Source of the DNA: a virus
Taxonomy: Duplodnaviria > Heunggongvirae > Uroviricota > Caudoviricetes
IMG/VR virus record: IMGVR_UViG_2778261463_000012
Location: 1-18,447 of that record
DNA length: 18,447 nt
Direction: 5' to 3' (one strand)
Shown: piece after piece, positions 1 through 18,447 of the stretch
How the letters are laid out: each line of letters opens with the position of its first letter
Numbering within the stretch: the first letter of the stretch is position 1
Notes under the pieces: generated by a model
What the model was told of the DNA's origin: nothing
What the model saw: the letters and a program-made list of their open reading frames with translations, nothing else
Database searches by the model: none
Translations under genes and position numbers: made by a program

Positions 1-20
1 CCATTTGATCATATGACAAG

Positions 21-587
21 ATGTGTATCCACCTTAACTTAATGATTTTTACCAAAATCATTAGGGGATTCATCAGTGCCGAGGCCGTACAGCGACTTAA
101 TGATGGTGAATATGATTATCCATGCTGGCACGGTTTAAGAATCATGCAATGTATTGCGGAAGCCGATGATGCCGGATTGCTGGGAAGATTTTCAGTCGAT
201 CTGAAGGTTGCCCAGTGGCGCTGGCTGTATGTGGCGACGTTTATCAGTGAAGAGGAAGACAAGAACGGTACCATTGATATCCCTAACGATAACGGAACTA
301 CAGATCGCGCAGTTATTTATAAGGGGAAGCATGGTTGCCTGAGTATATACCCAGGACCACTTCGCATTGCCCTGCAAAACCATGTCGAATGGGGATTTAT
401 TGAAAAATATGGCGAAGCTGAAGGCATGGGGCGAGTTCTGTTTCTCTATCAAAAAATGCTCATCGCAGATCCTGATAATGGTTTCATTGTCTCTGCTATG
501 GGACGAGAAGGGCTTGAACTCCTTCTGGATGAAATGACTCACGATCTGAATACTCATGGTATACCAGAAGCACCAGTGACACATTAA
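21..587 (+). CDS. hypothetical protein (188 aa)
   Basis: Complete ORF; in-frame TGA at 6-8 upstream so the gene lies within the window. First gene of a co-directional cluster. No motif I can assign. Confidence 0.4.
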   Translation: MCIHLNLMIFTKIIRGFISAEAVQRLNDGEYDYPCWHGLRIMQCIAEADDAGLLGRFSVDLKVAQWRWLYVATFISEEEDKNGTIDIPNDNGTTDRAVIYKGKHGCLSIYPGPLRIALQNHVEWGFIEKYGEAEGMGRVLFLYQKMLIADPDNGFIVSAMGREGLELLLDEMTHDLNTHGIPEAPVTH

Positions 588-596
588 ATATTACAT

Positions 597-875
597 ATGG
601 CAAATCAGAATAAAATTAATGTATTTCAGGTTGAATCAAAACATAAAACACCTGTGATAAAACACGTTCGCCGCCATACACGCATCTATACGCCAGAAGA
701 GTTTATAGCAATGCCAATGATAAAGAAGTTTATTCGTGATAATCCCGATCACATTGCTATAGATAAAAATAATGGAGAAATAATGTTATCACGCGAACTT
801 GCCGAAATTTACTGTAACGTGAATAACAGTAAAAAGTTGAAAAAGGCAATCAGAAAGATATCAGGAGGAGCATGA
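597..875 (+). CDS. hypothetical small basic protein (92 aa)
   Basis: ORF 10 nt after the preceding stop; its stop overlaps the next start (ATGA at 872-875), suggesting translational coupling. No recognisable motif. Confidence 0.4.
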   Translation: MANQNKINVFQVESKHKTPVIKHVRRHTRIYTPEEFIAMPMIKKFIRDNPDHIAIDKNNGEIMLSRELAEIYCNVNNSKKLKKAIRKISGGA

Positions 876-1060
876 ATATTTATTTCAGAATAGTTATATC
901 ACTGGCAATTATCGCATGCATTTACGGATTACTCGTCCCGTTTCTGATATCAATGAAGGATACGGTAGCGGTAATTTCTGGCTTTGCACTGGCGTTTCTG
1001 ACCCCGCCATGCATTTATGCCATTTATAAGGGGCTTTCTTTCACTAAGGATAAAAGATGA
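872..1060 (+). CDS. small membrane protein, two predicted TM helices (62 aa)
   Basis: AGGAGG at 863-868 precedes ATG 872. Two hydrophobic stretches (IVISLAIIACIYGLLVPFLI and VISGFALAFLTPPCIYAIY). Stop overlaps the start of the SPFH gene (ATGA at 1057-1060). Confidence 0.55.
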   Translation: MNIYFRIVISLAIIACIYGLLVPFLISMKDTVAVISGFALAFLTPPCIYAIYKGLSFTKDKR

Positions 1061-1884
1061 AAAAAATTATTTTTTCTTTAGCCATTGTTCTGCCTGCCAT
1101 TGGCCTTGTCGGTTGTGATCGTGTTGAGCCTGGTAATGTGGGCATCAAAGTCAACAAACTTGGCGACGATAAAGGCGTAGGTGAAGTGGTCGGTGTTGGT
1201 CGCTACTGGACAGGCTGGAACACTGAAGTTTATATCTTCCCGACCTTTAAGCAGATGAAGACCTACGATGATCCATTCAGTTTCCAGATGAGCGATGGAA
1301 CAACCATTGGTTACCACATCGGAGTAGCCTACAAGGTTGATCCATCCAAAGTTACCACGGTGTTTCAAACCTACCGCAAAGGTGTGGATGACATTACCGA
1401 CACCGACCTGCGCCAGAAGATAGCAGATGCACTAAATCGGCTGGCCAGCAAAATGACCACTGATAAATTTATCGACGGTGGTAAATCTGAACTACTGGAT
1501 TCAGCTCTAAAAGATATTCAGGCAGAAATGACGCCCATCGGTATTCAGGTAATGAGCCTGTCTTATGTAGGTAAGCCGGAATACCCGTCAACTGTTATTG
1601 ACAGCATTAACGCTAAAGTCACGGCAAATCAGAAAACTCTTCAACGTGAGCAGGAAGTAAAACAGCGCGAAGCGGAAGCCAACATGTTGCGCGCGGAAGC
1701 TGCCGGACAGGCTGATGCGATTCGCACAAAAGCCCAGGCCGAAGCCGATGCTATTCGTTTACGCGGCGAAGCTCTGCGCCAGAACCCCGGTGTTATGGAG
1801 CTGGAAGCCATCAATAAATGGAACGGCACACTGCCGCAATACATGACCAACGGTGCCAGTACACCATTTATCCAGGTTAAATAA
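1057..1884 (+). CDS. SPFH/band-7 (prohibitin/HflC-like) family lipoprotein
   Basis: N-terminal signal peptide with lipobox (LVGC); central SPFH-like region; Ala/Glu/Arg/Gln-rich coiled-coil C-terminal segment (REQEVKQREAEANMLRAEAAGQADAIRTKAQAEADAIRLRGEAL) typical of band-7 proteins. AAGGA at 1046-1050. Confidence 0.8.
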   Translation: MKKIIFSLAIVLPAIGLVGCDRVEPGNVGIKVNKLGDDKGVGEVVGVGRYWTGWNTEVYIFPTFKQMKTYDDPFSFQMSDGTTIGYHIGVAYKVDPSKVTTVFQTYRKGVDDITDTDLRQKIADALNRLASKMTTDKFIDGGKSELLDSALKDIQAEMTPIGIQVMSLSYVGKPEYPSTVIDSINAKVTANQKTLQREQEVKQREAEANMLRAEAAGQADAIRTKAQAEADAIRLRGEALRQNPGVMELEAINKWNGTLPQYMTNGASTPFIQVK

Positions 1885-1923
1885 CTTATATGCCCGGCAA
1901 GCCGCCGGGCTAAGGGAAAGCAG

Positions 1924-2283
1924 ATGAACACTCATAATACTCAACCGAAAATAATGAACTATGACCCGAATCTGACGTCGTGCGGACGCATGGCAAAACA
2001 AACCGTTCGATTAACTTTCGGACTATGGGAATACCGCGAAACATTCGAAGTCACTGTCGGTGGCAACCTGACCGGACTCGATGTTATCAGTTGCGCTATT
2101 GAAAGCCTGTACGCAACGCTGCCTTATGAAGAAGTCGAGGATGAGCGCGATATCATAGCCACCATTAATATCGGCGGACTGGAATGCAAGGATGAAGACC
2201 TGCAGGGAGAACTCTGGCTTGCCGAGATGCTTGTATCCGCAGAAATAATCAGCATTGAGCCTGACACAGGCATACAACTCTGA
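1924..2283 (+). CDS. hypothetical acidic protein (119 aa)
   Basis: ORF co-directional with the cluster; no recognisable motif. Confidence 0.4.
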   Translation: MNTHNTQPKIMNYDPNLTSCGRMAKQTVRLTFGLWEYRETFEVTVGGNLTGLDVISCAIESLYATLPYEEVEDERDIIATINIGGLECKDEDLQGELWLAEMLVSAEIISIEPDTGIQL

Positions 2284-2313
2284 AATTCCATAAATTCAGG
2301 GAGCAATAGAAAA

Positions 2314-2556
2314 ATGTTCGCTTTGATTAATCAGGGGCAGCTATACACCGACAGTTCCGGTTACCCAATAAAAATTATTCGCTGCATAAACAGCACTGTG
2401 TTGTACAGAAGAATGGATGGGTTAACACAGTCGGTAAAAATAAACGATTTTAATGAACTGTTTGAACGGATCGATCACCAGGAATACCGACAAATTCTGG
2501 CAGAAACAGAGCAGGAAGCTCATCTGAAAAAATTACGAGCCATGAAAAGGAAGTAA
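2314..2556 (+). CDS. hypothetical protein (80 aa)
   Basis: ORF co-directional with the cluster; no recognisable motif. Confidence 0.35.
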   Translation: MFALINQGQLYTDSSGYPIKIIRCINSTVLYRRMDGLTQSVKINDFNELFERIDHQEYRQILAETEQEAHLKKLRAMKRK

Positions 2557-2712
2557 AGAATGAATAAAGCATTTGAACGATGAGTGCGCCAGCGTTATGG
2601 CAATCGCTATGACCTGACGAGAGATCTCGAAGGCTACTACTGCCGTGAAGTAGTGAAACGAATGTTTGAGGTGTGGTGTCACTGCCGCGGATAAAAGTTT
2701 TGTGAGGTAACT

Positions 2713-2928
2713 ATGTCTCTCAACATTGACTGTGTACCTATTACGACATGGTGTCGTGATATGGGAGAAACTCTGGATGCCGTTAACAAACGGTTACAAC
2801 GTGGAGTATGGGAGGAAGGGGTTCAGGTTTTAAATGTGGAAGGCTCCAAAGAACGATGGATTGATTTAACTGAGGTTTCAAAATGGGCGAGAAAAAACAA
2901 ATATCCTTATCACTCCCAAGAGGAATAA
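2713..2928 (+). CDS. putative excisionase-like small DNA-binding protein (71 aa)
   Basis: Small ORF immediately upstream of, and overlapping by 46 nt, a tyrosine integrase gene (classic xis-int arrangement). GAGGT precedes ATG 2713. Assignment is by context and size only. Confidence 0.4.
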   Translation: MSLNIDCVPITTWCRDMGETLDAVNKRLQRGVWEEGVQVLNVEGSKERWIDLTEVSKWARKNKYPYHSQEE

Positions 2929-4055
2929 CAATTCGTCAATACAAGAATTGCTCTACATTAGTTGTGACCTTCACCTATAAAGGGGTTCTTTGCAGGGAAC
3001 CCTTATCAAGGCTGGAAGTTAACGCAAAGGGGATTAAGTATGCTGAACGACTGCTCGGAGAAATAAAAAACAAAATTAGTGATGGCTCATTCGATTTTTC
3101 AGAGTACTTTCCAAACTCCAAGAAGCTTATATTATTTGGAATGGTAAAGAGGAATAAAAGTGTGAAAGATTACCTAGATGAATATTTAGAAATTTGCAAA
3201 AACAGAAAGTTATCCCCTTCAACAATAAATGGATATGAAAAATGTGTATCTGCATTATCGGAACTACATAACTTACATGTTATTGACCTGACTCCAGCAA
3301 TTTTAAAGAAATGGATTTCAAGAAGAACAACAAAACTGAAGACCATCAGAAACAATTTATCATTTTTAAGAAGCGCAGTAGATGAGGCTGTCACTGACGG
3401 ACTTATAACAATAAACCCTGTAAAACTAGTTAGTGCAAGTAGATACCATGCTGTTAACCATACAACCAATTCTGCCGAATATGAAGTAGACCCCTTTACG
3501 CCAGCAGAAGCAGCCGCTATCTACAACGCCTGTATCTATGAGGAATGGCGAAACCTTTTTTGTTTCGCATTCAATACAGGCCTTCGAAGCTCAGAATTAT
3601 GTGCATTACGTTGGTCTGATATTGATTTTATTGGTCATACCGTTCATGTACAGGTTGCTTCTGTCGTTGGTGTGATAAAAGGAACAAAAACAAAAGCTGG
3701 TACAAGAAAAGTTGAATTAAACAGTGAAGCCCTAATGGCATTACAGTCACAGAAATCATTTACGATGATGAGAAGTGCTTTTGTATTCAGTGACCCAAAG
3801 ACACGCAAACCGTGGGCTAATTCAGCAGCGATTCGTAAGAAAGCCTGGATCCCGACTCTTAAAAAAGCTGGTGTTCGTTACCGTAATCCATATCAGACCA
3901 GACATACATTCGCTACACGACATATCAGCCAGGGGGCAAATTTATTCTGGCTTGCAGGCCAAATGGGGCACAAAGGACCCGAAATGCTTTTTAGACACTA
4001 TGGTTCATATTTATCAGAATATGATGGTAATACAGCAATCTCAGAAGTAATCTAG
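2883..4055 (+). CDS. tyrosine recombinase / integrase (390 aa), AT-rich
   Basis: C-terminal catalytic region with the conserved box II pattern (RHTFATRHISQGANLFWLAGQMGHKGPEMLFRHYGSY; HxxR and terminal Tyr). Transcribed toward the ssrA-like att core at 4189-4214. Confidence 0.85.
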   Translation: MGEKKQISLSLPRGITIRQYKNCSTLVVTFTYKGVLCREPLSRLEVNAKGIKYAERLLGEIKNKISDGSFDFSEYFPNSKKLILFGMVKRNKSVKDYLDEYLEICKNRKLSPSTINGYEKCVSALSELHNLHVIDLTPAILKKWISRRTTKLKTIRNNLSFLRSAVDEAVTDGLITINPVKLVSASRYHAVNHTTNSAEYEVDPFTPAEAAAIYNACIYEEWRNLFCFAFNTGLRSSELCALRWSDIDFIGHTVHVQVASVVGVIKGTKTKAGTRKVELNSEALMALQSQKSFTMMRSAFVFSDPKTRKPWANSAAIRKKAWIPTLKKAGVRYRNPYQTRHTFATRHISQGANLFWLAGQMGHKGPEMLFRHYGSYLSEYDGNTAISEVI

Positions 4056-4188
4056 TCGCTTAAATATTTCAAAATATGTACAAAGGTAGGACACAGAATA
4101 GACCTTAACTTACACCTGAAATACATAAAAATATACAGTGAAATATGAAATCATTTGTATTTCATATTGTTATGTAATTTGGGTGTTT

Positions 4189-4214
4189 GGGTTCAACTCC
4201 CGCCAGCTCCACCA
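4189..4214 (+). other. att core: 26-nt copy of the tmRNA (ssrA) 3' end (GGGTTCAACTCCCGCCAGCTCCACCA); not a full tmRNA gene
   Basis: Exact match to the 3'-terminal 26 nt of E. coli tmRNA as I recall it, ending in CCA. The sequence upstream (4060-4188) is AT-rich and unrelated to tmRNA, so this is an attachment-site duplicate. Confidence 0.7.
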
Positions 4215-4250
4215 CTTGCTCTTCCGGATACGTCCGGAGAAATCCTGAAA

Positions 4251-4283
4251 GCCCGCATGGCACAAGCTCTGCGGGCTTTTTTG
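4251..4283 (+). terminator. rho-independent terminator (ssrA-type) downstream of att core
   Basis: Stem GCCCGCA (4251-4257) / TGCGGGC (4271-4277) followed by TTTTTT (4278-4283). Confidence 0.6.
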
Positions 4284-4326
4284 TGTCTACTGTTGTCCGA
4301 GGATATCCAGCTAAATCCAGTGATTA

Positions 4327-4378
4327 TTGGTATACGTTTAGGTATACGGTAGGATGTATACCTAAACGCGTATACCAA
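4327..4378. promoter_or_regulatory. imperfect inverted repeat of GGTATACG-containing arms immediately upstream of int; candidate Int-binding/operator site
   Basis: Left arm TTGGTATACGTTTAGGTATACG (4327-4348) and right arm GTATACCTAAACGCGTATACCAA (4356-4378) are near-perfect reverse complements. A single copy of the arm recurs at 12578-12599 near the other end of the element. Confidence 0.4.
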
Positions 4379-4398
4379 TTCATGAAGGAGCGGCCAAA

Positions 4399-5598
4399 TT
4401 GGCAAGAACGACACGCCCCCTGACCAACACAGAAGTACTGCGCGCTAAAGCGTTAGAAAAGGATCTAACGTTGCATGATGGCGATGGTCTTTTTCTACTC
4501 GTTAAAACGAACGGTAAGAAGTTATGGCGTTTCCGTTATCAACGTCCGGCAACAAAGCAGCGGACAATGATGGGGCTAGGTACCTTCCCAGCTCTTTCAC
4601 TTGCTGACGCCCGACGGTTAAGAGCGGATTACCTTTCCTTGTTAGCCAACGGAATTGACCCGCAAATTCAAGCTGAAATTGCAGAGGAACAGCAGCAAAT
4701 CGCACAGGACAGTATTTTTACAACGGTCGCCGCTAACTGGTTCCAGCTTAAAAGCAAAAGCGTAACCCCTGATTACGCAAGAGACATTTGGCGCTCATTG
4801 GAGAAAGATGTATTCCCTGCCGTTGGTGAACTCCCAGTTCAGCAAATCAAAGCCCGAACGTTGGTTGAAGCGCTTGAGCCAGTCAAAGCTCGTGGGGCGC
4901 TAGAGACTGTACGTCGGCTAGTGCAACGCATTAACGAGATAATGATCTTTGCCGTAAATACAGGGCTGATCGATGCCAATCCAGCTTCCGGGGTTGGAAT
5001 GGCCTTTGAGAAGCCAAAAAAGCAAAACATGCCAACACTACGACCAGAAGAACTACCAAATCTAATGCGTTCTTTAGCCATGTCTAATTTATCTGTATCG
5101 ACTCGCTGCCTTATCGAATGGCAGCTTCTAACACTTGTACGCCCTTCTGAAGCCTCTGGTACTCAATGGGCAGAGATCGATCTTGAGAATAAACTCTGGA
5201 CGATCCCTGCAGGACGAATGAAAGCCAAGCGAGAACATATTGTTCCTCTGTCGGTTCGAGCATTAGATATTTTAGAGATAATGAAGCCTATTAGTGCACA
5301 TCGTGAATATGTTTTCCCAAGTAGAAATAATCCTAAGCAACCAATGAATAGTCAGACAGCTAATGCTGCATTAAAAAGAATTGGTTATGGAGGAAAGCTT
5401 GTTGCACATGGTTTGCGTTCTATAGCCAGTACAGCTATGAATGAGGAAGGTTTTAATCCCGATGTTATTGAAGCAGCATTAGCGCATAGCGATAAAAATG
5501 AAGTCCGTAAAGCATATAATCGTTCGACTTACCTTTATCAACGAATTGATTTAATGAATTGGTGGGCTAACTTCGTGTTTAAAAAAACACACGAATAG
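4399..5598 (+). CDS. int: P4-type tyrosine integrase (399 aa, TTG start)
   Basis: AAGGAG at 4385-4390 then TTG 4399. N-terminus MARTTRPLTNTEVLRAKA...DGDGLFLLV and C-terminal HGLRSIASTAMNEEGF...ALAHSDKNEVRKAYNRSTY match the P4/CP4-57 integrase architecture. Sits directly downstream of the ssrA 3'-end att core. Confidence 0.9.
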   Translation: MARTTRPLTNTEVLRAKALEKDLTLHDGDGLFLLVKTNGKKLWRFRYQRPATKQRTMMGLGTFPALSLADARRLRADYLSLLANGIDPQIQAEIAEEQQQIAQDSIFTTVAANWFQLKSKSVTPDYARDIWRSLEKDVFPAVGELPVQQIKARTLVEALEPVKARGALETVRRLVQRINEIMIFAVNTGLIDANPASGVGMAFEKPKKQNMPTLRPEELPNLMRSLAMSNLSVSTRCLIEWQLLTLVRPSEASGTQWAEIDLENKLWTIPAGRMKAKREHIVPLSVRALDILEIMKPISAHREYVFPSRNNPKQPMNSQTANAALKRIGYGGKLVAHGLRSIASTAMNEEGFNPDVIEAALAHSDKNEVRKAYNRSTYLYQRIDLMNWWANFVFKKTHE

Positions 5599-5611
5599 CC
5601 CACATAAAATA

Positions 5612-5634
5612 AGAGGCTGCTCAATGCAGCCATT
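5612..5634. terminator. probable bidirectional terminator between convergent int and cargo operon
   Basis: Hairpin GGCTGC (5615-5620) / GCAGCC (5626-5631), flanked by A-rich sequence upstream and T-rich downstream on the + strand. Confidence 0.4.
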
Positions 5635-6379
5635 ATTTCAATGAATTAATATACGTATTTAATCCTGTTGATTTTATAACTCCCATCACTTCTGGTGATT
5701 TTTTCAAATAAACAACATTAGGCCATGACAGATAAGCAATAATAATACATATTAGTCGAACCATTGCAAAATCAGACAGATTAATGAGAGTTTCAATATA
5801 CATATGTTTATCTTGCTCATCGAAACCATTTTCAGTTATAACTTCATTATCAACAAGTTTAACTGCAAGATAAAACCTTCTTGCAAATGAAAACATCTTA
5901 TCATCAGATTTATCATCTAATGATTCAATTATTTTAATCAAAGCATCTTCAGCAATACCTCTTTGAATACTGGTTTTAATCAGTTGCTCAAGTTTATTTA
6001 CAGCATTAACCTTTTTAACTTCAAAATCACCACTTGGAGATGGAAAAATCAAAGAGAAATCATCAAAAGCACTTTTTTGCGCGTTAATTAAATTATAAAA
6101 TTGAAATTCAAATGACTTCCTTTTATCAAGAAACTCCTGTCTTTTAGTCTCATTAATTAAACATTCATTCGCAGTTAATTGCATTTTAACTGATTTAATT
6201 AGAAGTAATATTGAAATGAAACTCAATATAGGATTAAGAACACCTCCAAAATAATCACCAAACTGTCCCCATATCTCTTTGTTTTCAGAAAGAGTGGTTG
6301 AGCTTCCACCAAATTGATAATAGTATAATCCAAAGACTACTAATATCAAAATAGATGTAACCCAACCTATATACCTCAT
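5633..6379 (-). CDS. membrane-anchored protein of unknown function (248 aa); downstream gene of the two-gene cargo operon
   Basis: Two N-terminal hydrophobic helices (IGWVTSILILVVFGLYYY and VLNPILSFISILLLIKSV) flank a Gly/aromatic-rich motif (WGQFGDYFGG); charged, probably helical C-terminal domain. Start overlaps the stop of the upstream gene (ATGA). GAGGTGG RBS. AT-rich. Confidence 0.65.
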   Translation of the reverse strand: MRYIGWVTSILILVVFGLYYYQFGGSSTTLSENKEIWGQFGDYFGGVLNPILSFISILLLIKSVKMQLTANECLINETKRQEFLDKRKSFEFQFYNLINAQKSAFDDFSLIFPSPSGDFEVKKVNAVNKLEQLIKTSIQRGIAEDALIKIIESLDDKSDDKMFSFARRFYLAVKLVDNEVITENGFDEQDKHMYIETLINLSDFAMVRLICIIIAYLSWPNVVYLKKSPEVMGVIKSTGLNTYINSLK

Positions 6380-7197
6380 ACCCCATCCACCTCAATAATT
6401 AAGTATTTCACTACCTCACCATTACTGATGGTTAAATCTCTAACTTTTAATAACAAATACTCTCGCTCTTCTTCTGCCAGTCTATTGTTAGCATCTAGAT
6501 TACTCGTTATTTTCTTGGTCTGGGCATCAGTAACGTATTTTAGACCATTCAAAAAACCAAAAGAAGTCGTTTTTTCTTCCCCCCTGACTAACAGTCTACC
6601 ATTTCCAGTAAAAGTATTAAACCTAGTAACTATAGCTTCTATCTGATGATCATGATTAGTTTCAATTAGCTCAGTTATATTCAAAGCGGTATTTTTGTTT
6701 AAAGTAATTATCTTTTGCTTCTCACCCGGCTTTCTATAATTCAAATCAACTGAATAGTTGCACATGGTGGAAATTTTATGCATATTTTTAAGTCTATTTC
6801 GAATAGCTTTAGTCAACTCATCTTCAATATCGTCTAATCCGGAAACCACTTTTTTTGCAGCGTCACTCAATGCCGGACCTTCTAAAAAAAGAGACTCATA
6901 AATATAATAACTCATAACTTCTGCAAATACAGTGCGAGTCATACTTGAAAGACGCGCTGCAACTTTTCTATCTGATATAACAACATCAAATCGCTGACCA
7001 AAAGAGCCTGTAAAAGAATGCTTAAGGTTTGTTCTTATTTCATTAGATTGATGTCTGTTTTCTTTAACTTTACCTCGAAGTATTGCCTCTGTAATAATAC
7101 TGGTAACTCCAGATGCACCCAATAGTGTCTGGAGAGCATAATCCATATCTATTTCATCGTCGCCGCTATTGATAACCAAATCAAGACTAACTTTCAT
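6376..7197 (-). CDS. protein of unknown function (about 273 aa); upstream gene of the two-gene cargo operon
   Basis: ORF track gives 6376-7245, but GGGGAAA precedes the ATG at 7197 (MKVSLDLV...), which I prefer as the start. Soluble; no Walker or other catalytic motif I can assign. AT-rich, unlike the P4 backbone. Confidence 0.6.
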   Translation of the reverse strand: MKVSLDLVINSGDDEIDMDYALQTLLGASGVTSIITEAILRGKVKENRHQSNEIRTNLKHSFTGSFGQRFDVVISDRKVAARLSSMTRTVFAEVMSYYIYESLFLEGPALSDAAKKVVSGLDDIEDELTKAIRNRLKNMHKISTMCNYSVDLNYRKPGEKQKIITLNKNTALNITELIETNHDHQIEAIVTRFNTFTGNGRLLVRGEEKTTSFGFLNGLKYVTDAQTKKITSNLDANNRLAEEEREYLLLKVRDLTISNGEVVKYLIIEVDGV

Positions 7198-7333
7198 TAT
7201 TTCCCCACGAATTGATAAAAATCTGCTCAATGAATAAAAGTCCATATTTTTATACAGTAATCAAACTTCCAATGTCTAAAATATGCAAACACATTAAACT
7301 AAATTTATGATAGTGATCAACATATTGCGCGCA

Positions 7334-7352
7334 GTGCTTTCCCCGCCTCGCC
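7334..7352 (-). other. P2/P4-type cos site (19-nt cohesive-end sequence)
   Basis: + strand reads GTGCTTTCCCCGCCTCGCC, the reverse complement of the P2/P4 cohesive end GGCGAGGCGGGGAAAGCAC as I recall it. Located just beyond the 3' end of psu, as in P4. Confidence 0.65.
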
Positions 7353-7455
7353 CGCCCGCTTTGTGGGGCGGTTTTAATGCAGTTGTACTGACACGCTCAG
7401 ACTGCGCCGGGAATGGCGCGGTCTGCAGAAAATGAGGCAGGGAAACGCATGCAAA

Positions 7456-7486
7456 GCCATGCACCTTATCGATGCATGGCTTTTTT
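7456..7486 (+). terminator. rho-independent terminator-like hairpin between cos and psu
   Basis: Stem GCCATGCA (7456-7463) / TGCATGGC (7473-7480), loop of 9 nt, then TTTTTT (7481-7486). The reverse strand has only a short T-run. Confidence 0.45.
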
Positions 7487-7516
7487 CAGTAAAAACGGGC
7501 GGATTTTCGGGGAATT

Positions 7517-8089
7517 TTACACAGACTGACGTGATGCCAGTTGCGCACTTTTACGCGAAAAAATCATGTTCTGCGCAGGGGTGAATTTTTCACGGCTGTC
7601 ATCCACCGAAGCCGCGTCAGGCCTGAATCCGATGGTCGTTAAAATGTCGCTATCCTGTGCGGAATAATTAATTTTTTCCCCCTTCGCAAGCCAGGACAGA
7701 AGGGCTTCACGCAGGGCATCTGTGGCACGCTGTATGGCACAGTTTCGGGCAATGGCCGTCAGCTCACTGTAGCCCATCAGCTCCGGTGCCAGTGCGGCCG
7801 CCAGTGCTGTGCCGTGCTGCTGCATAAAATCATTCAGCCGGTCGCGGATGCTGATGTGCTGAACGGCTTCATGCGAACGAATATAACGACCGGCAGCCTG
7901 ATTCACCTGCCATTTTCTGACTTCGATAATATTGCGTAATTCGTCCAGGCGACTGACGTTTCTGCCTTCCCCGGACAGAAGCCGCAGATATTCCTGTTCG
8001 GCCGCAGCCAGCTCATTTTTGCGTTGCAGCCATGCTGCTTTGTTATTCTGACAGGTGTCAAAGGCCTGCTGTAAGGCTGTGCTTTCCAT
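7517..8089 (-). CDS. psu: Psu, polarity suppression / capsid decoration protein (190 aa)
   Basis: 190-aa protein (MESTALQQAFDTCQNNKAAWLQRKNELAAAEQEY...) of P4 Psu length and sequence character, in the conserved position after delta in the sid-delta-psu block and adjacent to cos. Confidence 0.85.
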   Translation of the reverse strand: MESTALQQAFDTCQNNKAAWLQRKNELAAAEQEYLRLLSGEGRNVSRLDELRNIIEVRKWQVNQAAGRYIRSHEAVQHISIRDRLNDFMQQHGTALAAALAPELMGYSELTAIARNCAIQRATDALREALLSWLAKGEKINYSAQDSDILTTIGFRPDAASVDDSREKFTPAQNMIFSRKSAQLASRQSV

Positions 8090-8162
8090 CGTTATCTCTT
8101 TCTCATCATGCTGAAGAATAAAAATACGGTGTGCGGCGACGGCCGGTGTTAACCGGCAGCCC

Positions 8163-8663
8163 TCATTCCAGACGCAGCGAATATGATTGTGTTTTTAAGC
8201 GTACTGGCGGCAGTTCCTGTTTTTCATGCAGGCTTTCTGCCAGTTCGTCCGGCGTGACCGGGCGGACAATAAAACGGTTGATGGTCTGAAGCGTTTTAAA
8301 CACCAGACCACATCCCGGATCCGTGCACACATAAAAACGCTCGGTGACTTCCTGAGACAGACGCCGCGATGTTCTTGACAGTGCAAGGCCTTTACATCTC
8401 CGACAACAATATCCGGTAACAAGCATTCTTTTCGGGCGTTTCATACTGCCGGAGGCTGACGTCAGTGAATCGCGGTATCTCTGTTTGCCTGAAATGTATT
8501 CCATTCCTGAATCTTTACTGTCAGAGAAAAAGCTTTCACTCGCTTCAAATGTCGCAGAGCAATAAATATTCCGGCACTGTGCAATCATTATCTTGGTGCC
8601 ATCGTCCATGAAATGTGCGCGGCGGGTGTGAGCAACATGTCCACACGACGGGCAGTAAATCAT
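8163..8663 (-). CDS. delta: Delta, Ogr/Delta-family zinc-finger late transcriptional activator (166 aa from MIYCPSCGH)
   Basis: Ogr-like zinc-finger motifs (CPSCGH...QCRNIYCSATF, and a second CCRRC...CTDPGCG half), consistent with the duplicated-Ogr architecture of P4 Delta. The ORF track starts at 8720; I prefer the internal ATG at 8661-8663, giving 166 aa. Confidence 0.8.
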   Translation of the reverse strand: MIYCPSCGHVAHTRRAHFMDDGTKIMIAQCRNIYCSATFEASESFFSDSKDSGMEYISGKQRYRDSLTSASGSMKRPKRMLVTGYCCRRCKGLALSRTSRRLSQEVTERFYVCTDPGCGLVFKTLQTINRFIVRPVTPDELAESLHEKQELPPVRLKTQSYSLRLE

Positions 8664-8956
8664 GACAGCAGTCCTCTGGCCTTCAGCTCTGCTCCCTGCT
8701 GGTCTATTTTGTCCTGCCACACCTTGCGCTGTGCCGGTGTGCCTGCCACCTCATAATCCATGTGCGGGAGTGTTGCCGCTGACAGTCCGGCCAGCCGGAG
8801 AACCGGCTCGCCGCTGAGGCTGATTTGTATCTGTTTAATTTTCTGTTCCAGCGATGATTTCACCTGCTGCATGACAGCCTTTTCCGGTGCGACGTAGCCC
8901 TGATGGCCGGTGGTGTTGGCGAGCGGATTTTCCTGTACCAGAATGCTCAGATGCAT
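8660..8956 (-). pseudogene. sid: sid-like ORF, probably 5'-truncated (98 aa from its only ATG; frame open without a start up to a stop at 9116-9118)
   Basis: Occupies the position of sid directly upstream of and overlapping delta. My translation of the upstream frame finds no ATG/GTG/TTG before the stop at 9116-9118, so at most about 152 codons remain, against 244 aa for P4 Sid. Identity rests on position, not motif. Confidence 0.4.
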
Positions 8957-9489
8957 TGCCCGGACAAGCGCCTCACAGGTTTCATTCAGGGCGTGTTCCA
9001 GCTCATGCTCTGCATACAGACTCAGCAGGTGATGATGTGCCTTCCGGTATCCTTGTGCGTATCCTCGCTGACGGGCGCACCACAGACATCCCGCTGGGGC
9101 GTTTTCTGCGGGAATTTACCTGTGACCGTCCTGACCTGTTCAAACGCAGCCCCGTAAACCGGCATGCGGTACTGAAAGAAATGGCCGGAGACCCGGAATT
9201 ACAGAAATGGCGGGAGAAATATCTGGATATTTACCCGCAGGAGCCTGTTCCGGTCAGCCGGGAAGCACCGGTGGCGCGGGAATGGCGGGAAATTCCCCGC
9301 ACGGAGCCTGACCCGGAAATCACACCGGATAACAGTTACCGCAATTATCTGTAATTAAAAAACGACACCCGAAAAATTAAATGTGCGTATTCGCGCAGGG
9401 ATACGCACGTCTTCAGGAGACGCAGATATGCCTTATCAGTTAATGCAACCGGCACGGAATTCAGTCATCTGTCACAGGGAGGAAAGCAA

Positions 9490-9810
9490 ATGAAAACACC
9501 CTTACCGCCCGTCTTACGCGCTGCCCTTTACCGTCGCGCTGTCGCCTGTGCCTGGCTGACCGTGTGCGAACGTCAGCACCGCTACCCGCATCTCACCCTT
9601 GAGTCACTGGAGGCGGCCATCGCCGCTGAGCTGGAAGGCTTTTATCTGCGCCAGCACGGTGAGGAAAAAGGGCGTCAGATAGCCTGTGCCCTGCTGGAAG
9701 ATTTAATGGAATCCGGCCCCCTGAAGGCCGCGCCGTCGCTGTCCTTTCTCGGGCTGGTTGTGATGGATGAACTCTGTGCCCGTCACATAAAAGCGCCGGT
9801 ACTGCACTGA
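9490..9810 (+). CDS. small conserved protein upstream of alpha (106 aa)
   Basis: GGAGG at 9479-9483 precedes ATG 9490. GC-rich codon usage like the P4 backbone; ends 15 nt before the alpha start. In P4 a small ORF occupies the equivalent position; exact identity not verified. Confidence 0.55.
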
Positions 9811-9824
9811 AGGAGAACAACACC

Positions 9825-12158
9825 ATGAAAATGAACGTAACCGCCACCGTCAGCCATGCGCTCGGCCACTGGCCGCGTATTCTCCCGGCGCTGGGGATTC
9901 AGGTGCTGAAGAACCGTCATCAGCCCTGTCCGGTCTGTGGCGGGAGTGACCGCTTCCGTTTTGATGACAGGGAGGGGCGCGGCACCTGGTACTGCAATCA
10001 GTGTGGTGCCGGTGACGGCCTGAAACTGGTTGAAAAGGTGTTTGGTGTCTCCCCGTCCGACGCGGCCGCAAAAGTGGCTGCCGTGACCGGCAGCCTGCCC
10101 CCGGCTGACCCGGCAGTGACGGCTGCCGCCGGTGCTGAAACAGACGCTGCCCGGAAGAACGCAGCCGCACTGGCACAAACCCTGATGGCGAAAACCTGTC
10201 CCGGAACCGGTAACGCCTACCTGACCCGCAAGGGCTTTCCCGGCCGGGAATGCCGGATGCTGACCGGCACACACAGAGCCGGTGGCGTGAGCTGGCGCGC
10301 CGGTGACCTTGTGGTGCCACTGTATGACGACAGCGGCGAACTGGTTAACCTTCAGTTAATCAGTGCTGACGGCCGTAAGCGCACTCTGAAAGGCGGACAG
10401 GTCAGGGGCACCTGTCACACCTTTGAAGGACAGAATCAGGCCGGAAAACGTCTGTGGATAGCGGAGGGATACGCGACCGCACTTACCGTGCATCACCTGA
10501 CCGGTGAAACGGTGATGGTGGCGCTTTCTTCCGTGAACCTCCTTTCTCTGGCCAGCCTTGCCCGGCAGAAGTATCCGGCCTGTCAGATTGTCCTTGCCGC
10601 AGACCGTGACCTCAGCGGTGACGGCCAGACAAAAGCCGCCGCAGCCGCAGATGCGTGTGAGGGCGTTGTTGCCCTGCCGCCGGTCTTCGGTGACTGGAAT
10701 GATGCCTTCACGCAGTACGGCGGGGAGGCCACCCGTAAGGCCATTTACGATGCCATCCGGCCACCGGCTGAAAGCCCGTTCGACACCATGAGCGAAGCGG
10801 AGTTTTCCGCCATGAGTACCAGCGAAAAGGCCATGCGTATCTATGAGCATTACGGCGAGGCGCTCGCGGTCGATGCCAACGGCCAGCTTCTGTCCCGCTA
10901 TGAAAATGGTGTCTGGAAGGTGCTGCCGCCACAGGACTTTGCCCGGGATGTGGCCGGGCTGTTTCAGCGTCTGCGCGCGCCGTTCTCCTCCGGGAAGGTG
11001 GCCTCCGTGGTGGACACCCTGAAGCTGATTATTCCGCAGCAGGAAGCCCCCTCCCGCCGCCTGATTGGCTTTCGTAACGGCGTGCTCGACACGCAGAACG
11101 GCACGTTCCACCCGCACAGTCCGTCACACTGGATGCGCACCCTGTGCGATGTGGATTTCACCCCGCCGGTGGACGGTGAAACGCTGGAGACCCACGCCCC
11201 CGCGTTCTGGCGCTGGCTTGACCGTGCCGCCGGTGGCCGTGCGGAAAAACGCGACGTGATTCTGGCCGCACTGTTTATGGTGCTGGCGAACCGCTACGAC
11301 TGGCAGCTCTTTCTGGAGGTGACCGGTCCCGGCGGCAGCGGCAAAAGTATCATGGCCGAAATAGCCACCCTGCTGGCCGGGGAGGATAACGCCACGTCGG
11401 CCACCATCGAGACGCTGGAATCCCCGCGTGAACGTGCCGCGTTAACTGGCTTCTCACTGATACGCCTGCCGGACCAGGAAAAATGGAGCGGCGACGGTGC
11501 CGGACTCAAGGCCATCACCGGCGGCGATGCGGTGTCCGTGGACCCGAAATACCGGGATGCGTACTCCACGCATATCCCGGCGGTGATTCTGGCCGTGAAC
11601 AATAACCCGATGCGCTTCACCGACCGCAGCGGCGGCGTGTCACGCCGGCGGGTGATTATTCACTTCCCGGAACAGATAGCCCCGCAGGAGCGCGACCCGC
11701 AGCTTAAGGACAAAATCACCCGCGAGCTGGCGGTCATCGTGCGTCACCTGATGCAGAAGTTCAGCGACCCGATGCTCGCCCGGTCACTGCTTCAGTCCCA
11801 GCAGAACTCAGACGAGGCACTGAACATCAAACGGGATGCCGACCCGACGTTTGATTTTATCGGCTATCTGGAAACCCTGCCGCAGACCAGCGGCATGTAT
11901 ATGGGGAACGCCAGTATCATCCCGCGCAATTACCGTAAATACCTCTATCACGCCTATCTGGCCTACATGGAGGCAAACGGCTACCGGAATGTACTCAGCC
12001 TGAAAATGTTCGGGCTGGGGCTGCCGGTGATGCTGAAGGAATACGGACTGAATTACGAGAAGCGCCATACCAAACAGGGGATACAGACCAACCTGACGCT
12101 GAAAGAGGAAAGCTACGGCGACTGGCTGCCAAAATGTGACGACCCTGCAACAACCTGA
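9825..12158 (+). CDS. alpha: P4 alpha-type primase-helicase (777 aa)
   Basis: N-terminal zinc-binding motif (CPVCGGSDRFRF...WYCNQCGAGDG), a TOPRIM-like primase region (LWIAEGYATALT...VLAADRDLSGDGQ) and a Walker A box (TGPGGSGKS) of a C-terminal helicase domain. Length equals that of P4 alpha; followed by terminator and crr repeats. Confidence 0.9.
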   Translation: MKMNVTATVSHALGHWPRILPALGIQVLKNRHQPCPVCGGSDRFRFDDREGRGTWYCNQCGAGDGLKLVEKVFGVSPSDAAAKVAAVTGSLPPADPAVTAAAGAETDAARKNAAALAQTLMAKTCPGTGNAYLTRKGFPGRECRMLTGTHRAGGVSWRAGDLVVPLYDDSGELVNLQLISADGRKRTLKGGQVRGTCHTFEGQNQAGKRLWIAEGYATALTVHHLTGETVMVALSSVNLLSLASLARQKYPACQIVLAADRDLSGDGQTKAAAAADACEGVVALPPVFGDWNDAFTQYGGEATRKAIYDAIRPPAESPFDTMSEAEFSAMSTSEKAMRIYEHYGEALAVDANGQLLSRYENGVWKVLPPQDFARDVAGLFQRLRAPFSSGKVASVVDTLKLIIPQQEAPSRRLIGFRNGVLDTQNGTFHPHSPSHWMRTLCDVDFTPPVDGETLETHAPAFWRWLDRAAGGRAEKRDVILAALFMVLANRYDWQLFLEVTGPGGSGKSIMAEIATLLAGEDNATSATIETLESPRERAALTGFSLIRLPDQEKWSGDGAGLKAITGGDAVSVDPKYRDAYSTHIPAVILAVNNNPMRFTDRSGGVSRRRVIIHFPEQIAPQERDPQLKDKITRELAVIVRHLMQKFSDPMLARSLLQSQQNSDEALNIKRDADPTFDFIGYLETLPQTSGMYMGNASIIPRNYRKYLYHAYLAYMEANGYRNVLSLKMFGLGLPVMLKEYGLNYEKRHTKQGIQTNLTLKEESYGDWLPKCDDPATT

Positions 12159-12174
12159 CCATCATGACTCATCT

Positions 12175-12199
12175 GACCGGCATCTGCCGGTCTTTTTTT
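12175..12199 (+). terminator. rho-independent terminator of alpha
   Basis: Stem GACCGG (12175-12180) / CCGGTC (12187-12192) followed by TTTTTTT (12193-12199). Confidence 0.6.
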
Positions 12200-12216
12200 A
12201 TCCCTGAATTCCCCGA

Positions 12217-12515
12217 AGGTGAACAATCCACTGTTCACCCTTCACCGTATATTCACCCGTTATCACACTGAAATTAAAAGAGAAAAACGAAAGGTGAACA
12301 GTGTGAACAATCAAATCAAAAAAAACTTTTTTTCTCCCTGTGTGATTTCAGTACGGGGGATTAATCACCGGTATGAGTCACACCGGCAGAATGCCGGAGG
12401 TGAAGAATCGAATGTTCACCCTTCACCCATTATTCACCACCTATCACTCTGAAATAAAAGGAGAAAATCAAAGAGTGAACAGTGTGAACAGTTCTTTCGA
12501 AAAAAAATTTTTTTC
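12217..12515. repeat. crr-like region: two direct repeats of about 120 bp about 60 bp apart, carrying TGTTCACC/GGTGAACA iterons
   Basis: Unit 1 about 12217-12335 and unit 2 about 12398-12515 align almost base for base (e.g. ATGTTCACCCTTCACC... and ...GTGAACAGTGTGAACA... followed by A-run/T-run). This matches the P4 crr organisation and the alpha-binding octamer TGTTCACC. Confidence 0.7.
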
Positions 12516-12577
12516 CTGTACGATATAGCATCAATCCAAGTAAAAATGCGCTTTCATTTCACATTAACTTACAGCCA

Positions 12578-12599
12578 TTGGTATACGATTAGGTATACG
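12578..12599. promoter_or_regulatory. single copy of the GGTATACG-containing arm repeat (candidate Int arm-type site) near the right end of the P4-like element
   Basis: TTGGTATACGATTAGGTATACG differs by one base from the left arm at 4327-4348. Confidence 0.35.
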
Positions 12600-12652
12600 C
12601 ACAAAAACTGAATTAAACAAAATCGTTAAAAATCAAAGCGATACAATATTTA

Positions 12653-12674
12653 TTCAAACTCCGCCAGCCCACCA
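12653..12674 (+). other. degenerate second copy of the tmRNA 3'-end att core (TTCAAACTCCGCCAGCCCACCA)
   Basis: Related to 4192-4214 with a few substitutions/indels, ending in CCA, followed by the same type of terminator and by a second P4-type integrase gene. Confidence 0.55.
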
Positions 12675-12710
12675 ATTTTTGATATATTGAAGTTCAGTGA
12701 AGTCTATCAA

Positions 12711-12742
12711 GCCCGCATGGAACCAGCCTTGCGGGCTTTTTT
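12711..12742 (+). terminator. rho-independent terminator (ssrA-type) after second att core
   Basis: Stem GCCCGCA (12711-12717) / TGCGGGC (12730-12736) followed by TTTTTT (12737-12742); near-identical to the stem at 4251-4277. Confidence 0.55.
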
Positions 12743-12840
12743 ACGTCTATAGTAGTCTACCGAGAATTGCTAGAATCTACTCGTTATGGCACCCTTTTTG
12801 GGACCCAACACAAAGGGTCCAAAACATGAGGGTCCCAAAC

Positions 12841-14070
12841 ATGGCAAAAATCGCTAAGAAGCTCACTGACACTGAAATCAAAAGCACCAAACCTGCCGAG
12901 AAAGAGGTTAACCTTTTTGACGGCGATGGTTTGCTCCTGCGAATCGCCCCCTTAGCGAAGGGAGGAAAGAAAAATTGGTATTTCAGATATGCAGTGCCTG
13001 TGACCAAAAAGCGAACTAAGGTGAGCTTAGGAACCTATCCTCACCTTACACTTGCGAAGGCACGAGCTTTACGTGATGAGTACTTGTCGTTGCTTGCAAA
13101 TGGTATAGACCCACAAGTTCATAACACCCACAAAGCCAATGCCCTTAAGGATGCAACGGAACATACATTTCAAGCAGTAGCCAAGAAGTGGCTTGATGAG
13201 AAAGTCAAAACGTCAGGCATCTCCCAGGATCATGCTAACGACATCTGGCGAAGCCTAGAGAGAAATATCTTTCCAACGTTGGGTGATACCCCCATTAAGG
13301 AGATTCGCCCTAAAATGCTTAAACAGCATTTAGACCCCATAGAAAAACGAGGTGTCCTTGAAACACTTCGCCGCGTCATATCCCGCCTGAATGAAATTTT
13401 CCGCTATGCAGCAACAGAAGAACTCATAGAATTCAATCCGGCTGACAACCTGGGGCAACGGTTCAGCAAGCCAAAAAAACAGAATATGCCAGCATTACCC
13501 CCTTCCGAACTCCCCCGCTTCCTGGTTGCTCTAAACAATGCTTCTATCCGTTTAGAAACAAGGCTACTGATTGAGTGGCAACTTCTCACATGGGTTCGCC
13601 CTGGTGAAGCTGTTCGCACAAGATGGTCAGATATTGATATAGAAACCAGCATGTGGAACATCCCGGCGGAGTTTATGAAAATGAAGAAGCCTCACAAAGT
13701 TCCACTGAGCAAAGAATCTTTGCGAGTCTTGGATTCAATGAAAGCCATCAGCGGGCATAGAGAGTGGGTTTTTCCCAGTATCAAAGCTCCACTCAATCAC
13801 ATGCATGAACAAACAGCTAATGCGGCTATAATCCGTATGGGCTTCGGAGGTGAGCTTGTAGCTCATGGTATGCGATCAATCGCTAGAACGGCGGCTGAGG
13901 AGTGTGGCAAGTTTAGAACTGATGTCTTAGAAGCCGCCCTTGCCCACTCGAAAAAAGATGAAATAATTGCAGCCTACAATCGTGCAGAGTATCTCACAGA
14001 ACGTGTGGTTCTCATGCAATGGTGGAGTGACTATGTTTCGTCTCAAAAATACAAAGTTATTGCCGCATAA
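12841..14070 (+). CDS. int: P4-type tyrosine integrase, second copy (409 aa from MAKIAKKL)
   Basis: The ORF is open from 12697, but the N-terminus MAKIAKKLTDTEIKSTKPAEKEVNLFDGDGLLLRI aligns with the start of the integrase at 4399, and GAGGG precedes ATG 12841. C-terminal catalytic region HGMRSIARTAAEE...ALAHSKKDEIIAAYNRAEY. Paralog of the 4399-5598 integrase, clearly diverged. Confidence 0.85.
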   Translation: MAKIAKKLTDTEIKSTKPAEKEVNLFDGDGLLLRIAPLAKGGKKNWYFRYAVPVTKKRTKVSLGTYPHLTLAKARALRDEYLSLLANGIDPQVHNTHKANALKDATEHTFQAVAKKWLDEKVKTSGISQDHANDIWRSLERNIFPTLGDTPIKEIRPKMLKQHLDPIEKRGVLETLRRVISRLNEIFRYAATEELIEFNPADNLGQRFSKPKKQNMPALPPSELPRFLVALNNASIRLETRLLIEWQLLTWVRPGEAVRTRWSDIDIETSMWNIPAEFMKMKKPHKVPLSKESLRVLDSMKAISGHREWVFPSIKAPLNHMHEQTANAAIIRMGFGGELVAHGMRSIARTAAEECGKFRTDVLEAALAHSKKDEIIAAYNRAEYLTERVVLMQWWSDYVSSQKYKVIAA

Positions 14071-14352
14071 CTCTTCCATGATGGGTTAACTATCTTGATT
14101 TATTTGAAGAATTAATGATCACACCATTAACCTATGTGGACTAAGCATAGCCATTTACAAATGGGTACCTTGAGGCCACATAACGAAAGCTGTCGGTCAT
14201 ATCAGCTAAATAATTCACATCTCTTCTCGATTATCATACACCTCGAAGAACTACCAAATTCGCTCTAATCAATGATAAAACAGTTGAATTCGGTTAAAAT
14301 TTGATCAATTTTATCCTCTACATTGTATTGAATCATCCATGAGGTTTTGTGC

Positions 14353-15909
14353 ATGGCTAGCGGAAATGAAAAAAATCATAGAGTTAGGGTCGCACAGTAC
14401 TTGAGGATGTCTACCGACCATCAGCAATATTCTTTACATAATCAGTCTGAATATATCAAAGATTATGCTGAAAAGAACAATATGGAAATCGCTTATACCT
14501 ACGATGATGCAGGTAAGAGCGGAGTCAGTATCGTAGGCAGGCATTCTTTGCAGCAGTTACTTAGCGATGTAGAACAAAAGAAAATAGATATACAGGCTGT
14601 ATTATTTTATGATGTGAGCCGTTTTGGTCGTTTTCAAAATAGTGATGAAGCTGCATATTATTCCTTTCTATTTGAAAGAAATGGTGTAGATCTTATATAT
14701 TGTTCCGAACCTATACCCACTAAAGATTTCCCTTTAGAGTCCTCTGTTATACTGAATATAAAAAGATCAAGTGCTGCATATCACAGCAGGAATCTATCTG
14801 AAAAGGTATTTATAGGGCAAGTAAATTTAATAAAGCTTGGTTATCATCAAGGCGGTATGGCTGGTTATGGGCTGAGACGTCTTTTAGTAGACGAAAATGG
14901 CATAGCTAAAGAAATATTGAATTTCCGCAAAAGAAAGAGTATTCAAACAGATAGGGTAATATTAATTCCGGGACCAAAAAATGAAATAAAAATTGTAAAT
15001 AGAATCTATGATCTCTTTATAGATAGTAACGTCCCAGAATTCATTATTGCTGAGAGATTAAATGAACAGAGCATACCTGCAGAAAATGGAACATCATGGA
15101 CTCGTGCAAAAATACATCAAATTTTGACAAATGAAAAATATATTGGAAACAACATATATAACAAAACCTCATCTAAACTAAAAAGTAAGCTTGTAAAAAA
15201 CCCCAAACATGAATGGATTAGATGTGACAAGGCATATAAACCAATTATTTCAAAGAAAAAATATAATAAAGCTCAAGAAATAATTCAGCTCCGATCCATT
15301 CATTTGACTAATGAAGATCTATTAGAAAAGCTAAAAGAAAAATTAGAATCTAATGGAAAACTATCAGGCTTTATCATTGATGAAGATGATACAGGCCCTT
15401 CATCTTCTGTTTATAGAACCCGATTTGGTGGTCTTTTAAGAGCATATACTTTGATTGGTTATAAGCCAGAACATGATTACAGCTATCTCCAAATAAATGA
15501 AGCACTAAGATCATTTTACTCAGAGATAATTGAGGATTTTAAGGGCGAAATATTAAAAAGTAACTGTCATATAGACGAGTATAAATATTACCCAATGCTT
15601 TACATCAATGATGAGTTTTTAATTTCCGTCCTTGTTACTAAATGCATACATATGAAATCAGGTAAACTTAGATGGAAAGTCCGGTTTGATAACTCACAGA
15701 AAGCAGACATAACAATTGTTATACGAATGAATTCACAAAATATTTCACCTCTTGATTTTTATATCATACCAAAGATTGAAAACGAATATAGTAAAATGTG
15801 TATGATGGAAACAAACAACATTCGGTTAGATCTCTATAGATTTGATAATCTTGATAAATTTCTACAAATTATTACTCGCATGAAAGTGAGGGAACTATAT
15901 GCTGCCTGA
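14353..15909 (+). CDS. large serine recombinase (about 518 aa)
   Basis: N-terminal resolvase-type catalytic domain (VAQYLRMSTDHQ with the presumptive catalytic Ser; YDDAGKSG; DVSRFGR) and a recombinase domain (GYGLRR...SWTRAKIHQILTNEKYIGN), then a long C-terminal extension. GAGG at 14341-14344 precedes ATG 14353 (ORF track starts at TTG 14347). Very AT-rich. Confidence 0.8.
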   Translation: MASGNEKNHRVRVAQYLRMSTDHQQYSLHNQSEYIKDYAEKNNMEIAYTYDDAGKSGVSIVGRHSLQQLLSDVEQKKIDIQAVLFYDVSRFGRFQNSDEAAYYSFLFERNGVDLIYCSEPIPTKDFPLESSVILNIKRSSAAYHSRNLSEKVFIGQVNLIKLGYHQGGMAGYGLRRLLVDENGIAKEILNFRKRKSIQTDRVILIPGPKNEIKIVNRIYDLFIDSNVPEFIIAERLNEQSIPAENGTSWTRAKIHQILTNEKYIGNNIYNKTSSKLKSKLVKNPKHEWIRCDKAYKPIISKKKYNKAQEIIQLRSIHLTNEDLLEKLKEKLESNGKLSGFIIDEDDTGPSSSVYRTRFGGLLRAYTLIGYKPEHDYSYLQINEALRSFYSEIIEDFKGEILKSNCHIDEYKYYPMLYINDEFLISVLVTKCIHMKSGKLRWKVRFDNSQKADITIVIRMNSQNISPLDFYIIPKIENEYSKMCMMETNNIRLDLYRFDNLDKFLQIITRMKVRELYAA

Positions 15910-16795
15910 AAAAAATGAATTCCCAATAATTCAAATTGAGATTGCAAAAATAAAATTTCTTAACCCACGAACAAGAAATAAGGTAGTGCATGAAGAAATA
16001 AAGGAAAGCATAAAAAAAAGAGGATTAAGCAAGCCTATAAGCGTAAGAGCTATTGATGAAGACGATTTCAAATATGCTTTAATTTGTGGTCAAGGGAGAA
16101 TAGAGGCTCTTGTTGCATTAGGTGAAACTATTATTCCAGCAATTATAAGAGATGTATCAGAAGAAGATGCTTACGTTATGAGTTTAGTTGAAAACATTGC
16201 AAGGAGAAGACCACGTTCTAATGAGTTATTACAGGTGATTAAAGACATGAAAATCAGAGGACTTTCAGACTCCGAAATAAGTGAGATTACTGGATATTCA
16301 TCGAACTGGGTGAGCAGTATTAATATGCTTCTTGATAAGGGAGAGCATAAACTTCTCTCAGCAGTCGAACGGGGTAATTTGCCTCTGTATCTCGCAGTGC
16401 AATTTGCAAGATGTGAAACTGAGGAAGCACAAGATATTCTTACCGAAGCATATGATAAAAAATTAATAAAAAGTCGGGACATTATAAAGATAAAATACAT
16501 TCTAAATCAAAGAACAGTTGGGAATAAAGGTGCAAAAGCAGCCGGATTTTATTATCACAAACCATCAAAAAGGATGACTGCAGAGGAGTTGATTGAGCTT
16601 TATGAAAATAGTATCGCTGAACATAAATCTGTTTATAACAACTCGAAATTTATAAAAACCAATCTACTAATAATAAATGAGATTTTTAACATCATAATGA
16701 TGAATAAAAGCTTTCAAAATATACTTGAACAAGAGAATCTTTCAGAACTACCATCTCAGATATTAAACCCAGTAAACAAAGAGGTATCAAAATGA
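15899..16795 (+). CDS. ParB/Srx-superfamily (ParB N-terminal domain-like) protein, paralog 1 (298 aa)
   Basis: ParB-like N-terminal motifs (PISVRAIDEDDFKYALICGQGRIEAL; ENIARR). Start overlaps the recombinase stop by 11 nt; RBS GTGAGGGA. Confidence 0.7.
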   Translation: MLPEKNEFPIIQIEIAKIKFLNPRTRNKVVHEEIKESIKKRGLSKPISVRAIDEDDFKYALICGQGRIEALVALGETIIPAIIRDVSEEDAYVMSLVENIARRRPRSNELLQVIKDMKIRGLSDSEISEITGYSSNWVSSINMLLDKGEHKLLSAVERGNLPLYLAVQFARCETEEAQDILTEAYDKKLIKSRDIIKIKYILNQRTVGNKGAKAAGFYYHKPSKRMTAEELIELYENSIAEHKSVYNNSKFIKTNLLIINEIFNIIMMNKSFQNILEQENLSELPSQILNPVNKEVSK

Positions 16796-17688
16796 TTCAG
16801 ATACGTTTTGGCAAAAATTTTATTTACCTGGAAACTAATAAGTTAATTCCATCTAAGGAATTATTAGAAAACGTAAAGCGAAGCCATAAATATCATCAAA
16901 TAGTTACCTCTATCGAAAGCTTGGGTATTATTGAACCAATAATAGTATTCTATGACAAAGATAAAGATGTCACTAAGATACTTGATGGCCATTTAAGGGT
17001 TGAGGCTTTAAAAGACTTAGATATAGAAAAAGCTCCATGTATACTTTCGAGCATAGATGATGCTTTCACTCCTAACAAACAAGTGAATCATATAAATGTA
17101 GTTGAAGAACATAGAATCATAATTAAGTCTCTGGCAAAAGTATCAATTGAAAAACTTAGTGCTGCTTTGGGCATATCTGTTGATGCCATAAAAGATAAAG
17201 CTAATGTGATGAACGGCATAGATCCAAGTGTAATTGCGAAACTTTCTGATAAACCTATACCTAAGGCTACATTTGACGTTTTGAGGAAAATGAAGCCAAT
17301 TCGTCAAATTGAAGCAGTCGGTACAATGATTAATTTTGATAATTATAGTAAAAAATTTGCAATGAGCATCTTGGATGCAACACCGTCATCGATGATAGTA
17401 AATAAAGGGAAAAACACTCCCTATAAAAAGGACATAAAAAAAACCATACTTCGTCTGGAACAAGAAATGGCAACAACTTCGGAAGAAACGAAAAAACTTC
17501 AAACCGAGTATGGTTCAGATATGTTGAAATTCGTTATAATCCAGTCATATATTAATAAATTACTTGGCAACTCTAAAGTTCTTCATTGGTTCTTAGAAAA
17601 CGAGGTTGATTATCTTAATGAGTTAAAAAGAATTTCTAGAATAAATTCTTTGGATGATAAGACTCTTACTGAAAACAGCCAGTCATAG
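16792..17688 (+). CDS. ParB/Srx-superfamily (ParB N-terminal domain-like) protein, paralog 2 (298 aa)
   Basis: ParB-like N-terminal motifs (IIEPIIVFYDKDKDVTKILDGHLRVEAL; VVEEHR). ATGA overlap with the preceding gene; RBS AGAGG. Same length as paralog 1. Confidence 0.7.
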   Translation: MIQIRFGKNFIYLETNKLIPSKELLENVKRSHKYHQIVTSIESLGIIEPIIVFYDKDKDVTKILDGHLRVEALKDLDIEKAPCILSSIDDAFTPNKQVNHINVVEEHRIIIKSLAKVSIEKLSAALGISVDAIKDKANVMNGIDPSVIAKLSDKPIPKATFDVLRKMKPIRQIEAVGTMINFDNYSKKFAMSILDATPSSMIVNKGKNTPYKKDIKKTILRLEQEMATTSEETKKLQTEYGSDMLKFVIIQSYINKLLGNSKVLHWFLENEVDYLNELKRISRINSLDDKTLTENSQS

Positions 17689-18241
17689 TCATGGTTTTAT
17701 ATAGCCTAAATAAACCAAGAAGTATACTTACACAACGACCTTCACGCCGAAGAAGCTGTCAGATACGCCAGCAACCAAAGCATTGCGTTTAAGAGTCAGT
17801 CATTGATACGAAGGGATAACTGCGTATCAGCAGCCGGACATTGAGTCGAATAAAGGCTGGTAGAGAGGGACAGTTCTGTGTCACCGGGAGATTAGTCAGA
17901 AACATCAGCGGCAGAACAGATGAACCAGCAATTGGTAGTGTACAGAAAACTCTCCAGTATATAATTATTCAACTTAACACTAAAAAAATCACATAGTTAA
18001 TATCATAATTTTTCTTTGGTCTACTTATGCGAGAGATATTGTGGCTTCAACCTGGTATTAGGAGTCGTTTCAGATAAAAGATGTTCTTCGATTCGACTGG
18101 ACTTGGTAATAGCAATAAGTAATCGTGAATATTGAAGGACGAAAGGCTACTTCAAAACAAAGTAACCTTTCCAATATTCCCATATATGGGACAAGTGGCA
18201 CATTAACTGCACATAGTGCAGGATACATATGACATAAAACT

Positions 18242-18447
18242 TAGACTGGCCCCCTGAATCTCCAGACAACCAATATCACTTAAATAAGTGATAGTCTTAA
18301 TACTAGTTTTTAGACTAGTCATTGGAGAACAGATGATTGATGTCTTAGGGCCGGAGAAACGCAGACGGCGTACCACACAGGAAAAGATCGCAATTGTTCA
18401 GCAGAGCTTTGAACCGGGGATGACGGTCTCCCTCGTTGCCCGGCAAC
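18242..18447 (+). mobile_element. IS2 (IS3 family) left end, truncated by the window edge
   Basis: Terminal sequence TAGACTGGCCCCCTGAATCTCCAGACAACCAATATCACTTAAATAAGTGATAGTC matches the IS2 left inverted repeat region as I recall it, followed by the start of the IS2 OrfA gene. Confidence 0.8.
18333..18447 (+). CDS. insC: IS2 transposase OrfA (InsC), N-terminal 38 codons; partial
   Basis: Translation [38 protein letters not shown] matches the IS2 OrfA N-terminus. GGAGAA precedes ATG 18333. Confidence 0.8.

Follow-up and report, generated by a model that had tools for sequence, protein, structure and literature searches.

The functional unit in the region considered here is a pair of genes only, one for a 62-aa protein with two transmembrane (TM) segments and one for a 275-aa SPFH/band-7 lipoprotein, and this pair is an ordinary member of an already known, uncharacterised phage family. 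It resides in the distal portion of an early-left operon (pL-type), which belongs to a phiP27-like lambdoid prophage that is cut on its left side by IS10. The window, i.e., the whole stretch of viral DNA analysed, comprises 18,447 nt, and the following features at its left end are needed for the argument:

1..76, minus strand: outside end of IS10/ISVsa5, a 100% match with thousands of IS10 copies
21-587, plus strand: 188-aa ORF, chimeric, IS10 codons plus truncated PHROG 1515 gene
77..85, no strand assigned: candidate IS10 9-bp target site TGCCGAGGC
597-875, plus strand: 92-aa ORFan gene, AT-rich sporadic insert outside the SPFH unit
872-1060, plus strand: gene for the 62-aa hairpin protein with two TM segments, PHROG 1130, homologous to N4 gp19
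1057-1884, plus strand: gene for the 275-aa SPFH/band-7 lipoprotein, PHROG 200, homolog of N4 gp20
1892..1910, plus strand: GC-rich hairpin GCCCGGC-AAGCC-GCCGGGC, 8 nt past the SPFH stop codon, no U-tract
1924-2283, plus strand: DUF5406, Pfam and PHROG matches
2314-2556, plus strand: DUF4222, Pfam and PHROG matches
2713-2928, plus strand: excisionase (xis), Pfam and PHROG matches
2883-4055, plus strand: tyrosine integrase (int), Pfam and PHROG matches, prophage end soon after

The original prediction had combined the four genes between 21 and 1884 into one translationally coupled module with a possible function in stress, membrane integrity or defence. All four ORFs are indeed present at these positions on the plus strand, and the two ATGA overlaps are present in the sequence at 872-875 and 1057-1060, preceded by the Shine-Dalgarno motifs AGGAGGAG at 863-870 and TAAGGA at 1045-1050, respectively. 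The spacer following the 188-aa ORF, reported as 10 nt, is 9 nt long (588-596) and carries no Shine-Dalgarno motif when read from the sequence. Apart from the co-directional and tight packing of the genes, a four-gene module would be in line with the recurrence of their order at 7 of the 88 loci from this prophage lineage and with the Klebsiella phage P18-100, where a homolog of the 188-aa protein adjoins the pair on its other side (order: 140-aa protein, 2-TM protein, SPFH protein, 188-aa homolog). Linkage of homologs elsewhere had been set beforehand as the test of this idea, and it separated the genes: the 2-TM and SPFH genes are linked in other genomes, whereas the 188-aa and 92-aa genes are not part of the linkage group. 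The 92-aa gene is missing from 81 of the 88 loci as well as phiP27, 10/10 sampled prophages encode a homolog of the 188-aa protein (~50% identity) but no SPFH gene, and P88, P1, Fraca, N4 and many others have the pair in the absence of both. In addition, the junction between the 188-aa and 92-aa ORFs lacks an overlap, the 188-aa gene is disrupted in the window, and PADLOC-DB 2.0 models run against six proteins yielded no family at E <= 0.1. We therefore give a four-gene module very little chance.

The disruption of the 188-aa ORF, which did not appear in the original prediction, can be traced in the sequence. Window positions 1-76 are identical in 76/76 nt to the outside end of IS10/ISVsa5, and it follows that the ATG at position 21 and the first ~19 codons of the ORF are IS10 sequence. 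Native prophage gene sequence starts at about nt 78 and comprises the 3' 168 codons of a gene for a 193-aa protein; alignment with a 193-aa homolog indicates that ~25 native N-terminal residues are missing, and the match to PHROG 1515 runs from residue 20 to 188 of the ORF and from position 36 to 203 of the profile. Homology to the uninterrupted gene at another locus (L001) restarts directly after the IS10 end at 76. Positions 77-85 are probably the IS10 target site inside the phrog_1515 gene, a call based on the 9-bp target size and the target consensus of IS10; a second copy of the site would fall outside the window. The full-length 193-aa homolog was modelled with AF2 at a pLDDT of 89, residues 9-22, which are lost in the window, form three strands, and a structure search with this model returned no fold relatives of the PHROG 1515 protein. 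The 188-aa ORF is the disrupted gene of a prophage early protein and lies outside the SPFH unit.

The 92-aa gene likewise stands outside this unit and occurs in this prophage lineage as a sporadic insert. Its GC content is 31-34% as compared to 44-55% in the neighbouring genes, and its protein family comprises no more than 12 clusters, which stem from E. coli, Citrobacter and Pantoea. In Citrobacter S-77, the gene is located between those for the 188-aa homolog and DUF5406, and the 2-TM/SPFH pair is absent. A dN/dS of 0.23 indicates that the ORF is probably a real gene. Pfam scans of 11 family members and a PDB profile search gave no match; an ORF6N/Rha-like DNA-binding domain, suspected from the motif IMLSRELAEIY, had no profile support and was dropped.

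The borders of the two-gene unit are sharp. At the DNA level, similarity to Klebsiella phages covers exactly positions 872-1910, and in Citrobacter and E. coli prophages the gene for the 140-aa protein is followed immediately by that for the 188-aa homolog, with the pair missing between them. The hairpin at 1892-1910 is the 3' boundary of this mobile two-gene cassette. Its stem is conserved across loci while its loop is variable, in other lineages its place is taken by another hairpin or by a true terminator, and a consensus terminator scan did not call it. With respect to the features of morons, autonomous prophage cassettes flanked by a promoter and a terminator of their own, the cassette has discrete insertion boundaries, no sigma-70-like promoter upstream and, after the stop codon, a hairpin without U-tract. 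Downstream, the gene order of window positions 1924-4055 is the same in E. coli 06-00048 and phiP27, and altogether 23 E. coli genomes plus phiP27 share the gene order with ensuing xis and int. The notion of a horizontally acquired block upstream of an integrase was thus correct, the block being the early-left operon of a prophage.

The assignment of the larger protein to the SPFH family, for which a profile search had been named as the decisive check, is firm. Pfam Band_7 (PF01145) matches with 106.1 bits and an E value of 2.9e-30 over profile positions 2-176 of 176, far above the gathering cut-off of 23.6 bits, and PHROG 200 matches with 1.5e-112. The predicted lipoprotein nature also held: the signal peptide MKKIIFSLAIVLPAIGLVGC20 is closed by LVGC20, in agreement with the lipobox pattern [LVI][ASTVI][GAS]C, and the lipobox cysteine does not vary among 10 diverse homologs or across 175/175 loci. 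The SPFH domain begins only three residues past this cysteine. In the AF2 model, an alpha/beta domain (residues ~20-175, strands at 20-94) is followed by a single helix of ~65 residues (178-242) and a C-terminal tail with the conserved elements K-W-x-G-x-L-P ... P-F, where the last 30 residues are modelled with low confidence. Foldseek retrieved HflK/HflC as the best match (7vhq, 2.5e-14), followed by prohibitin, erlin, stomatin, flotillin and QmcA, all with a Foldseek probability of 1.00, and the fold match to HflK/C, prohibitin, erlin, stomatin and QmcA extends over ~260-290 columns. A ring or cage of identical subunits would be in keeping with this fold. The dN/dS of the gene, ~0.02 versus about 0.2 for neighbouring genes, points to very strong purifying selection. 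Aspartate at position +2 is the inner-membrane retention signal of E. coli lipoproteins, and the residue following Cys20 is an aspartate, which predicts retention of the 275-aa protein in the inner membrane. In the family, this position varies (Tyr in N4-like phages; Ser, Glu or Asn in others), so that retention is not established family-wide.

The small partner, already recognized as a 2-TM protein, has hydrophobic TM segments at residues 7-23 and 32-48, matches PHROG 1130 with 4.8e-24 and belongs to a family of 38 clusters among 1.84 billion representatives; Pfam returned no family for it at E <= 0.1. A cross-phage alignment revealed the conserved loop motif P-x-L-[IV]-S-x-x-D-[ST]-x-x-V-x-x-G-F. 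Both termini are predicted to lie in the cytoplasm (N-in/C-in), and by the positive-inside rule the conserved loop of the hairpin would be on the periplasmic side.

Conservation across distant phages is what defines the pair as a unit. In 169 of 172 phage loci and in 7/8 bacterial loci, a family HMM located a motif-bearing 2-TM ORF immediately 5' of the SPFH gene, the bacterial loci stemming from a genome scan with a four-sequence alignment that under-samples the bacterial distribution. In close relatives, the end of the 2-TM gene invariably overlaps the SPFH gene by 4 nt. The pair is present in lambdoid, P2-like (P88), P1-like (P1 variants), N4-like (N4 and Moo19), rV5-like (KpS8), T7-like (ProddE) and crAss-like (cr85_1) phages and was furthermore detected in Burkholderia phage phi1026b, Saprospirales and Pseudomonas. 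FelixO1-like, Bruynoghevirus and Caulobacter phages encode the SPFH lipoprotein without a recognizable motif-bearing partner. In every phage examined, the pair is located in the early or middle region, beside replication and recombination genes. Strictly virulent phages also carry it, which argues against a module that serves the lysogen exclusively.

The two proteins have direct homologs in phage N4. N4 gp20 is 64% identical to the SPFH lipoprotein over its full length (4e-132), and N4 gp19 is 32% identical to the 62-aa protein over 38 aa (2e-5) with the loop motif common to both. The gene order is the same, with an overlap of 8 nt in N4 and 4 nt in the window. Differences concern the +2 residue, which is Tyr in the N4-like proteins and Asp here, and the lifestyle and position: N4 is virulent and has the pair among its middle genes, whereas in the window it belongs to the early-left operon of a temperate phage, downstream of IS10. 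The literature found on SPFH proteins of phages and prophages, also in relation to anti-phage functions and superinfection exclusion, and on N4 gp19/gp20 offers only genome-annotation remarks and a study on Pasteurella PM0222, with no function for the pair, and a 2026 paper describes it as unclear why phages carry the SPFH gene.

Among characterized systems, E. coli HflK/HflC (PDB 7vhq, 7wi3, 9cz2) provide the best structural match, comprising the SPFH domain plus the long helix over ~280 columns, and also the best PDB sequence match with about 17% identity; their SPFH domain is periplasmic beside the membrane, just as we propose for the phage protein. HflK and HflC in the FtsH-HflKC complex are therefore its closest solved relatives by sequence and fold, and the lipoprotein could be an FtsH modulator that mimics or competes with HflK/HflC at the periplasmic inner-membrane face and shifts the access of FtsH to its substrates (e.g., lambda CII/CIII-type regulators or membrane proteins), leading to a bias in the lysis-lysogeny decision or to a shielding of phage proteins. 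The pL operon of lambda carries cIII, and in lambdoid phages the SPFH gene is also part of the pL operon. The same idea has been raised for a Burkholderia phage (PMC10269572). It conflicts with the scores of the HflK and HflC equivalog models TIGR01933 and TIGR01932, which amount to 23.0 and 23.8 bits versus cut-offs of 159.4 and 134.4 (NCBIfam gave nothing useful for the other window proteins), and with the observation that prohibitin, erlin and stomatin match nearly as well. HflK/HflC are anchored by an N-terminal TM helix and encoded by a K/C gene pair, whereas the phage protein has a predicted lipid anchor and is the product of a single SPFH gene, not one half of a K/C heteromer. Moreover, N4-like, rV5-like, T7-like and crAss-like virulent phages carry the pair and have no lysogeny decision to bias. 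Taken together, we consider modulation of FtsH unlikely.

The pairing and co-transcription of an SPFH gene with an adjacent one for a small membrane protein is reminiscent of the SPFH-NfeD pairs (E. coli QmcA-YbbJ and YqiK-YqiJ; PDB 8z5g). There, the partner has an NfeD domain, whereas the 62-aa protein contains neither an NfeD domain nor an OB-fold and is indeed too short to accommodate an OB-fold domain. QmcA faces the cytoplasm; the phage SPFH protein, instead, is predicted to be exported.

An overlap between a membrane-protein gene and a lipoprotein gene is also the signature of spanins, and the size and 2-TM layout of the hairpin resemble those of pinholins. A lysis pair was therefore considered, either spanin-like or with a holin/pinholin-like hairpin restrained by an SPFH cage. 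N4 is known for delayed lysis, a trait that would suit a lysis pair. However, in the phages examined the pair is never part of a lysis cassette and always occupies an early or middle position, the lipoprotein, an SPFH protein of 275 aa, carries an inner-membrane signal (Asp at +2) and is no short outer-membrane o-spanin, and the membrane protein is devoid of the periplasmic (coiled-coil) domain of Rz/Rz1-type spanins. A role in lysis is accordingly highly improbable.

The reading that we prefer, and to which we assign about an even chance, is that of a periplasm-facing, lipid-anchored SPFH ring or cage that acts together with its hairpin partner early in infection and alters the inner membrane. 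The hairpin and SPFH genes are translationally coupled, and the SPFH protein would be exported, lipidated at Cys20 and kept at the inner membrane, facing the periplasm, via Asp at +2. Its long helix may then drive assembly into a ring or cage of the HflK/C or prohibitin type, with the hairpin protein residing inside the enclosed membrane patch and its conserved periplasmic loop possibly touching the SPFH protein. Made early in infection (as a middle-class product in N4), the pair would change the inner membrane of the infected cell, and the output could be gatekeeping or protection, i.e., exclusion of superinfecting DNA or defence against envelope damage. This last step is a guess by analogy with other early phage membrane proteins. 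Homology, fold, lipobox, pairing, strong selection and the place in the early operon are observations, while the oligomer, the topology, the contact site and the role in the cell are inferred. T4 Imm and Sp, P22 SieA and HK97 gp15 are small phage inner-membrane proteins that act on the host envelope; they have no SPFH domain and no relation to the pair in sequence or fold, and the analogy is purely functional. The mEpimmI 'Lpp' exclusion lipoproteins were considered as relatives and rejected, as they are small Cor-like proteins encoded in the structural cluster, not SPFH proteins. A bolder version, in which the pair is a cross-family device representing a new class of superinfection exclusion or capturing FtsH/HflKC, and is made constitutive here by IS10 pOUT, strikes us as possible, yet doubtful.

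Taken by itself, the locus is no more than an ordinary prophage arm damaged by an IS element, and the broader interest lies in a compact unit of two genes that is subject to unusually strong purifying selection and common to temperate and virulent phages of distant families and hosts. SPFH cages such as those of HflK/C, prohibitin, erlin, stomatin and flotillin are a very active structural topic, and a phage-encoded, lipid-anchored SPFH protein whose partner has just 60 residues would offer a small model for them, which is genetically tractable since deletions of N4 gp19/gp20 can be made in E. coli. Should the pair control DNA entry or FtsH, it would constitute a new mechanism in phage-phage competition or host takeover.

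Finally, the position next to IS10 may affect the expression of the pair in this lysogen and has a bearing on a further alternative. The SPFH lipoprotein could be a factor of lysogenic conversion, i.e., a surface or vesicle protein that is expressed from the prophage and benefits the bacterium in animals. By its published description, PM0222 of Pasteurella multocida, an HflK/C-like SPFH protein of a lambda-like prophage, is comparable; it reportedly activates TLR1/2 and is present in vesicles, and its deletion attenuates virulence, a role concerning the animal host and not phage biology (PMC9872710). The presence of the gene in Stx-converting phages and many pathogenic E. coli prophages would fit, as would constitutive transcription in the window, which pOUT could supply. 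On the other side, Asp at +2 predicts inner-membrane retention and not surface exposure, members of the family are frequent in virulent phages that infect environmental bacteria, the gene belongs to a repressed early operon without a promoter of its own, and TLR2 activation is a generic trait of triacylated lipoproteins. Lysogenic conversion thus appears quite improbable. As to transcription, a sigma-70 promoter scan upstream of the pair found none in the window and none in the P1 variant, which renders its expression in this lysogen uncertain. At another locus (L003), the CDS of the IS4-like ISVsa5 transposase ends 32 nt to the left of the 1-76 match; the transposase gene lies farther left and is oriented away from the window. 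Rfam recognized the 3' half of RNA-OUT on the plus strand at window positions 1-31 (model positions 40-70 of 70, E 0.001), its score falling below the gathering score because the match is cut off. RNA-OUT on this strand implies that pOUT reads into the gene block. The pair in the window is separated from its normal promoter by IS10, and any expression here may depend on read-through from pOUT.

Four co-directional open reading frames (ORFs) occupy positions 21-1884:

21-587, + strand: ORF of 188 aa
597-875, + strand: ORF of 92 aa
872-1060, + strand: ORF of 62 aa with two hydrophobic segments
1057-1884, + strand: ORF of 275 aa with a Pfam Band_7 match (2.9e-30) and, at its start, a lipoprotein signal peptide with LVGC20 at the end

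The original prediction had described these as one translationally coupled module, and the coordinates, the common direction and the two ATGA overlaps (872-875 between the 92-aa gene and the gene for the two-transmembrane (2-TM) protein, 1057-1060 between the latter and the SPFH gene) are indeed correct. Both overlaps are preceded by a Shine-Dalgarno sequence, AGGAGGAG at 863-870 and TAAGGA at 1045-1050, respectively. The first spacer, however, measures 9 nt (588-596) rather than 10 nt and no Shine-Dalgarno sequence was found in it, and the first ORF proved to be a chimera with the insertion sequence IS10. The assignment of the last gene to the SPFH/band-7 lipoproteins held, as the Band_7 match lies far above the gathering score and is accompanied by the lipobox.

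The window begins inside an IS10/ISVsa5 element. Positions 1-76 match, with 100% identity, a sequence that occurs thousands of times on E. coli chromosomes and plasmids. One annotated copy terminates a 1.3-kb element lying within a tail-fibre gene that it interrupts; the element encodes an IS4-like ISVsa5 (IS10-type) transposase, which starts 32 nt further in and points away. The probable 9-bp target is TGCCGAGGC (77-85). IS10 supplies the ATG at 21 and the following ~19 codons of the 188-aa ORF, whose match to PHROG 1515 starts at residue 20, equivalent to profile position 36. The uninterrupted homolog from E. coli 06-00048 comprises 193 aa with ~25 different N-terminal residues, and in an AF2 model of a full-length homolog (pLDDT 89) the segment lost from the 188-aa ORF forms three beta-strands. 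The phrog_1515 gene is thus disrupted, and the supposed first gene of the module is an IS10-truncated pseudogene.

Nor do the four genes form a unit; the original prediction holds in part only. In a survey of 88 loci sharing the SPFH gene, the 2-TM gene always preceded the SPFH start by 185 nt, resulting in the 4-nt overlap, whereas a homolog of the 188-aa protein was encoded in about 55 of the loci, all of them phiP27-like, and the 92-aa gene in only seven; phiP27 itself lacks it. The 92-aa family consists of only 12 clusters among 5.8 billion proteins and its gene is an island of 31-34% GC in an operon of 44-55% GC, but is nevertheless under purifying selection. In Citrobacter S-77, it lies between the gene for the 193-aa homolog and DUF5406, and the 2-TM/SPFH pair is absent. 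In all ten Citrobacter and E. coli prophages sampled, a homolog of the 188-aa protein (~50% identity) is encoded immediately after a 140-aa gene and no Band_7 gene is present; in Klebsiella phage P18-100, exactly these two genes flank the inserted pair. DNA similarity to Klebsiella phages spans 872-1910, i.e., from the 2-TM start codon to a hairpin 3' of the SPFH stop. The pair is therefore a discrete two-gene cassette, and the 188-aa and 92-aa genes are interchangeable neighbours. A stable hairpin follows the SPFH stop by 7-10 nt in almost every cassette lineage (comparison loci L006, L008, L099, L101, L158 and others; 1892-1910 in the window). Its window-type form keeps the stem and varies the loop; other stems, with a U-tract that makes them true terminators, are seen in N4-like, FelixO1-like and some prophage versions, and in P1-like contexts a tRNA gene takes the place of the hairpin.

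The proposed partnership of the SPFH gene with a small 2-TM protein, in contrast, is real and extends far beyond this prophage. A tblastn search with the SPFH protein retrieved 413 phage records, including virulent N4-like, rV5-like, FelixO1-like, Bruynoghevirus, T7-like, jumbo, phiCbK-like, crAss-like and Lak phages. A competing explanation regards the SPFH protein as a lysogenic-conversion lipoprotein, a role reported for PM0222 of Pasteurella (PMC9872710). ORFs of 54-102 aa abut or overlap the SPFH start in P88 (P2-like), a P1 variant, Fraca, Moo19, N4, KpS8, ProddE, cr85_1, ORM_20 and phi1026b; their products align, have two TM segments each and share the loop motif G..VP.L[IV]S..D[ST]..V..GF. 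An HMM of this family matches the ORF directly upstream of the SPFH gene in 169 of 172 phage loci and in seven of eight bacterial loci (Dyella, Saprospirales, Pseudomonas), the exceptions being FelixO1-like MM7, Bruynoghevirus Ab22 and Caulobacter RBC57. Among the loci concerned (L101, L102 and L104), MM7 and Ab22 have non-homologous small upstream ORFs and RBC57 a 116-aa 4-TM protein; in rV5-like KpS8 (L100, 2132-2496) a 54-aa soluble ORF is interposed between the 2-TM and SPFH genes. The 2-TM partner may have been replaced in these lineages.

The two genes of the pair are translationally coupled, and their products are homologs of gp19 and gp20 of coliphage N4. With the window SPFH protein, gp20 shares 64% identity (4e-132), and gp19 has the loop motif in common with the 62-aa protein. 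The pair belongs to a known, functionally uncharacterised phage family (PHROG 1130/200), and the presence of the SPFH gene in phages was still termed unexplained in 2026 (PMC13239085). A lysis-related role is a further, unlikely rival reading; in every phage, the pair resides among early or middle genes for regulation, replication and recombination and never in lysis or structural clusters. The gene directly upstream of the pair is, by annotation only, 'superinfection exclusion, similar to P22 gp17' in N4 (gp18, L199 969-1283) and Moo19 (gp29, L099 1891-2205).

The SPFH protein is strongly constrained. Ten very diverse homologs share the lipobox Cys, FPT..Q, YR, KW.G.LP and a terminal PF, and dN/dS against two relatives is 0.02 for 1057-1884 compared with about 0.2 for the flanking genes (81-587, 597-875, 2314-2556). 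Its dS values of 0.44-0.53 exceed the 0.1-0.26 of its neighbours, which points to mosaic histories inside the operon. The +2 residue is Asp in temperate enterobacterial versions and Tyr in N4-like versions; Asp at +2 is the E. coli signal for inner-membrane retention. In the AF2 model, an SPFH alpha/beta domain starting three residues past Cys20 is followed by a single ~65-residue helix (178-242) and a low-confidence tail. Foldseek ranks HflK and HflC of the FtsH-HflKC complex first, ahead of prohibitin, erlin, stomatin, flotillin, QmcA and vault, with most of the chain aligned in all cases; by sequence, kinship with HflK/C is only distant, far below equivalog cut-offs. The likeness to HflK/C suggests modulation of FtsH as a rival reading, an idea also put forward in PMC10269572; the abundance of the pair in virulent phages weakens it.

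We rather envisage a complex at the inner membrane. The SPFH lipoprotein would reside on the periplasmic face and, like its structural relatives, oligomerise into a ring or cage. Both termini of the 62-aa 2-TM protein, a membrane hairpin, would be cytoplasmic by the positive-inside rule, because the N-terminus has few charges, the C-terminus is K/R-rich and the loop is near-neutral, and its conserved loop would be offered to the SPFH domain. We speculate that such a complex might gate or protect the inner membrane early in infection, in superinfection exclusion or envelope protection. No PADLOC model matches the pair.

The genes at 21-4055 correspond to the distal part of the early-left operon in phiP27-like lambdoid prophages and in Stx phages, in the order phrog_1515, (92-aa gene), 2-TM, SPFH, DUF5406, DUF4222, xis, int. 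The repressor and pL region is located ~2 kb upstream in relatives; here, IS10 is found at that position and the window ends there. The insertion cuts the pair off from the prophage early promoter, and between 77 and 872 no sigma-70-like promoter was predicted. According to Rfam, positions 1-31 (+ strand) are the 3' half of the antisense RNA-OUT, and the outward IS10 promoter pOUT therefore reads into the prophage genes. Judging from this arrangement, expression of the pair would depend on read-through from pOUT past RNA-OUT, of the kind that older work has documented for IS10.

Downstream of the prophage int come a P4-like satellite and an island with a third integrase:

2883-4055: prophage integrase
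4399-5598: P4-like integrase, in a satellite with psu, ogr/delta and alpha primase-helicase
12697-14070: third tyrosine integrase, followed by a serine recombinase and two ParB/RepB-like genes

With three integrases in 18 kb, the region 4189-17688 together with the prophage int consists of mobile elements arranged in tandem. Where the prophage int gives way to the P4-like element, the AT-rich sequence contains a terminator-like hairpin (4264-4278) and matches IsrM sRNA weakly in Rfam (4158-4282; 28.6 bits, gathering score 376, E 2.8e-5). The window yielded no tmRNA or tRNA gene, although the corresponding region of relatives carries an ssrA annotation. Between integrase and psu of the satellite, a position that serves P4-like elements as a hotspot for defence genes, two overlapping ORFs of 289 and 248 aa (5633-7245, - strand) are without a Pfam match. 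PADLOC gives their sole hit, to PDC-S25, which is weak and partial (1.2e-5), and they may represent uncharacterised defence cargo.

Follow-up and report, generated by a model that had tools for sequence, protein, structure and literature searches.

A probable tandem array of three integrative elements at the 3' end of the Escherichia coli tmRNA gene

Background

Tandem arrays of integrative elements are reportedly the subject of an account by Williams from 2003, "Traffic at the tmRNA gene". Such arrays and the general mechanism behind them have been documented (PMC4383910; PMC7192596), and among 3919 islands the Islander survey found 125 tandems of two or more units and 4 of three or more, with the tmRNA gene as the most enriched target (PMC4383910). 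In the arrays of Williams (2003) and of the Islander and TIGER catalogues, an intact target gene stands at one end, every unit brings its own integrase and its own displaced fragment of the target's 3' end, and the units are diverse and modular.

Three kinds of element are relevant here. The tmRNA gene, ssrA, is a listed insertion site of Stx phages (PMC8065619). It is also the target of CP4-57 in E. coli K-12 (intA, alpA, psaA) and of CP4So in Shewanella oneidensis, in which the ssrA trailer and terminator come from the element and the attR core is imperfect and lacks a particular T (PMC5148205). [quoted passage not shown]

We describe an 18,447-nt stretch of DNA (the window) that very probably comes from a tandem array of three units inserted at the 3' end of E. 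coli ssrA, of which it covers the part farther from the gene. The units follow one another head to tail: a lambdoid prophage (unit 1), a damaged P4-type satellite (unit 2) and a CP4-57-like island (unit 3), each with its own integrase. The locus does not differ in kind from the catalogued arrays, although this combination of three units in one piece was found in none of 5426 complete E. coli genomes.

Results and Discussion

The integrases

The features of the window are collected in Table 1.

Table 1. Annotated features of the 18,447-nt window.
Feature	Position	Strand	Basis or remark
IS10 outer end	1-77	+	Rfam RNA-OUT 3' half at 1-31, 33.5 bits; left edge of window
Unit 1, right (int-proximal) arm of phiP27/Stx-phage-like lambdoid prophage	78-4188	+	Synteny, phiP27 homology
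xis (excisionase), unit 1	2713-2928	+	PHROG 2917 "excisionase", E = 1.3e-35
int1, lambda-style tyrosine integrase	2883-4055	+	Phage_integrase, Arm-DNA-bind_2; reads toward core 1
P-arm side of unit 1 att site	4056-4188	.	AT-rich; nested inverted repeats I1, I5, I7
Core 1, displaced perfect ssrA 3' end	4189-4214	+	Core shared by attR of unit 1 and attL of unit 2
Unit 2 P' arm	4215-4398	+	Replacement ssrA trailer, terminator, four GGTATAC arm-type repeats (4329-4376)
int2, IntA/P4-type integrase, unit 2	4399-5598	+	Pfam domains, NF007246
Two low-GC cargo genes, psu-int hotspot of unit 2	5633-7245	-	GC 0.30-0.34
P4 backbone, unit 2	7325-12515	-	98% identical to P4 X51522
Joined cos	7352/7353		Within P4 backbone
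psu	7517-8089		Within P4 backbone (Pfam Psu)
delta	8163-8663		Within P4 backbone (Pfam Ogr_Delta)
sid 3' remnant	8660-9047		Within P4 backbone
Deletion junction	9047-9049		Within P4 backbone
orf106	9490-9810	+	Within P4 backbone
alpha	9825-12158	+	Within P4 backbone (Pfam primase domains)
crr repeats	12213-12515		Within P4 backbone
Unit 2 P arm	12516-12652	+	Two GGTATAC arm-type repeats (12580-12598)
Core 2, imperfect ssrA 3' end	12653-12674	+	Core shared by attR of unit 2 and attL of unit 3
Unit 3 P' arm	12675-12840	+	Own ssrA trailer, terminator, GGGTCC-type repeats (12792-12844)
int3, IntA/P4-type integrase, unit 3	12841-14070	+	Pfam domains, NF007246
Unit 3 cargo	14347-18241	+	Pfam; island runs on beyond window
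Large serine recombinase, unit 3	14347-15909	+	Pfam
Two ParB/RepB-like genes, unit 3	15899-17688	+	Pfam
IS2 left end, inserted in unit 3	18242-18447	+	Matches annotated IS2 in L006 and L003; right edge of window

The three tyrosine integrases proposed in the sequence-only reading were recovered, since Pfam Phage_integrase matched all three ORFs, and they have the orientations given there, int1 reading toward its core and the other two away. None contains an internal stop, and their coordinates are those of the RefSeq CDS calls in relatives. Besides Phage_integrase, int1 has Arm-DNA-bind_2 and SAM-like domains; int2 and int3 have Arm-DNA-bind_3 and Phage_int_M, which is the P4/IntA architecture. 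The latter two scored 594.4 and 445.1 bits against NCBIfam NF007246 (IntA/CP4-57-type integrase; curated whole-protein cut-off 434 bits), and they are 50% identical to each other. The product of int2 is 100% identical to a protein of strain E3, 61% to K-12 IntA and 35% to P4 Int, that of int3 is 100% identical to a protein of YZ22PE165 and 49% to K-12 IntA, and that of int1 is 93% identical (amino acids) to the integrase encoded by a prophage of 47 kb at ssrA.

Unit 1, the lambdoid prophage

The window opens in a copy of IS10 that interrupts a unit 1 gene; the terminal sequence ...ggggattcatcag, which finishes at 77, is presumably the IS10 end. Positions 1-77 are multi-copy, on chromosomes and plasmids, and homology to the prophages of relatives begins at 81. 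The unit 1 region shares synteny with the prophages at ssrA in strains cq9, E94 and FHI_NMBU_11, encodes SPFH, DUF5406 and DUF4222 genes, and over 81-2710 is 90.5% identical to phage phiP27. That homology ends three bases before xis, and the int-xis module of unit 1 therefore differs from that of phiP27. The order xis, int, att is the one found in lambdoid prophages of the Stx type (phiP27-like) at ssrA. An stx gene is absent from the window, which holds only the int-proximal 4.1 kb of the prophage; the homologous prophage of cq9 carries stx2e.

The ORF upstream of int1 had been called excisionase-like, and this identification stands: it matched PHROG 2917 and is 97% identical to the RefSeq-annotated "excisionase" of FHI_NMBU_11, with no match in Pfam or NCBIfam. 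Because xis overlaps the start of int1 (2883-2928), as in lambda, the integrase has an N-terminal arm-binding domain and both genes read toward att, the module is of the lambda type. The earlier remark that int1 is AT-rich also holds, given a GC content of 0.35 at 3001-3500.

Unit 2, a P4 satellite with a different integration module

Unit 2 is a defective P4-like satellite. It shares with P4, at 98% identity, cos, psu, delta, the 3' part of sid, part of orf151, orf106, alpha and crr; int, psu, delta and alpha stand in P4 order. Positions 7748-9927 of P4 are missing, a 2.18-kb internal deletion that removed the 5' part of sid, ori, ORF88 (vis, the alpA/vis homologue), cI and epsilon, and the same 2.18 kb are still present in E3, cq9 and YZ22PE165. 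In the absence of ori, cI, epsilon and a Vis/AlpA-type excision factor, unit 2 is probably immobile by itself.

P4 itself integrates into a leucine tRNA gene, whereas unit 2 sits at ssrA with an integrase only distantly related to P4 Int. Its P4 homology ends at 12513, the crr boundary, where the P4 int/att module has been replaced by an ssrA-specific module of the IntA (CP4-57) type. The attP of unit 2 would then have read crr, two GGTATAC repeats, the imperfect core, the replacement terminator, four GGTATAC repeats and int, which retains the P4 architecture of arm repeats flanking a core next to crr. Of eight GGTATAC sites found across the window, against an expectation of 1.24, six fall in the two arms of unit 2, and 4215-4398 is identical to the sequence 3' of the intact ssrA in E3 and YZ22PE165. 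Like P4, unit 2 has a variable psu-int hotspot (PMC9122126), in which the gop/beta/cII genes of P4 are replaced by two genes without a confident family match (only a weak match to PADLOC PDC-S25, E = 1.2e-5); in cq9 and YZ22PE165 the same position holds other systems.

Unit 3, a CP4-57-like island

Unit 3 retains its own arm, 12675-12840 being identical to the sequence 3' of the intact ssrA in strain SH19PTE6, and its cargo (14347-18241) is 97-99.9% identical to that of E94 and YZ22PE165. In YZ22PE165 the island ends in a GCCAGCC stub adjoining the ypjA-side flank; the right end of unit 3 itself, with its ssrA fragment, lies beyond the window. Units 2 and 3 resemble CP4-57 and CP4So in their integrase family (49-61% identity), in their ssrA target and in the supply of trailer and terminator by the element, and they differ in cargo and in the loss from unit 2 of its alpA/vis homologue. 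In unit 3, as far as the window extends, no alpA was seen. The units of the array are thus not all intact, unit 1 being cut by IS10 and unit 3 by IS2, besides the deletion in unit 2.

The cores and the missing ssrA gene

Core 1 lies 134 nt downstream of the int1 stop and equals the final 26 nt of E. coli ssrA, GGGTTCAACTCCCGCCAGCTCCACCA, with 26/26 positions identical, which confirms the proposed relationship to tmRNA. In FHI_NMBU_11 the direct repeat at attL and attR of the homologous prophage consists of exactly these 26 nt, and its attR also keeps the sequence of 4056-4188; the lambdoid unit has an identity block of exactly 26 bp. Both cores are fragments of the gene rather than genes themselves: ARAGORN found no tmRNA gene in the 18,447 nt, and Rfam RF00023 reached 11 bits (gathering score 47) with the 3' end only, finishing at 4214. 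ssrA is absent from the window because the window ends in IS10, and it is from relatives that the link between the array and ssrA in this genome is taken. There the intact upstream gene that the sequence-only reading had expected stands at the opposite end of the homologous prophage, 43 kb away in cq9 and 47 kb in FHI_NMBU_11.

A strong hairpin follows each core, in agreement with the terminators suggested earlier (stem 4248-4279, T-run to 4282, -22.6 kcal/mol; stem 12709-12738, T-run to 12742, -19.4 kcal/mol; z = -4.5 for both), and the two att-terminator segments are homologous, at 74% over 66 nt. Both segments also gave partial matches to the small RNA IsrM (Rfam RF02763), which scored 35.7 and 28.6 bits where the gathering score is 376 and were confined to the ends of the model (core-like segment and terminator). 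That the cores resemble ssrA only by chance, or belong to an IsrM-like gene, is vanishingly improbable in view of the 26/26 match of core 1 and the coincidence of both segments with element boundaries in dozens of genomes; boundary mapping rules it out.

Core 2 reads TTCAAACTCCGCCAGCCCACCA and coincides exactly with the unit 2/unit 3 boundary set by comparative genomics; for a 15-mer with at most one edit we put the chance estimate at about 0.004 in 2 x 18.4 kb. It had been described as the more degenerate core, and it is indeed imperfect, with three single-base indels relative to the ssrA end against 26/26 for core 1. The view implied there, that core 2 was once a perfect duplicate and has since mutated, draws on the fact that displaced fragments of the target gene are not under selection, and relatives do show small length variants in the segment (CCACCA, CCA, CA, C), so mutations happen there. 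We nevertheless consider such decay very unlikely. The same three indels occur in the attR (psaA) of K-12 CP4-57, whose integrase is only 61% identical, and at the right ends of unit-2-type elements, where the TTCAAACTCCGCCAGC part of core 2 travels with the element beside four different right flanks; the corresponding ssrA/flank junctions and the empty site are all perfect, and core 1, likewise displaced, has remained so. Judging from these sequences, the imperfect half of core 2 is not decayed but part of the P arm that the P4-type element carries; it would be the P half-site that unit 2 brought with it, one that plays no part in rebuilding ssrA.

In IntA-type units, parsimony would place the point of exchange to the right of the missing T, and we infer that unit 2 exchanged within at most the last 13 nt of ssrA, simple parsimony pointing to CCACCA. 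Against this placement, excision of the related CP4So deletes from ssrA the T that is missing in core 2 (PMC5148205), which would put the T inside the exchanged segment of CP4So or to its right. The proposal that all units share one att site holds for the end of the gene as a whole, within which the lambdoid and P4-type integrases would use different exchange segments.

Natural variants and the assembly of the array

Complete E. coli genomes contain natural variants of the locus. The empty site, with ssrA joined to the ypjA-side flank and the T in place, was found in 2528 of 5426 genomes; ssrA is followed by unit 3 in many genomes, by units 2 and 3 in E3 and YZ22PE165, by the prophage and unit 3 in E94 and FHI_NMBU_11, and by the prophage and unit 2 in cq9. 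The junction sequences are identical to those of the window. CCACCA is followed by CTTGCTC at the ssrA/unit 2 junction and by ATTTTTG at the ssrA/unit 3 junction, and the unit 2/unit 3 junction of the window is GCCAGC-CCACCA followed by ATTTTTG. Boundaries fall exactly at the cores: homology to the ssrA/unit 2 genomes starts at 4189, that of unit 2 ends at 12669-12676, and that to the ssrA/unit 3 genomes starts at 12653. Because five arrangements share the same junction sequences, the units are modular and were separately acquired. Of the features that Islander looks for, the array has an integrase for each unit (three intact tyrosine integrases) and, for units 1 and 2, target-gene fragments in the orientation of the gene (core 1 for unit 1 and the imperfect core 2 for unit 2, both on the + strand). 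An intact ssrA stands at the head of the homologous arrays of E3, YZ22PE165, cq9 and FHI_NMBU_11.

These variants directly support the suggestion of successive insertions, and successive site-specific insertion at the ssrA 3' end is the best explanation of the observed layout of the sequence, of the unit boundaries and of the modular distribution of the units among other genomes. The attP of each unit would comprise a copy of the ssrA 3' end with its own trailer and terminator. Its tyrosine integrase would swap strands inside the shared segment, so that integration would rebuild a working ssrA from element DNA and push the previous 3' end downstream, where it would become the boundary with the next unit.

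The most parsimonious order of arrival would have unit 3 first, unit 2 second and unit 1 last. The order of units 1 and 2 is not provable, because either of the regenerated cores may serve a newly arriving element (PMC7192596): unit 2 could have entered after unit 1, at the right end of the prophage, where the 26-nt core 1 holds the entire segment that int2 would need on the B side, and the resulting structure would be identical. We find this improbable, given that many ssrA/unit 2/unit 3 genomes, up to 99.96% identical to the window, have no prophage, which is thus most simply the latest addition. Somewhat easier to entertain, though we lean against it, is that the array was imported in blocks, such as units 2 and 3 together, by homologous recombination rather than by three integrations in this lineage. 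E. coli recombines often, and the unit 2/unit 3 block matches those of many isolates from poultry and pigs at 97-99.96% identity. Import of this kind could follow transduction or conjugation, with ssrA and the flanking core genes as homology. It would alter only where the integrations took place and not the origin of the structure, and the junctions would still be exact products of site-specific exchange.

Conclusions

Tandem arrays at tmRNA genes are already known, and the region described here, with successive site-specific insertions as its best explanation, is a clear case of this well-documented phenomenon.

Setting and composition of the array

The DNA is from E. coli, from the variable stretch that lies downstream of the tmRNA gene, ssrA. 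ARAGORN detected neither a tmRNA nor a tRNA gene in the window, and a search with Rfam likewise returned no ssrA there. At the left edge lies the outer end of IS10 – we take the terminal sequence ending at position 77 to be the IS10 end – and the 3' half of RNA-OUT matches positions 1-31; this segment is multi-copy. At the right edge lies the left end of IS2. The window therefore looks like a short-read contig broken at repeated insertion-sequence copies, both of which interrupt units of the array: IS10 splits a 582-nt prophage gene of unit 1, and IS2 cuts unit 3. The three units and their main features are listed in the table.

Features of the ssrA-end array and of comparison loci in other E. 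coli genomes (window positions unless a locus, L001-L014, is named)
Feature	Position	Strand	Description
IS10 outer end	1-77
Unit 1	78-4188		int-proximal arm of lambdoid prophage
xis (excisionase, unit 1)	2713-2928
int1	2883-4055
Core 1	4189-4214		ssrA 3'-end copy, unit 1/unit 2 boundary
Unit 2	4215 to about 12668		satellite phage P4, modified
int2	4399-5598
Genes between psu and int2	5633-7245	-	two overlapping genes, 248 and 289 aa, GC about 0.30-0.34
Core 2	12653-12674		ssrA 3'-end copy, unit 2/unit 3 boundary
Unit 3	12675 onward		CP4-57-like island; starts with own ssrA trailer and terminator, then int3
15-nt tandem repeat pair	12814-12843		overlaps int3 start
int3	12841-14070
Genes after int3	14347-17688		520-aa large serine recombinase, then two overlapping ParB/RepB-like genes (Pfam)
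IS2 left end	18242-18447
Prophage left ends aligned to the L008 flank	L004 23348-23520; L010 26050-26215
Extra ssrA-end-like sequence	L001 30672-30740; L008 about 28457-28530; L002 37056-37130		between pinH remnant and ypjC, well past ypjA
Stub variants at unit-2-type right junctions	L002 32888-32910; L012 and L013 about 1654-1680; L014 about 1653-1675		compared with core 2

Integrases, cores and terminators

The sequence-only reading had proposed three tyrosine integrases, the second and third of P4 type, and domain searches agree, at the coordinates that had been given. All three open reading frames carry the catalytic domain (Pfam) and run without interruption, and their ends coincide with those of RefSeq coding-sequence calls in related genomes. 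Int2 and Int3 have the Arm-DNA-bind_3 and Phage_int_M domains and pass NCBIfam NF007246, the CP4-57 IntA family (594 and 445 bits against a cut-off of 434); they are 50% identical to one another, and each is 100% identical to a RefSeq protein. Int1 has an Arm-DNA-bind_2 N-terminus and is related to the other two at the fold level only. The small open reading frame upstream of int1, suspected to be an excisionase, matches PHROG 2917 'excisionase' (E = 1.3e-35) and shares 97% identity with an annotated excisionase; it had no Pfam or NCBIfam match. It overlaps the start of int1 and both are transcribed toward the core, in the lambda-like layout that had been described.

Core 1 is a perfect match (26 of 26 positions) to the 3'-terminal 26 nt of E. 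coli ssrA. Core 2, TTCAAACTCCGCCAGCCCACCA, differs from ssrA by an additional A and by the loss of one C and one T. Each core is followed by a terminator, as had been noted, with hairpins of -22.6 and -19.4 kcal/mol that are about 4.5 sd below shuffled sequences, and the two core-terminator segments are homologous (74% over 66 nt). Partial matches to IsrM, a Salmonella sRNA in Rfam, at 4158-4282 and 12555-12742 were rejected as sRNA genes: they score 28.6 and 35.7 bits, far below the gathering score of 376, and their alignments are limited to the att and terminator ends. These matches suggest that in IsrM, too, the 3' portion may be an att segment, formed by the ssrA end and terminator of a Salmonella island. 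A literature search for the context of IsrM found none and gave unrelated IS names.

Modular composition of the units

Phage phiP27 is 90.5% identical to window 81-2710, and this homology ends three bases ahead of the xis start, so that int and xis belong to a different cassette. The ssrA-specific xis-int-att cassette of unit 1 thus appears to be a swapped module. Homologous prophages reside at ssrA in the E. coli genomes cq9 (43 kb, with stx2e), E94 and FHI_NMBU_11 (47 kb); in the last of these the Int and Xis proteins are 93% and 97% identical to those of the window.

In unit 2, satellite phage P4 (X51522) is 98% identical to window 7325-12513, a stretch that holds the joined cos (7352/7353), psu, delta, orf106, alpha and two 120-nt crr repeats. 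The homology ends exactly at the outer crr edge, and the att and integrase beyond are of IntA type, as Int2 shares 35% identity with P4 Int and 61% with K-12 IntA. The switch at this boundary (12513) and that in unit 1 (2710-2713) parallel one another. Unit 2 matches the att layout annotated for P4 – crr, two arm repeats, core, more arm repeats, int – and six of the eight occurrences of the arm repeat GGTATAC in the window fall at 12580-12598 and 4329-4376, with 1.24 expected window-wide. Relative to P4 and to the genomes E3, cq9 and YZ22PE165, 2.18 kb (P4 7748-9927) is missing at window 9047-9049. Lost with this segment are one third of sid (its 5' part), ori, ORF88, cI, epsilon and the beginning of orf151; a fused open reading frame at 8887-9354 remains. 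Because ori is lost together with ORF88, which we take to be the Vis/AlpA-type factor required for P4 excision, this copy of unit 2 can probably neither replicate nor excise without help.

The two genes between psu and int2 gave no confident family in NCBIfam, Pfam or PADLOC, the only hit being a weak PADLOC match to PDC-S25 (E = 1.2e-5). In P4-like satellites this interval is known as a hotspot of variation (PMC9122126), and cq9 and YZ22PE165 carry different cassettes in it. By position, the two genes are candidates for an uncharacterised anti-phage cassette.

Unit 3 is 99.9% identical to an island in YZ22PE165, where it extends about 14.7 kb to the ypjA-side flank. The motif GGGWCCC was not enriched across the window (2 sites against about 1 expected), so the putative arm sites of unit 3 are defined by local repeats only (15-nt tandem repeats and inverted repeats). 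The large serine recombinase is a second recombinase class within the unit; searches of NCBIfam, Pfam and PADLOC for names for the unit 3 cargo gave weak matches only.

Simpler arrays and the order of arrival

Natural variants support successive insertions at the ssrA end, as had been suggested: every simpler state is present among 5426 complete E. coli genomes. The empty site, in which ssrA is followed by the ypjA-side flank (GCCAGCTCCACCA/ATCATGATTGG, the slash marking the junction here and below), occurs in 2528 genomes. The junction of ssrA with unit 3 alone, sequenced in SH19PTE6, reads CCACCA/ATTTTTGATAT and is the same as the window from 12669 onward. Units 2 and 3 follow ssrA in E3, YZ22PE165 and at least a dozen others; a prophage precedes unit 3 in E94 and FHI_NMBU_11, and precedes unit 2 in cq9 and U90. 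At least 80% of a query from the int3 region was covered in 1186 genomes, and most of the matches listed start at window 12653, overlapping annotated ssrA. Where units 2 and 3 follow ssrA directly, homology starts where core 1 does (4189), the core being supplied by ssrA itself; E3 is 99.96% identical to window 4189-9049. None of the 5426 genomes matched 80% or more of the window at a single locus, and by this measure none carried all three units together.

Immediately to the right of core 1 lies the P' arm of unit 2, and to the right of core 2 lies that of unit 3. On these flanks, and on the abundance of genomes with unit 3 alone or units 2 and 3 after ssrA, the simplest history would have unit 3 arrive first, unit 2 second and unit 1 last. 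Alternatively, unit 2 may have integrated into the core regenerated by the prophage (PMC7192596), or blocks may have been imported by homologous recombination.

Two observations concern the surrounding region. The flank that follows ssrA at an empty site (L008 22987-23150) aligns significantly with the P' side of the left ends of ssrA lambdoid prophages: the global alignment score is 24.5, compared with a mean of -6.6 (sd 5.2) for shuffled sequences. A phage-derived trailer and terminator may thus be present even at the empty site. Farther out, a degenerate ssrA-end-like sequence, TTCAGTCACTGCCAGCCCACCA (in cq9, ...CCGCCAGCTCAACAA), has its own terminator hairpin and may mark an older outer limit of the ssrA islands.

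Strand exchange and the imperfect core

Integration into tDNA by tyrosine integrases is an established mechanism (PMC4383910; PMC7192596), and the structure of the array is what its repeated operation produces. In FHI_NMBU_11 the attL/attR direct repeat of the prophage coincides exactly with core 1 (26 nt), with a mismatch on either side, and the exchange point of unit 1 can lie anywhere in this identity block. Integrases of tDNA usually exchange strands near the 5' edge of the identity block, in the T-arm, and by this rule unit 1 would do so as well.

For unit 2, junction comparisons narrow the exchange point to the last 13 nt or fewer of ssrA. The target junction is ...GCCAGC T CCACCA/ATTTTTG, attL is ...GCCAGC T CCACCA/CTTGCTC, and attR is ...TTCAAACTCC-GCCAGC - CCACCA/ATTTTTG. 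Absent later mutation, exchange would have occurred inside CCACCA, bounded by the missing T on the left and by the base that follows CCA on the right, and the imperfect left half of core 2 would then belong to the element. The three integrases thus have the gene end in common, and the recombination core would differ between the lambdoid and P4-type units.

Core 2 had been read as the more degenerate copy; it is indeed an imperfect ssrA end, but decay does not explain it well, as the same T-less half recurs in relatives. The attR of CP4-57 in K-12 (annotated as psaA) is TTCAGACTCC-GCCAGC-CCACCA/ATCATGATTGG, with the same indels as core 2. The unit-2-type right ends of eight genomes, abutting four different right flanks, are all TTCAAACTCCGCCAGC without the T, and the T is present in all of the corresponding ssrA/flank junctions and in the empty site. 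Together these comparisons support an origin of the imperfect half-core in the element over decay in place.

The missing T presumably encodes the U of the G3.U wobble in the tmRNA acceptor stem, the identity element for alanyl-tRNA synthetase. Excision of CP4So, a related P4-like prophage, from Shewanella ssrA deletes the same T, and the deleted U is described as part of a G.U wobble pair (PMC5148205). This deletion conflicts with simple parsimony of the E. coli junctions; the two could be reconciled if the T lay inside the overlap region.

At unit-2-type right junctions in different genomes the stub after GCCAGC varies in length, being CCACCA, CCA, CA or C with the T absent in all, and this variation coincides exactly with the presumed strand-exchange segment.

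The P (left) half of attP consistently lacks one T in IntA-type ssrA elements, namely K-12 CP4-57 and the unit-2-type ends. We offer a further reading that we ourselves think rather unlikely, in which this T-less half is conserved and functional and the T lies in the overlap. Every integration or excision would then pass through a one-base heteroduplex, which could resolve to a dead ssrA, as with CP4So in Shewanella, and would account for the E. coli stub variants. With a lambdoid prophage in front, bearing a perfect 26-bp core, only displaced copies would be open to IntA-type exchange, and the working ssrA would be protected from the hazard.

Relation to known arrays and significance

Tandem arrays at tmRNA genes have been described, and PMC7192596 cites Williams 2003 for them; among 3919 islands, Islander lists 125 tandems with at least two members and 4 with at least three (PMC4383910). 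ssrA is among the listed integration sites of Stx phages (PMC8065619), and integrase exchange is known in P4-like satellites (PMC8628076). With these precedents, and with Int2 and Int3 being known proteins, the array is a known kind of structure that was correctly read, and it reveals no new element type or mechanism.

It is nevertheless a clean, fully resolvable case of a tmRNA gene collecting mobile DNA, in which one gene end has been reached by three unrelated or distantly related integration modules; the phiP27-like and P4 backbones appear to have reached ssrA through swaps of such modules. In practical terms, units of this kind can be delimited in draft assemblies broken at insertion-sequence copies, and an imperfect att core does not necessarily imply an old insertion. 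The residual interest lies in the conserved T-less half-core and the stub variants, which bear on whether ssrA can be inactivated by IntA-type excision: the position of IntA-type exchange relative to the tmRNA identity U decides whether excision can switch ssrA off.

Follow-up and report, generated by a model that had tools for sequence, protein, structure and literature searches.

Between two copies of the 3' end of the tmRNA gene ssrA, the viral DNA analysed here (18,447 nucleotides in all, hereafter the window) carries an element of about 8.5 kb with an int gene, counterparts of the phage P4 genes psu, delta and alpha, and a P4-type cos site, and it raises the question of whether this is a compact satellite still capable of movement or what is left of a larger one. 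The initial annotation favoured the former and suggested that a P2-like helper might still be able to mobilise it. Base-level comparison with P4 and with near-identical intact elements leads us to a different answer, namely that the interval is very probably a genuine P4-lineage satellite prophage at ssrA that has been crippled by deletion and persists as a recently immobilised remnant.

A P4-type satellite at the ssrA site

The element is a P4-type satellite inserted at the ssrA (tmRNA) site, where it stands second in a tandem array of three elements, each with an integrase, at the gene's 3' end (Table 1). Its left core matches at 26 of 26 positions the annotated ssrA end of E. coli E3 (positions 4001-4026 of the intact sister locus L002, NZ_CM130010), which is itself the end of an annotated and Rfam-confirmed tmRNA; 5' of 4189 the window diverges from this locus into prophage DNA, and in sisters free of an upstream prophage the left core forms the end of a complete ssrA gene. 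Because the window contains just the last 26 nt of ssrA, neither ARAGORN nor Rfam at its gathering threshold finds a complete tmRNA or tRNA in it (0 genes each), and a relaxed Rfam search of the window returns a 3'-end tmRNA match that ends at 4214 (10.9 bits, E 0.45). The right end has independent support: a third locus, U90, agrees exactly with both the window and E3 as far as ...GCCAGC (~12669) and diverges beyond that point. As in ssrA islands, copies of the ssrA 3' end thus lie at both sides of the element, the right one degenerate. Weak matches to IsrM (RF02763) occur at both junctions; their scores of 35.7 and 28.6 bits fall far under the gathering score of 376, and they were not taken for an sRNA gene.

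Table 1. Positions of the element's features in the window; the strand is given where one was assigned.
Feature	Position	Strand	Description
attL core	4189..4214	+	GGGTTCAACTCCCGCCAGCTCCACCA; last 26 nt of ssrA; doubles as right att of the upstream prophage
Terminator hairpin near ssrA 3' end	4248..4285	+	terminator-like site at 4264-4278
Candidate arm-type Int-binding repeats, left	4326..4378		GGTATACG three times, one inverted; between core and int
Tyrosine integrase	4399..5598	+	399 aa, intact; Pfam Arm-DNA-bind_3, Phage_int_M, Phage_integrase
Bidirectional terminator-like hairpin	5615..5631		on both strands; separates convergent int and cargo genes
Cargo gene 2	5633..6379	-	248 aa; distant putAbiC (PF16872) relative; AF2 model pLDDT 88
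Cargo gene 1	6376..7197	-	273 aa (ORF to 7245); OB-fold-like domain
cos region	7325..7407		common to P2 and P4; 7325-7352 = P4 28-1, 7353 onward = P4 11624 downward
psu	7517..8089	-	intact core component, 190 aa; Pfam Psu E 1.3e-88; 189/190 vs P4 Psu
delta	8163..8663	-	intact core component, 166 aa; Pfam Ogr_Delta; 163/166 vs P4 Delta
sid remnant	8660..9049	-	codons 116-244 only; 126/129 vs P4 Sid 116-244
Deletion junction	9047..9049		GTA microhomology; ~2.18 kb missing; the blastn segments on either side share 3 nt; flanks inspected
orf151 remnant	9049..9354	+	codons 51-151; 97/101 vs P4 ORF151 51-151
orf106 (cnr, DUF5375)	9490..9810	+	intact; Pfam DUF5375 E 2.9e-63; 106/106 vs P4 ORF106
alpha primase-helicase	9825..12158	+	intact core component, 777 aa; 767/776 vs P4 alpha
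alpha terminator	12175..12199	+	terminator-like hairpin, then T-run; annotated P4 t-alpha
crr (cis replication region)	12213..12515		repeat D1; matches P4 4291-4590
Candidate arm-type Int-binding repeats, right arm	12577..12599	+	GGTATACG twice (repeat D7)
attR	12653..12675	+	TTCAAACTCCGCCAGCCCACCAA; degenerate ssrA 3'-end copy with indels (TTCAAACTCCGCCAGC-CCACCAA)

At the left junction, an element-borne hairpin stands in for the ssrA terminator, and the repeat that includes it (D2, 4232-4297) recurs with 74% identity at 12692-12757. The int gene starts 185 nt past the left core and is transcribed away from it, and exact GGTATACG octamers at 4329, 4341 and 4369, the last on the minus strand, bring the count in the window, together with those of the right arm, to five against 0.26 expected; both this att-int geometry and the candidate arm repeats parallel the annotated attP layout of P4. 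The integrase itself, which qualifies as the integrase component in SatelliteFinder terms, is of the ssrA-associated PRK09692 type and not P4's: it matches NCBIfam NF007246 at 594 bits (cutoff 434), occupies the locus position of WP_000124721.1 in E3 and shares 37% identity with P4 Int. It targets ssrA, whereas P4 uses an att site of its own.

Beyond int and cargo the element closely matches P4. A blastn comparison with the P4 genome (X51522 / NC_001609) yields two blocks with 98% identity over 5.2 kb. Collinear in these blocks are cos, psu, delta, the 3' parts of sid and orf151, orf106, alpha with its terminator, and crr, and the proteins Psu, Delta, orf106 and alpha share 98-100% identity with those of P4; P4 7745-9927 is absent, and gop, beta and cII give way to the two-gene cargo. 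The alpha protein, identical to that encoded by many intact P4-like elements, contains the Pfam domains Zn_Ribbon_Prim, Toprim_3, D5_N, DUF5906 and Pox_D5. Downstream of it, crr consists of two direct repeats of ~120 nt (12213-12334 and 12394-12515, with starts 181 nt apart) and holds all four exact TGTTCACC type-1 repeats of the window. At cos, the 19-nt cohesive-end sequence (the reverse complement of GGCGAGGCGGGGAAAGCAC) is exact at 7334-7352, and a stretch of ~80 bp here shares 89-90% identity with cos regions of P2-like phages, so that both the 19-mer and its surroundings place the element with the P2/P4 cos-packaging group.

The initial annotation had thus described the layout well. The genome is of P4 type, its att junctions derive from the tmRNA 3' end, and psu, delta and alpha are related to their P4 counterparts and, like int, are open and bear Pfam domains. 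The order that it gave between the att copies, int, cargo, cos, psu, delta, sid remnant, a small ORF, alpha and crr, is correct, the small ORF being orf106; cos and crr are both in place, and the cargo does replace the gop/beta/cII region.

The 2.18-kb deletion

The description of the element as compact did not survive the same comparison, since its small size results from one deletion of ~2.18 kb relative to near-identical intact elements. The alignments establish the deletion, define its exact content and find all other parts intact. The missing segment corresponds to P4 7745-9927 (equivalently 7748-9930) and to 8862-11043 of L002, and the scar, which the initial annotation overlooked, lies between the sid remnant and orf106. 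Lost with it are the origin of replication (the P4 ori region at 9086-9809, with its type-1 and type-2 repeats), the CI immunity RNA, isrK, AlpA/Vis (orf88, P4 8764-9030) and epsilon/Ash (P4 7888-8175), as well as Sid residues 1-115, ORF151 residues 1-50 and the 5' end of each of the two divergent operons. No AlpA/orf88 counterpart is matched elsewhere in the window, and Rfam detects the C4 (CI) RNA, isrK and tmRNA in L002 and none of the three in the window. The two genes at the scar are fragments: the sid remnant lacks a start codon, a ribosome-binding site and a promoter and aligns to PHROG 6165 over profile positions 146-241 of 242 only, leaving the element without a complete Sid, and the orf151 remnant aligns to PHROG 10748 over positions 51-151 of 151.

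The loss extends to transcription signals. In the X02534 annotation the sid -10, the start of the leftward 5' UTR and two further -10s fall within the gap; with the 5' ends of both operons deleted, neither psu/delta nor alpha keeps its annotated promoter signals. A 'consensus -10' of the same annotation (3627-3632; window ~9350-9355) is kept 5' of orf106/alpha, and some expression of alpha from it is possible. A promoter scan of the element returned 12 sites against 9.5 expected, with none 5' of alpha and none on the correct strand 5' of psu/delta, a result that carries no weight as positive evidence.

Intact relatives are close at hand. The satellite L004 (GCA_000351165.1, KB732530) differs by 5 + 4 = 9 mismatches over 8.49 kb and contains the missing 2.18 kb, and L002 is 99.96% identical to the window over 4189-9049. 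Both are inserted at the same site as the window's element, have its integrase, core genes and cargo pair at 99.9% DNA identity, and differ from it in having sid and orf151 in full, alpA, epsilon and an Icd/ASH region that includes the C4 (CI) RNA and isrK. More broadly, in eight of eight loci with an alpha protein of identical sequence, Sid (244 aa), AlpA, ASH, Derepression and orf151 are all present, and epsilon in the sister loci is recognised as PF25738. The junction is a different matter: no contiguous match to it exists in 5,426 complete E. coli genomes, where the lone match covering 100% of the junction query consists of two separate pieces within 1,240 bp in a different arrangement, an exact junction 34-mer has 0 matches in genome_contigs (GTDB species representatives) and metagenome_contigs, and the junction-spanning ORF was not found in the gene index. 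A recurring compact variant was rejected on this evidence, and the deletion looks like a private, recent event. We propose that the ancestor was a complete P4-like satellite at ssrA, of a kind common in E. coli and arranged as int, two-gene cargo, cos, psu, delta, sid, alpA, cI/isrK, epsilon, orf151, orf106, alpha and crr, from which a single illegitimate recombination at the 3-bp GTA microhomology would have removed the ~2.18 kb.

Cargo between int and psu

The two cargo genes lie between int and psu and adjoin cos, as does the cargo of the psu-int defence hotspot of P4 (Rousset et al. 2022, PMC9122126). Table S1 of that study lists the exact pair (WP_000868779 + WP_001269066) as 'hypothetical + hypothetical', and we found no record of an anti-phage assay for it. 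The pair recurs in P4 hotspots and stays adjacent as far away as Pseudoalteromonas. PADLOC, Pfam and NCBIfam give the cargo no confident assignment and PHROGs give unknown-function families alone, including PHROG 8999 for cargo gene 2; against PADLOC-DB there is no significant match, the hits being weak ones to PDC-S25 (partial, E 1.2e-5) and to ZorB (E 0.009). Cargo gene 2 has no direct Pfam match and does not reach the gathering score of PF16872. At the profile level it aligns with putAbiC by hhalign at 99.8% probability (E 1.6e-28, 161 columns), including the invariant WGQFGDYFGGVLNP motif past the first predicted N-terminal helix; 5 of its 35 distant homologs match PF16872, and homologs bear the name 'phage abortive infection protein'. 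Its two N-terminal helices are predicted to be membrane-spanning. The cargo pair is most likely a putative abortive-infection-type anti-phage module.

Functional state and classification

P4 replicates by means of alpha together with ori and crr in cis, AlpA/Vis drives its excision, epsilon derepresses the P2 prophage and Sid builds the small capsid, with Psid and PLL as the late promoters activated by Delta/Ogr. The element has crr and alpha and has lost ori, and would not constitute a functional P4 replicon. Because the parts needed to replicate autonomously, to excise under regulation, to derepress and so induce a helper and to build small capsids are deleted, established P4 biology predicts that the element can do none of these. 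By this reasoning the element is probably immobile, and the suggestion that a P2-like helper may still mobilise it is undercut by the deletion of ori, AlpA/Vis, epsilon, CI/isrK, promoters and Sid 1-115. The intact frames of psu, delta and alpha say little on function, since ori, regulators and promoters are gone. Int, both att cores with their candidate arm repeats, cos and the cargo are all intact, and to judge from their sequences the integrase, att sites, cos and cargo operon probably still work; rare Int-only excision and cos-dependent packaging would be possible.

Other readings carry far less weight. One, which we consider improbable, is that the remnant is a domesticated defence locus with a new abortive-infection cargo, and/or a hitch-hiking 'satellite of a satellite'. 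Another would make the element a naturally compact, functional P4-like satellite, still mobilisable by a P2-like helper. The open frames of int, psu, delta and alpha, the intact cos and the two att sites with candidate arm repeats fit this view, as does the observation from SatelliteFinder-type surveys that some clade-forming variants without one or two core genes may function. The window belongs to no such clade, its junction being absent from all 5,426 complete E. coli genomes and from the other collections scanned, and 9 substitutions and a single deletion separate it from intact sisters; the cis-acting ori, AlpA, epsilon, CI RNA and promoter region are absent, sid is 5'-truncated, and with 3 of 7 core components missing or broken the damage exceeds that of any accepted type. 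We therefore regard natural compactness as highly improbable.

Fainter still is the prospect of mobility in trans, in which a co-resident intact P4-like element would give AlpA, Sid, Delta and epsilon, a P2 helper would give terminase and capsids, and the remnant would use its own int, att and cos. These three are intact, the 8.5-kb circle is smaller than the 11.6-kb P4 genome, and in those E. coli genomes that the junction-region query matches it does so at a median of 2 places and at most 8; with the cis-acting ori missing, however, at most a single unreplicated copy could arise, AlpA-type regulators and integrases are usually cognate, and a second P4-like element or helper was not found within the window. 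Least probable of all is that the 2.18-kb segment is real and was dropped in assembly, for although the junction is unique to this sequence, its homology is 3 bp only with no repeat able to collapse an assembly, the flanks are collinear with intact elements at 99.9% identity, and such microhomology deletions are ordinary.

P4-like satellites are defined by seven core components, of which Types A-C need at least five (SatelliteFinder, PMC10085698), and the element has four intact, one truncated and two absent; judged by 98-99.9% DNA identity it is a member of the P4-like satellites by descent, and it falls short of what the operational definition asks of a complete one. Defective P4-like elements in which mobility genes are pseudogenised and defence genes conserved have been described (Moura de Sousa et al., NAR 2026, PMC13586616). 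As in these, mobility and replication are probably inactivated here and the hotspot cargo is almost identical to that of intact elements, whereas the window shows one clean deletion in place of scattered pseudogenes, retains an intact alpha and carries cargo that is not a recognised defence system. The element is an ordinary remnant.

The case calls for caution in reading such loci, as open int, psu, delta and alpha frames together with cos mimic a working 'compact' satellite, and software that counts markers could even credit the sid fragment and miscall the element as a P4-like variant. It is base-level comparison with P4 that exposes the loss of the cis-acting origin and of the whole control region. 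The cargo pair, the sole part of the element with forward value, is a reasonable candidate for anti-phage testing, and the element as a whole adds one more case to a documented pattern, that of the defective P4-like element whose hotspot cargo is unchanged.

Identity and boundaries of the element

Three elements, each with its own integrase, lie in tandem in the window at the 3' end of ssrA (see table); the second aligns by blastn with satellite phage P4 (X51522) in two collinear blocks. Its Psu, Delta, ORF106 (cnr, DUF5375) and alpha proteins match those of P4 at 189/190, 163/166, 106/106 and 767/776 positions, so that psu, delta and alpha are clearly P4-related; the initial annotation was right to name a P4-type satellite at ssrA, and its coordinates and gene order hold too. 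Int, of type NF007246/PRK09692 (594 bits; cutoff 434), shares 142/383 residues (37%) with its P4 counterpart, and where P4 has gop, beta and cII two other minus-strand genes are found. The cos cohesive end is intact, and ~80 bp of surrounding sequence share 89-90% identity with the corresponding regions of P2-like phages.

Features of the window
Feature	Position	Details
Prophage right end	1-4185	SPFH, DUF5406, DUF4222, 390-aa integrase (2883-4055)
P4-like remnant	4189-12675	second of three elements
Left att core	4189-4214	GGGTTCAACTCCCGCCAGCTCCACCA
Left terminator hairpin	4232-4297
Cargo gene 2	5633-6379 (-)	248 aa
Cargo gene 1	6376-7197 (-)	273 aa, OB-fold-like
blastn block	7325-7352	P4 28-1, 96.4%
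cos cohesive end	7334-7352	19 nt
blastn block	7353-9049	P4 11624-9928, 98.4%
blastn block	9047-12513	P4 7747-4291, 98.0%
Candidate -10	9350-9355	TGTAAT
crr repeats	12213-12334, 12394-12515	two, ~120 nt each
Right att copy	12653-12675	TTCAAACTCCGCCAGC-CCACCAA; degenerate, with indels
Right terminator hairpin	12692-12757
Third island	12676-18447	409-aa P4-type integrase, large serine recombinase (14347-15909), two ParB/RepB genes (15899-17688)

Both junctions are tmRNA-derived, as had been proposed. The left core matches, base for base, the final 26 nt of ssrA in E. coli E3 (annotated and confirmed by Rfam; locus L002, 3664-4026). Upstream of the core the two sequences are unrelated, and a relaxed Rfam search of the window returned as its sole tmRNA match a 3'-end piece ending at 4214 (10.9 bits, E 0.45); no complete tmRNA or tRNA gene was found in the window by ARAGORN (0 genes) or by Rfam at gathering threshold (0 matches). 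The right copy is where the element truly ends, because window, E3 and E. coli strain U90 are identical to ~12669 and U90, with other DNA 3' of its satellite, diverges just beyond. Related terminator hairpins, 74% identical, lie 3' of each copy, and the window has five copies of the octamer GGTATACG (0.26 expected), three between left core and int and two ~70 bp inside the right core, a layout like that of the annotated attP arm repeats of P4. In the right copy the T of the tmRNA acceptor strand is missing (GCCAGC-CCACCA versus GCCAGCTCCACCA) and the T-arm part has an additional A; in this state the copy could not rebuild a working 3' end of ssrA. Matches to Rfam IsrM (RF02763) at both junctions (4158-4282, 28.6 bits, E 5e-5; 12555-12742, 35.7 bits, E 3e-7) are weak against a gathering score of 376 bits and probably reflect att, terminator and int-leader sequence shared by P4-type islands rather than an sRNA gene.

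Regarding the neighbouring elements, U90 has the same upstream arrangement, and the region there also includes Rha-, LexA- and HTH-family regulator genes. The third island, whose integrase likely starts at 12841 and not at the GTG at 12697, recurs in many E. coli genomes, where it lies downstream of intact P4-like elements. Most E. coli matches to it end exactly at 18242, with one (H16) among the matches listed running to 18447, which suggests another variable-region boundary inside the island (18242-18447).

A 2.18-kb deletion in a common element

The two P4 blocks meet at window 9047-9049, sharing a 3-bp GTA, and P4 7745-9927 (2,183 bp) is absent. By the P4 annotation the loss comprises codons 1-50 of orf151 and 1-115 of sid, epsilon, orf88, the cI region, and ori over its full annotated length (9086-9809), including every one of its type-1 and type-2 repeats; the older P4 record X02534 also places within the lost interval the sid-side -10, the leftward 5' UTR start and two further -10 elements. 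The sid and alpha operons are transcribed divergently out of this region, and with the 5' ends of both deleted, geometry alone shows that psu/delta and alpha have lost their native promoters. In the intact sister locus of E3 (L002), the positive control, Rfam found tmRNA, C4 (the P4 CI immunity RNA) and isrK; in the window it found none of the three. All four window copies of the alpha-binding octamer TGTTCACC lie in crr. Just upstream of orf106/alpha, a 'consensus -10' of X02534 (3627-3632; a 1980s record) is kept as TGTAAT. No other annotated promoter-like signal is left to the alpha operon, and this one is a candidate.

At ssrA, E. coli E3 likewise carries this int and cargo, with the full core gene set after them, and matches window 4189-9049 at 99.96% identity. 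Proteins identical to the window's alpha are very widespread (1,816 index blocks), and all eight identical-alpha loci retrieved encode Sid (244 aa), AlpA (88 aa), ASH, Derepression/epsilon (95 aa) and ORF151. Among these, L004 (GCA_000351165.1) shares int, cargo and the ssrA insertion site with the window's element; the two are separated by 5 + 4 substitutions across 8.49 kb and by the 2.18 kb absent from the window. With 601 nt spanning the junction as query, 5,426 complete E. coli genomes gave no contiguous counterpart; the sole full-coverage match consists of two pieces spread over 1,240 bp, another arrangement and not the same junction. The exact junction 34-mer was absent from GTDB species representatives and metagenome contigs, and the ORF that spans the junction did not occur in the gene index. 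By these sequence comparisons, the deletion appears private and recent in an otherwise common element. Four other identical-alpha loci at ssrA (L005-L007 and L009) differ at about 2400-5300: their integrase region shares only 81% DNA identity and their two cargo genes are different ones (219 + 299 aa), which illustrates swapping of cargo and integrase around cos.

Predicted capacities of the remnant

P4 replication needs ori in cis, along with crr and alpha. Reasoning from established P4 biology, the element would be unable to replicate because ori is missing, and small capsids would not be made because Sid is incomplete; loss of AlpA/Vis would abolish regulated excision, loss of epsilon the derepression of a P2 prophage, and loss of the late promoters the production of Delta and Psu upon helper infection. 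AlpA-driven excision of the P4-like CP4-57 at this same locus, ssrA, is a classic observation, reportedly of Kirby et al. in 1994. P4-like satellites are defined by seven components (Int, Psu, Delta, Sid, AlpA, epsilon, alpha), of which Types A-C may lack at most two; only four are intact here. The initial annotation's compact satellite, possibly mobilisable by a P2-like helper, is not supported: the element is a singly deleted and most likely immobile copy of a common one. Int, the two att sites and cos do remain intact, and rare excision, or mobilisation in trans, might occur. As the Sid fragment is still scored by profile search (PHROG 6165, E 9e-38), automated surveys might count the remnant as a 'Type C variant' of P4-like satellites.

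The cargo pair

The cargo proteins correspond to WP_000868779 and WP_001269066, repeatedly listed at the P4 psu-int hotspot as 'hypothetical + hypothetical' (Rousset et al. 2022, Table S1), and received no confident assignment from PADLOC, Pfam or NCBIfam. The predicted structure of the 248-aa protein (pLDDT 88) begins with two helices, which we read as putatively membrane-spanning, and the protein has an invariant W-x3-G-D-x2-G-G-x2-N-P motif. Among its homologs, some bear the name 'phage abortive infection protein', and Pfam putAbiC is present in distant ones; profile-profile comparison of its group with the putAbiC-bearing group gave 99.8% probability (E 1.6e-28). The pair (window 5633-7197) is also present outside P4-like elements (loci L014, 6001-7564, and L012, 6001-7249): in Pseudoalteromonas the two genes are adjacent with overlapping stop and start, as a stand-alone two-gene insert between housekeeping genes, with a partner protein 31% identical (E 5e-35). 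In Denitrovibrio the genes are also adjacent, and the short partner gene (143 aa) abuts a transposase gene. The OB-fold and putAbiC-like pair thus distributed appears to behave as a mobile module. We infer that its most likely function is of abortive-infection type, with a soluble sensor and a membrane effector. Defective P4-like elements retaining conserved hotspot genes have already been described (PMC13586616); taken as a whole the finding is ordinary, and of its parts the candidate cargo pair alone merits follow-up.

Follow-up and report, generated by a model that had tools for sequence, protein, structure and literature searches.

Why a short inverted repeat should sit directly upstream of the integrase gene of a P4-like satellite, with part of it repeated at the far end of the same element, is the question raised by this locus, and to answer it one has to ask what the repeats consist of, what they are inherited with and which protein would read them. 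The window, by which is meant the whole analysed stretch of 18,447 nt, carries from 4189 to about 12680 a P4-like satellite prophage of Escherichia coli that is integrated at the tmRNA gene ssrA; the same element is found at 99.7% identity in strain E3, where it lies directly after the tmRNA gene.

Repeats and att sites of the prophage

The preliminary description of this DNA reported a near-perfect inverted repeat of a 22-bp arm 5' of the int ribosome binding site. The sequence and the positions stand, with the left arm reading TTGGTATACGTTTAGGTATACG at 4327-4348, but the unit of repetition is a box of 7-8 nt set at a 12-nt pitch and the right arm is gapped; its reverse complement reads TTGGTATACG-CG-TTTAGGTATACA, with one mismatch and a 2-nt insertion that gives a 14-nt pitch, and the inverted repeat therefore has a 2-nt bulge. 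Six GGTATAC boxes are present in the window, sited just within both ends of the prophage. Immediately 5' of int is a set at 4329-4376 made up of two tandem boxes, P' box 1 (4329-4335, plus strand) and, 12 nt from it, P' box 2 (4341-4347, plus strand), and two inverted ones, P' box 3 (4356-4362, minus strand) and P' box 4, which reads GGTATAC(G) (4370-4376, minus strand). The far-end set at 12580-12598 consists of two tandem boxes about 55-58 nt short of the right att core, P-arm box 1 (12580-12586, plus strand) and, at the same 12-nt pitch, P-arm box 2 (12592-12598, plus strand). The int-side sequence (4326-4379) is ATTGGTATACGTTTAGGTATACGG-TAGGAT-GTATACCTAAACGCGTATACCAAT, followed by the ribosome binding site AAGGAG (4385-4390) and the TTG start at 4399, and the far-end sequence (12577-12600) is ATTGGTATACGATTAGGTATACGC.

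The distal copy of the 22-mer had also been noted and is where it was said to be, at 12578-12599 with a single mismatch (T to A); it ends at 12599 and the attR core follows from about 12653. In shuffled sequence 0.00 matches to the 22-mer are expected and the window has two (0 and 1 mismatch), whilst the 8-mer GGTATACG occurs five times against 0.26 expected, a number reached in 0/200 shuffles. The sixth copy, at P' box 3, is GGTATAC only, and the one remaining GGTATAC in the window belongs to a palindrome, GGTATACC, at 558-565. A full-text search of a literature library for the box sequences found no papers in it containing TTGGTATACG or GGTATACGTTTAGG.

The backbone of the element is that of phage P4, with about 98% identity over 7325-12513 and a cos site at 7352/7353. 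Homology to P4 ends with crr (12513), with none in 12514-12680 or 4189-7324, and as it is absent at both flanks the two arms, the core, int and two cargo genes make up a swapped module. In an element whose backbone is so close to P4, the arms, core and int show no relationship to it, and the boxes are therefore part of the int/att module, P-arm box 1 lying 66 nt beyond the end of P4 homology. Relative to P4 there is a deletion of 2.18 kb at about 9047-9049 (P4 7747-9928), which takes part of orf151, epsilon, cI, vis, ori and the 5' part of sid, and the element in the window is probably unable to excise or replicate alone, though its int is intact. Next to the P-arm boxes is a 122-nt direct repeat (12213-12334 and 12394-12515, 80% identical) with GGTGAACA...TGTTCACC palindromes, which matches crr of P4 together with the alpha-binding octamers annotated there as 'ori type 1'. 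Between int and psu are two ORFs of 248 and 289 aa on the minus strand (5633-7245) that have no Pfam match; in relatives this slot holds other cargo, for example an HNH protein with an AAA ATPase, a DEAD helicase with a nuclease, or a NACHT protein. The variable int-psu slot is a known defence hotspot of P4-like satellites.

The attL core at 4189-4214 (plus strand) is a copy of the ssrA 3' end (GGGTTCAACTCCCGCCAGCTCCACCA) at which homology to sister elements begins, and in relatives the corresponding stretch ends a complete tmRNA gene. ARAGORN found no tmRNA gene in the window, so the ssrA array begins further left. The attR core at 12653-12674 (plus strand) is a degenerate ssrA 3' end; it repeats attL inexactly (TTCAAACTCCGCCAGCCCACCA against TTCAACTCCCGCCAGCTCCACCA), the block CCGCCAGC alone being perfectly common to the two. 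Since the variant left half of attR, ATTCAGACTCCGCCAGC, is kept across genera, it is probably the element's own core-type site. After the attL core, in the P' arm, the element supplies a strong terminator, a hairpin with a T-run at 4248-4285 (plus strand) that is conserved in 56 relatives, the terminator-like site itself being called at 4264-4278 plus tail. A small conserved palindrome, CCGGATACGTCCGG, at 4224-4237, likewise element-supplied, lies between this terminator and the rebuilt ssrA 3' end, and a second terminator, 74% similar to the attL-side one, is found 3' of the attR core at 12709-12745.

Between the attL-side terminator and the boxes, on the core-proximal side of the latter, are three TCC(G/A)(A/G) motifs (GTCCGAG, ATCCAG and ATCCAG; 4295-4320, plus strand) at an exact 10-nt pitch. 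The series is conserved in 56 relatives and is also present in the P' arm of P4 despite the module swap, and its members are candidate sites for Vis (the excisionase) or IHF. An IHF consensus scan gave one-mismatch matches only, at 4314-4326 and 12631-12643, which are too weak to assign. To the left of the attL core, in the upstream lambdoid element, an AT-rich inverted repeat at 4131-4170 (AATATGAAAT ... ATTTCATATT) is possibly an arm site for the integrase of that element, or an IHF site.

Conservation of the boxes in P4 and in relatives

The arm repeats of P4 attP were reportedly described by Pierson and Kahn in 1987. The comparison made here is with the 12-nt "attP arm sequence repeat" features of the GenBank annotation (NC_001609). 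Read in the int direction, P4 has tandem repeats beside crr (GTGGGGGCACAA, AAGGGGGCATAT), 56 nt, a 20-bp core, 115 nt, a second pair of tandem repeats (ATTGGGGGCATA, ATTGGGGGCATC), 15 nt and finally one inverted copy at the start of int. Order, orientations and the 12-nt pitch are alike in the window, and the distances between boxes and core agree within about 2 nt, at about 58 against 56 nt on the P side and, counted between the last base of the ssrA copy (4214) and the first of P' box 1 (4329), 114 against 115 nt on the P' side. The two systems are also alike in integrase family and domain architecture, in having the P boxes beside crr and, as predicted for the window, in having boxes over the int control region; P' box 4 is the counterpart of the single inverted P4 repeat at the int start (P4 3915-3926). 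The box sequence differs, being GGTATAC in the window and GGGGGCA in P4, as does the core, which is the ssrA 3' end in one and tRNA-Leu (leuX) in the other. There are two inverted boxes in the window but one in P4, and P4 has an arm repeat within the int coding region (3621-3632) whereas the window has none. By this comparison the boxes correspond to the P4 arm repeats of the 1987 description, in an int/att module that is specific for ssrA.

Relatives were collected by a protein-based scan with one genome per species, which gave 67 int-homolog loci with Int 47-90% identical, in Escherichia, Kluyvera, Enterobacter, Erwinia, Pantoea, Citrobacter, Raoultella, Tatumella, Photorhabdus, Colwellia and other genera. 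More than 50 of the 67 loci lie about 185 nt after a complete tmRNA gene. The repeats would have lost their interpretation as integrase sites had they been missing from the att regions of related elements, but they are present, the layout being found 67-71 nt before the start codon in every locus with an intact 5' region. Six loci (L049, L055, L056, L062, L066 and L070) in which the boxes are unclear and the int 5' regions truncated or rearranged were left out of the counts. The boxes fall into two main classes, GGTATAC (30 loci) and GGTACAC (26 loci), with minor classes of GGCCCA (L047 and L061), GTAACA (L064, from Colwellia) and AGTACCA (L068). Copies change in concert so that each element has one variant; E. 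coli W619 (L002), for example, has GGTACAC at both ends. The sole mixed locus, in Enterobacter cloacae M-7 (L018, 9932-9950), has GGTATAC then GGTACAC 5' of int, and at its far end GGTATAC then GGTATGC, and is perhaps an element in decay or an intermediate form.

The class core is exact in 55/56 relatives at P' box 1, in 54/56 at P' box 2 and in 55/56 at P' box 4. P' box 3 is weakly conserved (exact in 20/56) and is possibly a low-affinity or dispensable candidate site; the set conserved among relatives is thus two tandem boxes and one inverted box, as in P4. That the repeats occur at both element ends, as had been claimed for this DNA, is borne out in the window and in all 17 loci in which both ends are visible, where the far-end tandem pair is of the same class and orientation and always stands 52-58 nt before ATTCAGACTCCGCCAGC. 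When each locus was searched on both strands for its own box, no tandem pairs were found elsewhere in 1.34 Mb. The boxes form islands of conservation, the far-end pair being the outermost conserved block of the right end; the DNA outside it cannot be aligned and the P-arm spacer is variable. A less regular attP, which is a point against the arm-site reading, is found in Klebsiella phage Kp4865-2, whose Int is 60% identical and whose repeats look different on the two arms, TTAGGCACC forming an inverted pair beside int and TGGCGACAG a tandem pair on the opposite arm, a match that is unclean. Among complete E. coli genomes the P'-arm region occurs in 434 of 5426, and the ssrA-targeting integrase has been found in dozens of Enterobacterales genera.

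The sister element in strain E3 (L001) separates the boxes from most of the P4 gene set. Its Vis is 99% identical to P4 Vis, with one residue different, and identity to P4 is 97-100% for its alpha, psu, delta, sid and DUF5375 proteins, but the boxes it carries are GGTATAC and not GGGGGCA; the boxes therefore follow Int, which is 35% identical to P4 Int, and not Vis. Within Int, residues 4, 11, 13, 23, 52, 54 and 57 fully separate the two main box classes, for instance T52/Q54/M57 in the GGTATAC class against S/S/N in the GGTACAC class, however these class-specific residues are suggestive only as they are confounded by descent. The co-variation of Int and boxes could itself be in part the co-inheritance of one module instead of selection.

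Which protein would read the boxes

The int gene (4399-5598, plus strand) encodes a P4-family tyrosine integrase of 399 aa with a TTG start, where homologs start with GTG or ATG. In Pfam it has Arm-DNA-bind_3 (4.7e-23), Phage_int_M and Phage_integrase domains, an arm-binding domain thus being present besides the core-binding and catalytic ones; the former, at residues 8-91, matches the N-domains of PDB 3JU0 and 3JTZ. No solved arm-DNA complex was found for the Arm-DNA-bind_3 family. The boxes differ from the core and flank it on either side in attP, their sequence is specific to Int and co-varies with it and not with other element or host proteins, and their layout is homologous to that of P4, which has been studied experimentally. 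The suggestion of the preliminary description that the repeats are integrase arm-type sites gains support from the P4-like layout, the Int-linked co-variation at both ends and the Arm-DNA-bind_3 domain, and we consider it very probable that the GGTATAC boxes are arm-type sites of the element's own Int, predicted to be read by its N-terminal domain.

From the layout, its conservation and the co-variation with Int we infer how the boxes would be used. Once excised and circular, the element would carry in succession the tandem P pair, an AT-rich spacer of about 58 nt, the core formed by the ssrA 3' end, a stretch of 114 nt, the tandem P' pair, one or two P' boxes in inverted orientation and int. 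Int protomers would bind the arm boxes and bridge them to core sites across bent DNA, thereby assembling the intasomes for integration and for excision in the manner of lambda and P4. On integration the set would be divided, with the P' boxes going to the left end of the prophage and the P boxes to its right end.

It could be argued that the boxes bind an excisionase or directionality factor of the Vis or AlpA type instead of Int, given that P4 Vis acts in the attP/int region and represses int, according to work cited within PMC2951348, and that most relatives encode a Vis homolog. It would seem highly improbable, as Vis is 99% identical between P4 and the sister element while their boxes are unrelated, and the boxes are kept in elements without vis, among them the one in the window, L002 and L058. 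A two-armed layout with inverted boxes also contradicts it, the sites of directionality factors being typically direct repeats one helical turn apart in the account excerpted from PMC7498355, to which the TCC motifs at 4295-4320, with their 10-nt pitch and their presence in P4, are a better fit. The boxes might alternatively be operators or iterons for another protein of the element or host, for example P4 alpha or a repressor, and the P-arm pair does adjoin the crr-like repeats at 12213-12515, with crr 65 nt away. Alpha is however about 98-100% P4-like and binds TGTTCACC-type repeats annotated in P4, which the boxes do not resemble, nor do they resemble the P4 boxes; the int-psu cargo differs in every relative, Int is the sole gene always linked to the boxes, and a host factor would not be expected to shift its sequence preference from element to element. 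We regard such an origin as extremely improbable.

A reading of a different kind holds that the inverted repeat is an RNA or DNA hairpin controlling int, be it a 5'-UTR structure, an attenuator or a cruciform, and that the distal copy is incidental. The region 4320-4405 does fold at -35.9 kcal/mol (z = -6.3), and the T-to-C change in boxes 1 and 4 is compensatory for pairing. The half of the stem formed by box 2 and box 3 is nevertheless broken in most relatives, with 2-3 mismatches in 23 of the 26 loci of the GGTACAC class, no T-run follows the stem, P4 has just one inverted copy, and the distal tandem pair co-varies though it has no inverted partner. Furthermore, a conserved -35/-10-like signal lies within the left arm, so that a transcript would hold the right arm only. 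We have little belief in the hairpin, and for RNA it was rejected because half of the stem is unconserved, the distal copy co-varies and the promoter-like signal is inside the stem.

A candidate int promoter and neighbouring ssrA modules

The signal in question, TTGGTA-N17-TAnnnT, is conserved and overlaps the boxes, with TTGGTA in 55/56 and TAnnnT in 56/56 relatives. TTGGTA at 4327-4332 consists of box 1 and its flank and is a candidate -35, and the candidate -10 hexamer TAGGAT (4350-4355, plus strand) stands 17 nt after it; the T, A and T positions of this hexamer are invariant, and in the GGTACAC class it comes close to consensus, as TATACT or TATAAT. A consensus promoter scan of 4100-4500 and 12150-12900 gave no match at a threshold of 9/12, the candidate in the window scoring 8/12, so it is from conservation that we take the signal to be a putative int promoter. 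Transcription would start near 4362, with the -35 inside box 1, box 2 between the two hexamers and boxes 3 and 4 across the region of the start.

As the P' boxes overlap this putative promoter, Int bound to them should repress its own synthesis, and autorepression of int is the likely second role of the boxes. The preliminary description had named int autoregulation too, and the support for it is indirect. P4 Int, KplE1 IntS and PAI I536 Int all repress their own promoters, which are embedded in attL (PMC2951348, PMC7286903), a precedent that makes autorepression likely here too; for the autoregulation of P4 Int, PMC2951348 cites Piazzolla et al. 2006. In KplE1 (CPS-53) the IntS arm-type sites and the TorI sites overlap the intS promoter, and repression of int by Int and the directionality factor has been shown experimentally together with their binding (PMC2951348). 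KplE1, with its int promoter inside attL and P' arm sites over the -35/-10, resembles what is predicted for the present element, and differs from it in integrase subfamily, target (argW) and site sequences, as well as in that binding and repression are here predicted. The likeness to lambda (P1, P2, P'1-P'3) lies in a heterobivalent Int, arm sites of mixed orientation on both sides of the core and an AT-rich bendable spacer, whereas lambda has an N-terminal domain from an unrelated Pfam family, sites that differ in number, spacing and sequence, and an int promoter outside attL. The principle is already known, arm sites and integrase autorepression having been established by P4, lambda and KplE1, and what is added is a sequence-level definition of the functional attP for an integrase that targets ssrA and is widespread in P4-like satellites. 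At the right end, the box pair shows how far an element truly extends, which helps to delimit satellites in tandem arrays.

Such an array is present in the window, with three tandem tyrosine integrase genes at 2883-4055, 4399-5598 and 12841-14070, each beside a copy of the ssrA 3' end. The integrase at 2883-4055 has an Arm-DNA-bind_2 domain and lies at the end of a lambdoid-looking element, and that at 12841-14070 is like IntA of CP4-57. The CP4-57-like int has a box set of its own at 12788-12836, ending 4 nt before the ATG at 12841, with GGCACCC (12788) and GGGACCC (12800) at a 12-nt pitch and inverted GGGTCC (12815) and GGGTCCC (12830). The IntA-type module thus resembles the GGTATAC module in targeting ssrA and in having the same box layout directly 5' of the start codon; it differs in its box, GGGACCC, and in that the set is seen at the int end only, the distal end being outside the window.

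The three ssrA elements share one core, and each has its own integrase and box (the lambdoid type, GGTATAC and GGGACCC). We would tentatively suggest, as a possibility we rate as rather unlikely, that the arm boxes are a code of element identity, by which each Int would pair only its own two ends. Were this true, the change from GGTATAC to GGTACAC, a single base in all copies, would be a natural specificity switch. The change of box class is accompanied by fixed substitutions in the arm domain, such as TKQRTM to SSSRTN at residues 52-57, and the switch could then expose the DNA-recognition rules of the structurally uncharacterised Arm-DNA-bind_3. The co-varying classes of box and N-domain provide material for the study of recognition by this family and for orthogonal integrase/att pairs. 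Further along the CP4-57-like element, at 14347-17688, there is a large serine recombinase (Resolvase and Recombinase domains), followed by two ParB_N/RepB-like genes.

What the first reader, a model, noticed from the sequence alone, without database searches (positions are those of the whole stretch)
5612..7245. Unrecognised two-gene AT-rich operon in the int-cos/psu cargo slot of a P4-like satellite: candidate novel anti-phage system
Seen in sequence: two co-oriented minus-strand genes (about 273 aa soluble, 248 aa with two N-terminal TM helices) overlap by 4 nt (ATGA), are clearly AT-rich against a GC-rich P4 backbone, and lie exactly between the P4-type integrase and the cos/psu-delta-sid block. 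In P4 this slot holds gop/beta/cII, and in P4-like satellites it is a documented hotspot for variable anti-phage cargo (established knowledge). Neither protein shows a motif I can assign to a known defence family. I looked for a nucleotidyltransferase GS...DxD motif in the upstream protein and found only a weak, non-canonical TGSFGQRFDVVISD. A soluble sensor/enzyme plus a membrane-anchored partner is a common abortive-infection design, but that is inference.
Basis: partly seen in the sequence, partly recalled or inferred. Interest (0 to 1): 0.85.

Follow-up and report, generated by a model that had tools for sequence, protein, structure and literature searches.

The report
Uncharacterised AbiC-like two-gene phage-defence candidate
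Two tightly coupled genes in the defence-cargo slot of a P4-like satellite in E. coli encode a soluble OB-fold protein and a membrane protein distantly related to the old AbiC/AbiP abortive-infection proteins; the pair travels as a unit on many mobile elements, is very probably an anti-phage system, and has never been tested.

Summary
Two minus-strand genes, A (6376-7197, 273 aa, soluble) and B (5633-6379, 248 aa, two N-terminal TM helices), overlap by ATGA. They are AT-rich (GC 0.32) and fill the int-to-cos/psu slot of a P4-like satellite at ssrA.

The pair is not wholly unrecognised. It is System #31 ("hypothetical + hypothetical", 49 occurrences) in Rousset et al. 2022's P4-hotspot catalogue, and I found no record of it being tested.

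- **B:** a remote relative of AbiC/AbiP-type proteins. Profile-profile probability against putAbiC-bearing proteins is 99.8%, with a shared WGQFGDYFGGVLNP motif. It falls below the Pfam and PADLOC thresholds.
- **A:** an N-terminal domain with no significant match to solved structures, plus a C-terminal OB-fold. No nucleotidyltransferase fold appears.
- **Linkage:** A is followed directly by B in all 55 loci examined. Their divergence is correlated (r = 0.92).
- **Carriers:** mostly the P2-like gpA-portal hotspot, but also small ColE1-type and IncX plasmids and integrase islands, always AT-rich.

Best reading (confidence 0.6): an abortive-infection cassette in which A senses infection and B damages the inner membrane. 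The function and the roles of the two proteins are inferred. I class it as a new two-component variant of a known kind.

The parts
4189..4214 (+). 26-nt copy of the 3' end of ssrA. This is the attachment-site core at the left edge of the P4-like satellite.
   Evidence: 100% match to the last 26 nt of ssrA of E. coli E3. No tmRNA gene is present in the window.
4399..5598 (+). P4-type tyrosine integrase. It forms one wall of the cargo slot.
   Evidence: Pfam Arm-DNA-bind_3, Phage_int_M and Phage_integrase. Identical to the annotated integrase in strain E3.
5615..5631 (-). GC-rich hairpin followed by a T-run, 1 nt after B's stop. Likely the intrinsic terminator of the A-B operon; it also reads as a terminator-like site on the + strand 17 nt after the integrase stop.
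   Evidence: Terminator scan: GGCTGCATTGAGCAGCC followed by TCTTATTTTA.
5633..6379 (-). Gene B: 248-aa inner-membrane protein and proposed effector. Layout: TM1, then the invariant W37-G41-D42-G45-G46-N49-P50 motif at the start of TM2, a long stalk helix, a beta-hairpin, and a cytoplasmic helical bundle.
   Evidence: ORF. Hydrophobicity. AF2 model pLDDT 88. Invariant columns. hhalign 99.8% to putAbiC-bearing proteins.
6376..6379 (-). ATGA overlap of A's stop with B's start, indicating translational coupling.
   Evidence: Read directly from the sequence. The junction ranges from -23 to +10 nt in 52 of 52 loci.
6376..7197 (-). Gene A: 273-aa soluble protein and proposed sensor/regulator. It has an N-terminal alpha/beta domain (1-175) with no significant match to solved structures and a C-terminal OB-fold (177-269). 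The invariant TRFNxxTGNGRL motif lies on the first beta-hairpin of the OB-fold.
7198..7326 (-). Cargo-specific upstream region holding A's ribosome-binding site (GGGGAA) and probably its promoter. A possible -35 TAGACA (7278-7273), 18-nt spacer and -10 TATAAA (7254-7249) would start transcription at about the upstream ATG at 7245-7243.
   Evidence: My own reading. The consensus scan lists no promoter here, so this is weak. The backbone/cargo boundary is set by comparison with the P4 cos-proximal sequence quoted in Rousset Table S2A.
7327..8089 (-). Conserved P4 cos-proximal region (7327-7516) and psu (7517-8089). This is the other wall of the cargo slot.
   Evidence: Pfam Psu, E 1e-88. The sequence matches the P4 reference up to ...GGGGAAAGCAC(C/T)GCGCGCAA.

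Best explanation
A-B is a self-contained, horizontally mobile two-gene anti-phage cassette of the abortive-infection type.

- **B** is anchored in the inner membrane by two N-terminal helices, N-in/C-in by the positive-inside rule. These helices carry an invariant Gly/Asp/Asn-Pro motif shared with AbiC/AbiP-type proteins. B's helical domain faces the cytoplasm. I propose it is the effector: once activated it oligomerises through TM2 and the stalk, and it collapses membrane potential or integrity.
- **A** is cytoplasmic. I propose it is the sensor or gatekeeper. Its OB-fold face binds a phage-derived ligand, either single-stranded nucleic acid or a phage protein, and it then releases or activates B.

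What is shown: gene structure, protein folds, remote homology of B, obligatory A-B linkage, and mobile-element/hotspot context. What is inferred: the defence function, which protein senses and which kills, the ligand, and the membrane mechanism.
For: **Location**
- The pair is in the P4 int-psu hotspot.
- Randomly chosen unknown cargo from that hotspot protected against phage in 6 of 8 tests, and incomplete known systems in 8 of 11. Rousset et al. validated many cargos from the same slot.

**Same cassette on other carriers**
- It sits directly upstream of the P2-type portal gene (mostly with gpA/DinI on the other side) in 20 of 26 complete viral loci, and in Pectobacterium and Citrobacter genome loci.
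- It is the only cargo of a 4.65-kb ColRNAI plasmid, and it is on IncX plasmids.
- It is in a P. aeruginosa integrase island.
- It lies next to DUF87/HerA in Achromobacter and next to Mrr, ParE, RhuM and a RecD-like gene in Xanthomonas.
- It is AT-rich relative to its flanks in 9 of 9 hosts checked.

**Linkage of A and B**
- A is followed by B on the same strand in all 55 loci with a complete A.
- All 5 full-length B homologues used as the starting point also had A upstream.
- A and B divergence matrices correlate at r = 0.92; Mantel test 0 of 2000 permutations.
- Both are under purifying selection.

**B resembles AbiC/AbiP-type proteins**
- The B-family profile matches PF16872-bearing proteins at 99.8% probability, E 1e-27, over columns 12-181.
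- Two of the four gathering-score PF16872 proteins (P0132, P0139) hit the PADLOC AbiC and AbiP models.
- The AbiP-like protein PdpSau depolarises and permeabilises the membrane on phage infection, and AbiP binds RNA/ssDNA. AbiC and AbiP are grouped as one family.

**A looks like a binding protein**
- It has a confident OB-fold, and the family's most conserved motif sits on the first beta-hairpin of the barrel.
- Nearly all full-length relatives have the same ~270-aa length, and none matches an enzyme family in any library.
Against: - No phenotype exists for this pair or any homologue. It is absent from the tested lists in Rousset 2022 and from the held supplements of two later screens.
- B itself, and all 26 aligned family members, fail the Pfam PF16872 model and the PADLOC AbiC/AbiP models. 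The profile-profile alignment stops after the first helix of the putAbiC domain.
- Classical AbiC/AbiP-like proteins are single-gene, so they give no precedent for what A does.
- A's N-terminal domain could be an enzyme I cannot recognise. The sensor and effector roles could also be reversed or shared.
- No convincing sigma-70 promoter was found upstream of A.
- The satellite in this window appears partly deleted, although the cargo is intact.
Confidence: 0.6

Rival explanations
1. The pair is a toxin-antitoxin or addiction module. B is a membrane toxin and A its protein antitoxin. It would be kept on mobile elements for their own stabilisation, with no phage-sensing role.
For: It is the only cargo of a 4.65-kb ColE1-type plasmid. 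On IncX plasmids it sits among type I toxin genes, dinQ and dqlB. The genes are tightly coupled and co-inherited. The native P4 cargo gop-beta is described as a likely toxin-antitoxin pair.
Against: A (273 aa, two domains, more conserved than B) is large and constrained for an antitoxin. The upstream gene here is the larger soluble one. The cassette's commonest homes are the two phage/satellite hotspots enriched for defence. Toxin-antitoxin behaviour and abortive infection are also not mutually exclusive.
Confidence: 0.15
2. The pair is a superinfection-exclusion system. B in the inner membrane, helped by A, blocks genome entry of incoming phages without killing the cell.
For: It is carried mainly by temperate P2-like prophages and their satellite. 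B is an inner-membrane protein with a conserved motif on the periplasmic side of TM2.
Against: From general knowledge, known exclusion proteins are usually single small membrane proteins. A cytoplasmic OB-fold partner is hard to fit to entry blocking. B's relatives in the AbiC/AbiP/PdpSau group act after DNA entry.
Confidence: 0.1
3. The pair is a non-defence accessory function: for example a membrane-stress or lysogenic-conversion factor, a helper-satellite interference factor, or a bacteriocin/immunity-like pair.
For: No function is demonstrated, and both proteins are annotated as hypothetical everywhere. Two of eight unknown P4 cargos gave no protection in the 2026 screen.
Against: The pair occurs without any detected P2 or P4 marker gene in P. 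aeruginosa, P. brassicacearum, Aeromonas, Chromobacterium and Janthinobacterium loci, in genomic contexts without such genes in Achromobacter and Xanthomonas, and on plasmids. It is therefore not specific to helper-satellite biology. A has no signal peptide, colicin-like domain or TM segment. Defence-type genes are neighbours in two genomes.
Confidence: 0.1

Closest known systems
AbiC / AbiP of Lactococcus (the 'AbiC/P' group; Pfam PF16872 putAbiC) and the AbiP-like PdpSau of S. aureus prophages
   Same: B has N-terminal membrane anchor helices followed by a cytoplasmic helical domain, as these proteins do. B's family profile aligns with PF16872-bearing proteins at 99.8% probability, including the invariant WGQFGDYFGGVLNP motif. 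Two of those proteins hit the AbiC and AbiP models. All are carried on mobile elements, plasmids or prophages. PdpSau gives a precedent for membrane depolarisation on infection.
   Different: B does not reach the Pfam or PADLOC thresholds. Homology is shown only up to the first helix of the putAbiC domain. AbiC, AbiP and PdpSau work as single genes, and the two distant solitary relatives I inspected have no A gene. B is always preceded by A. The hosts are Proteobacteria rather than Firmicutes.
Lambda RexAB and the RexAB-like Sucellos (SclAB)
   Same: These are the closest working analogy. Each is a two-gene, prophage- or cassette-borne abortive-infection system with a soluble sensor of about 280 aa and a membrane protein that dissipates membrane potential. 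Both genes are required.
   Different: No homology was found. There is no RexA/RexB Pfam hit and no PDB sequence hit. RexA is not among the listed structural matches. By my own knowledge RexB has four TM helices and about 144 aa, whereas B has two TM helices plus a large cytoplasmic domain.
Other cargos of the same P4 slot: gop-beta-cII, HAD-hydrolase + 3TM, RT-nitrilase + 1TM, Hailong
   Same: They occupy the same int-psu slot. Each combines a soluble protein with a TM protein that is thought to be a suicide effector.
   Different: No sequence relationship was detected. A is not a hydrolase, reverse transcriptase or nucleotidyltransferase. B shows no pentapeptide or K-channel Pfam hit.

Membership tests
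P4-like satellite int-psu hotspot cargo (Rousset et al. 2022) | Genes lie between psu/cos and the P4-type integrase of a P4-like element | tested here: met
   Pfam Psu, Ogr_Delta, the alpha primase and the integrase flank the pair. The ssrA att core lies at 4189-4214.
P4-like satellite int-psu hotspot cargo (Rousset et al. 2022) | Listed in the published catalogue of hotspot systems | tested here: met
   System #31, 'hypothetical + hypothetical', 49 occurrences, with near-identical protein sequences.
P4-like satellite int-psu hotspot cargo (Rousset et al. 2022) | Experimentally shown to protect against phage | not testable with these tools
   The pair's sequence motifs are absent from Table S2A/B (tested systems) of that paper and from the held supplements of two later screens.
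AbiC/AbiP-type membrane Abi proteins (Pfam PF16872 putAbiC; PADLOC AbiC, AbiP) | Match to the PF16872 model at or above its gathering score | tested here: not met
   No PF16872 hit at E <= 1 for B, and none at E <= 0.1 for any of 26 family members.
AbiC/AbiP-type membrane Abi proteins (Pfam PF16872 putAbiC; PADLOC AbiC, AbiP) | Match to the PADLOC AbiC or AbiP profile | tested here: not met
   0 of 26 members match at E <= 1.
AbiC/AbiP-type membrane Abi proteins (Pfam PF16872 putAbiC; PADLOC AbiC, AbiP) | Homology to bona fide PF16872-bearing proteins by profile-profile comparison | tested here: met
   hhalign 99.8%, E 1.2e-27, 162 aligned columns (B 12-181), reaching the YFRxxYxIhKyVD helix. 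An HMM of the B family hits P0120, P0129, P0132 and P0139 at 1e-18 to 1e-25. Those proteins pass the PF16872 gathering score.
AbiC/AbiP-type membrane Abi proteins (Pfam PF16872 putAbiC; PADLOC AbiC, AbiP) | N-terminal membrane anchor followed by a cytoplasmic helical domain | tested here: met
   Hydrophobic N-terminal segments. AF2 model shows helices 2-25 and 34-106 and a helical bundle at 123-247.
AbiC/AbiP-type membrane Abi proteins (Pfam PF16872 putAbiC; PADLOC AbiC, AbiP) | Acts as a single-gene system | tested here: not met
   B is preceded by A in all 55 loci. The distant solitary relatives P0119 and P0120 lack A.
RexAB-like two-component abortive infection | Sequence or structural similarity to RexA/RexB | tested here: not met
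OB-fold proteins | Five-stranded closed beta-barrel with a helix between strands 3 and 4 | tested here: met

The most novel reading that the evidence does not exclude
A-B is a new two-component branch of the mechanistically unsolved AbiC/AbiP family. A dedicated OB-fold protein with a previously undescribed N-terminal domain recognises a phage nucleic-acid or protein cue. It then gates a pore or channel built from B's conserved Gly/Asp/Asn-Pro TM2 motif. The single-gene AbiC/AbiP proteins would represent a version of the same machine without this separate partner.
Probability: 0.3. Interest if true: 0.7.

Novelty: new variant of a known kind. Interest (0 to 1): 0.55.

Why it matters
AbiC and AbiP were found in Lactococcus more than 30 years ago. 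A 2026 review states that structure-based analysis still assigns them no function.

This cassette puts a relative of that family into E. coli, together with an obligatory partner that probably carries the sensing function. E. coli offers large phage collections, escape-mutant genetics and membrane-physiology assays, so the mechanism becomes directly testable there.

The cassette is also a compact 1.7-kb module that moves between a helper phage's hotspot, its satellite's hotspot, small and conjugative plasmids, and chromosomal islands in gamma- and beta-proteobacteria. That makes it a useful marker for how defence cargo circulates. Finally, it fills in one of the 'hypothetical + hypothetical' entries of the P4/P2 hotspot catalogues.

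Tried and rejected
**Ideas tested and rejected**
No family hit and no NTase fold, and the Asp is not conserved.
- **RexAB or Sucellos-like.** No sequence or fold match.
- **Hailong.** A has no NTase or HEPN, and B shows no pentapeptide or K-channel Pfam hit. P0117 shares B's TM module fused to pentapeptide repeats, but in the PDB it matches only generic pentapeptide proteins.
- **ZorB/MotB.** 6 of 26 B members give weak hits (best E 5e-4) over the TM region only. I do not treat this as homology.
- **PADLOC candidate PDC-S25.** Only 4 of 42 A members hit, at about 1e-5, over an 80-residue stretch. I could not interpret this.

**Searches that found nothing**
- Rfam on the whole window: no family.
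- Literature: no paper holds either accession or 'putAbiC'/PF16872. The sequences are not in the held supplements of the 2026 P2/P4 preprint or of DefensePredictor.

**Could not be run or remained unclear**
- Foldseek against AFDB was unavailable, so I could not compare B directly with models of AbiC or AbiP.
- The promoter consensus scan found nothing convincing upstream of A.
Full report
**What is in the sequence**

The window carries a P4-like satellite. From left to right it contains:
- a 26-nt copy of the ssrA 3' end at 4189-4214;
- a P4-type integrase at 4399-5598;
- two minus-strand genes;
- the conserved cos-proximal region;
- psu (7517-8089) and delta (8163-8720);
- a sid remnant, DUF5375, and the alpha primase-helicase at 9825-12158.

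Gene B is 5633-6379 (248 aa). Gene A is 6376-7197 (273 aa). The longest ORF for A reaches 7245. However, the family profile starts at residue 17 of that ORF in every homologue, RefSeq annotates 273 aa, and GGGGAA precedes the ATG at 7197.

A's stop and B's start overlap in ATGA. A hairpin with a T-run at 5615-5631 follows B. The cargo (5599-7326) has GC 0.317, against 0.45-0.61 for the backbone genes.

**Is it already known?**

In part. The RefSeq proteins are WP_000868779 (A) and WP_001269066 (B), both annotated as hypothetical. This exact pair is System #31, with 49 of 5,251 loci, in Table S1B of Rousset et al. 2022. It has no Pfam annotation there. A homologous pair is in their P2-hotspot table.

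The pair is not among the systems they tested. The six systems named in a 2026 preprint that tested unknown P4 cargos do not match it. Its sequences are not in that preprint's held supplements, nor in those of DefensePredictor. No paper in the library mentions either accession.

In 5,426 complete E. coli genomes, three diverged alleles are each rare:
- the P4 allele is in 7 genomes;
- a P2-prophage allele is in 14;
- an IncX-plasmid allele is in 14.

All are annotated as hypothetical proteins.

**Protein B**

Pfam, NCBIfam and PADLOC give no significant hit. PHROGs places B in phrog_8999, which has unknown function.

B-family members share 18 invariant residues. Ten of them (W37, G41, D42, G45, G46, N49, P50, I51, L52, F54) form one cluster around the start of TM2.

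The same motif, WGQFGDYFGGVLNP, heads proteins that carry Pfam PF16872 (putAbiC) further downstream. Two of those proteins also hit the PADLOC AbiC and AbiP profiles.

A profile-profile comparison of the B family with five such proteins gives 99.8% probability and E 1e-27 over B columns 12-181. The alignment ends on the first helix of the putAbiC domain. Yet none of 26 B-family members reaches the PF16872 model or the PADLOC AbiC/AbiP models.

B is therefore a remote branch of the AbiC/AbiP superfamily, not a member by the curated models.

The AF2 model (pLDDT 88) shows:
- TM1 at residues 2-25;
- one long helix at 34-106, comprising TM2 and a stalk;
- a beta-hairpin;
- a helical bundle at 123-247.

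**Protein A**

A has no family hit apart from phrog_13337, of unknown function. A profile search of 1.84 billion representative proteins finds only 212 clusters. Nearly all full-length matches are about 270 aa.

The most conserved motif, T190-R191-x-N193-x-x-T196-G-N-G-R200-L201, lies on the first beta-hairpin of the barrel. N232 and N236 lie on the inter-strand helix. I read this as a conserved binding face; that reading is an inference.

It sits in a low-confidence loop, and the Asp is replaced by Ser in distant homologues. No nucleotidyltransferase fold is found.

**Linkage and carriers**

- **Adjacency.** In all 55 loci with a complete A gene, B follows on the same strand. The junction ranges from -23 to +10 nt in the 52 loci measured and is a 4- or 8-nt overlap in the other three.
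- **Reverse check.** I also started from five full-length B homologues, from P. aeruginosa, Serratia, V. cholerae, Achromobacter and Xanthomonas. Each had an A homologue upstream.
- **Distant relatives.** Two AbiC-like proteins that share only the N-terminal module are solitary.
- **Co-divergence.** Over 40 unique pairs, A and B identity matrices correlate at r = 0.92; Mantel test 0 of 2000 permutations.
- **Selection.** In the two closer allele pairs, nonsynonymous divergence is 0.04-0.18 while synonymous sites are saturated. A is more constrained than B.

The carriers are diverse:
- the P4 slot in E. coli;
- the site directly upstream of the P2/186-type portal gene, in 20 of 26 complete viral loci and in E. 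coli, Citrobacter and Pectobacterium;
- Klebsiella phage Kp4865-4;
- a P4-like element in Serratia;
- a 4.65-kb ColRNAI plasmid on which the pair is the only cargo, and IncX1/X3 conjugative plasmids;
- a P. aeruginosa integrase island;
- a site beside filamentous-phage genes in V. cholerae;
- small chromosomal islets in Aeromonas and Chromobacterium;
- sites next to DUF87/HerA in Achromobacter, and next to Mrr, ParE, RhuM and a RecD-like gene in Xanthomonas.

The pair is AT-rich relative to its flanks in all nine hosts checked.

**Most likely mechanism**

I consider A-B an abortive-infection-type defence cassette (confidence 0.6). The argument has three parts:
1. *Prior from location.* In the 2026 screen, 6 of 8 randomly chosen unknown P4 cargos protected against phage.
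[quoted passage not shown] The AbiP-like PdpSau depolarises and permeabilises the membrane after infection.
3. *The obligatory, co-diverging soluble partner.* Its OB-fold and its lack of any match to an enzyme family suggest ligand sensing rather than catalysis.

I propose that A senses a phage cue and controls B. B's Gly-rich TM2, with its invariant Asp and Asn-Pro kink, would then form the lesion in the membrane.

None of this is shown. The assignment of roles is the weakest step. A's N-terminal domain might be an unrecognised enzyme, or A might act as an antitoxin-like guard on B.

**Rival explanations**

- A pure addiction or toxin-antitoxin module (0.15). The plasmid contexts support it, but it is not exclusive of abortive infection.
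- Superinfection exclusion (0.10).
- A non-defence accessory function (0.10).

The working analogy is lambda RexAB or Sucellos, which pair a soluble sensor with a membrane effector. No homology to either was found.

**Verdict**

This is a real, conserved, mobile two-gene cassette. It has been catalogued, but I found no record that it has been characterised. It is best described as a new two-component variant of the AbiC/AbiP kind.

The locus is one of many unknown cargos in a known hotspot, and one of its proteins has a recognisable, if remote, defence ancestry. It is still worth testing, because it could open the AbiC/AbiP mechanism to E. coli genetics.

Noticed in passing
window 1-4214: The satellite is not directly next to ssrA. 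Only the last 26 nt of ssrA are present (4189-4214) and no tmRNA gene is in the window. Another island lies to the left, so islands sit in tandem at ssrA. That island carries its own tyrosine integrase (2883-4055, Arm-DNA-bind_2 type), an SPFH/Band-7 protein with a lipoprotein-like signal sequence (1057-1884), a DUF5406 protein and a DUF4222 protein.
   Followed up: partly
window 9047-9049 (junction); L001 12451-14629: Compared with the otherwise 98-100% identical satellite of E. coli E3, the window lacks 2,179 bp. The missing stretch covers the N-terminal part of sid, an HTH regulator, an Icd-like gene and small ORFs. Rfam finds no RNA family anywhere in the window. The satellite is probably defective, while its cargo is intact.
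   Followed up: partly
window 12213-12334 and 12394-12515: Two direct copies of a 122-nt unit (80% identical, 181 nt apart) lie immediately after the alpha gene. From my own knowledge, their position and size fit the P4 cis-replication region (crr).
   Followed up: no
window 12577-17688: A second P4-type integrase (12697-14070, 50% identical to the first) has the same upstream sequence motifs as the first. It is followed by an AT-rich block (GC about 0.30-0.35) encoding a large serine recombinase (14347-15909) and two ParB_N/RepB-like proteins (15899-16795, 16792-17688). This looks like a third island of unknown function.
   Followed up: no
protein P0117: The two-helix membrane module with the WGQFGDYFGGVLNP motif is also found fused to pentapeptide repeats instead of an AbiC-like domain. 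This suggests a portable membrane module that is combined with different cytoplasmic domains.
   Followed up: partly
L053 (plasmid pKP1906522_4, 4,652 bp), locus 2818-4373: An A-B pair about 37% identical in A is the only cargo of a ColRNAI-type Klebsiella plasmid, alongside rop and an HTH gene. It would be a ready-made natural minimal construct for testing.
   Followed up: partly
L055 4180-5744 (Vibrio cholerae contig): An A-B pair lies about 0.8 kb downstream of filamentous-phage genes (Zot, DUF2523) and upstream of matP. It may be cargo of an integrated inovirus.
   Followed up: no
window 6585-6836 (A residues 121-204): This stretch of A gives a weak hit (E about 1e-5) to the PADLOC candidate family PDC-S25, a 517-position profile. 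Only 4 of 42 family members show it. The meaning is unclear.
   Followed up: partly
L005 6816-7543: In one metagenomic P2-like prophage, the B gene is split into two ORFs by a frameshift while A is intact. This is the only disrupted copy seen among the 55 loci with a complete A.
   Followed up: no

Follow-up and report, generated by a model that had tools for sequence, protein, structure and literature searches.

An intact P2/P4-type cos site in a P4-like satellite prophage that has very probably lost self-mobility

When a phage packaging site persists inside an integrated satellite, does it still serve to move the genes that lie beside it? This question is raised by a 19-nt sequence at positions 7334-7352 of the stretch of viral DNA analyzed here (18,447 nt, hereafter the window). 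A sequence-only reading had named this sequence as the P2/P4 cohesive end, and had proposed that, if the site works, the cargo operon next to it would be packaged and spread with the satellite. The minus strand of 7334-7352 reads GGCGAGGCGGGGAAAGCAC, which is the P2/P4 cohesive end with zero mismatches. The same 19-mer forms bases 1-19 of P4 (NC_001609), is annotated as both cosL and cosR in the P2 record (NC_001895), and is given as the cohesive end of P2-related phages in the literature (PMC3931495), so that both the sequence named and its coordinates were correct. When both strands of the window were scanned with up to three mismatches, this was the only match. Chance occurrence was rejected, as 200 dinucleotide-preserving shuffles gave an expectation of 0.01 matches against the single exact one. 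We identify 7334-7352 as the cohesive end within the cos of a P4-type satellite prophage.

The 19-mer occurs exactly in 38 loci when one genome per species is searched (596 Gb in total). Thirty-three of these are P2-like, with the portal gene Q nearby, or P4-like, with psu nearby, and both the Q-linked and the psu-linked classes are represented; the other five are unrelated chance matches. Because the bare 19-mer arises by chance or convergence in these five unrelated genomes, the flanks are needed to diagnose a cos site. The five loci lack conserved flanks and come from Phycisphaerales, Fretibacterium, Sphingomonas, Chloroflexales, and Verrucomicrobiia, which are mostly high in GC. As a separate observation, bins labelled Bacillota, Clostridiales, and Lachnospiraceae (L012, L028, and L037; also L018 and L035) carry P2/P4-type sequence. 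The P2 portal Q in L012 and the P4 psu in L028 share 98-99% protein identity with their E. coli counterparts, and the cos flank in L037 is of the P4 type; the matches in these three bins are probably enterobacterial contamination of the assemblies. A Vagococcus assembly shows the same kind of matches, more divergent at 64-84%.

For the comparison of flanks, the ends of P4 and of P2 were joined as circles and aligned to the window without gaps, anchored on the 19-mer. A 55-bp core is described as conserved and essential for packaging (PMC9594776; PMC5694545; PMC3931495, citing Ziermann and Calendar, 1990), and papers citing the same study report that homology between P2 and P4 is confined to it. 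In the window this core occupies 7326-7380 on the minus strand, with 28 nt on the psu side, the 19-mer, and 8 nt on the cargo side. It agrees with P4 at 53 of 55 positions and with P2 at 51, and P4 and P2 agree with each other at 51/55. The likeness of P2 to both the window and P4 is limited to positions -28 to +26, counted from the first base of the cohesive end. The psu-side flank tracks P4 through all 220 nt compared, with 5 mismatches, and is 97% identical to it. The P4-specific right arm, from the core to the psu stop codon (7381-7516, minus strand), is collinear with the right end of P4. Across the whole 164 nt that separate cos from the psu stop (7353-7516), 159 positions are those of P4, the differences falling at 7364, 7386, 7403, 7423, and 7442. 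A position 3′ of psu in a P4-like element also fits the placement of cos sites of the P2/P4/186 type, which in P2-like phages lie between A and Q.

A wider sample gives the same picture. In an alignment of 35 loci (the 33 P2-like or P4-like loci, P2, and P4), the conserved block extends from -35 to +25, corresponding to 7327-7387 of the window. Wherever at least 90% of the loci agree, the window has the consensus base, except at -34, where P2 deviates as well. The single core change that sets the window apart from both P2 and P4 is a G to A at 7364 (position -12). It sits in a 3-nt stretch that varies between P2 and P4, where the consensus among the 35 loci is at most 57%, and it recurs in an intact sibling (L006). 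The exact minimal cos, for which we rely on secondary citations and comparative conservation, possibly extends beyond 55 bp on one side. With the core and the cos-to-psu stretch preserved to this degree, the flank that terminase would have to recognize, on which the proposal of a working packaging site depended, is in place; by sequence the cos site is intact, and we infer that it looks cleavable.

The core includes an inverted repeat rich in GC (CCGCCC...GGGCGG; 7352-7371), which is followed by TTTT and ends at the nick position. A scan marks it as terminator-like on the plus strand. As a DNA fold it is no better than shuffled sequence (z = -1.1), and its variable positions, -16 and -1, show no compensating changes in their partners among the 35 loci; on these two results a folded structure was rejected. 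Since there is neither a folding signal nor covariation, the repeat is taken as a protein-recognition sequence.

The cos of the window thus shares with that of P4 (NC_001609, junction of bases 11624/1) the 19-mer, the core, the arm between cos and psu, and the placement downstream of psu. The two differ on the left: beyond +27, P4 has its own spacer followed by gop-beta-cII, whereas the window has an unrelated AT-rich spacer and another two-gene cargo. The cos of P2 (NC_001895) has the identical 19-mer and the 51/55 core, but everything outside the core is unrelated, with old/tin on one side and the portal gene Q on the other. The element that carries the site in the window also lacks 2.18 kb of essential P4 sequence.

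From its genes and attachment sites, this carrier is identified as a P4-type satellite prophage that has inserted at the ssrA 3′ end and measures about 8.46 kb from att to att. The attL site (4192-4214, plus strand) matches the final 23 nt of ssrA exactly, and attR, TTCAAACTCCGCCAGCCCACCA (12654-12676, plus strand), was read from the sequence as a degenerate copy of the same 3′ end. A tyrosine integrase of 399 aa (4399-5598, plus strand; Pfam Arm-DNA-bind_3, Phage_int_M, and Phage_integrase) shows no relationship to P4 int in its DNA sequence; in siblings, too, the satellite integrase adjoins ssrA. From 7325 to 12513 the window is about 98% identical to P4, except that P4 7745-9927 is absent. 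Three genes in this part are intact and encode proteins 95-99% identical to those of P4: psu (7517-8089, minus strand; 190 aa, Pfam Psu at E 1e-88, one amino acid change), delta (8163-8663, minus strand; 166 aa, Pfam Ogr_Delta, three changes), and the alpha primase-helicase (9825-12158, plus strand; 777 aa, ten changes). The same part contains orf106, and the element retains crr (12213-12515, plus strand), two repeats of about 120 bp with TGTTCACC iterons that the P4 annotation describes as a replication region required in cis. Gene order and Pfam assignments therefore bear out the earlier placement of cos between psu and the cargo operon of a P4-type satellite.

The satellite is one of three integrative elements arranged in tandem at ssrA (1-4214, 4192-12676, and 12654-18447). 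The first is the integrase end of a prophage (1-4188), with Band_7/SPFH, DUF5406, and DUF4222 proteins and a 390-aa integrase (2883-4055). The third is an island resembling CP4-57, which starts at about 12677 and encodes a related integrase (about 12841-14070); its int-proximal arm is homologous to that of the satellite, as seen in a 66-nt repeat (4232-4297 and 12692-12757) with 74% identity. At 14347-17688 this downstream island encodes a large serine recombinase of 520 aa (Resolvase and Recombinase domains), followed by two ParB_N/RepB-like proteins of 298 aa each. Cryptic P4-like prophages of the CP4-57 type, which reportedly reside at ssrA, resemble the satellite of the window in being elements with a P4-type integrase in ssrA whose satellite functions have been lost. 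In contrast to them, the window's element is only one deletion away from an intact satellite, and its cos, psu, delta, alpha, and crr are still about 98% identical to those of P4.

The cargo consists of two genes on the minus strand that overlap by 4 nt. Gene A (6376-7245) is an ORF of 289 aa, for which the RefSeq siblings start at 7197 and have 273 aa; gene B (5633-6379) encodes 248 aa with a hydrophobic N-terminus. Between the cos core and the start of the cargo lies a variable left arm (7198-7325, minus strand), an AT-rich spacer with no similarity to P4 or P2 past +27, and a scan of 7100-7560 found no sigma-70 consensus promoter for the cargo. Gene A has no Pfam match and no relative in the PDB by sequence search. 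The AlphaFold model of its protein is confident (pLDDT 87.5), and comparison of this model with the PDB by Foldseek gave no fold match (best TM 0.22). Its distant homologues yield weak matches to DUF7946/DUF7947 only, and homologues occur in Aeromonas, Cronobacter, Yersinia, Dickeya, Pseudoalteromonas, and Denitrovibrio. The one hint of anti-phage activity is a weak candidate match of gene A to PADLOC PDC-S25 (E 1e-5); gene B has no significant family match in Pfam or PADLOC. In siblings the two proteins are WP_000868779 (A) and WP_001269066 (B). Table S1 of Rousset et al. (2022; PMC9122126) lists this pair in the P4 hotspot as “hypothetical + hypothetical,” and no record of an experimental test of the pair was found.

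The slot that these genes occupy is a familiar one. The variable hotspot of P4 abuts cos and lies between cos and int, and its closeness to cos has been speculated to favor the exchange of cargo (Rousset et al., 2022; PMC9122126); the cos-adjacent hotspot was reported again in later papers (Moura de Sousa et al.; PMC8628076, PMC13586616). In the window, too, a variable cassette with conserved flanks separates the cos core from int. In siblings of the ssrA type that carry other cargo, homology to the window ends at 5566 and restarts at 7322/7327. Complete E. coli genomes in which the same integrase and psu-cos backbone sit at ssrA carry quite different cargo, for instance a hypothetical protein of 567 aa (ATCC 8739) or a NACHT protein (EPSSH018). 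Because homology restarts where it does, the swappable module is placed as ending 7-12 bp short of the cohesive end, where the conserved core has its margin; the hotspot of P4-like satellites starts about 8 bp past the cohesive end and continues to the 3′ end of int. The architecture does not differ from that of published elements with the P4-like defense hotspot, in which cargo lies between cos/psu and int and varies among siblings; what differs is that the carrier copy in the window is deleted. The literature thus already covers the cos site, the 55-bp core, and the placement next to a variable cargo slot of P4-like satellites, and the cargo itself is catalogued.

The same boundary is visible in short-read data. 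Of ten public Logan contigs that carry the cargo gene, nine stop 110-111 nt upstream of the gene, at about 7355-7356, a point barely within the cos core. Such contigs end at cos evidently because the unique cargo there meets the repeated P4 backbone. One of these contigs (L047) has the same neighboring 390-aa integrase as the window.

The deletion that distinguishes this copy has its junction at 9047-9049, within a GTA microhomology of 3 bp, where 2,183 bp of P4 (7745-9927) are missing. According to the P4 annotation, the lost interval contains the start of orf151, epsilon, cI, and ORF88 (the vis/alpA excisionase-regulator), and the P4 rep_origin (9086-9809) lies wholly inside it. It also contains the first 345 nt of sid (115 codons) together with the upstream late promoter region (Psid/PLL). 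The remnant of sid in the window (8660-9049, minus strand) begins in frame at codon 116, comprises codons 116-244 (129 codons), and has neither start codon nor promoter; delta and psu are without their promoter as well. Of the Rfam families, C4 (the cI-type immunity RNA) and isrK were both detected in P4 and in the intact sibling L006, and neither was detected in the window. The alpha-binding iteron of crr occurs in the window only within crr.

Six complete E. coli genomes have the same block of int, cargo, cos, and psu with the 2.18 kb present, and one of these siblings, in strain E3 (NZ_CM130010), has only 2 mismatches over 4,861 nt (99.96% identity). The deletion junction was found as a single aligned piece in none of 5,426 complete E. 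coli genomes. As near-identical siblings are intact and the junction is seen in none of these genomes, the deletion is judged to be recent and private to the window sequence. The same absence would also be expected if the deletion were an artefact of assembly or sequencing and the real element were intact, and repeated P4-like backbones do break assemblies, as the Logan contigs with this cargo that stop at cos illustrate. However, the junction is clean, with a 3-bp microhomology and collinear flanks 98-99.96% identical on both sides, which is the pattern typical of a true deletion by illegitimate recombination, and a collapse of repeats would leave unique sequence in place. We consider an artefact highly improbable, although an assembly error is in principle an objection to any reading built on the deletion. 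Taken as real, it is an ordinary kind of prophage decay, and is the sole addition that this locus makes to published knowledge.

Rearrangements in this region were also seen elsewhere. In E. coli GmM062 (H83, NZ_CM183653.1, 53366-54405), both sides of the junction match in two pieces that span 1,040 bp, which suggests a different, smaller sid-to-orf151 rearrangement in another P4-like element. In the sibling of E. coli F163, which has the same cargo, an ISEc12 insertion (IS21 family) lies between epsilon and orf151 (16528-18830 of its locus, L005), and is another independent disruption of this satellite lineage.

What remains of the satellite can be set against the seven core components by which SatelliteFinder defines a P4-like satellite (PMC10085698). 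Integrase, Psu, Delta, and alpha are present with full-length Pfam matches; Sid, a regulator of the AlpA/Vis type, and Ash/epsilon are lacking. No AlpA-like Pfam match was found among the small ORFs tested in the window, and both AlpA/Vis and epsilon are present in four siblings (L005, L006, L055, and L056). Among the cis elements for replication and immunity, crr is present, and ori and the cI immunity RNA are absent.

P4 needs Int and the help of Vis/AlpA to excise, and alpha together with ori and crr in cis to replicate. Derepression of a resident P2 is due to epsilon, and activation of the late genes to delta; the P2 terminase cleaves cos when the DNA is a circular monomer, and Sid imposes the small capsid size. 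An intact member of the lineage would accordingly be expected to excise through Int and Vis/AlpA and to replicate as a circle from ori and crr with alpha. The terminase of a helper P2 would then nick the two strands 19 nt apart at cos, and the full cos-to-cos unit, cargo included, would be packaged in a P2 capsid downsized by Sid. By this route the cargo would be packaged by virtue of its position inside the cos-to-cos unit of the excised circle, and adjacency to cos, which the sequence-only reading had offered as the reason, does not account for it. The wider claim that the cargo is packaged and spread with the satellite divides in two. It stands for the lineage, where it describes a known hotspot and was already published, and it is not supported for this copy, which carries the 2.18-kb deletion. 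Here the requirement for excision would be lost in part, replication lost, derepression of the helper and late activation lost in part, and Sid lost.

It could nevertheless be supposed that the element is a working satellite, whose cos lets a helper package the cargo and spread it from this locus. The intact cos core and right arm agree with this, as do the intact int, psu, delta, alpha, and crr, and near-identical elements in several E. coli lineages indicate that the lineage spreads. But ori, vis, the cI RNA, epsilon, Psid/PLL, and the 5′ part of sid are gone, four of seven defining components are left, and the deletion is private to the window sequence, so that we regard this possibility as very unlikely. 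Since ori, vis/alpA, the cI RNA, epsilon, Psid/PLL, and 5′ sid are deleted, we infer instead that this copy most likely cannot, on its own, replicate, excise efficiently, derepress a helper, or make small capsids. The satellite that carries the cargo is very probably no longer self-mobilisable.

Loss of self-mobility would leave room for rescue by other elements. An intact P4-like satellite, co-resident or incoming, and a P2 helper could provide Vis, epsilon, Sid, and terminase in trans, the element's own Int would excise it, and the resulting non-replicating circle would be packaged at low frequency through its own intact cos. With P2 and P4 acting in trans, plasmids of 5-10 kb bearing P4 cos but lacking P4 replication functions are packaged (PMC2231350), which favors this scenario. 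The presence of Int and both att sites agrees with it as well, and so does the finding that E. coli genomes with P4-like sequence have up to six places that match the satellite region. Against it, the substrate would not be amplified in the absence of ori, Vis from a satellite with another integrase may fail on att sites of the ssrA type, attR is degenerate, and the window shows neither a second satellite nor a helper. As cos plasmids of 5-10 kb are packaged, neither the size of 8.46 kb nor the cos site should stand in the way; the limits would be excision and copy number. We consider such rescue unlikely for this copy, and residual transfer of the element is conceivable only with help in trans.

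A further route would dispense with excision altogether. The terminase of a helper P2 could cut the chromosomal cos of an unexcisable remnant and package outward from it, in a transduction of the lateral type that would carry the cargo, int, and the neighboring ssrA-linked elements. An intact cos in an element that is probably poor at excision, situated inside a tandem array of three integrative elements, is in keeping with such a process. If true, this use of cos in situ would be a route resembling lateral transduction that is not known to be described for P2/P4, with a fixed packaging start on the chromosome, and it would move the adjacent candidate defense cargo along with ssrA-linked islands. 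However, P2 terminase reportedly uses covalently closed circular monomers, and it needs a cos at both ends of the unit. The scan with up to three mismatches found no second cos in the window. We regard in situ packaging as extremely improbable.

It is therefore highly probable, in our judgment, that the cos described here, though intact in sequence, is a relic in a disabled satellite, and that the two cargo genes have in effect become chromosomal. The site would probably stay idle unless other elements complement what has been lost. Some observations sit less easily with an idle relic: Int, alpha, crr, delta, and psu are intact, which is compatible with purifying selection or residual activity, and an excised circle of 8.46 kb could still be packaged at some frequency.

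The finding leaves the understanding of P2/P4 biology unchanged, and its use lies in the annotation and interpretation of related elements. The cos core can serve as an anchor for annotation, as it locates, with a precision of a few bases, where the swappable cargo slot of P4-like satellites ends. An intact cos alone is no proof that an element is mobile. Through a single private deletion, the cargo of a satellite has probably become a fixed locus of its host, which captures domestication at an early stage. Provided that the cargo is a defense system, the strain would have retained the defense without retaining the parasite.

Follow-up and report, generated by a model that had tools for sequence, protein, structure and literature searches.

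What occupies the short interval between sid and alpha in this P4-like element, a new regulatory module or the remains of a known one? The DNA that we analysed is a stretch of 18,447 nucleotides (here called the window), positions 1 to 18,447 of the virus record IMGVR_UViG_2778261463_000012. An earlier note on it had described a truncated sid, an unexplained plus-strand open reading frame (ORF) in place of the 5' part of sid, a possible regulatory hairpin and an interval to alpha so short that the immunity and derepression genes appeared reduced or replaced. The comparisons described below give a simpler answer, namely that a well-known satellite lost one piece of DNA in a single step, and that P4 sequence accounts for both the ORF and the hairpin. 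Taken as a whole, the data are best explained by a P4-like prophage at ssrA that one recent 2,182-bp deletion would have turned into an immobilised remnant, a reading to which we give a probability of a little under 0.9.

The window contains three islands in series, each headed by an integrase (ORF map and Pfam). The integrase of the first lies at 2883-4055. The third is headed by a P4-family integrase (12697-14070), behind which come a serine recombinase and two ParB/RepB-like genes. At the left end of the middle island stands a 26-nt copy of the ssrA (tmRNA) 3' end (4189..4214, plus strand), which equals the final 26 nt of the ssrA gene of Escherichia coli strain E3; this copy is the core of the left attachment site, and collinearity between the window and the E3 locus begins with it. 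Next to it lies a P4-family tyrosine integrase of 399 aa (4399..5598, plus strand; Pfam Arm-DNA-bind_3, Phage_int_M and Phage_integrase), the same gene that stands beside ssrA in E3. Two cargo genes encoding 248 and 289 aa (5633..7245, minus strand) fill the int-cos hotspot, at the position of the P4 defence hotspot (PMC8628076, PMC9122126). No Pfam or NCBIfam family was found for either cargo protein, and the 289-aa protein had only a weak PADLOC match (PDC-S25, E=1.2e-5).

From the cos region onward the window is P4 DNA. The cos segment (7325..7371) represents the joined ends of the P4 genome, window 7325-7352 corresponding to P4 28-1 and the sequence from 7353 on to P4 11624 downward, and P4 homology continues to 12513, where it stops, with 98% identity over 7325-12513 (BLAST, NC_001609). 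As in phage P4 (NC_001609 / X51522), the order is cos-psu-delta-sid ... orf151-cnr-alpha-crr. On the minus strand, psu (7517..8089, 190 aa, 189/190 residues identical to P4 Psu; Pfam Psu, E=1e-88) and delta (8163..8663, 166 aa, 163/166 identical to P4 Delta; Pfam Ogr_Delta) are intact, in agreement with the earlier note; on the plus strand the same holds for cnr, or orf106 (DUF5375; 9490..9810, 106/106 identical; Pfam DUF5375), and for the alpha primase-helicase of 777 aa (9825..12158, 767/777 identical), beyond which lie crr-like repeats of the cis replication region (12213..12518; BLAST, P4 4291-4590). In a sister contig (L004) the element directly adjoins smpB-ssrA, with a flank 99.9% identical to E. 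coli. From these matches we identify the middle island as a satellite prophage of the P4 type, inserted in E. coli at the 3' end of ssrA. It differs from P4 in its integrase and attachment site (ssrA, versus leuX in P4), in the hotspot cargo that takes the place of gop-beta-cII, and in the absence of P4 7745-9927.

This last difference accounts for the short interval. BLAST against P4 gave two collinear arms, window 7353-9049 matching P4 11624-9928 (98.4% identity) and window 9047-12513 matching P4 7747-4291 (98.0%), and about 2.18 kb of P4 DNA, the immunity region included, is absent between them. The arms overlap by three bases, GTA (9047..9049), against both P4 and E3, and the junction alignment contains zero bases of foreign DNA. 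The distance from the sid end (9049) to the alpha ATG (9825) is 776 bp, compared with 2,614 bp between the sid and alpha ATGs of P4, so that the shortening noticed earlier is real and only its size, estimated at about 700 bp, needs a slight correction. The immunity and derepression genes are indeed missing; the suggestion that they were replaced fails, as nothing foreign lies at the junction.

E. coli strain E3 has an intact twin of the element at its ssrA (NZ_CM130010.1, 1129597-1140078, a span of 10,482 bp); the integrase, the cargo, the attachment site and the adjoining island are those of the window. This locus matches the entire 8.3-kb satellite at 99.9% in two pieces, and over both arms its identity to the window is 99.95%, with two mismatches in the 4,861-bp left arm and two in the roughly 3,290 bp of the right arm (to the crr region). 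E3 carries exactly 2,182 bp more, at 7751-9932 in the coordinates of the intact E3 locus (L009, used below for all breakpoints), and this one deletion is the single structural difference between the window element and the intact satellite. It is a recent event that joined sid codon 115/116 to orf151 codon 50, sealed at the 3-nt GTA microhomology by illegitimate recombination. The element would be a clean, dated case, four SNPs from its intact twin, of a satellite immobilised in one step with its integrase and hotspot cargo kept intact.

The deleted piece holds far more than the start of sid. At its coding ends it takes away sid codons 1-115 (exactly 345 nt) and orf151 codons 1-49; between them, by the annotation of P4 and E3, lie Psid (the -10 for sid), the ori iterons, PLL and PLE, together with the genes orf88/vis (alpA, HTH), kil/Icd (an Icd-like ORF) and the epsilon homologue. 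The P4 ori repeats (P4 9176-9413) fall inside the interval, so that of the P4 replicon parts the ori with its type I iterons, located between orf88 and sid, is missing while crr and alpha are kept. The CI/C4-type RNA gene of the PLE-epsilon interval has gone as well: in the intact E3 locus Rfam detects C4 (74.9 bits, L009 9170-9257) and IsrK (66.8 bits, 8985-9062), both within the deleted piece, whereas neither C4 (RF01695) nor IsrK (RF01394) was found in the window at the gathering threshold, and no Rfam RNA at all was found in window 8600-9900 even at E<=1. E3, unlike the window, thus retains a full-length sid, HTH/vis, the Icd-like ORF, the epsilon homologue, a full orf151 and both RNAs. 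The earlier note had weighed the loss in terms of capsid-size redirection; it overlooked ori, Psid, PLE and PLL in the deleted piece, and the loss far exceeds size redirection.

The plus-strand ORF that had been called unexplained is a product of the same junction. It is present as described (8887-9354, plus strand, 155 codons), with a GTG start and an in-frame internal ATG at 9181-9183, and its second half looked protein-like for a good reason: ORF residues 54-155 are identical to P4 ORF151 residues 50-151 at 97 of 102 positions. The orf151 remnant itself occupies 9050..9354 on the plus strand (residues 50/51-151 and the stop), and the first 52 codons of the ORF are antisense sid, a stretch that by accident has no stop and shares the frame of orf151. 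The ORF therefore belongs to a known gene but does not contain all of it; on phrog_10748 it covers only positions 50-151 of 151, and the full-length 151-aa orf151 product is absent. On sister contigs gene callers start it at GTG 9037, at the junction, giving 105 aa, and an exact-product search with the 155-aa sequence found no record. We consider the in-frame fusion of antisense sid with orf151 to be chance.

On the minus strand, sid is truncated as claimed, and alignment to P4 shows that only codons 116-244 and the stop are left (8660..9049; the translation YRKAHHH...ARGLLS* equals P4 Sid 116-244). The frame runs from TAA at 9116-9118 to the stop at 8660-8662, with 151 open codons and 98 aa from the first ATG. 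The stop at 9116-9118 and the ATG at 8954-8956 (Met147) had both been correctly read, and the latter is the most upstream one; it is not the only one, since in-frame ATGs follow at 8870-8872 and 8759-8761. On the PHROG Sid profile the remnant covers positions 112-241 of 242. The stem of Sid (residues 11-137) is a coiled coil whose trimerisation at the threefold axes forces the T=4 lattice, residues 139-189 form a dimer knot, and helix alpha6 binds gpN (cryo-EM, PMC7552001). DNA coding for the dimerisation knot (139-189) and for the gpN-binding helix alpha6 (219-224) is still present, with 126/129 residues equal to P4 by reading of the translation, with Psid gone and with the 98-aa ORF beginning at residue 147. 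The coiled-coil stem is not retained, residues 1-115 being deleted and translation being possible only from Met147, and a Sid remnant without its stem and readable only from that methionine would be unable to redirect capsid size. The loss of this function proposed in the earlier note thus agrees with the structural work (PMC7552001). Neither of the two ORFs, the one of 98 aa in sid or the one of 155 codons on the plus strand, is a gene; both are by-products of the junction, and in annotation the 98-aa "sid" and the ORFs of 105/155 codons should be entered as pseudogene fragments of sid and orf151.

All coordinates of the earlier note hold to within one base. The palindrome had been placed at 9382-9409; it exists, one base further in at 9383..9408 (plus strand), as a perfect 8-bp stem (GTGCGTAT at 9383-9390 and ATACGCAC at 9401-9408) around a 10-nt loop. 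The same dyad is present in P4, and it was already annotated in Lin's 1984 P4 record (X02534.1, 3656-3690) as 'imp. region of dyad symmetry'. Its stems are invariant in all 15 copies examined, one loop change occurring in one locus, and because they are invariant in all relatives examined there is no covariation evidence for the hairpin across the 15 copies. The 9355-9489 intergenic region folds no better than its shuffles (z = -1.16), and the palindrome has no Rfam match. It is the normal orf151-cnr intergenic dyad of P4.

These observations leave very little room for a functional reduced satellite in which a new small RNA or protein module in 8887-9489 had replaced P4 immunity, a reading that drew on the open 155-codon frame and the hairpin only. 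It is already contradicted by the sequence: 9050-9489 matches P4/E3 throughout at 98-100% identity, first as the 3' part of orf151 and then as the spacer before cnr, and antisense sid supplies the N-terminal third of the ORF; the hairpin is unchanged in intact P4, and no Rfam match appears at E<=1. Defective P4-like satellite is the appropriate label for the element, rather than variant with a new immunity module.

An assembly artefact at the junction is equally improbable. Multi-copy P4-like elements can mislead assemblers in general, although nothing specific points to this here, and the junction recurs in other assemblies. An exact-product search found the same 98-aa sid ORF in at least 24 Logan contigs (62 index blocks), and the identical 38-mer across the junction was present in 6/6 loci fetched from those contigs, which come from different runs and are 99.97-99.99% identical to the window; moreover, analogous junctions exist in two complete RefSeq chromosomes. 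The exact junction was not found in 5,426 complete E. coli genomes, and neither the junction 38-mer nor a 22-mer matched GTDB representative genomes, IMG/VR or JGI metagenomes. The accessions of all Logan carriers fall between SRR3112 and SRR3114. The junction is thus real and recent, and it appears to be confined to one lineage.

What the deletion would mean for the satellite can be read from P4 genetics. By position, the promoters of the leftward operon would have to lie between sid and cI/epsilon and Psid upstream of sid, so that both cnr-alpha and delta-psu would have been left without a known promoter. Together with the loss of ori, this most likely makes the element an immobilised remnant. 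Replication from ori and the building of small capsids should not be possible, and the means to set up or lift immunity, to derepress a helper and to assist excision would be absent. The parts most likely still expressed are the integrase and the hotspot cargo (5633-7245), because the left arm carries only two mismatches to E3 and these genes have their own context. A simple and insensitive consensus scan found no strong sigma-70 site near 8600-9500 that might act as a new junction promoter. In the 1984 record X02534.1, however, a '-10 consensus' is annotated where orf151 stops (about window 9350-9355), and this could supply some transcription of cnr-alpha. As cos, crr, int and alpha are intact, some helper-dependent behaviour is formally conceivable.

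The left end of the deletion proved to be shared with other alleles. Truncations of sid are rare, the best sid copy being truncated in 5/979 complete genomes with sid. Nevertheless, 5 of the 10 independent deletion alleles that we collected have their left breakpoint at the same nucleotide, L009 7750 = P4 9928, and differ in their right ends. In the window the right end is L009 9933, after GTA. In strain 3PT, which together with GmM062 is one of the two complete genomes best covering both arms, it is L009 10273, in the orf151-cnr dyad (…GTGCGTA/TTCGCG, the slash marking the break), and P0044 is a second source of this type of junction. In GmM062 it is the start of the Icd-like ORF, with a 2-nt overlap checked against an intact relative (L017), and in the metagenome contig QZLR01000695.1 it is alpha codon 5/6 (…GAACGTA/ACC). 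The fifth allele, GCA_015473065.1, came from a protein search; its sid, at only 68% nucleotide identity, breaks off at the corresponding codon, directly against the ATG of a decayed integrase. Where the right end could be read (four alleles), it lies after GTA in three and after TA in one, the frequency of GTA in the interval being 0.9%. The QZLR01000695.1 allele was obtained by a pattern search targeted at the breakpoint (the left flank, with the 22-mer at sid nt 345 being GGTGATGATGTGCCTTCCGGTA, then any base but G), which accounts for one allele in the set (L012); among the untargeted alleles 4/9 share the nucleotide. The other five have left ends at L009 7667 (10-nt overlap), 7709, 7607 (4-nt overlap), 7178 and 7095, the last two found among 78 IMG/VR loci, 74 of which are intact. 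For one locus (L013) the right flank had no BLAST match among E. coli genomes and an intact right-hand reference was not recovered.

The sharing of one nucleotide by 5/10 alleles (4/9 untargeted), with different right ends, is far beyond chance and points to a deletion hot spot in sid. One account of it, which accepts the deletion and refines its origin, is that the DNA is broken or arrested in a site-specific way at sid nt 345/346, where replication may be blocked, a nick introduced or a pseudo-site used by a recombinase, and that this fixed end then becomes ligated to any GTA or TA on offer downstream. To this account we give a slightly better than even chance. The five alleles with the same sid end and the preference for GTA or TA at the right ends speak for it, as does the presence of 4/9 untargeted alleles at one nucleotide position; the alleles are few, however, and one of them came from a targeted search. 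Moreover, no enzyme or structure is tied to the site. The DNA fold at the breakpoint (z from -0.9 to 0) gave no sign of a hairpin or cruciform, the site bears only a weak and unconvincing likeness to GCGCCTCG/GAGTCC, where P2 gpA nicks, and no IS was found at the junctions. A comparison of the breakpoint with the P4 attP core and arm repeats and with the ori iterons returned only a 9-nt partial core match, CCG(G)AAGGC, which belongs to the leuX-type core that these ssrA-type elements, carrying different integrases, do not use.

The pattern bears a resemblance to deletions described elsewhere. Illegitimate recombination has reportedly been found anchored at nick or arrest sites by Michel, Ehrlich and Bierne, as at the origins of rolling-circle replicons and at a terB deletion hot spot; such deletions resemble those in sid in having one fixed end, variable second ends and 2-3-nt microhomology. 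We know of no nickase, Ter site or replication block at sid nt 345, and none is detectable in the sequence there. The broader proposal, that sid nt 345/346 (…GTGCCTTCCGGTA/GGCGG…) is a site-specific break or arrest point that repeatedly seeds one-sided deletions of the replication and immunity core, is tentative, and we think it less likely than not. If true, some activity that nicks, recombines or blocks the replication of these elements would have gone unrecognised, encoded by the satellite, its helper or the host, and satellites could regularly be inactivated in this way, with fixation of their cargo in the chromosome. A literature search found no paper describing a breakpoint hot spot in sid and none mentioning P4 orf151. 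The hot spot is a modest side result, and it is at the same time the only part of the finding that could lead to something new.

It is also conceivable, though we think it rather unlikely, that the deleted form was selected, in that loss of kil/Icd, ori and the helper-responsive promoters would stabilise the island with its cargo in the chromosome and would explain why the lineage is widespread in the sequencing runs. Such domestication would fit the intact int and cargo genes, with only 2 mismatches to E3 over the 4,861-bp left arm, the report of defective P4-like elements with conserved defence genes (PMC13586616), and the fact that at least ten independent deletions take out the same region. 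The carriers, however, are 99.97-99.99% identical and come from one accession range, so that clonal sampling explains their number. They also decay further, one (L004) having lost the 3' half of alpha in a second deletion and two (L005, L008) having split cargo ORFs, and the searches for a defence function of the cargo gave only the weak PADLOC match to PDC-S25. For the many runs that contain the deleted lineage, either clonal sampling or selection for the deleted form could account.

For classification, P4-like satellites are recognised by seven markers, namely int, psu, delta, sid, alpA, epsilon and alpha (PMC8628076), four of which are intact in the window element (int, psu, delta, alpha), while sid is a fragment and alpA (orf88/vis) and epsilon, both within the missing L009 7751-9932 / P4 7745-9927, are absent. 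It resembles types B and C of de Sousa and Rocha and the 'UGRs with P4 markers' of PMC13586616 in that the core is partly lost and the integrase and hotspot cargo are intact; types B and C, however, allow at most two missing markers, whereas here 3/7 were hit by a single event, and by its gene content the element falls below types A-C of the seven-marker scheme. Defective P4-like elements with conserved hotspot or defence genes are a documented class (PMC13586616, PMC8628076), and the defective element of the window fits this reported class.

An identical left breakpoint in sid (…CCGGTA|) was found in five independent deletion alleles from diverged P4-like elements. It lies at window 9049, corresponding to position 7750 of L009, the intact twin satellite of E. 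coli strain E3, and to P4 9928, and it recurs at position 4450 in E. coli 3PT (L010), at 3391 in strain GmM062 (L011), at 5051 on the reverse strand of metagenome contig QZLR01000695.1 (L012), which came from a search targeted at the breakpoint, and at 7102/7103 in GCA_015473065.1 (L013). The right ends vary among these alleles, most of them falling directly 3' of GTA. The pattern points to a deletion hot spot at this position in sid. One diverged lineage of satellites, whose Sid is about 60% identical, has sid divided into ORFs of 147 and 98 aa at the same Met147 (L015 4265-5001; L016 197-933); here a frameshift or an interrupting stop, and not a deletion, accounts for the split, and the int-cos cargo site of these elements holds a reverse-transcriptase gene.

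Other junctions were observed in loci sharing the sid breakpoint. The 3PT remnant carries two further deletions, one of psu/delta and one running from cnr to the next integrase, with junctions at 3752-3760 and 4688-4697. Their overlaps are 9-10 nt, whereas the junction at the sid site has 3 nt, and they are ordinary repeat-mediated junctions. In L013, the 12-nt CCATTACCGTCA (GACGGTAATGG on the opposite strand) spans the sid/integrase junction, and a second copy is located about 50 nt away, within the integrase remnant (7049-7060 and 7099-7110, sid-sense strand); this repetition may be a coincidence or the trace of a more complex event. Additional changes were also present in some contigs carrying the sid-orf151 junction of the window. 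L004 has a second deletion that starts in the middle of alpha and reaches the next island's att site (window 11119-12659 absent). The gene calls of L005, L006 and L008 show cargo or alpha ORFs broken up by indels of one base, which may reflect genuine decay or errors in the sequencing.

Downstream of ssrA, a gene itself outside the window, three integrase-led islands stand in tandem (integrases at window 2883-4055, 4399-5598 and 12697-14070), with att copies at window 4189-4214 and about 12660-12676. L004 differs from the window in that the first island is missing and the satellite lies directly at ssrA. The int-cos site is occupied by a two-gene cargo (window 5633-7245, minus strand), and the left arm including this pair shows 2 mismatches in total with respect to strain E3. 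The 289-aa product has a weak PADLOC match to PDC-S25 (E=1.2e-5) and the 248-aa product a membrane-like segment at its N-terminus; no Pfam or NCBIfam family was found for either, and we consider them a candidate defence pair. The island following the satellite (window 14347-17688) encodes a large serine recombinase of 520 aa, which IS1 interrupts in strains E3 and 3PT, and then two 298-aa proteins with ParB_N/RepB domains.

Follow-up and report, generated by a model that had tools for sequence, protein, structure and literature searches.

In P4, positions 4291-4590 are labelled "crr (cis required region for replication)" by the GenBank record X51522, which places there two 120-bp direct repeats with ten "ori type 1 repeats". 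The crr is an array of sites bound by alpha which, along with a second iteron array (ori1), is needed in cis for alpha-dependent replication; the cis requirement of crr is stated in the same annotation (X51522). The origin itself is annotated in this record as rep_origin 9086-9809, between ORF88 and sid; it bears six exact, regularly spaced type-1 iterons at 9310-9413 and three type-2 repeats at 9176-9205, and a distance of ~4.7-5.1 kb separates it from crr, on that side of the map where alpha lies. The core of a P4-like satellite has been described as int, psu, delta, sid, alpA, epsilon, and alpha, with at most two of them missing (PMC8628076), and it was suggested that some incomplete sets (types B and C) are genetically decaying satellites (Moura de Sousa and Rocha 2021, PMC8628076). 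The int-cos hotspot of P4-like satellites is a place where defence systems have been reported.

The locus considered here belongs to a stretch of DNA of 18,447 bp, which was analysed as a whole and is referred to below as the window. It contains three integrative elements in tandem at ssrA-type attachment sites (1-4214, 4189-12674, and 12650-18447). Of the first, a prophage, the right end is present, and a 390-aa ORF (2883-4055) occupies the place where ~84%-identical E. coli prophage relatives carry a tyrosine integrase; the second, 4189-12674, is the P4-like remnant; the third is an island whose integrase-like ORF (12697-14070) matches integrase, recombinase, and ParB-family genes of E. coli genomes. 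There is no tmRNA gene in the window, only the 26-nt 3′ end of ssrA at 4189-4214. As argued below, the second element is read as a recently decayed P4-type remnant with an orphan crr, in which ori1 and the control region were lost in one 2,180-bp deletion; we put the probability of this reading at roughly 0.85.

The crr and its iterons

A repeat search has shown that the longest direct repeat of the window belongs to one family with two 122-nt copies, at 12213-12334 and 12394-12515, with 80% identity between them and 181 bp from start to start. The exact octamer TGTTCACC/GGTGAACA is found at four sites in the 18,447-bp window, all of them inside 12218-12420, while the count expected by chance is 0.47 and four or more sites were reached in none of 200 dinucleotide-preserving shuffles. 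With one mismatch allowed, the number of matches in the window increases to 23, with 10 of the 23 within 12218-12490. The features of this part of the element are the following:

9825-12158 (+): alpha, primase-helicase and iteron-binding initiator, intact, 777 aa
12176-12200 (+): Rho-independent terminator of alpha, named "t-alpha" in P4 (4604-4628), with a T-run behind GACCGGCATCTGCCGGTC
12213-12334 (no strand): crr direct repeat 1, corresponding to P4 4471-4590 in reverse orientation
12218-12225 (-), 12232-12239 (+), 12250-12257 (+), 12293-12300 (-), 12302-12309 (-): the five type-1 iterons of repeat 1
12394-12515 (no strand): crr direct repeat 2, corresponding to P4 4291-4410
12399-12406 (-), 12413-12420 (+), 12431-12438 (+), 12474-12481 (-), 12483-12490 (-): the five type-1 iterons of repeat 2

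Window 9400-12513 is 98% identical to P4 (X51522) 7394-4291, an alignment that spans the annotated crr, its 120-bp repeats, and alpha. All ten type-1 repeats annotated in P4 map onto the window, and nine of them are identical; the sole altered iteron, at 12474-12481 (-), reads TGTTCACT, as opposed to TGTTCACC in P4. Both regions have two 120-bp direct repeats that are ~80% alike, with five iterons each in the same order and orientation, and both follow directly after the alpha terminator; the differences from the P4 crr (X51522 4291-4590) are the single iteron substitution and the partner ori1, which is missing from the window's element. The preliminary description of this DNA had matched two 120-bp repeats to the P4 crr, and the 98% identity and the complete set of mapped iterons bear this out. 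With two repeats of ~120 bp, iterons in both orientations in each of them, and a site directly 3′ of alpha and its terminator, 12213-12515 is identified by homology as the crr of an integrated P4-type satellite, and as such it is an ordinary, already-known sequence feature.

The neighbouring alpha gene is conserved to a similar degree. Its product shares 767 of 776 aligned residues with P4 alpha, residues 270-774 being unchanged and the last change being at 775, and 35 substitutions separate its DNA from that of P4, with which it is colinear; there are no indels, and the reading frame is intact. It is the C-terminal part of alpha that constitutes the iteron-binding domain. Since the alpha of the window is complete, is 99% identical to its P4 counterpart, and hardly differs from it in the C-terminal part, a scan for TGTTCACC is the appropriate one.

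The missing ori1 and the deletion between ORF151 and sid

A second iteron cluster (ori1) is absent from the window's element. When a sliding window with a threshold of at least three matches per 150 bp is applied, crr is the only region detected in the 18.4 kb, while by the same procedure both P4 (crr and ori) and the intact sibling from E. coli E3 described below yield two regions each. The other one-mismatch matches inside 4189-12674 are lone sites at 4825, 8147, 9812, 11009, and 11594; in the two-mismatch scan, the top-ranked windows listed all fall in crr; and the three 10-bp "type 2" ori repeats of P4 are absent from the window. The preliminary description had reported, by eye, no second cluster, and had named an iteron cluster elsewhere in 4189-12674 as the observation that would speak against it; the exact, one-mismatch, and two-mismatch scans agree with the report made by eye, and no such cluster was found by them.

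The presence of both clusters was also followed in relatives. Among 75 IMG/VR contigs with an intact sid site, 41 are long enough to judge, and both clusters occur in 41 of these 41 P4-like loci, at +514 bp and about +5.33 kb relative to the sid site, with no iteron cluster elsewhere. In the window, the first cluster is absent and crr starts about 3.17 kb from the sid site, that is, at 5.33 kb minus 2.18 kb. Of 5,426 complete E. coli genomes, 1,157 contain crr-like sequence and 1,067 contain ori1-like sequence; the sid site occurs in 979, and 974 of these have it in intact form.

In a BLAST alignment, the element follows the order of P4 colinearly, but reversed, and the homology comes in two blocks: window 7353-9049 corresponds to P4 11624-9928, and window 9047-12513 to P4 7747-4291. 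P4 7748-9927, exactly 2,180 bp, is missing. The switch from one block to the other is clean, and a 3-bp GTA microhomology is common to both flanks. The remaining genes and sites of the element are listed below, from left to right:

4189-4214 (no strand): attL core, the same as the final 26 nt of ssrA (GGGTTCAACTCCCGCCAGCTCCACCA)
4399-5598 (+): tyrosine integrase, 399 aa, without nucleotide homology to P4 int
5633-7245 (-): two-gene cargo in the int-cos hotspot, at the place of gop/beta/cII in P4
7334-7352 (no strand): cos, 19-nt cohesive end, GTGCTTTCCCCGCCTCGCC, the reverse complement of P4 1-19
7517-8089 (-): psu, polarity suppression/capsid decoration protein, 190 aa
8163-8663 (-): delta, Ogr/Delta zinc-finger transactivator, 166 aa
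8660-9049 (-): 3′ fragment of sid, encoding Sid residues 115-244 (translation); its N-terminal 114-115 codons and the DNA upstream of them are deleted
9047-9049 (no strand): deletion junction
9047-9354 (+): 3′ fragment of ORF151, beginning at residue 51 (ILVRILADG...); the first 148 bp/49 codons are deleted
9490-9810 (+): cnr (P4 ORF106, DUF5375), intact, 106 aa, with a full-length DUF5375 match
12650-12674 (no strand): attR, at the element's right end, where the ssrA-end core recurs in degenerate form (TTATTCAAACTCCGCCAGCCCACCA)

The P4 1/11624 boundary falls between 7352 and 7353 of the window. No Pfam match was obtained for the sid fragment. A 155-aa chimeric ORF with a GTG start (8887-9354, +) begins antisense to the sid fragment, passes the junction, and continues in the frame of ORF151; Pfam gives no match for it either, and it is probably a by-product of the deletion. 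Siblings with the same integrase are integrated at ssrA. The cargo genes encode proteins of 248 aa and about 273-289 aa, for which no Pfam domain above threshold was found, and nothing above threshold was found in PADLOC, where the only hits were a weak PDC-S25 match (E = 1e-5) and a ZorB-like match (E = 0.009). Identical cargo is carried by the siblings of E. coli E3 and CT30.

According to the annotation of P4, the lost segment comprises the first 148 bp of ORF151, epsilon, cI, ORF88, the whole origin, and the first 345 bp of sid. As the deletion spanned the interval between ORF88 and sid, ori1 is gone with it, and judged by the alignment, the loss of ori1 is due to a separate, clean internal deletion of 2,180 bp with its junction at 9047-9049.

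The closest relative of the element is the intact P4-like satellite at ssrA of E. coli E3 (NZ_CM130010, locus L002), which has the integrase, the two-gene cargo, cos, psu, delta, cnr, alpha, crr, and the attachment site in common with it. The two show 2 mismatches in the 4,861 bp of window 4189-9049 (99.96% identity) and, to the right of the junction, are 99.8% identical over window 9050-12690. The E3 satellite differs in that it keeps the ~2.18-kb segment missing in the window (L002 about 10862-13040), with a full-length sid, a six-iteron ori1 cluster, alpA, an Icd-like gene (icd/cI region), epsilon, and a full ORF151. On the strength of this comparison, the window's element is regarded as an E3-type element with one recent internal deletion. 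A hybrid of two different elements was considered and rejected, since to the left as well as to the right of the junction the closest relative is E3.

Two observations on the siblings may be added. In the E3 ori1, two iterons at L002 11429-11458 form a perfect 8-bp inverted pair (GGTGAACA ... TGTTCACC) that was called a hairpin in a terminator scan; the pair belongs to the segment missing from the window. In several otherwise intact ssrA siblings, among them that of E. coli CT30 (L004 8883-11185), an IS21-family element, ISEc12, has inserted between cnr and a frameshifted alpha. Such disruption is a second, independent decay route of the same element type.

The cause proposed in the preliminary description, namely that the ori had lain in the region replaced by the cargo operon, is not borne out. 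In P4, the ori iterons (9310-9413) are located between ORF88 and sid, whereas the cargo lies left of cos, where gop/beta/cII are found in P4, a region of P4 without an exact iteron. The alignment to P4, one of the checks that had been proposed, places the ori region inside the deleted P4 7748-9927, away from the cargo, and the E3 sibling, which carries the same cargo in a left part 99.96% identical to the window's, retains ori1. Replacement by the cargo was rejected on these grounds.

The idea that ori1 is present but has diverged or moved past recognition by the octamer is effectively refuted. No support for it was found in this analysis. The flanks are 98% identical to P4 and 99.8-99.96% identical to the intact sibling, with the segment cleanly excised between them; whole-window scans with one and two mismatches did not yield a second cluster; and with alpha 99% identical to P4 alpha, the iteron specificity should be unchanged.

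It is also highly improbable that the 2.18-kb gap is an artefact of assembly or editing and that the real element has ori1. The evidence for the deletion comes from a single assembly, and its junction was found in no other public sequence searched: the exact junction (40-mer and 22-mer) has no match in GTDB representative genomes or JGI metagenomes, and none of the 5,426 complete E. coli genomes contains a one-piece match, which speaks for an artefact. However, no flanking repeat is longer than 3 bp, so there is nothing to collapse an assembly, and comparable deletions with the same left end occur in two independent public records.

A left deletion end in sid common to three elements

The two records contain further P4-like elements that have crr but are devoid of ori1, one in E. 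coli GmM062 (NZ_CM183653) and the other on contig QZLR01000695.1. The GmM062 element is integrated at tRNA-Sec and has a different integrase and a psu pseudogene; its homology to intact elements breaks off after ...GTGCCTTCCGGTA and is picked up again in the icd region (about P4 8379), about 1.55 kb away. The element on QZLR01000695.1 is located at ssrA and carries a different cargo; in it, ...CCGGTA is fused to alpha codon 6 (about P4 6953), with about 3 kb lost. Its junction has the same GTA microhomology as that of the window, so that at least two of the three junctions are of this kind. The junction positions are window 9049 (9047-9049), 6152/6153 in locus L003, and 3122/3121 in locus L005.

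Thus, both elements resemble the window's in the loss of ori1, the retention of crr, and an identical left end, ...GTGCCTTCCGGTA, inside sid, while they differ from it in the right ends, in the integrase and att site (GmM062), in the cargo (QZLR01000695.1), and in the sid haplotypes. The left end is base-identical in all three, a comparison in which QZLR01000695.1 was found by searching for this very end and GmM062 was not conditioned on it; the right ends are at P4 7747, about 8379, and about 6953 for the window, GmM062, and QZLR01000695.1, respectively. The three sid fragments are different haplotypes, each matching a different intact lineage, which argues for independent deletion events, and each of the three deletion alleles is a singleton in the collections searched. 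Whereas ori1 is lost in all three elements, the whole control module is lost in two of them (the window and QZLR01000695.1), and two integrases and att sites are represented among the three.

Several causes of the recurrent end have been checked. IS-mediated deletion was rejected: there is no IS at any junction, and ISEc12 of the siblings lies between cnr and alpha, not in sid. Recombination at a secondary site of the integrase was rejected as well, the junction bearing no likeness to the ssrA-end core and GmM062 relying on another integrase and another att site. No unusual DNA secondary structure was detected, and a hairpin or cruciform at the left breakpoint was discarded because the single-stranded DNA fold is like that of shuffles (z = -1.15). 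A Chi-like GGCGGTGG beside the breakpoint was discounted: it is not Chi and is on the deleted side. It may be speculated that the deletion is non-random and reflects a site-directed, one-ended process, in which a fragile or cleaved site repeatedly disarms satellites and leaves cargo-bearing remnants with an orphan crr, but we regard this as doubtful.

Replication and expression of the remnant

In a simple consensus scan, no sigma-70-like site was found in 8600-9900 on either strand, and the scan of 7200-8700 gave only matches at chance level. A promoter-like site of the E3 satellite, L002 12060-12089 (~ P4 8728-8699), is at the position of PLE and falls inside the deleted segment. The sid promoter, PLL, and PLE presumably all sit in the P4 segment deleted here. 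It is thus probable that cnr and alpha are without their native promoter, although the absence rests on a simple consensus scan, which leaves room for read-through or weak promoters.

Replicon I of P4 consists of ori1, crr, alpha, and cnr. The window has alpha and cnr intact, while the homologue of the segment with ori1 (P4 7748-9927) is deleted and no PLE/PLL promoter is detected, at the level of a consensus scan. With ori1 gone, this main P4 replicon could not fire, since a cis site is not complementable in trans.

P4 reportedly has a second replicon, made up of alpha with an internal 36-bp ori2 and of crr, which works without ori1. If ori1 were dispensable in this way, the element might still replicate, and an alpha gene that is colinear with that of P4, with 35 substitutions, no indel, and an intact frame, would probably still contain ori2, next to a crr that is intact. 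Yet a construct with cnr, alpha, and crr is said not to have replicated, Cnr silencing ori2, so that the second replicon would be active only if cnr is absent or unexpressed. In the window, cnr is intact (9490-9810) and lies just upstream of alpha, no promoter-like site precedes cnr-alpha, and the segment where PLE/PLL lie in P4 is deleted. Replication by this route is therefore considered improbable.

Under the preferred reading, that of a decayed remnant, an illegitimate internal deletion joined at the GTA microhomology of 9047-9049 took ori1 and turned crr into an orphan. The segment lost with it carries, in P4, the sid promoter, PLL, PLE, ORF88/alpA(vis), cI/icd, and epsilon, and the 5′ ends of sid and ORF151 went too, leaving int, the cargo, cos, psu, delta, the sid fragment, the ORF151 fragment, cnr, alpha, and crr. 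Epsilon serves in helper derepression, ORF88/alpA(vis) in excision and regulation, and cI in immunity; the sid promoter provides delta- or Ogr-activated expression of sid-delta-psu, and Sid determines capsid size. The losses to be expected would comprise epsilon, ORF88/alpA(vis), cI, the sid promoter with the expression of sid-delta-psu, and the N-terminal half of Sid, and the element is predicted to be replication incompetent and deprived of helper derepression, excision control, and late-gene expression. Most likely, it is a dead remnant. The uncertainty about replication competence expressed in the preliminary description pointed in the right direction and fell short in extent, as the deletion also took the control region, epsilon, ORF88/alpA, and the 5′ end of sid.

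With respect to the seven core components (PMC8628076), the window has int, psu, delta, and alpha, sid is truncated, and alpA and epsilon are in the deleted segment, so that with only four intact components the element would fall below the published threshold. It resembles types B and C of the same study (PMC8628076) in being a P4-type element without some of the seven components; it differs from them in that three components are affected, more than the two allowed, and that a single recent event rather than old divergence is involved.

The presence of intact alpha and crr does not make a P4-like island mobile. The window's element should be annotated as a defective remnant, with cargo genes that are to be considered fixed in the chromosome unless other means mobilise them. 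For the P4-like family, the presence of both clusters, at fixed spacing in 41 of 41 intact loci, offers a cheap and reliable check of integrity. Of wider interest is only the left end that recurs to the exact base: if a real mechanism lies behind it, it would show the way in which P4-type satellites are repeatedly inactivated by hosts or helpers.

Follow-up and report, generated by a model that had tools for sequence, protein, structure and literature searches.

What would a serine recombinase be doing in one operon with two ParB-fold proteins, directly behind the tyrosine integrase of an Escherichia coli ssrA island? We asked this of an 18,447-nucleotide stretch of DNA assigned to a tailed virus (IMG/VR record IMGVR_UViG_2778261463_000012; hereafter the window, meaning this whole stretch), in which three overlapping open reading frames occupy positions 14353-17688 (Table 1). 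The ORF coordinates bear out the layout described in an earlier sequence-only reading, and the three genes are translationally coupled. That reading had also placed the operon after a second P4-type integrase and had proposed a foreign, AT-rich origin. Both points stand: Pfam identifies the preceding gene as a P4-type tyrosine integrase (at the corresponding position RefSeq has a CDS of 409 aa), and GC content is 0.30-0.36 over 14501-17500, as against 0.53-0.64 in the adjoining P4-like genes. The reading we prefer, at a probability of roughly 40%, is that of a module for site-specific recombination, complete in itself and situated at the edge of integrative islands and of prophage-adjacent accessory regions.

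Table 1 Features of the three-gene cassette and its immediate surroundings in the window
Feature	Position	Strand	Remarks
P4-type tyrosine integrase	12841..14070	+	Pfam Arm-DNA-bind_3, Phage_int_M, Phage_integrase; context, outside the trio
Intergenic operon leader	14071..14352	.	promoter-like site and inverted repeat; putative function
Large-serine-recombinase-like gene	14353..15909	+	518 aa; ATG at 14353; RefSeq call likewise 518 aa
ParB-A gene	15899..16795	+	298 aa; 11-nt overlap with recombinase gene
ParB-B gene	16792..17688	+	298 aa; 4-nt ATGA overlap with ParB-A gene
Conserved 3' flank of cassette	17689..17743	.	ends right after palindrome; homology of two E. coli cargo variants stops there

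The first gene had been read as a serine recombinase carrying a recombinase domain, and its protein indeed matches both Resolvase (PF00239, 7.6e-22) and Recombinase (PF07508, 5.3e-22, residues 210-312), with the integrase family phrog_95 as its closest phage family (PHROG, E 7e-69). Homologues were drawn from a profile search, a plain search having given only near-identical E. coli sequences; in alignments of 24 and 50 sequences Y16, R18, D87, R90 and R93 are invariant, as is S20, the catalytic serine that the earlier reading had singled out for checking. Foldseek comparison of a model of moderate quality (pLDDT 70.6) matched the SPbeta and Bxb1 serine integrases (9dxd, 9iu2) over ~320 residues only, reaching E 9e-15 against SprA complexes, and the overlap consists of the catalytic and recombinase domains. 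Residues ~313-518 form a conserved, family-specific C-terminal domain, helical plus beta, with zero matches in Pfam, PDB sequences or Foldseek. A zinc-ribbon/coiled-coil is absent: no Pfam match lies past residue 312 at E<=0.01, and residues 313-518 hold no CxxC pair. Nor does the enzyme belong to the named subfamilies, since the CcrB and CcrC models score 64.5 and 41.6 bits against cut-offs of 900 and the IS607 equivalog model falls far under its own.

The assignment of the second and third genes to the ParB/Srx fold likewise held. ParB-A matches ParB_N (PF02195, 1.6e-13) and RepB (2.7e-7), passes TIGR00180 (61.7 bits versus a cut-off of 58.45), and aligns with PDB sequences of Spo0J/ParB/Noc/KorB over residues 8-190 and of Spo0J over residues 21-200; its architecture is an N-terminal ParB NTPase-fold domain followed by a central HTH. 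ParB-B matches RepB (4.6e-23) and scores 24.2 bits with ParB_N, slightly under the cut-off of 26.3, and its AlphaFold model (pLDDT 77) matches ParB/Noc/KorB over ~200 columns (E 8e-9). Beyond the N-domain come an HTH region and, at the C-terminus, a RepB-type region that includes a long helix. The two proteins differ in the arginine motif expected of ParB. In 21 ParB-A sequences NPRxR, CG[QE]GRxEA and SLxENxxR are invariant, and the first Arg of the GERR box is replaced by Gly; ParB-A has motifs of the kind seen in CTP-type ParBs, which makes it a candidate nucleotide binder. The N-domain of ParB-B, by contrast, is degenerate, with an invariant DGHLRxEA and without ENxxR in the family alignment. 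The description of the two as same-length paralogs was correct as to length (298 aa each) and too generous as to kinship, BLASTP giving 30% identity over 63 N-domain residues (E 0.003); at the sequence level they are merely remote paralogs.

Of 80 loci in other species, 77 show the trio in identical order and spacing, with genes that abut or overlap, and the other three are truncated remnants, which decisively contradicts the possibility, raised with the first reading, that the three genes travel together in no other genome. The family occurs in at least 539 species and is co-conserved in Alpha-, Beta- and Gammaproteobacteria and in an Acidobacteria MAG; that of ParB-B comprises 443 clusters at 50% identity with E<=1e-30, and recombinase homologues number in the thousands. 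The trio is a widespread, uncharacterised cassette conserved as a fixed unit. Among complete E. coli genomes, 660 of 5426 carry it, in single copy and at no more than two places per genome.

Given its single copy, the lack of visible att repeats, cargo that in E. coli is often deleted or IS-ridden, and a truncated copy in strain A30, the E. coli trio might be seen as a functionless passenger, the decaying remnant of an older element beside the integrase. We regard this as very improbable. At least 80% of the query is kept in 620 of the 660 trio-bearing genomes, three intact ORFs persist in divergent variants, and conservation across phyla extends to gene order, overlaps and motifs. All three genes are under purifying selection, with dN/dS of 0.17-0.25 for the recombinase, 0.05-0.31 for ParB-A and 0.07-0.35 for ParB-B; in comparisons of ~94-95%-identical copies, cases with a broken integrase included, the values are 0.05-0.18. 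In E. coli B the island is down to the integrase and an intact trio, and BL21(DE3)-type derivatives of B apparently carry it intact too. Because selection persists despite a reduced island or a disrupted integrase, a host-beneficial or addictive function fits at least as well as recombination of the island.

Another explanation is maintenance of the excised island or of plasmids, with the recombinase resolving multimers and the ParB proteins binding a centromere or acting in KorB-like silencing or anti-silencing. The homology to ParB, RepB, KorB and Noc, which spans N-domain and HTH, suits this explanation, as do a ParB-B homologue on 103 PLSDB plasmids (69 of them conjugative, and among them pAtC58 of Agrobacterium fabrum C58, where the trio is also intact) and a relaxase in the E. 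coli island of strain 300709, which is probably mobilisable as a circle for that reason. We nonetheless consider it unlikely. In none of the 77 loci do the conserved genes include a ParA-type ATPase, the sole conserved companions of the pair being the recombinase and, outside Enterobacterales, a small HTH gene; this makes classical partition unlikely, and the ORF list of the window shows no ATPase gene in 12000-18447. No repA or repC stands beside the trio among the neighbours inspected, and the RepB models are far from reached (TIGR03454, 37 bits against a cut-off of 201.5; PRK13866, 21 against 522). Moreover, all 661 places of the trio in E. coli are chromosomal, none on a plasmid, the enzyme resembles large serine recombinases rather than small resolvases with a C-terminal HTH, and in E. 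coli B the module survives with no island left to maintain. Multi-copy matches on Sinorhizobium plasmids were considered as a sign of active transposition and rejected: the one copy fetched (L091, on pSymA of Rm41) is a ParB-B pseudogene fragment without recombinase and ParB-A, and the remaining matches are split into pieces.

In the window, the leader contains a promoter-like site (14272-14300), a 7-bp inverted repeat (TAAAATT-TGATC-AATTTTA, 14295-14313) that is a candidate operator, and GAGG 8 nt 5' of the recombinase ATG; it is 89-94% identical to that of the other E. coli variant. On the other side, E. coli cargo variants A and B part 55 nt past the ParB-B stop, just behind a perfect 10-bp palindrome, AAGTATACTT, at 17720-17729, and this flank may serve as a cis site. 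Flanking inverted or direct repeats, which would mark recombinase target sites, did not materialise: around the window cassette and in four related loci nothing rose above noise. Alignment of enterobacterial flanks gave no non-coding motif conserved across subtypes, and no dyad common to enterobacterial loci was found 3' of ParB-B.

Relatives outside the enterobacteria have two further conserved parts, a small divergent HTH gene and a structured 3' RNA, both missing in the window. The tail was considered as a tRNA, tmRNA or other known RNA and rejected, with nothing from ARAGORN and no match in Rfam; covariance model R1 found none in the window or in enterobacterial loci. Among Rhodobacteraceae and relatives, module DNA is 85-93% identical between genera. 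The module there has sharp edges, at the stop of the divergent HTH gene on one side and at a terminal dyad on the other, and its flanks are unrelated; together these observations indicate that the module relocates as a unit. Among relatives the cargo breaks at a dyad whose sequence is conserved, GGGCGTGCCGG...CCGGCACGCCC, and which no T-run follows.

What lies on either side of the trio differs. On the upstream side the ORFs are of mixed kinds, transporter genes of chromosomal type among them (AcrB, MFS, LysE, HlyD, MlaA); downstream ORFs belong to restriction-modification (RM), toxin-antitoxin and defence systems (ResIII, HipA, McrBC, HsdM, DrmD, ZacC, BrxH). This asymmetry is the position expected of an integration module at an island edge. 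Consistently, 10 provirus predictions in IMG/VR begin within the trio and run downstream, into regions encoding DNA methylases as well as phage tail and structural proteins. Individual junctions are suggestive as well. In L150 a tyrosine-integrase 3' fragment begins immediately behind the terminal dyad, in L060 a ~160-nt repeat starting in the dyad brackets a two-gene insertion, and in L029 a NERD-kinase-helicase gene pair lies between two tail copies. The junctions in L029, L060, L102 and L150 are, however, single cases that could be ordinary deletions or duplications. Tail-derived short repeats 3' of the module are convincing only in L029 and L060, and a 14-nt match that recurs within ParB-B is probably a single inherited coincidence. 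The boldest reading, which we hold to be a long shot, is an RNA-associated cargo-capture platform: a complex of ParB-A and ParB-B, helped outside Enterobacterales by the structured 3' RNA of the operon, would place the recombinase, and cassettes, mostly of defence genes, would be inserted or excised at the terminal dyad. If true, this would be the integron's counterpart among serine recombinases, or a recombinase guided by partners. The idea that the cassette brings a replacement integrase 3' end was dropped, there being no identity jump at the HxxR box, integrase to trio, among the variants.

The same neighbourhood raises the possibility of an unrecognised anti-phage or anti-plasmid defence, in which the ParB proteins would sense incoming DNA or be loaded onto it, with the recombinase cutting or rearranging that DNA. 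The trio sits in the integrase-proximal cargo slot of P4-type islands, adjoined by dCTP deaminase, NACHT, TIGR04141/Hxs, AbiEii, Fic and restriction genes, and among 112 downstream neighbour ORFs in other species, components of RM, DISARM, Zorya, BREX and Dpd abound. Its intact state under low dN/dS beside a dead integrase would also fit, as would the divergent HTH regulator of many relatives, a kind frequent in defence operons. Guilt by association is weak here, however, because island edges are defence-rich anyway. PADLOC (PADLOC-DB 2.0) gave no match for the recombinase or ParB-A and a weak one for ParB-B (23.9 bits to a type II methyltransferase model, over the ParB-like N-domain only). 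No named system for the trio emerged from PADLOC, NCBIfam or the literature, and literature searches, including by RefSeq protein accessions, found no description of it. E. coli B, which has the trio intact, is the classical permissive host of T phages; a full recombinase domain architecture would be unusual in a defence effector, and conserved cis elements and relocation as a discrete unit suggest action on the cassette's own DNA. A defence role is thus possible, and in our judgement doubtful.

Two functions had first been proposed, that of a nested mobile element and that of a ParB module under recombinase control; the evidence favours a recombination module of islands. We infer that the first gene supplies the catalytic recombinase, which would make double-strand cuts through its serine nucleophile and then rotate subunits. 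In phage serine integrases the zinc-ribbon/coiled-coil sets site choice and directionality; here, the family-specific C-terminal domain and the two ParB-fold partners would take its place. ParB-A and ParB-B, probably as a hetero-oligomer, would bind DNA beside the recombination site and so govern both the place and the direction of recombinase action. The likely result is that the island integrates or excises, or that the variable cargo immediately downstream of the cassette is swapped. The intact, conserved catalytic apparatus, together with the integrase-family match and the integrase fold, supports this recombination module, as do the cargo breakpoints at the right end of the cassette. Against it stand, besides the single copy in E. 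coli and the selection that persists beside a disrupted integrase, the lack of flanking repeats at the window cassette and the P4-type integrase, to which the E. coli trio is linked without exception and which alone could explain island mobility. A query of chimeric left-plus-right flank found no E. coli record that fuses the integrase flank to the downstream flank without the trio.

Serine integrases are major genome-engineering tools, and to our knowledge their choice of site and direction is understood solely for the zinc-ribbon/coiled-coil type with small RDFs. In this large and ancient family, a new C-terminal domain and two ParB-fold proteins, with a structured RNA in many lineages, would replace that apparatus. 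Should the ParB pair control recombination, the ParB CTPase fold would gain a new role, and serine recombinases a new form of regulation; should the trio serve defence or addiction, screens would have overlooked a new system, perhaps because its genes resemble the "mobilome". Intact copies in E. coli B and on pAtC58 make either directly testable.

Compared with known systems, the recombinase shares with large serine recombinases (phiC31, Bxb1, SPbeta SprA and TP901-1; CcrB and TnpX) the N-terminal catalytic domain with serine nucleophile and conserved Arg/Asp, the long alpha-E helix, the PF07508 domain and a length of ~500 aa. It differs in having its own C-terminal domain instead of a zinc-ribbon/coiled-coil, and in being always co-encoded with two ParB-fold proteins and no small RDF. 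Like the CTP-dependent clamps ParB, Spo0J, Noc and KorB and like RepB of repABC, its partners join an N-terminal ParB/Srx NTPase fold to an HTH; ParB-A has NPRxR, GxGR and ENxxR motifs, and both partners match Pfam RepB. Unlike those systems, the trio has no ParA/RepA, repC or identified parS, is recombinase-coupled and, in E. coli, chromosomal, and has two divergent tandem copies, one with a degenerate nucleotide pocket. RK2 parCBA and Tn3-type multimer resolution also co-transcribe a serine recombinase with accessory DNA-acting proteins in a stability cassette of mobile DNA, but theirs are small resolvases with a C-terminal HTH, and the ParB of RK2, of thermonuclease type, bears no relation to the ParB/Srx fold.

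The analogue that lends the recombination module some support is the DsiB/DsiA "integration module" of Dehalococcoides, in which a large serine recombinase resembling CcrB is found together with a ParBc-domain protein and a tRNA-like element at the edge of ssrA islands (PMC3146451). That module has six genes, with a second small recombinase, RecF-like, Mom and primase-like proteins and one short ParBc protein (PMC3146451), whereas the trio pairs its single recombinase with exactly two ParB/RepB-type proteins of 300 aa, and the E. coli island bearing it integrates via a tyrosine integrase. Its recombinase and ParBc protein nevertheless occupy the same kind of island edge, and its tRNA-like element parallels the structured RNA tail of the trio's non-enterobacterial relatives.

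The source of the window is the ssrA (tmRNA) island hotspot of an E. coli chromosome, and its right two-thirds could be aligned to many E. coli genomes in the order ssrA, P4-like satellite, second island. The trio of a serine recombinase (SR), ParB-A and ParB-B forms the start of the second island, downstream of the satellite. The three overlapping AT-rich genes described by the sequence-only reading were confirmed (ORFs at 14353-17688), with a GC content of 0.30-0.36 in the trio region versus 0.53-0.64 in the satellite replication genes.

Features of the cassette in the window and in related loci (L-numbers denote loci from other genomes or contigs)
Feature	Location	Strand	Size	Remark
P4-like satellite				order: integrase, cargo, psu, delta, sid, alpha primase
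P4-type tyrosine integrase	12841-14070			upstream of trio
Leader between P4-type integrase and SR			282 nt	
Leader inverted repeat	14295-14313			candidate cis site of window copy
SR	14353-15909	+	518 aa	
ParB-A	15899-16795	+	298 aa	11-nt overlap with SR
ParB-B	16792-17688	+	298 aa	4-nt overlap (ATGA) with ParB-A
10-bp palindrome 3' of ParB-B	17720-17729			candidate cis site of window copy
HTH-like fourth gene	L090:6128-6535	-		
HTH-like fourth gene	L003:5041-5424	-		
HTH-like fourth gene	L006:5057-5416	-		
Structured RNA tail	L033:7469-7683			~120 other loci (e.g. L004:6939-7153, L006:8923-9137)

The window comprises three tandem integrase-bearing elements, the third of which, at the left end (1-4055), has a distinct tyrosine integrase of the Arm-DNA-bind_2 type (2883-4055) along with phage-like ORFs, one of them coding for an SPFH/Band-7 protein (1057-1884). 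A truncated RNA-OUT (IS10 end) lies at 1-31, and the left end of IS2 occupies 18243-18447, with an orfA-like ORF beginning at 18333; homology to insertion-free strains ends at 18242. Between the satellite primase gene and the second integrase sits a 122-nt direct repeat (12213-12334 and 12394-12515; 80% identity, 181-nt spacing) that probably belongs to the end of the satellite or to its att region. Related leaders precede both P4-type integrases (4158-4282 and 12555-12742), with a GC hairpin, a T-run, a 66-nt repeat (74%) and sub-threshold Rfam IsrM matches in both. Two further overlapping AT-rich genes (5633-7245, - strand; 248 and 289 aa) lie between the satellite integrase (4399-5598) and psu, the known cargo hotspot. 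They had no Pfam match, their sole PHROG matches were families of unknown function (phrog_8999 and phrog_13337), and PADLOC gave a weak PDC-S25 match (1.2e-5); they are a candidate for an uncharacterised satellite-borne defence pair.

Profile searches supported the catalytic and recombinase domains read from the SR sequence (Pfam Resolvase, 7.6e-22; Recombinase, 5.3e-22), and SR also matched the PHROG integrase family phrog_95 (7e-69). Alignments of 24 and 50 family members show no variation at Y16, R18, S20, D87, R90 and R93, and the final 200 residues are well conserved in them too. The AlphaFold model (pLDDT 70.6) matched the SPbeta SprA and Bxb1 integrase complexes over only ~320 residues. 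Because no match was found for residues ~313-518 and the zinc-ribbon is absent, SR is large-serine-recombinase-like but lacks one defining feature of that family.

HMM searches likewise gave ParB- or RepB-type matches for both downstream proteins. ParB-A (ParB_N, 1.6e-13; TIGR00180 over its cut-off) matches Spo0J/ParB/Noc/KorB chains in a manner extending through the HTH, and NPRxR, CG[QE]GRxEA and SLxENxxR are invariant across 21 sequences. ParB-B gave RepB at 4.6e-23, with ParB_N slightly under cut-off; its model (pLDDT 77), which has a predicted long helix at the C-terminal end, matches ParB/Noc/KorB (E 8e-9), and its invariant motif is DGHLRxEA, with ENxxR absent. The two had been called same-length paralogs: the length holds, but their similarity is only remote (E 0.003). 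On these folds a maintenance, resolution or silencing module might be envisaged, a reading we regard as unlikely. If the trio is instead a recombination module, the ParB pair may take over functions of the missing zinc-ribbon/coiled-coil.

The 3.7-kb trio region occurs in 660 of 5426 complete E. coli genomes, chromosomal in every case and at a median of one place per genome, and RefSeq names its genes only 'recombinase family protein' and 'ParB/RepB/Spo0J family partition protein'. E. coli B has the layout ssrA-integrase-trio-IS1-glaH, and both trio flanks were found in C43(DE3) and Rosetta2(DE3). A chimeric query of left plus right flank revealed no empty site in the E. coli collection, the flanks never being joined. 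Scanning one genome per species with a ParB-B profile yielded at least 539 relatives. In 77 of the 80 loci kept from the scan, the order recombinase, ParB-A, ParB-B, abutting or overlapping, is retained, showing the trio to be co-conserved, and the three exceptions are truncated. At E<=1e-30, ParB-B relatives fall into 443 clusters at 50% identity. Hosts are Alpha-, Beta- and Gammaproteobacteria plus one Thermoanaerobaculia MAG. A ParB-B homologue is present on 103 plasmids, including pAtC58 of A. fabrum C58, where a complete trio lies amid AbiEii, Fic and restriction genes. Another complete trio (884-4201, - strand; 517, 298 and 301 aa) lies on a human faecal scaffold of 7.5 kb that is titled 'Bacteriophage sp.' (L214, MT837206.1); its proteins are ~43-55% identical to those of the alphaproteobacterial L033 trio, the window trio or both, and the module therefore extends to virus-labelled bins of gut metagenomes.

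In comparisons of the window with ~94-95%-identical variants, dN/dS came to 0.17-0.18 (recombinase), 0.05-0.06 (ParB-A) and 0.07-0.08 (ParB-B), and all trio ORFs are intact. The neighbouring integrase is IS3-disrupted in one of these variants (L212) and truncated in another (L008). Since the trio stays intact with low dN/dS where the integrase is broken, it is kept independently of that integrase, and a dead passenger is highly improbable.

In 49 loci outside Enterobacterales the recombinase is directly preceded by a fourth conserved module gene, a small divergent ORF (~120-135 aa; MSFPKKGK...WTGAxERTVKNWF) that carries the motif WTGAxERTVKNWF and matches HTH families weakly; a DeoR/HTH_11-type protein stands in for it in some lineages. 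In 31 loci there is a palindrome, CGGAAACGAC[AT]TTCCGG, at ~160 nt upstream of the recombinase. Non-enterobacterial relatives carry a non-coding tail of 135-230 nt immediately 3' of the ParB-B stop, which is more conserved than the trio genes themselves. The core of this tail forms six strongly covarying helices, with 98% of cells paired and 14 pairs changed on both sides, values unmatched in 500 shuffles, and the signal collapses on sliding partners. The helices tolerate G-U pairs on the sense strand, which suggests that the operon strand is transcribed into an RNA. Rfam gave no match to the tail, and ARAGORN found neither tRNA nor tmRNA. The tail terminates in a dyad, GGGCGTGCCGG...CCGGCACGCCC, whose arm sequence is itself conserved and which no T-run follows; the 3' end reads ...GGAGCCCACCA. 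A covariance model places the tail after ParB-B in ~48 genome loci and found no match in the window or enterobacterial loci; the window copy lacks both the RNA tail and the HTH gene. A metagenome scan with the core yielded 75 tails, most after a trio, about a dozen solo and five after a ParB-B 3' remnant only.

Blocks that span the HTH-gene stop to the terminal dyad (~3.5-4.1 kb) are 85-93% identical across genera of Rhodobacteraceae and their relatives, within unrelated flanks. ORFs up to 5 kb upstream are mixed, including chromosomal-type transporter genes (AcrB, MFS, LysE, HlyD, MlaA), and those downstream are restriction-modification, toxin-antitoxin and defence genes (ResIII, HipA, McrBC, HsdM, DUF6119, SNF2, WYL), with PADLOC matches including mad2, type I methyltransferases, DrmD, ZacC, BrxH and DpdE. 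An overlooked defence system is accordingly a reading to weigh; PADLOC has no named system matching the trio itself, and we consider this reading rather doubtful. Ten IMG/VR provirus predictions start within the trio and run downstream, where they hold DNA methylases and phage tail and structural genes, and several independent enterobacterial subtypes have a P4-type integrase, in either orientation, no more than ~5 kb from the trio. Taken together, block mobility, asymmetric flanks, provirus starts and nearby P4-type integrases indicate that the module borders accessory regions, sitting at their edge.

Tyrosine-integrase 3' ends are recurrently associated with the right end of the cassette or with the tail. 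Two E. coli cargo variants, A and B, part 55 nt past the ParB-B stop, just beyond the 10-bp palindrome, and after ~70 more nt variant B (L008:13126-13407) bears a 3' fragment of another integrase, starting near the HGMRS box. In L102 (683-1968) a gap of 7 nt separates an intact P4-type integrase from a solo tail downstream of it, and in L150, an alphaproteobacterial metagenome contig, a tyrosine-integrase fragment (6891-7282) runs from its HxLRH box immediately after the terminal dyad. In another locus, L029, two direct tail copies (10889-11021 and 17650-17782) flank a gene for a 1652-aa NERD-protein kinase-SF1 helicase and a 560-aa ORF, a layout that resembles a gene cassette. In L060, two genes that L071 lacks form an insertion bracketed by a ~160-nt repeat, which starts in the dyad. 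These junctions, single cases each, are suggestive of recombination at the right end of the module, and could also result from ordinary deletions or duplications.

We tentatively read the trio as a site-specific recombination module of integrative islands, with a probability of roughly 0.4. The interpretation offered by the sequence-only reading was borne out in part. Known families make up this cassette in a new form that is so far uncharacterised; its wide spread, strong constraint and occurrence in model strains make it noteworthy. NCBIfam gave only generic or far-sub-threshold matches to the trio proteins, and no account of the trio turned up in the literature searched. Its nearest published analogue is the integration module of the Dehalococcoides ssrA islands, in which a large serine recombinase is combined with a ParBc protein and with a tRNA-like element (PMC3146451).

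What the first reader, a model, noticed from the sequence alone, without database searches (positions are those of the whole stretch)
17689..18241. About 550 bp with no ORF between the ParB-like operon and IS2
No ORF of 60 codons or more on either strand. The stretch could hold a small RNA, recombinase target sites, or a decayed gene; the IS2 insertion at 18242 may mark the disruption point.
Basis: seen in the sequence. Interest (0 to 1): 0.2.

Follow-up and report, generated by a model that had tools for sequence, protein, structure and literature searches.

The report
Mosaic junk DNA between mobile elements
The gene-free 553 bp is an ordinary junction inside a genomic island at the E. coli tmRNA gene: the tail of the recombinase/ParB operon, a dead fragment of an IS3-family transposase gene, a short unassigned spacer, and the non-coding end of a mobilizable element that IS2 has cut.

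Summary
The ParB-like gene stops at 17688, IS2 starts at 18242, and the longest ORF between them is 52 aa. This is not unusual: 64% of dinucleotide shuffles also lack an ORF of 60 aa or more.

The stretch is a four-piece mosaic.
1. 17689-~17739 is a tail that always travels with the serine-recombinase/ParB/ParB genes.
2. 17726-17878, minus strand, is a decayed IS3-family OrfB fragment. It is 78% identical in DNA to ISKpn34, has stops and a frameshift, and RefSeq annotates it as an IS3 transposase pseudogene in another strain.
3. 17879-17954 is unassigned.
4. 17955-18241 is the first 287 bp of a ~530-bp non-coding terminal arm of an integrative mobilizable element. In strain UPEC132 the homologous arm (82%) abuts that element's 17-bp attachment repeat in mutS. 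IS2 sits inside an inverted repeat of this arm.

I found no Rfam match, no promoter/terminator pair and no repeats shared with the recombinase operon beyond chance. Across genera the stretch is less conserved than the neighbouring genes. Interest is low.

The parts
17689..17739 (+). 3' tail of the serine-recombinase/ParB/ParB three-gene module. It is non-coding and has no terminator-like site. The last ~10 bases (ACACAAC...) could belong either to this tail or to the next piece.
   Evidence: In strain VE-T2 (L008) homology to the window runs from 13512 to 17739 at 93.6% and stops there. In SW071610 (L009) IS1 cuts the tail at about 17729. The tail is 98-100% identical in every island that carries the module. 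No terminator-like site was found.
17726..17878 (-). Decayed internal fragment of an IS3-family transposase gene. It covers about 50 codons of the OrfB N-terminal region and has one in-frame stop and at least one frameshift. It has no DDE domain and no IS ends.
   Evidence: DNA identity is 78% to ISKpn34 with E 2e-22; the pairwise alignment covers 17730-17878 at 77%. Identity to ISSen4 is 72%. tblastn gives two HSPs at 72% identity in different frames: LSLSTSLYSTQCPAADTQLSLRIND and FGCWRI*QLLRREGRCVS. The frameshift-corrected peptide is 50% identical over 62 aa to ISSen4 OrfB, E 2e-11. PGAP annotates the equivalent of 17762-17873 as 'IS3 family transposase, frameshifted, missing N- and C-terminus' in ETEC1706. 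The fragment explains the local GC rise to 43-49% against about 32% in the flanking operon.
17879..17954 (.). 76 bp of unassigned origin that always travels with the IS3 fragment. It may be further decayed IS sequence, but this is not demonstrable.
   Evidence: There is no significant protein-level extension of the IS3 match into it (E > 0.2). It has no separate DNA hit. It is conserved together with the remnant in all islands of this type.
17955..18241 (+). First 287 bp of a ~530-bp non-coding terminal arm of an integrative mobilizable element (IME), cut here by IS2. It contains a weak promoter-like site (17974-18003) and a highly conserved block from about 18130 onward.
   Evidence: The uninterrupted arm is L001 12356-12883. 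It is 82% identical to the arm of the UPEC132 IME, against about 70% for the relaxase gene. In UPEC132 the arm starts at the 17-bp att repeat AGATACTGCTGCATCAT inside the mutS 5' end. No ORF is conserved, because 1-nt indels break the 39-aa and 52-aa ORFs. There is no match in plasmids or phages.
18141..18171 (.). Inverted repeat A: GAAAGGCTACTT-N7-AAGTAACCTTTC.
   Evidence: It is invariant in all 10 aligned arms from 2 clades.
18179..18190 (.). Palindrome B: CCCATATATGGG.
   Evidence: It is broken by single changes in two relatives and in L002.
18207..18221 (.). Inverted repeat C: CTGCAC-ATA-GTGCAG.
   Evidence: The stems are invariant and the loop varies in E. ruysiae.
18228..18238 (.). Left arm of inverted repeat D (TATGACATAAA). 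Its partner TTTATGGCATA lies beyond IS2, outside the window.
   Evidence: I16 in L001: 12630-12640 / 12649-12659. IS2 is inserted in the 8-nt spacer.
18242..18447 (+). Left end of IS2 (IRL and the start of the first transposase ORF), running off the window.
   Evidence: It aligns to an annotated 'IS3-like element IS2 family transposase' copy in L002.

Best explanation
The 553 bp is a recombination scar, not a functional unit. Four pieces of different ancestry lie end to end inside a tandem array of mobile elements at the tmRNA gene.

(1) About 50 bp is untranslated tail of the serine-recombinase/ParB/ParB operon. (2) About 150 bp is a dead internal fragment of an IS3-family transposase gene on the opposite strand. 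(3) 76 bp is unassigned. (4) 287 bp is the outer end of a mobilizable island that carries defence cargo and a MobA/VirD2 relaxase further right.

Shown: the homologies, the breakpoints, the lack of coding potential, and the IS2 insertion inside one inverted repeat of piece 4.

Inferred: in its native setting piece 4 is the integrase-distal attachment arm of the element. Its invariant palindromes are probably protein-binding or single-strand hairpin sites used in excision, integration or transfer. In this island family the cognate integrase end is missing and the arm drifts slightly faster than the neighbouring genes. In this strain IS2 has split it, so it is most likely inert here.
For: Piece boundaries come from independent contexts.
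- The three-gene module occurs without pieces 2-4 in VE-T2, with homology ending at 17739.
- The arm occurs without the module or the IS fragment in UPEC132 and E. ruysiae.
- The IS3 origin of piece 2 rests and on the RefSeq pseudogene annotation.
- The arm abuts the att repeat in UPEC132, and a displaced mutS N-terminus (MSTIENFDAHTPMMQQYL) lies beside it.
- The arm ends sharply at L001 ~12883, where the cargo differs between strains.

There is no sign of extra constraint. Within this island type across genera the genes are 98-99% identical, the remnant 93-98%, and the arm 96-98% (window part) and 88-95% (part beyond IS2). IS2, IS1 or deletions have hit the stretch at several different positions without loss of the island. 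IMEs carrying defence systems at the tmRNA hotspot are a described class (PMC10121019).
Against: The arm is the best-conserved backbone segment between the two IME types: 82% against about 70% for the relaxase. It contains a ~130-bp block with four invariant inverted repeats. The full arm folds far better than shuffles on both strands, with z -3.9 and -4.2. It may therefore still be a working cis element or encode an RNA. The 76-bp piece has no assigned origin. Only two sequence clades of the arm exist in the collections searched, so covariation cannot be judged.
Confidence: 0.8

Rival explanations
1. The right half (17955-18241 and the ~240 bp beyond IS2) is a still-functional cis-acting DNA element of the mobilizable island. 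It could be an origin of transfer, a single-strand initiation signal or a regulator-binding region. In that case IS2 has knocked out the island's mobility in this strain.
For: It has the highest backbone conservation between the two IME types. Four consecutive invariant inverted repeats lie at 18141-18238 and beyond. The fold z-score is about -4 on both strands, as expected for DNA palindromes. No conserved non-coding block was detected directly upstream of the mobC-like/relaxase genes, where an oriT would usually sit. In strain XJ5.2 the last ~85 nt of the arm lies about 100 bp upstream of a related mob operon with no cargo between them.
Against: No nick-site motif is conserved: the only ATCCTG-like string at 18220-18226 is changed in UPEC132. 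The arm has no relatives on plasmids. Within the island family it drifts faster than the genes. It tolerates IS2 at two positions and a deletion of its first ~70 bp. None of the proposed functions can be tested with sequence alone.
Confidence: 0.2
2. The stretch encodes a small regulatory RNA, transcribed rightward from the promoter-like site at 17974-18003 through the hairpins.
For: A 9-of-12 sigma-70-like site lies at 17974-18003. A series of hairpins follows, and a terminator-like long hairpin with one compensatory change lies at the end of the uninterrupted arm, outside the window.
Against: There is no Rfam match even at E up to 10. Promoter-like sites are at shuffle level, 3 found against 2.8 expected. 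The structure signal is symmetric on both strands, which points to DNA palindromes rather than a strand-specific RNA. There is no covariation in the window part. The left half has z about 0.
Confidence: 0.05
3. The stretch holds target sites for the adjacent proteins: att sites of the large serine recombinase, or parS-like sites for the two ParB/RepB-like proteins.
For: It lies immediately downstream of the operon. Palindromes are present at 18141-18238. An AGTATACT palindrome lies at 17721-17728 in the tail that always accompanies the operon.
Against: The best repeat shared between the stretch and the 5.7 kb upstream (16 of 18) is matched by 4 of 30 shuffles. The palindromes belong to the IME arm, which occurs in UPEC132 and E. 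ruysiae without the recombinase/ParB genes, and the operon occurs in VE-T2 without the arm. AGTATAC occurs no more often than chance, with 35 of 200 shuffles reaching the count.
Confidence: 0.04
4. One of the small ORFs (33-52 aa) is a real unannotated micro-protein gene.
For: Twelve ORFs of 20-57 aa overlap the stretch.
Against: In the arm the 39-aa and 52-aa ORFs are broken by 1-nt indels in the UPEC132-type relative. ORFs in the left half overlap a transposase pseudogene in other frames or on the other strand. The longest ORF is no longer than in shuffles. RefSeq annotates no CDS here in the genomes inspected, apart from the IS3 pseudogene.
Confidence: 0.03

Closest known systems
IS3-family insertion sequences ISKpn34 and ISSen4 (OrfA/OrfB transposase made by programmed frameshift)
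   Same: 17726-17878 on the minus strand is homologous to the N-terminal part of OrfB. DNA identity is 78% to ISKpn34 and 72% to ISSen4, and the two tblastn segments are 72% identical to ISKpn34 OrfB at protein level.
   Different: Only about 50 codons survive. They carry a stop and a frameshift, with no OrfA, no DDE (rve) catalytic domain, no terminal inverted repeats and no target duplication. It is a relic, not an element.
Integrative mobilizable elements carrying defence systems at the E. coli tmRNA hotspot (hotspot #9 of Hochhauser et al. 2023, PMC10121019)
   Same: The island sits downstream of ssrA in a tandem array. It has a P4-type tyrosine integrase, variable defence-type cargo (NACHT, RelA/SpoT, type I R-M in different strains) and a MobA/VirD2 relaxase.
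   Different: That paper does not describe this non-coding stretch. Here the IME backbone appears to be joined to a separate integrase/serine-recombinase/ParB module through an IS scar, and its own integrase end is missing in the uninterrupted relative examined.
Arm regions of attP/attL/attR of tyrosine-integrase elements (lambda and P4 type). This comparison rests on established knowledge.
   Same: The right half is non-coding, lies at the very end of an integrative element, and starts at the core repeat in the UPEC132 relative.
   Different: No repeated arm-type motif was found in it. The GGTATAC motif that clusters upstream of the integrase genes is absent from it. At ~530 bp it is longer than typical arms, and it is dominated by different palindromes rather than direct repeats.
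IS2 insertions (IS3 family, 5-bp target duplication)
   Same: The sequence from 18242 is the IS2 left end. An independent IS2 copy 16 bp to the left in another strain shows the expected 5-bp duplication GGATA.
   Different: The right end of this copy is outside the window, so its target duplication cannot be read. No genome I inspected has IS2 at this exact position. I did not examine three further full-length matches that carry an 'IS3 family transposase' annotation (H33, H34, H44). In ETEC1706 (H32) that annotation is the IS3 remnant itself, not IS2.

Membership tests
IS3-family insertion sequence | Sequence homology to the OrfB transposase | tested here: met
   DNA identity is 78% to ISKpn34, E 2e-22. 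tblastn gives two HSPs at 72% identity, E 1.7e-9. There is a RefSeq pseudogene annotation in ETEC1706.
IS3-family insertion sequence | Intact reading frames with a DDE (rve) catalytic domain | tested here: not met
   Pfam finds no family in the corrected 87-aa peptide. A stop and a frameshift lie within about 50 codons, and homology ends at 17726 and 17878.
IS3-family insertion sequence | Terminal inverted repeats and a target-site duplication | tested here: not met
   The fragment is internal to the gene. The flanks are the operon tail and the unassigned 76 bp, and no IS end is aligned.
Terminal arm of an integrative mobilizable element | Homology to a segment that abuts the att core repeat of a bounded element | tested here: met
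   82% identity over ~500 bp to the UPEC132 arm, which starts at the 17-bp direct repeat in the mutS 5' end.
Terminal arm of an integrative mobilizable element | A matching att repeat and a cognate integrase at the other end of the same element | not testable with these tools
   The other end lies outside the window. In the uninterrupted relative (strain 300709) the backbone is cut by an IS before any integrase gene.
Terminal arm of an integrative mobilizable element | Binding sites for integrase, excisionase or host factors | not testable with these tools
   No repeated motif stands out. GGTATAC clusters upstream of the integrase genes but is absent from the arm. Binding needs an experiment.
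Small non-coding RNA gene | Match to a described RNA family | tested here: not met
   Rfam gives no hit at gathering score over the whole window and only two chance-level hits at E > 1 over 17600-18300.
Small non-coding RNA gene | Own promoter and terminator | tested here: not met
   3 promoter-like sites against 2.8 expected, and 0 terminator-like sites in 17500-18350.
Small non-coding RNA gene | Strand-specific structure supported by covariation | tested here: inconclusive
   The left half has z about 0. The full arm has z about -4 on both strands. The stems in the window part are invariant across only two clades, so there is nothing to count.
Serine-recombinase att sites or ParB parS sites | Repeats shared with the other flank of the recombinase module, or sites that co-occur with the proteins | tested here: not met
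   The best shared 18-mer (16 of 18) is at shuffle level. The palindromes and the operon occur independently of each other.
Protein-coding gene | An ORF whose frame is kept in relatives | tested here: not met
   The longest ORF is 52 aa. Frames are broken by indels in relatives. ORF length is at shuffle level.
IS2 | Identity of the left end to annotated IS2 | tested here: met
   18242-18447 aligns to the annotated IS2 of L002 with one mismatch.

The most novel reading that the evidence does not exclude
The invariant hairpin-rich block that starts at about 18130 and continues beyond IS2 is a working cis-acting transfer or replication signal (oriT or single-strand initiation site) of a family of defence-carrying mobilizable islands. 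It would sit at the opposite side of the cargo slot from the relaxase genes, so that cargo is swapped between the signal and its enzymes. The IS2 copy in this window would then have immobilized the island.
Probability: 0.15. Interest if true: 0.35.

Novelty: already known. Interest (0 to 1): 0.08.

Why it matters
It matters little. The result closes the finding as an ordinary junction between mobile elements: an operon tail, a transposase relic that RefSeq already annotates in another strain, and the non-coding end of a mobilizable island of a described class. It has some practical value for annotation. It gives exact module boundaries (17739, 17955 and the cargo boundary beyond IS2) that can be used to delimit the recombinase/ParB module and the cargo slot of this island family. 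It also flags a conserved palindrome block that would be the first place to look for the island's transfer or recombination sites.

Tried and rejected
- **Rfam.** A gathering-threshold scan of the whole window and a permissive scan of 17600-18300 found nothing. No tRNA or tmRNA gene was found.
- **Folding.** 17689-17975 folds at z about 0 on both strands.
- **Pfam.** The frameshift-corrected remnant peptide gives no family, being too short and decayed. Homology had to be shown by DNA and pairwise protein comparison instead.
- **Remnant extension.** I first thought the remnant reached about 17950 and 17696 from alignment by eye. tblastn does not support this, so the claim is cut back to 17726-17878.
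- **Plasmids and phages.** BLAST of the arm against plasmids gave no match. Against phages only the IS fragment matched.
- **Genome-collection pattern scan.** A scan for inverted repeat A returned 33 loci. Most were chance palindromes in unrelated phyla. Only 9 were true relatives, falling in two clades, which is too little diversity for covariation.
- **MOBP-type nick motif.** ATCCTG lies on the minus strand at 18220-18226 but is not conserved in UPEC132, so I rejected it.
- **GTATAC-type integrase motif.** It is clustered upstream of the integrase genes but absent from the target.
- **PADLOC.** No defence-family hit for the recombinase or ParB1. ParB2 has only a weak hit to a methyltransferase model through its ParB-like N-terminal region.
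- **Literature.** Searches for the recombinase/ParB trio and for a mutS-integrating IME found nothing specific.

Full report
**Observation.** The second ParB/RepB-like ORF ends at 17688, and the IS2 left end (TAGACTGGCCCCCTGAATCTCC...) begins at 18242. No ORF of 60 aa or more lies between them on either strand. The longest internal ORF is 52 aa. The coordinates and the statement are correct, but the absence of ORFs is uninformative: 64% of 2000 dinucleotide-preserving shuffles of these 553 bp also lack such an ORF.

**Context.** The window is part of a tandem array of mobile elements downstream of the tmRNA gene of E. coli.
- It holds three tyrosine-integrase genes (2883-4055, 4399-5598, 12697-14070).
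- It holds a P4-like satellite with Psu, Ogr/Delta and a primase-helicase.
- After these come a large serine recombinase (14347-15909) and two ParB_N/RepB proteins.
- In strains without IS2, the target stretch continues into about 240 bp more of non-coding DNA. Then come variable defence-type cargo on the opposite strand (NACHT, RelA/SpoT, or type I R-M in another lineage) and a mobC-like gene plus a MobA/VirD2 relaxase.
- Defence-carrying integrative mobilizable elements at the tmRNA hotspot are a described class (PMC10121019).

**Conservation.** The 553 bp is present full-length at 97-99.8% identity in about 430 of 5426 complete E. coli genomes. It is present at 93-98% in Leclercia, Kluyvera, Enterobacter, Phytobacter and an uncultured Enterobacteriaceae genome. 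It is therefore a fixed part of an island that spreads between genera.

**Anatomy.** Partial matches in other contexts split the stretch into four pieces.

*Piece 1 (17689-~17739).* In strain VE-T2 the recombinase/ParB/ParB module sits elsewhere in the chromosome. Its homology to the window (93.6%) runs from 13512 to exactly 17739 and then stops. These ~50 bp are the module's own 3' tail. They hold no terminator-like site.

*Piece 2 (17726-17878, minus strand).* Distant BLAST hit IS3-family transposase genes: ISSen4 at 72% and ISKpn34 at 78%, E 2e-22.
- tblastn with ISKpn34 OrfB gives two segments at 72% identity in different frames. One contains a stop: LSLSTSLYSTQCPAADTQLSLRIND and FGCWRI*QLLRREGRCVS.
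- A frameshift-corrected peptide is 50% identical over 62 aa to ISSen4 OrfB, E 2e-11.
- PGAP annotates the same bases in strain ETEC1706 as 'IS3 family transposase; frameshifted; missing N-terminus and C-terminus'.
- The fragment accounts for the local GC rise to 43-49%, against about 32% in the operon.
- It folds no better than shuffles.
- It has no DDE domain and no IS ends, so it is a relic.

*Piece 3 (17879-17954).* These 76 bp always accompany the relic, but I could not assign them. My earlier impression that the relic reached about 17950 did not survive tblastn.

*Piece 4 (17955-18241).* This is the first 287 bp of a ~530-bp non-coding block (L001 12356-12883).
- The block recurs at 82% identity in an unrelated location, at the end of a ~10-kb integrative mobilizable element between mutS and ygbA in UPEC132 and E. 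ruysiae.
- There it begins at a 17-bp direct repeat, AGATACTGCTGCATCAT. The repeat lies inside the first codons of mutS at the integrase end. At the other end it is followed by the displaced original mutS start (MSTIENFDAHTPMMQQYL).
- The block is therefore the integrase-distal terminal arm of that element.
- It ends sharply where the cargo begins.
- 1-nt indels between the two clades break its small ORFs.
- It has no match in plasmids or phages.
- The UPEC132 element has no recombinase/ParB genes, and VE-T2 has those genes without the arm. The palindromes in the arm therefore cannot be dedicated sites of those proteins.

**IS2 insertions.**
- In the window IS2 sits in the 8-nt spacer of an inverted repeat (TATGACATAAA / TTTATGGCATA).
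- A different lineage has IS2 16 bp further left, with a 5-bp duplication GGATA.
- A third has an IS3-family element (the alignment continues into the window's IS2) about 170 bp after the ParB stop.
- E. coli C and another strain have IS1 cuts.
- An Enterobacter genome has a deletion that removes everything from the integrase to about 18026.
- The stretch therefore tolerates disruption.

**Is anything in it functional?** The full arm folds much better than shuffles, but equally on both strands, with z -3.9 and -4.2. That is what DNA palindromes give.
- Inverted repeats A (18141-18171), C (18207-18221) and D, and palindrome B (18179-18190), lie in a ~130-bp block that is nearly invariant between the two clades.
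- Between the two IME types the arm is better conserved (82%) than the relaxase gene (about 70%). A cis-acting role in recombination, transfer or regulation is plausible.
- Against strong constraint: within this island type the arm (96-98% for the window part, 88-95% beyond IS2) and the relic (93-98%) are less conserved than the adjacent genes (98-99%).
- Only two clades exist in the collections I could reach. The only compensatory change lies in a terminator-like hairpin at the cargo boundary, outside the window.
- There is no Rfam match. Promoter-like sites are at chance level. No repeat is shared with the recombinase operon beyond chance. No integrase-associated GGTATAC motif lies in the stretch.

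**Verdict.** The finding is an ordinary mosaic junction: operon tail, dead IS3 transposase fragment, short unassigned spacer, and the non-coding end of a mobilizable island split by IS2.
- Its small-RNA and recombinase-site options find no support.
- Its own refutation criterion is largely met.
- The only residual point of interest is the conserved palindrome block. It could be the island's transfer or recombination site, and only experiments can settle that.

Noticed in passing
window 14347-17739; L008 1837-6357: The large serine recombinase and the two ParB_N/RepB proteins form a fixed three-gene unit with its own ~50-bp tail. It occurs in at least two chromosomal contexts. In strain VE-T2 it is bracketed by two different 3' fragments of P4-type integrase genes, 93.6% and 81% identical to window 13512-14089 and 13846-14089. 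This looks as if the unit inserts into, or recombines at, integrase gene ends. No PADLOC defence family matches the recombinase or ParB1. Its function is unknown.
   Followed up: partly
window 4329-4376 and 12580-12598 (also 558-565): The heptamer GGTATAC occurs 8 times in the window against 1.24 expected, and no shuffle of 200 reaches 8. It is clustered just upstream of both P4-type integrase genes. A similar GTATAC cluster lies upstream of the UPEC132 IME integrase (L006 18380-18435). These are probably integrase arm-type or operator sites.
   Followed up: partly
L006 18232-18248 and 28605-28621 (E. coli UPEC132); also E. ruysiae L026: A ~10-kb integrative mobilizable element is inserted inside the first codons of mutS. 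It is flanked by a 17-bp repeat and supplies a replacement MutS N-terminus, while the original start (MSTIENFDAHTPMMQQYL) is left at the far end. I found no paper describing it in two searches.
   Followed up: partly
window 18226, 18242 and ~17858 equivalents (L002 6628; L043 ~17813): IS2-type elements have inserted independently at three different positions within this 553-bp stretch in different lineages, two of them only 16 bp apart. This could be a local insertion hot spot, or simply tolerated insertions.
   Followed up: partly
L001 12793-12883 (beyond the window); L047 5001-5083; L046 5001-5091: An ~85-nt long-hairpin, terminator-like element closes the arm at the cargo boundary. It recurs at 80-90% identity at other loci. 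In strain XJ5.2 it lies about 100 bp upstream of a related mobC-like/relaxase operon with no cargo between them. It shows a compensatory AACCC/GGGTT to AACTC/GAGTT change. This suggests the cargo slot opened between this element and the mob genes.
   Followed up: partly
window 5633-7245, minus strand: Two overlapping genes (248 and 289 aa) sit in the variable slot of the P4-like satellite, between its integrase and psu. Neither has a Pfam family, and the only PADLOC hit is a weak one (PDC-S25, E 1e-5) for the second. From general knowledge this slot often carries anti-phage cargo in P4-like satellites.
   Followed up: partly
L030 3000-3510 (Enterobacter sichuanensis): A deletion variant joins the 5' part of the island integrase gene directly to the arm at the equivalent of window ~18026. 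This removes the recombinase/ParB module and the IS relic but keeps the cargo at 98% identity.
   Followed up: no
window 1-18241 versus L010, L011, L013, L027, L028, L042: The recombinase/ParB genes and the stretch after them are 93-99% identical in E. coli, Leclercia, Kluyvera, Enterobacter and Phytobacter. This is far above core-genome identity between these genera and indicates recent horizontal spread of the island as a unit, IS relic included.
   Followed up: partly

Follow-up and report, generated by a model that had tools for sequence, protein, structure and literature searches.

IS2 belongs to the IS2 group of the IS3 family, and a copy in E. coli K-12 MG1655 is 1331 bp long and carries insC/insD (InsA/InsAB). 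The transposition of this element has been described as a two-step copy-out-paste-in process (Lewis et al., PMC3299598). The transposase OrfAB, which is produced by −1 frameshifting at the A6G site, cuts the donor end (IRR) and joins it beside the recipient end (IRL), giving rise to a figure-of-eight molecule that is turned into a minicircle via host replication. The abutment of IRR and IRL in the minicircle constitutes a strong promoter, Pjunc. Both ends of the minicircle then attack the target DNA, and the inserted element is left with flanking direct repeats (PMC3299598).

The same study provides the numbering of the recipient end. Residues 39–42 form the inner end of the 42-bp imperfect inverted repeat IRL and residues 43–48 the adjoining OrfA-binding stretch, with the promoter PIRL located just inside IRL, directly downstream of residues 39–48 (PMC3299598). 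The targets of IS2 were reported to be located within intrinsically curved DNA or adjacent to it (PMC3299598). On the opposite side, a complete 1331-bp element closes with a right inverted repeat of 41 bp, which ends ...GGGGCAAATCCA; at a right junction, the IS2 end ...TATAGGGGCAAATCCA would be followed by flank.

The DNA analysed here, referred to as the window, comprises 18,447 bp and corresponds to the whole of draft contig NNVD01000075.1 from assembly GCA_002485525.1. The contig was recognised by a protein look-up with the second ParB-like protein, which returned the range 6792–18447. Mobile elements arranged in tandem at the tmRNA gene ssrA make up the window. The first unit is the integrase-proximal end of a prophage (77 to ~4100), which includes an SPFH gene and a tyrosine integrase at 2883–4055. 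An exact 26-nt copy of the ssrA 3' end (GGGTTCAACTCCCGCCAGCTCCACCA), the core of an attachment site, is found at 4189–4214. It is the mark of the attachment-site junction between the prophage integrase and the P4-like integrase at 4399–5598, and it shows that the array at ssrA is a tandem one.

The second unit is a P4-like satellite (4399 to ~12530) composed of an integrase, two unassigned cargo ORFs, psu, delta, a truncated sid, a DUF5375 gene and a primase-helicase. The third unit, from 12697 onwards, carries an integrase, a large serine recombinase and two ParB/RepB-like genes. The second of these genes (16792–17688, plus strand; Pfam RepB and ParB_N), annotated as a ParB/RepB/Spo0J family protein in relatives, is intact and is the last gene before the IS2 sequence. 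The island that received IS2 is the third unit of the array. In relatives without an IS at this site, the ParB-like gene is followed by the spacer and then by convergent, strain-variable cargo, such as a hypothetical gene with RelA/SpoT-like and NACHT genes, or a type I restriction-modification system.

The last 206 nucleotides of the window (18242–18447, plus strand) are the left end of IS2, a known element with a known mechanism. They match nt 1–206 of the 1331-bp K-12 MG1655 copy with 0 mismatches (206/206), so the identity covers this part of the element. A megablast search of 5,426 complete E. coli genomes returned matches at 100% identity over the full length (E = 7e-103). These matches occupy 21,934 places in 4,763 of the 5,426 genomes (median per genome 3, maximum 41) and are all annotated as 'IS3-like element IS2 family transposase'. 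The preliminary description of this DNA, made from the letters alone, had named IS2 at precisely this interval, and its start coordinate proved exact.

Base for base, the likeness to K-12 IS2 spans the 42-bp IRL, the OrfA operator residues 39–48, the leader and the first 38 orfA codons, whereas the contig lacks the other 1125 nt, which would include the remainder of orfA, the A6G frameshift site, orfB with its DDE motif and IRR. The stretch begins TAGACTGGCCCCCTGAATCTCCAGACAACCAATATCACTTAAATAAGTGATAG..., its first letter (T, 18242) being residue 1 of IRL, which begins TAGACTGGCCCCC... The 42-bp repeat starting TAGACTGG is present in full (18242–18283, plus strand; TAGACTGGCCCCCTGAATCTCCAGACAACCAATATCACTTAA), its length and numbering being taken from PMC3299598, and it is accompanied by the OrfA-binding residues. 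The outer boundary of the element was set by the IS-free relatives, whose match ends at 18241/18242.

Residues 39–48 (TTAAATAAGT, 18280–18289, plus strand), which are reported to include the binding site of the OrfA repressor, read TTAA (39–42) and ATAAGT (43–48), in agreement with the published numbering; by this match to the residues of PMC3299598, OrfA is predicted to bind here. Immediately downstream, TGATAGTCT at 18289–18297 (plus strand) is probably PIRL, a weak extended −10 promoter. The assignment follows from the published place of this promoter inside IRL and from the TGn-TAnnnT motif that can be read there.

The gene orfA (insC/InsA) starts at the ATG at 18333, ~92 nt inside the element, and is preceded by a GGAG ribosome-binding site at 18324–18327. 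Its N-terminus translates intact for 38 codons (18333–18446, plus strand) from DNA identical to that of K-12, up to the window edge, at which the end of the contig truncates the gene; the OrfA start noted earlier is indeed present. The position of this ATG is equivalent to the PGAP start of the IS2 transposase CDS in K-12, and the 38-aa product reported by the gene caller gave a weak match to the helix-turn-helix family PF01527 (HTH_Tnp_1). In the IS2 copies of K-12 and of the related loci L001 and L003, PGAP annotates a 'programmed frameshift'.

Comparison with related islands established that this IS2 is an insertion. In the relatives L002 and L003, which lack an IS at this point and were read directly, the island runs straight through the position equivalent to 18241/18242, from ...GACATAAAACT on the left into TTTTATTTATGGCATAC... 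on the right. The empty site may be written in short as ...CATAAAACT joined to TTTTATTTATGG, or, with the longer left flank, as ...GACATAAAACT joined to TTTTATTTATGG... A 160-bp probe centred on the empty site was carried by 430 complete E. coli genomes and was uninterrupted in 429 of them. The lone exception, strain CFIAFB20180540, has an IS2 of its own 16 bp further left. When window positions 17000–18447 were used as the query, 99.8% homology was found in hundreds of genomes up to query position 1243 (window 18242), where it ends.

Among the 5,426 complete E. coli genomes searched, IS2 was found at the exact position of the window in none. Since 429 of 430 genomes keep the empty site whole and no complete genome has IS2 there, this copy is a strain-specific insertion relative to homologous islands. 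The earlier suggestion of an insertion relative to related islands was thus borne out, by the very comparison with IS2-free islands that had been proposed for checking it.

The insertion point lies between window position 18241 and the next island base, 553 bp past the stop codon of the parB-like gene and, as judged from the IS-free relatives, ~500 bp away from the 3' end of the convergent gene that follows. At these distances from both genes, IS2 interrupts no coding sequence. Its orientation is that of the ParB-like genes, which lie on its IRL side. The only ORF that spans the junction (18203–18376, minus strand) was rejected as an artefact of the join.

Taken together, the best explanation of the locus as a whole, to which we assign a probability of roughly 0.9, is that IS2 transposed into an AT-rich intergenic spacer of a chromosomal island. 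By analogy with the published mechanism, the copy would have arrived by copy-out-paste-in, and the paste-in step would have left a 5-bp duplication. Duplications of this length flank the other IS2 copies inspected (GTTAT in K-12, GGATA in L001 and GGCTG in L003). In the window, AAACT at 18237–18241 is the predicted left copy of the expected target-site duplication, as deduced from the empty site. The visible 206-nt piece is the recipient and regulatory end of the element, with IRL, the OrfA operator, the probable weak promoter PIRL and the first codons of orfA. Around the empty site of L002 (±100 nt), the GC content drops to 0.275, and several A/T tracts surround the insertion site. These features of base composition are consistent with the preference of IS2 for curved DNA.

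Both edges of the window are assembly breaks at repeats and not biological boundaries. Contigs flanked by multi-copy IS fragments on both sides are a typical outcome of short-read assembly. The window stops at 18447 because the short-read assembler could not traverse the multi-copy repeat. At the contig start, positions 1–76 are the outer end of an IS10/ISVsa5-type element (IS4 family) whose body lies off the left edge. This stretch is 100% identical to places in >1,500 records, and in the reference genome its match lies next to a gene for an IS4-like transposase. The IS10-type end ...GGGGATTCATCAG at position 76 abuts TGCCGAGGC, interrupting a hypothetical gene of the prophage ~75 nt from its start. 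A second IS2 end at the contig start had been considered and was rejected, as the end found there is of the IS10 type. The right edge of the contig is, like the left, a break at a mobile repeat, a reading that is mainly of housekeeping value, and the distal cargo of the island is absent from the window for technical reasons.

The preliminary description had also held that the element continues beyond the window and had proposed extending the sequence to the right end and the duplication. The contig does stop inside IS2, but the continuation was not retrieved from the collections searched, and the extension yielded neither the right end nor the duplication in the genome, viral and metagenome collections. 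The exact 36-nt pattern of the left junction had no match in species-representative genomes, viral contigs or JGI metagenomes, and the predicted right junction (the IRR end followed by AAACT and the island) had none in species-representative genomes or JGI metagenomes.

The spacer that received IS2 is the AT-rich, non-coding region after the second ParB-like gene (17689–18241 in the window, GC content 0.39), and it has been repeatedly entered by IS elements in other strains. It measures ~1050 bp in IS-free relatives. In a search for a functional element that IS2 could disrupt, no Rfam families were found in the spacer, and no excess of promoter- or terminator-like sites was detected in it.

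Two other IS2 copies occupy the same spacer. In L001 (strain CFIAFB20180540), a 1331-bp element in the same orientation is inserted after the window-equivalent position 18225. In L003 (strain Z1323CEC0010), another 1331-bp element, also in the same orientation, follows window-equivalent position 17859. Both copies have their duplications and are collinear with the island on both sides. Since the positions differ (18225 and 17859 versus 18241), the three IS2 copies are, on this sequence evidence, independent events rather than products of shared ancestry.

Elements of other families have also entered the spacer. IS3 insertions are located near window-equivalent positions 17872, 17880 and 17922 in other strains, and IS3 is seen next to the loss of the upstream integrase/recombinase/ParB module. 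In the BL21 lineage, IS1 sits near 18031 and directly abuts the chromosomal gene glaH. In an O6:H16 strain it sits near 18067, beside a truncated amylase gene. In both cases, the neighbouring gene takes the place of the distal island. The loci with IS insertions or breakpoints in the spacer are L001, L003, L009, L010, L011, L012 and L013. Of 600 genomes with some part of the spacer, 170 were without a match covering at least 80% of it.

A further trace of this kind is annotated in the spacer of relatives, where PGAP reports a frameshifted, doubly truncated 'IS3 family transposase' remnant at ~17762–17885 on the minus strand. Compared by tblastx with IS2 and IS3, it gave marginal similarity (E > 1). 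The IS3 insertions of other strains lie at or just beyond the edge of this remnant.

What lies on the right side of the window's IS2 can be weighed against these loci. A simple insertion is likely, with a full-length element, the duplication in place and a right flank collinear with the island. This reading is favoured because both other IS2 copies in the spacer are clean insertions. Under a different reading, IS2 marks the boundary of a rearrangement, the distal cargo of the island having been deleted or inverted after the insertion or through IS2–IS2 recombination, so that the IS2 right end abuts unrelated DNA without the AAACT duplication. The junctions of IS1 with glaH in the BL21 lineage and with the truncated amylase gene in O6:H16, the IS3 that adjoins the lost integrase/recombinase/ParB module, the multi-copy nature of IS2 (median of 3 places per genome, up to 41) and the 2.17-kb deletion already present in the neighbouring P4-like satellite all speak for such a boundary. 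However, the two IS2 copies of the same spacer, with their duplications and collinear flanks, argue against it, and we regard a rearrangement here as unlikely. The earlier remark that insertion sequences in islands often mark decay or mediate rearrangement is supported for the spacer of other strains, where IS1 and IS3 do adjoin island loss, although the two other IS2 copies are simple insertions.

With just 206 nt of the element visible, and with a degraded IS3-family transposase remnant annotated in the spacer of relatives, the stretch might also be a solo left end, the remnant of an older IS2 truncated by another event. The complete identity (100%) of the 206 nt to active K-12 copies, however, points to a recent copy. 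Moreover, a contig break inside a repeat is the product of a full-length, multi-copy IS, whereas an assembler would normally have read through a unique truncated junction; a solitary end is thus very improbable. Even less credible is an assembly chimera, in which the spacer and IS2 would be apart in the genome. The contig ends in a repeat and its junction is absent from the other public sequences searched, as a mis-join would have it, but the island, which in the relatives continues at this point, meets IS2 precisely at residue 1 of IRL. A real transposition gives such a join, and in a mis-joined contig it would be an unlikely coincidence. In addition, a second contig of 10–20 kb with the same ParB-like protein is on record. 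Transposition of IS2 into the spacer, probably as a simple insertion, is therefore retained as the preferred reading.

The recurrence of insertions raises the tentative proposal, which we consider somewhat doubtful, that the ~1-kb spacer is a regional hot target for several IS families and a recurrent breakpoint at which the distal cargo of ssrA islands is lost or exchanged. The tally comprises three IS2 insertions in one orientation, at least three of IS3 and at least two of IS1. A parallel is offered by the IS2 'hot target' of phage P1 (Sengstag, Shepherd and Arber 1983, ref. 66 in PMC3299598), where independent insertions are likewise clustered. The two regions have in common a few hundred AT-rich bases and no shared target sequence. 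Unlike the P1 target, the spacer has received only three IS2 events, together with IS3 and IS1 events.

If the spacer were a hot target, the IS2 of the window would be a predictable, structure-directed case, with curved DNA or an old IS3-family end attracting relatives, and not a random one. The spacer is also a useful marker for tracing the decay of ssrA islands, as it holds IS2, IS3 or IS1 in many E. coli lineages, with some of these insertions next to island truncations.

Some further features of the array were observed in and around the P4-like satellite. Relative to E. coli E2 (L004, 18816–20987), the satellite has a deletion of 2.17 kb at window positions 9047–9049, which removes the 5' part of sid, a cI-like HTH gene, an icd-like gene, the derepression (eps-like) gene and part of a hypothetical gene. 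The satellite is probably defective.

Two overlapping ORFs of 248 and 289 aa are found on the minus strand at 5633–7245, between the integrase and psu of the satellite, a position occupied by strain-variable genes in relatives. They gave no Pfam match and no DNA match to the best relatives. A weak match to the PADLOC model PDC-S25 was obtained (E = 1.2e-5), and the two ORFs may be uncharacterised defence cargo.

Just downstream of the primase-helicase gene there are two 122-nt direct repeats with 80% identity (12213–12334 and 12394–12515). Their size and location appear similar to those of the cis replication region (crr) of phage P4. Finally, a 66-nt stretch is present at 4232–4297 and again at 12692–12757, with 74% identity between the two copies, upstream of both P4-family integrase genes. 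In it, a T run comes directly after a GC hairpin (AAGCCCGCA...TGCGGGCTTTTTT).
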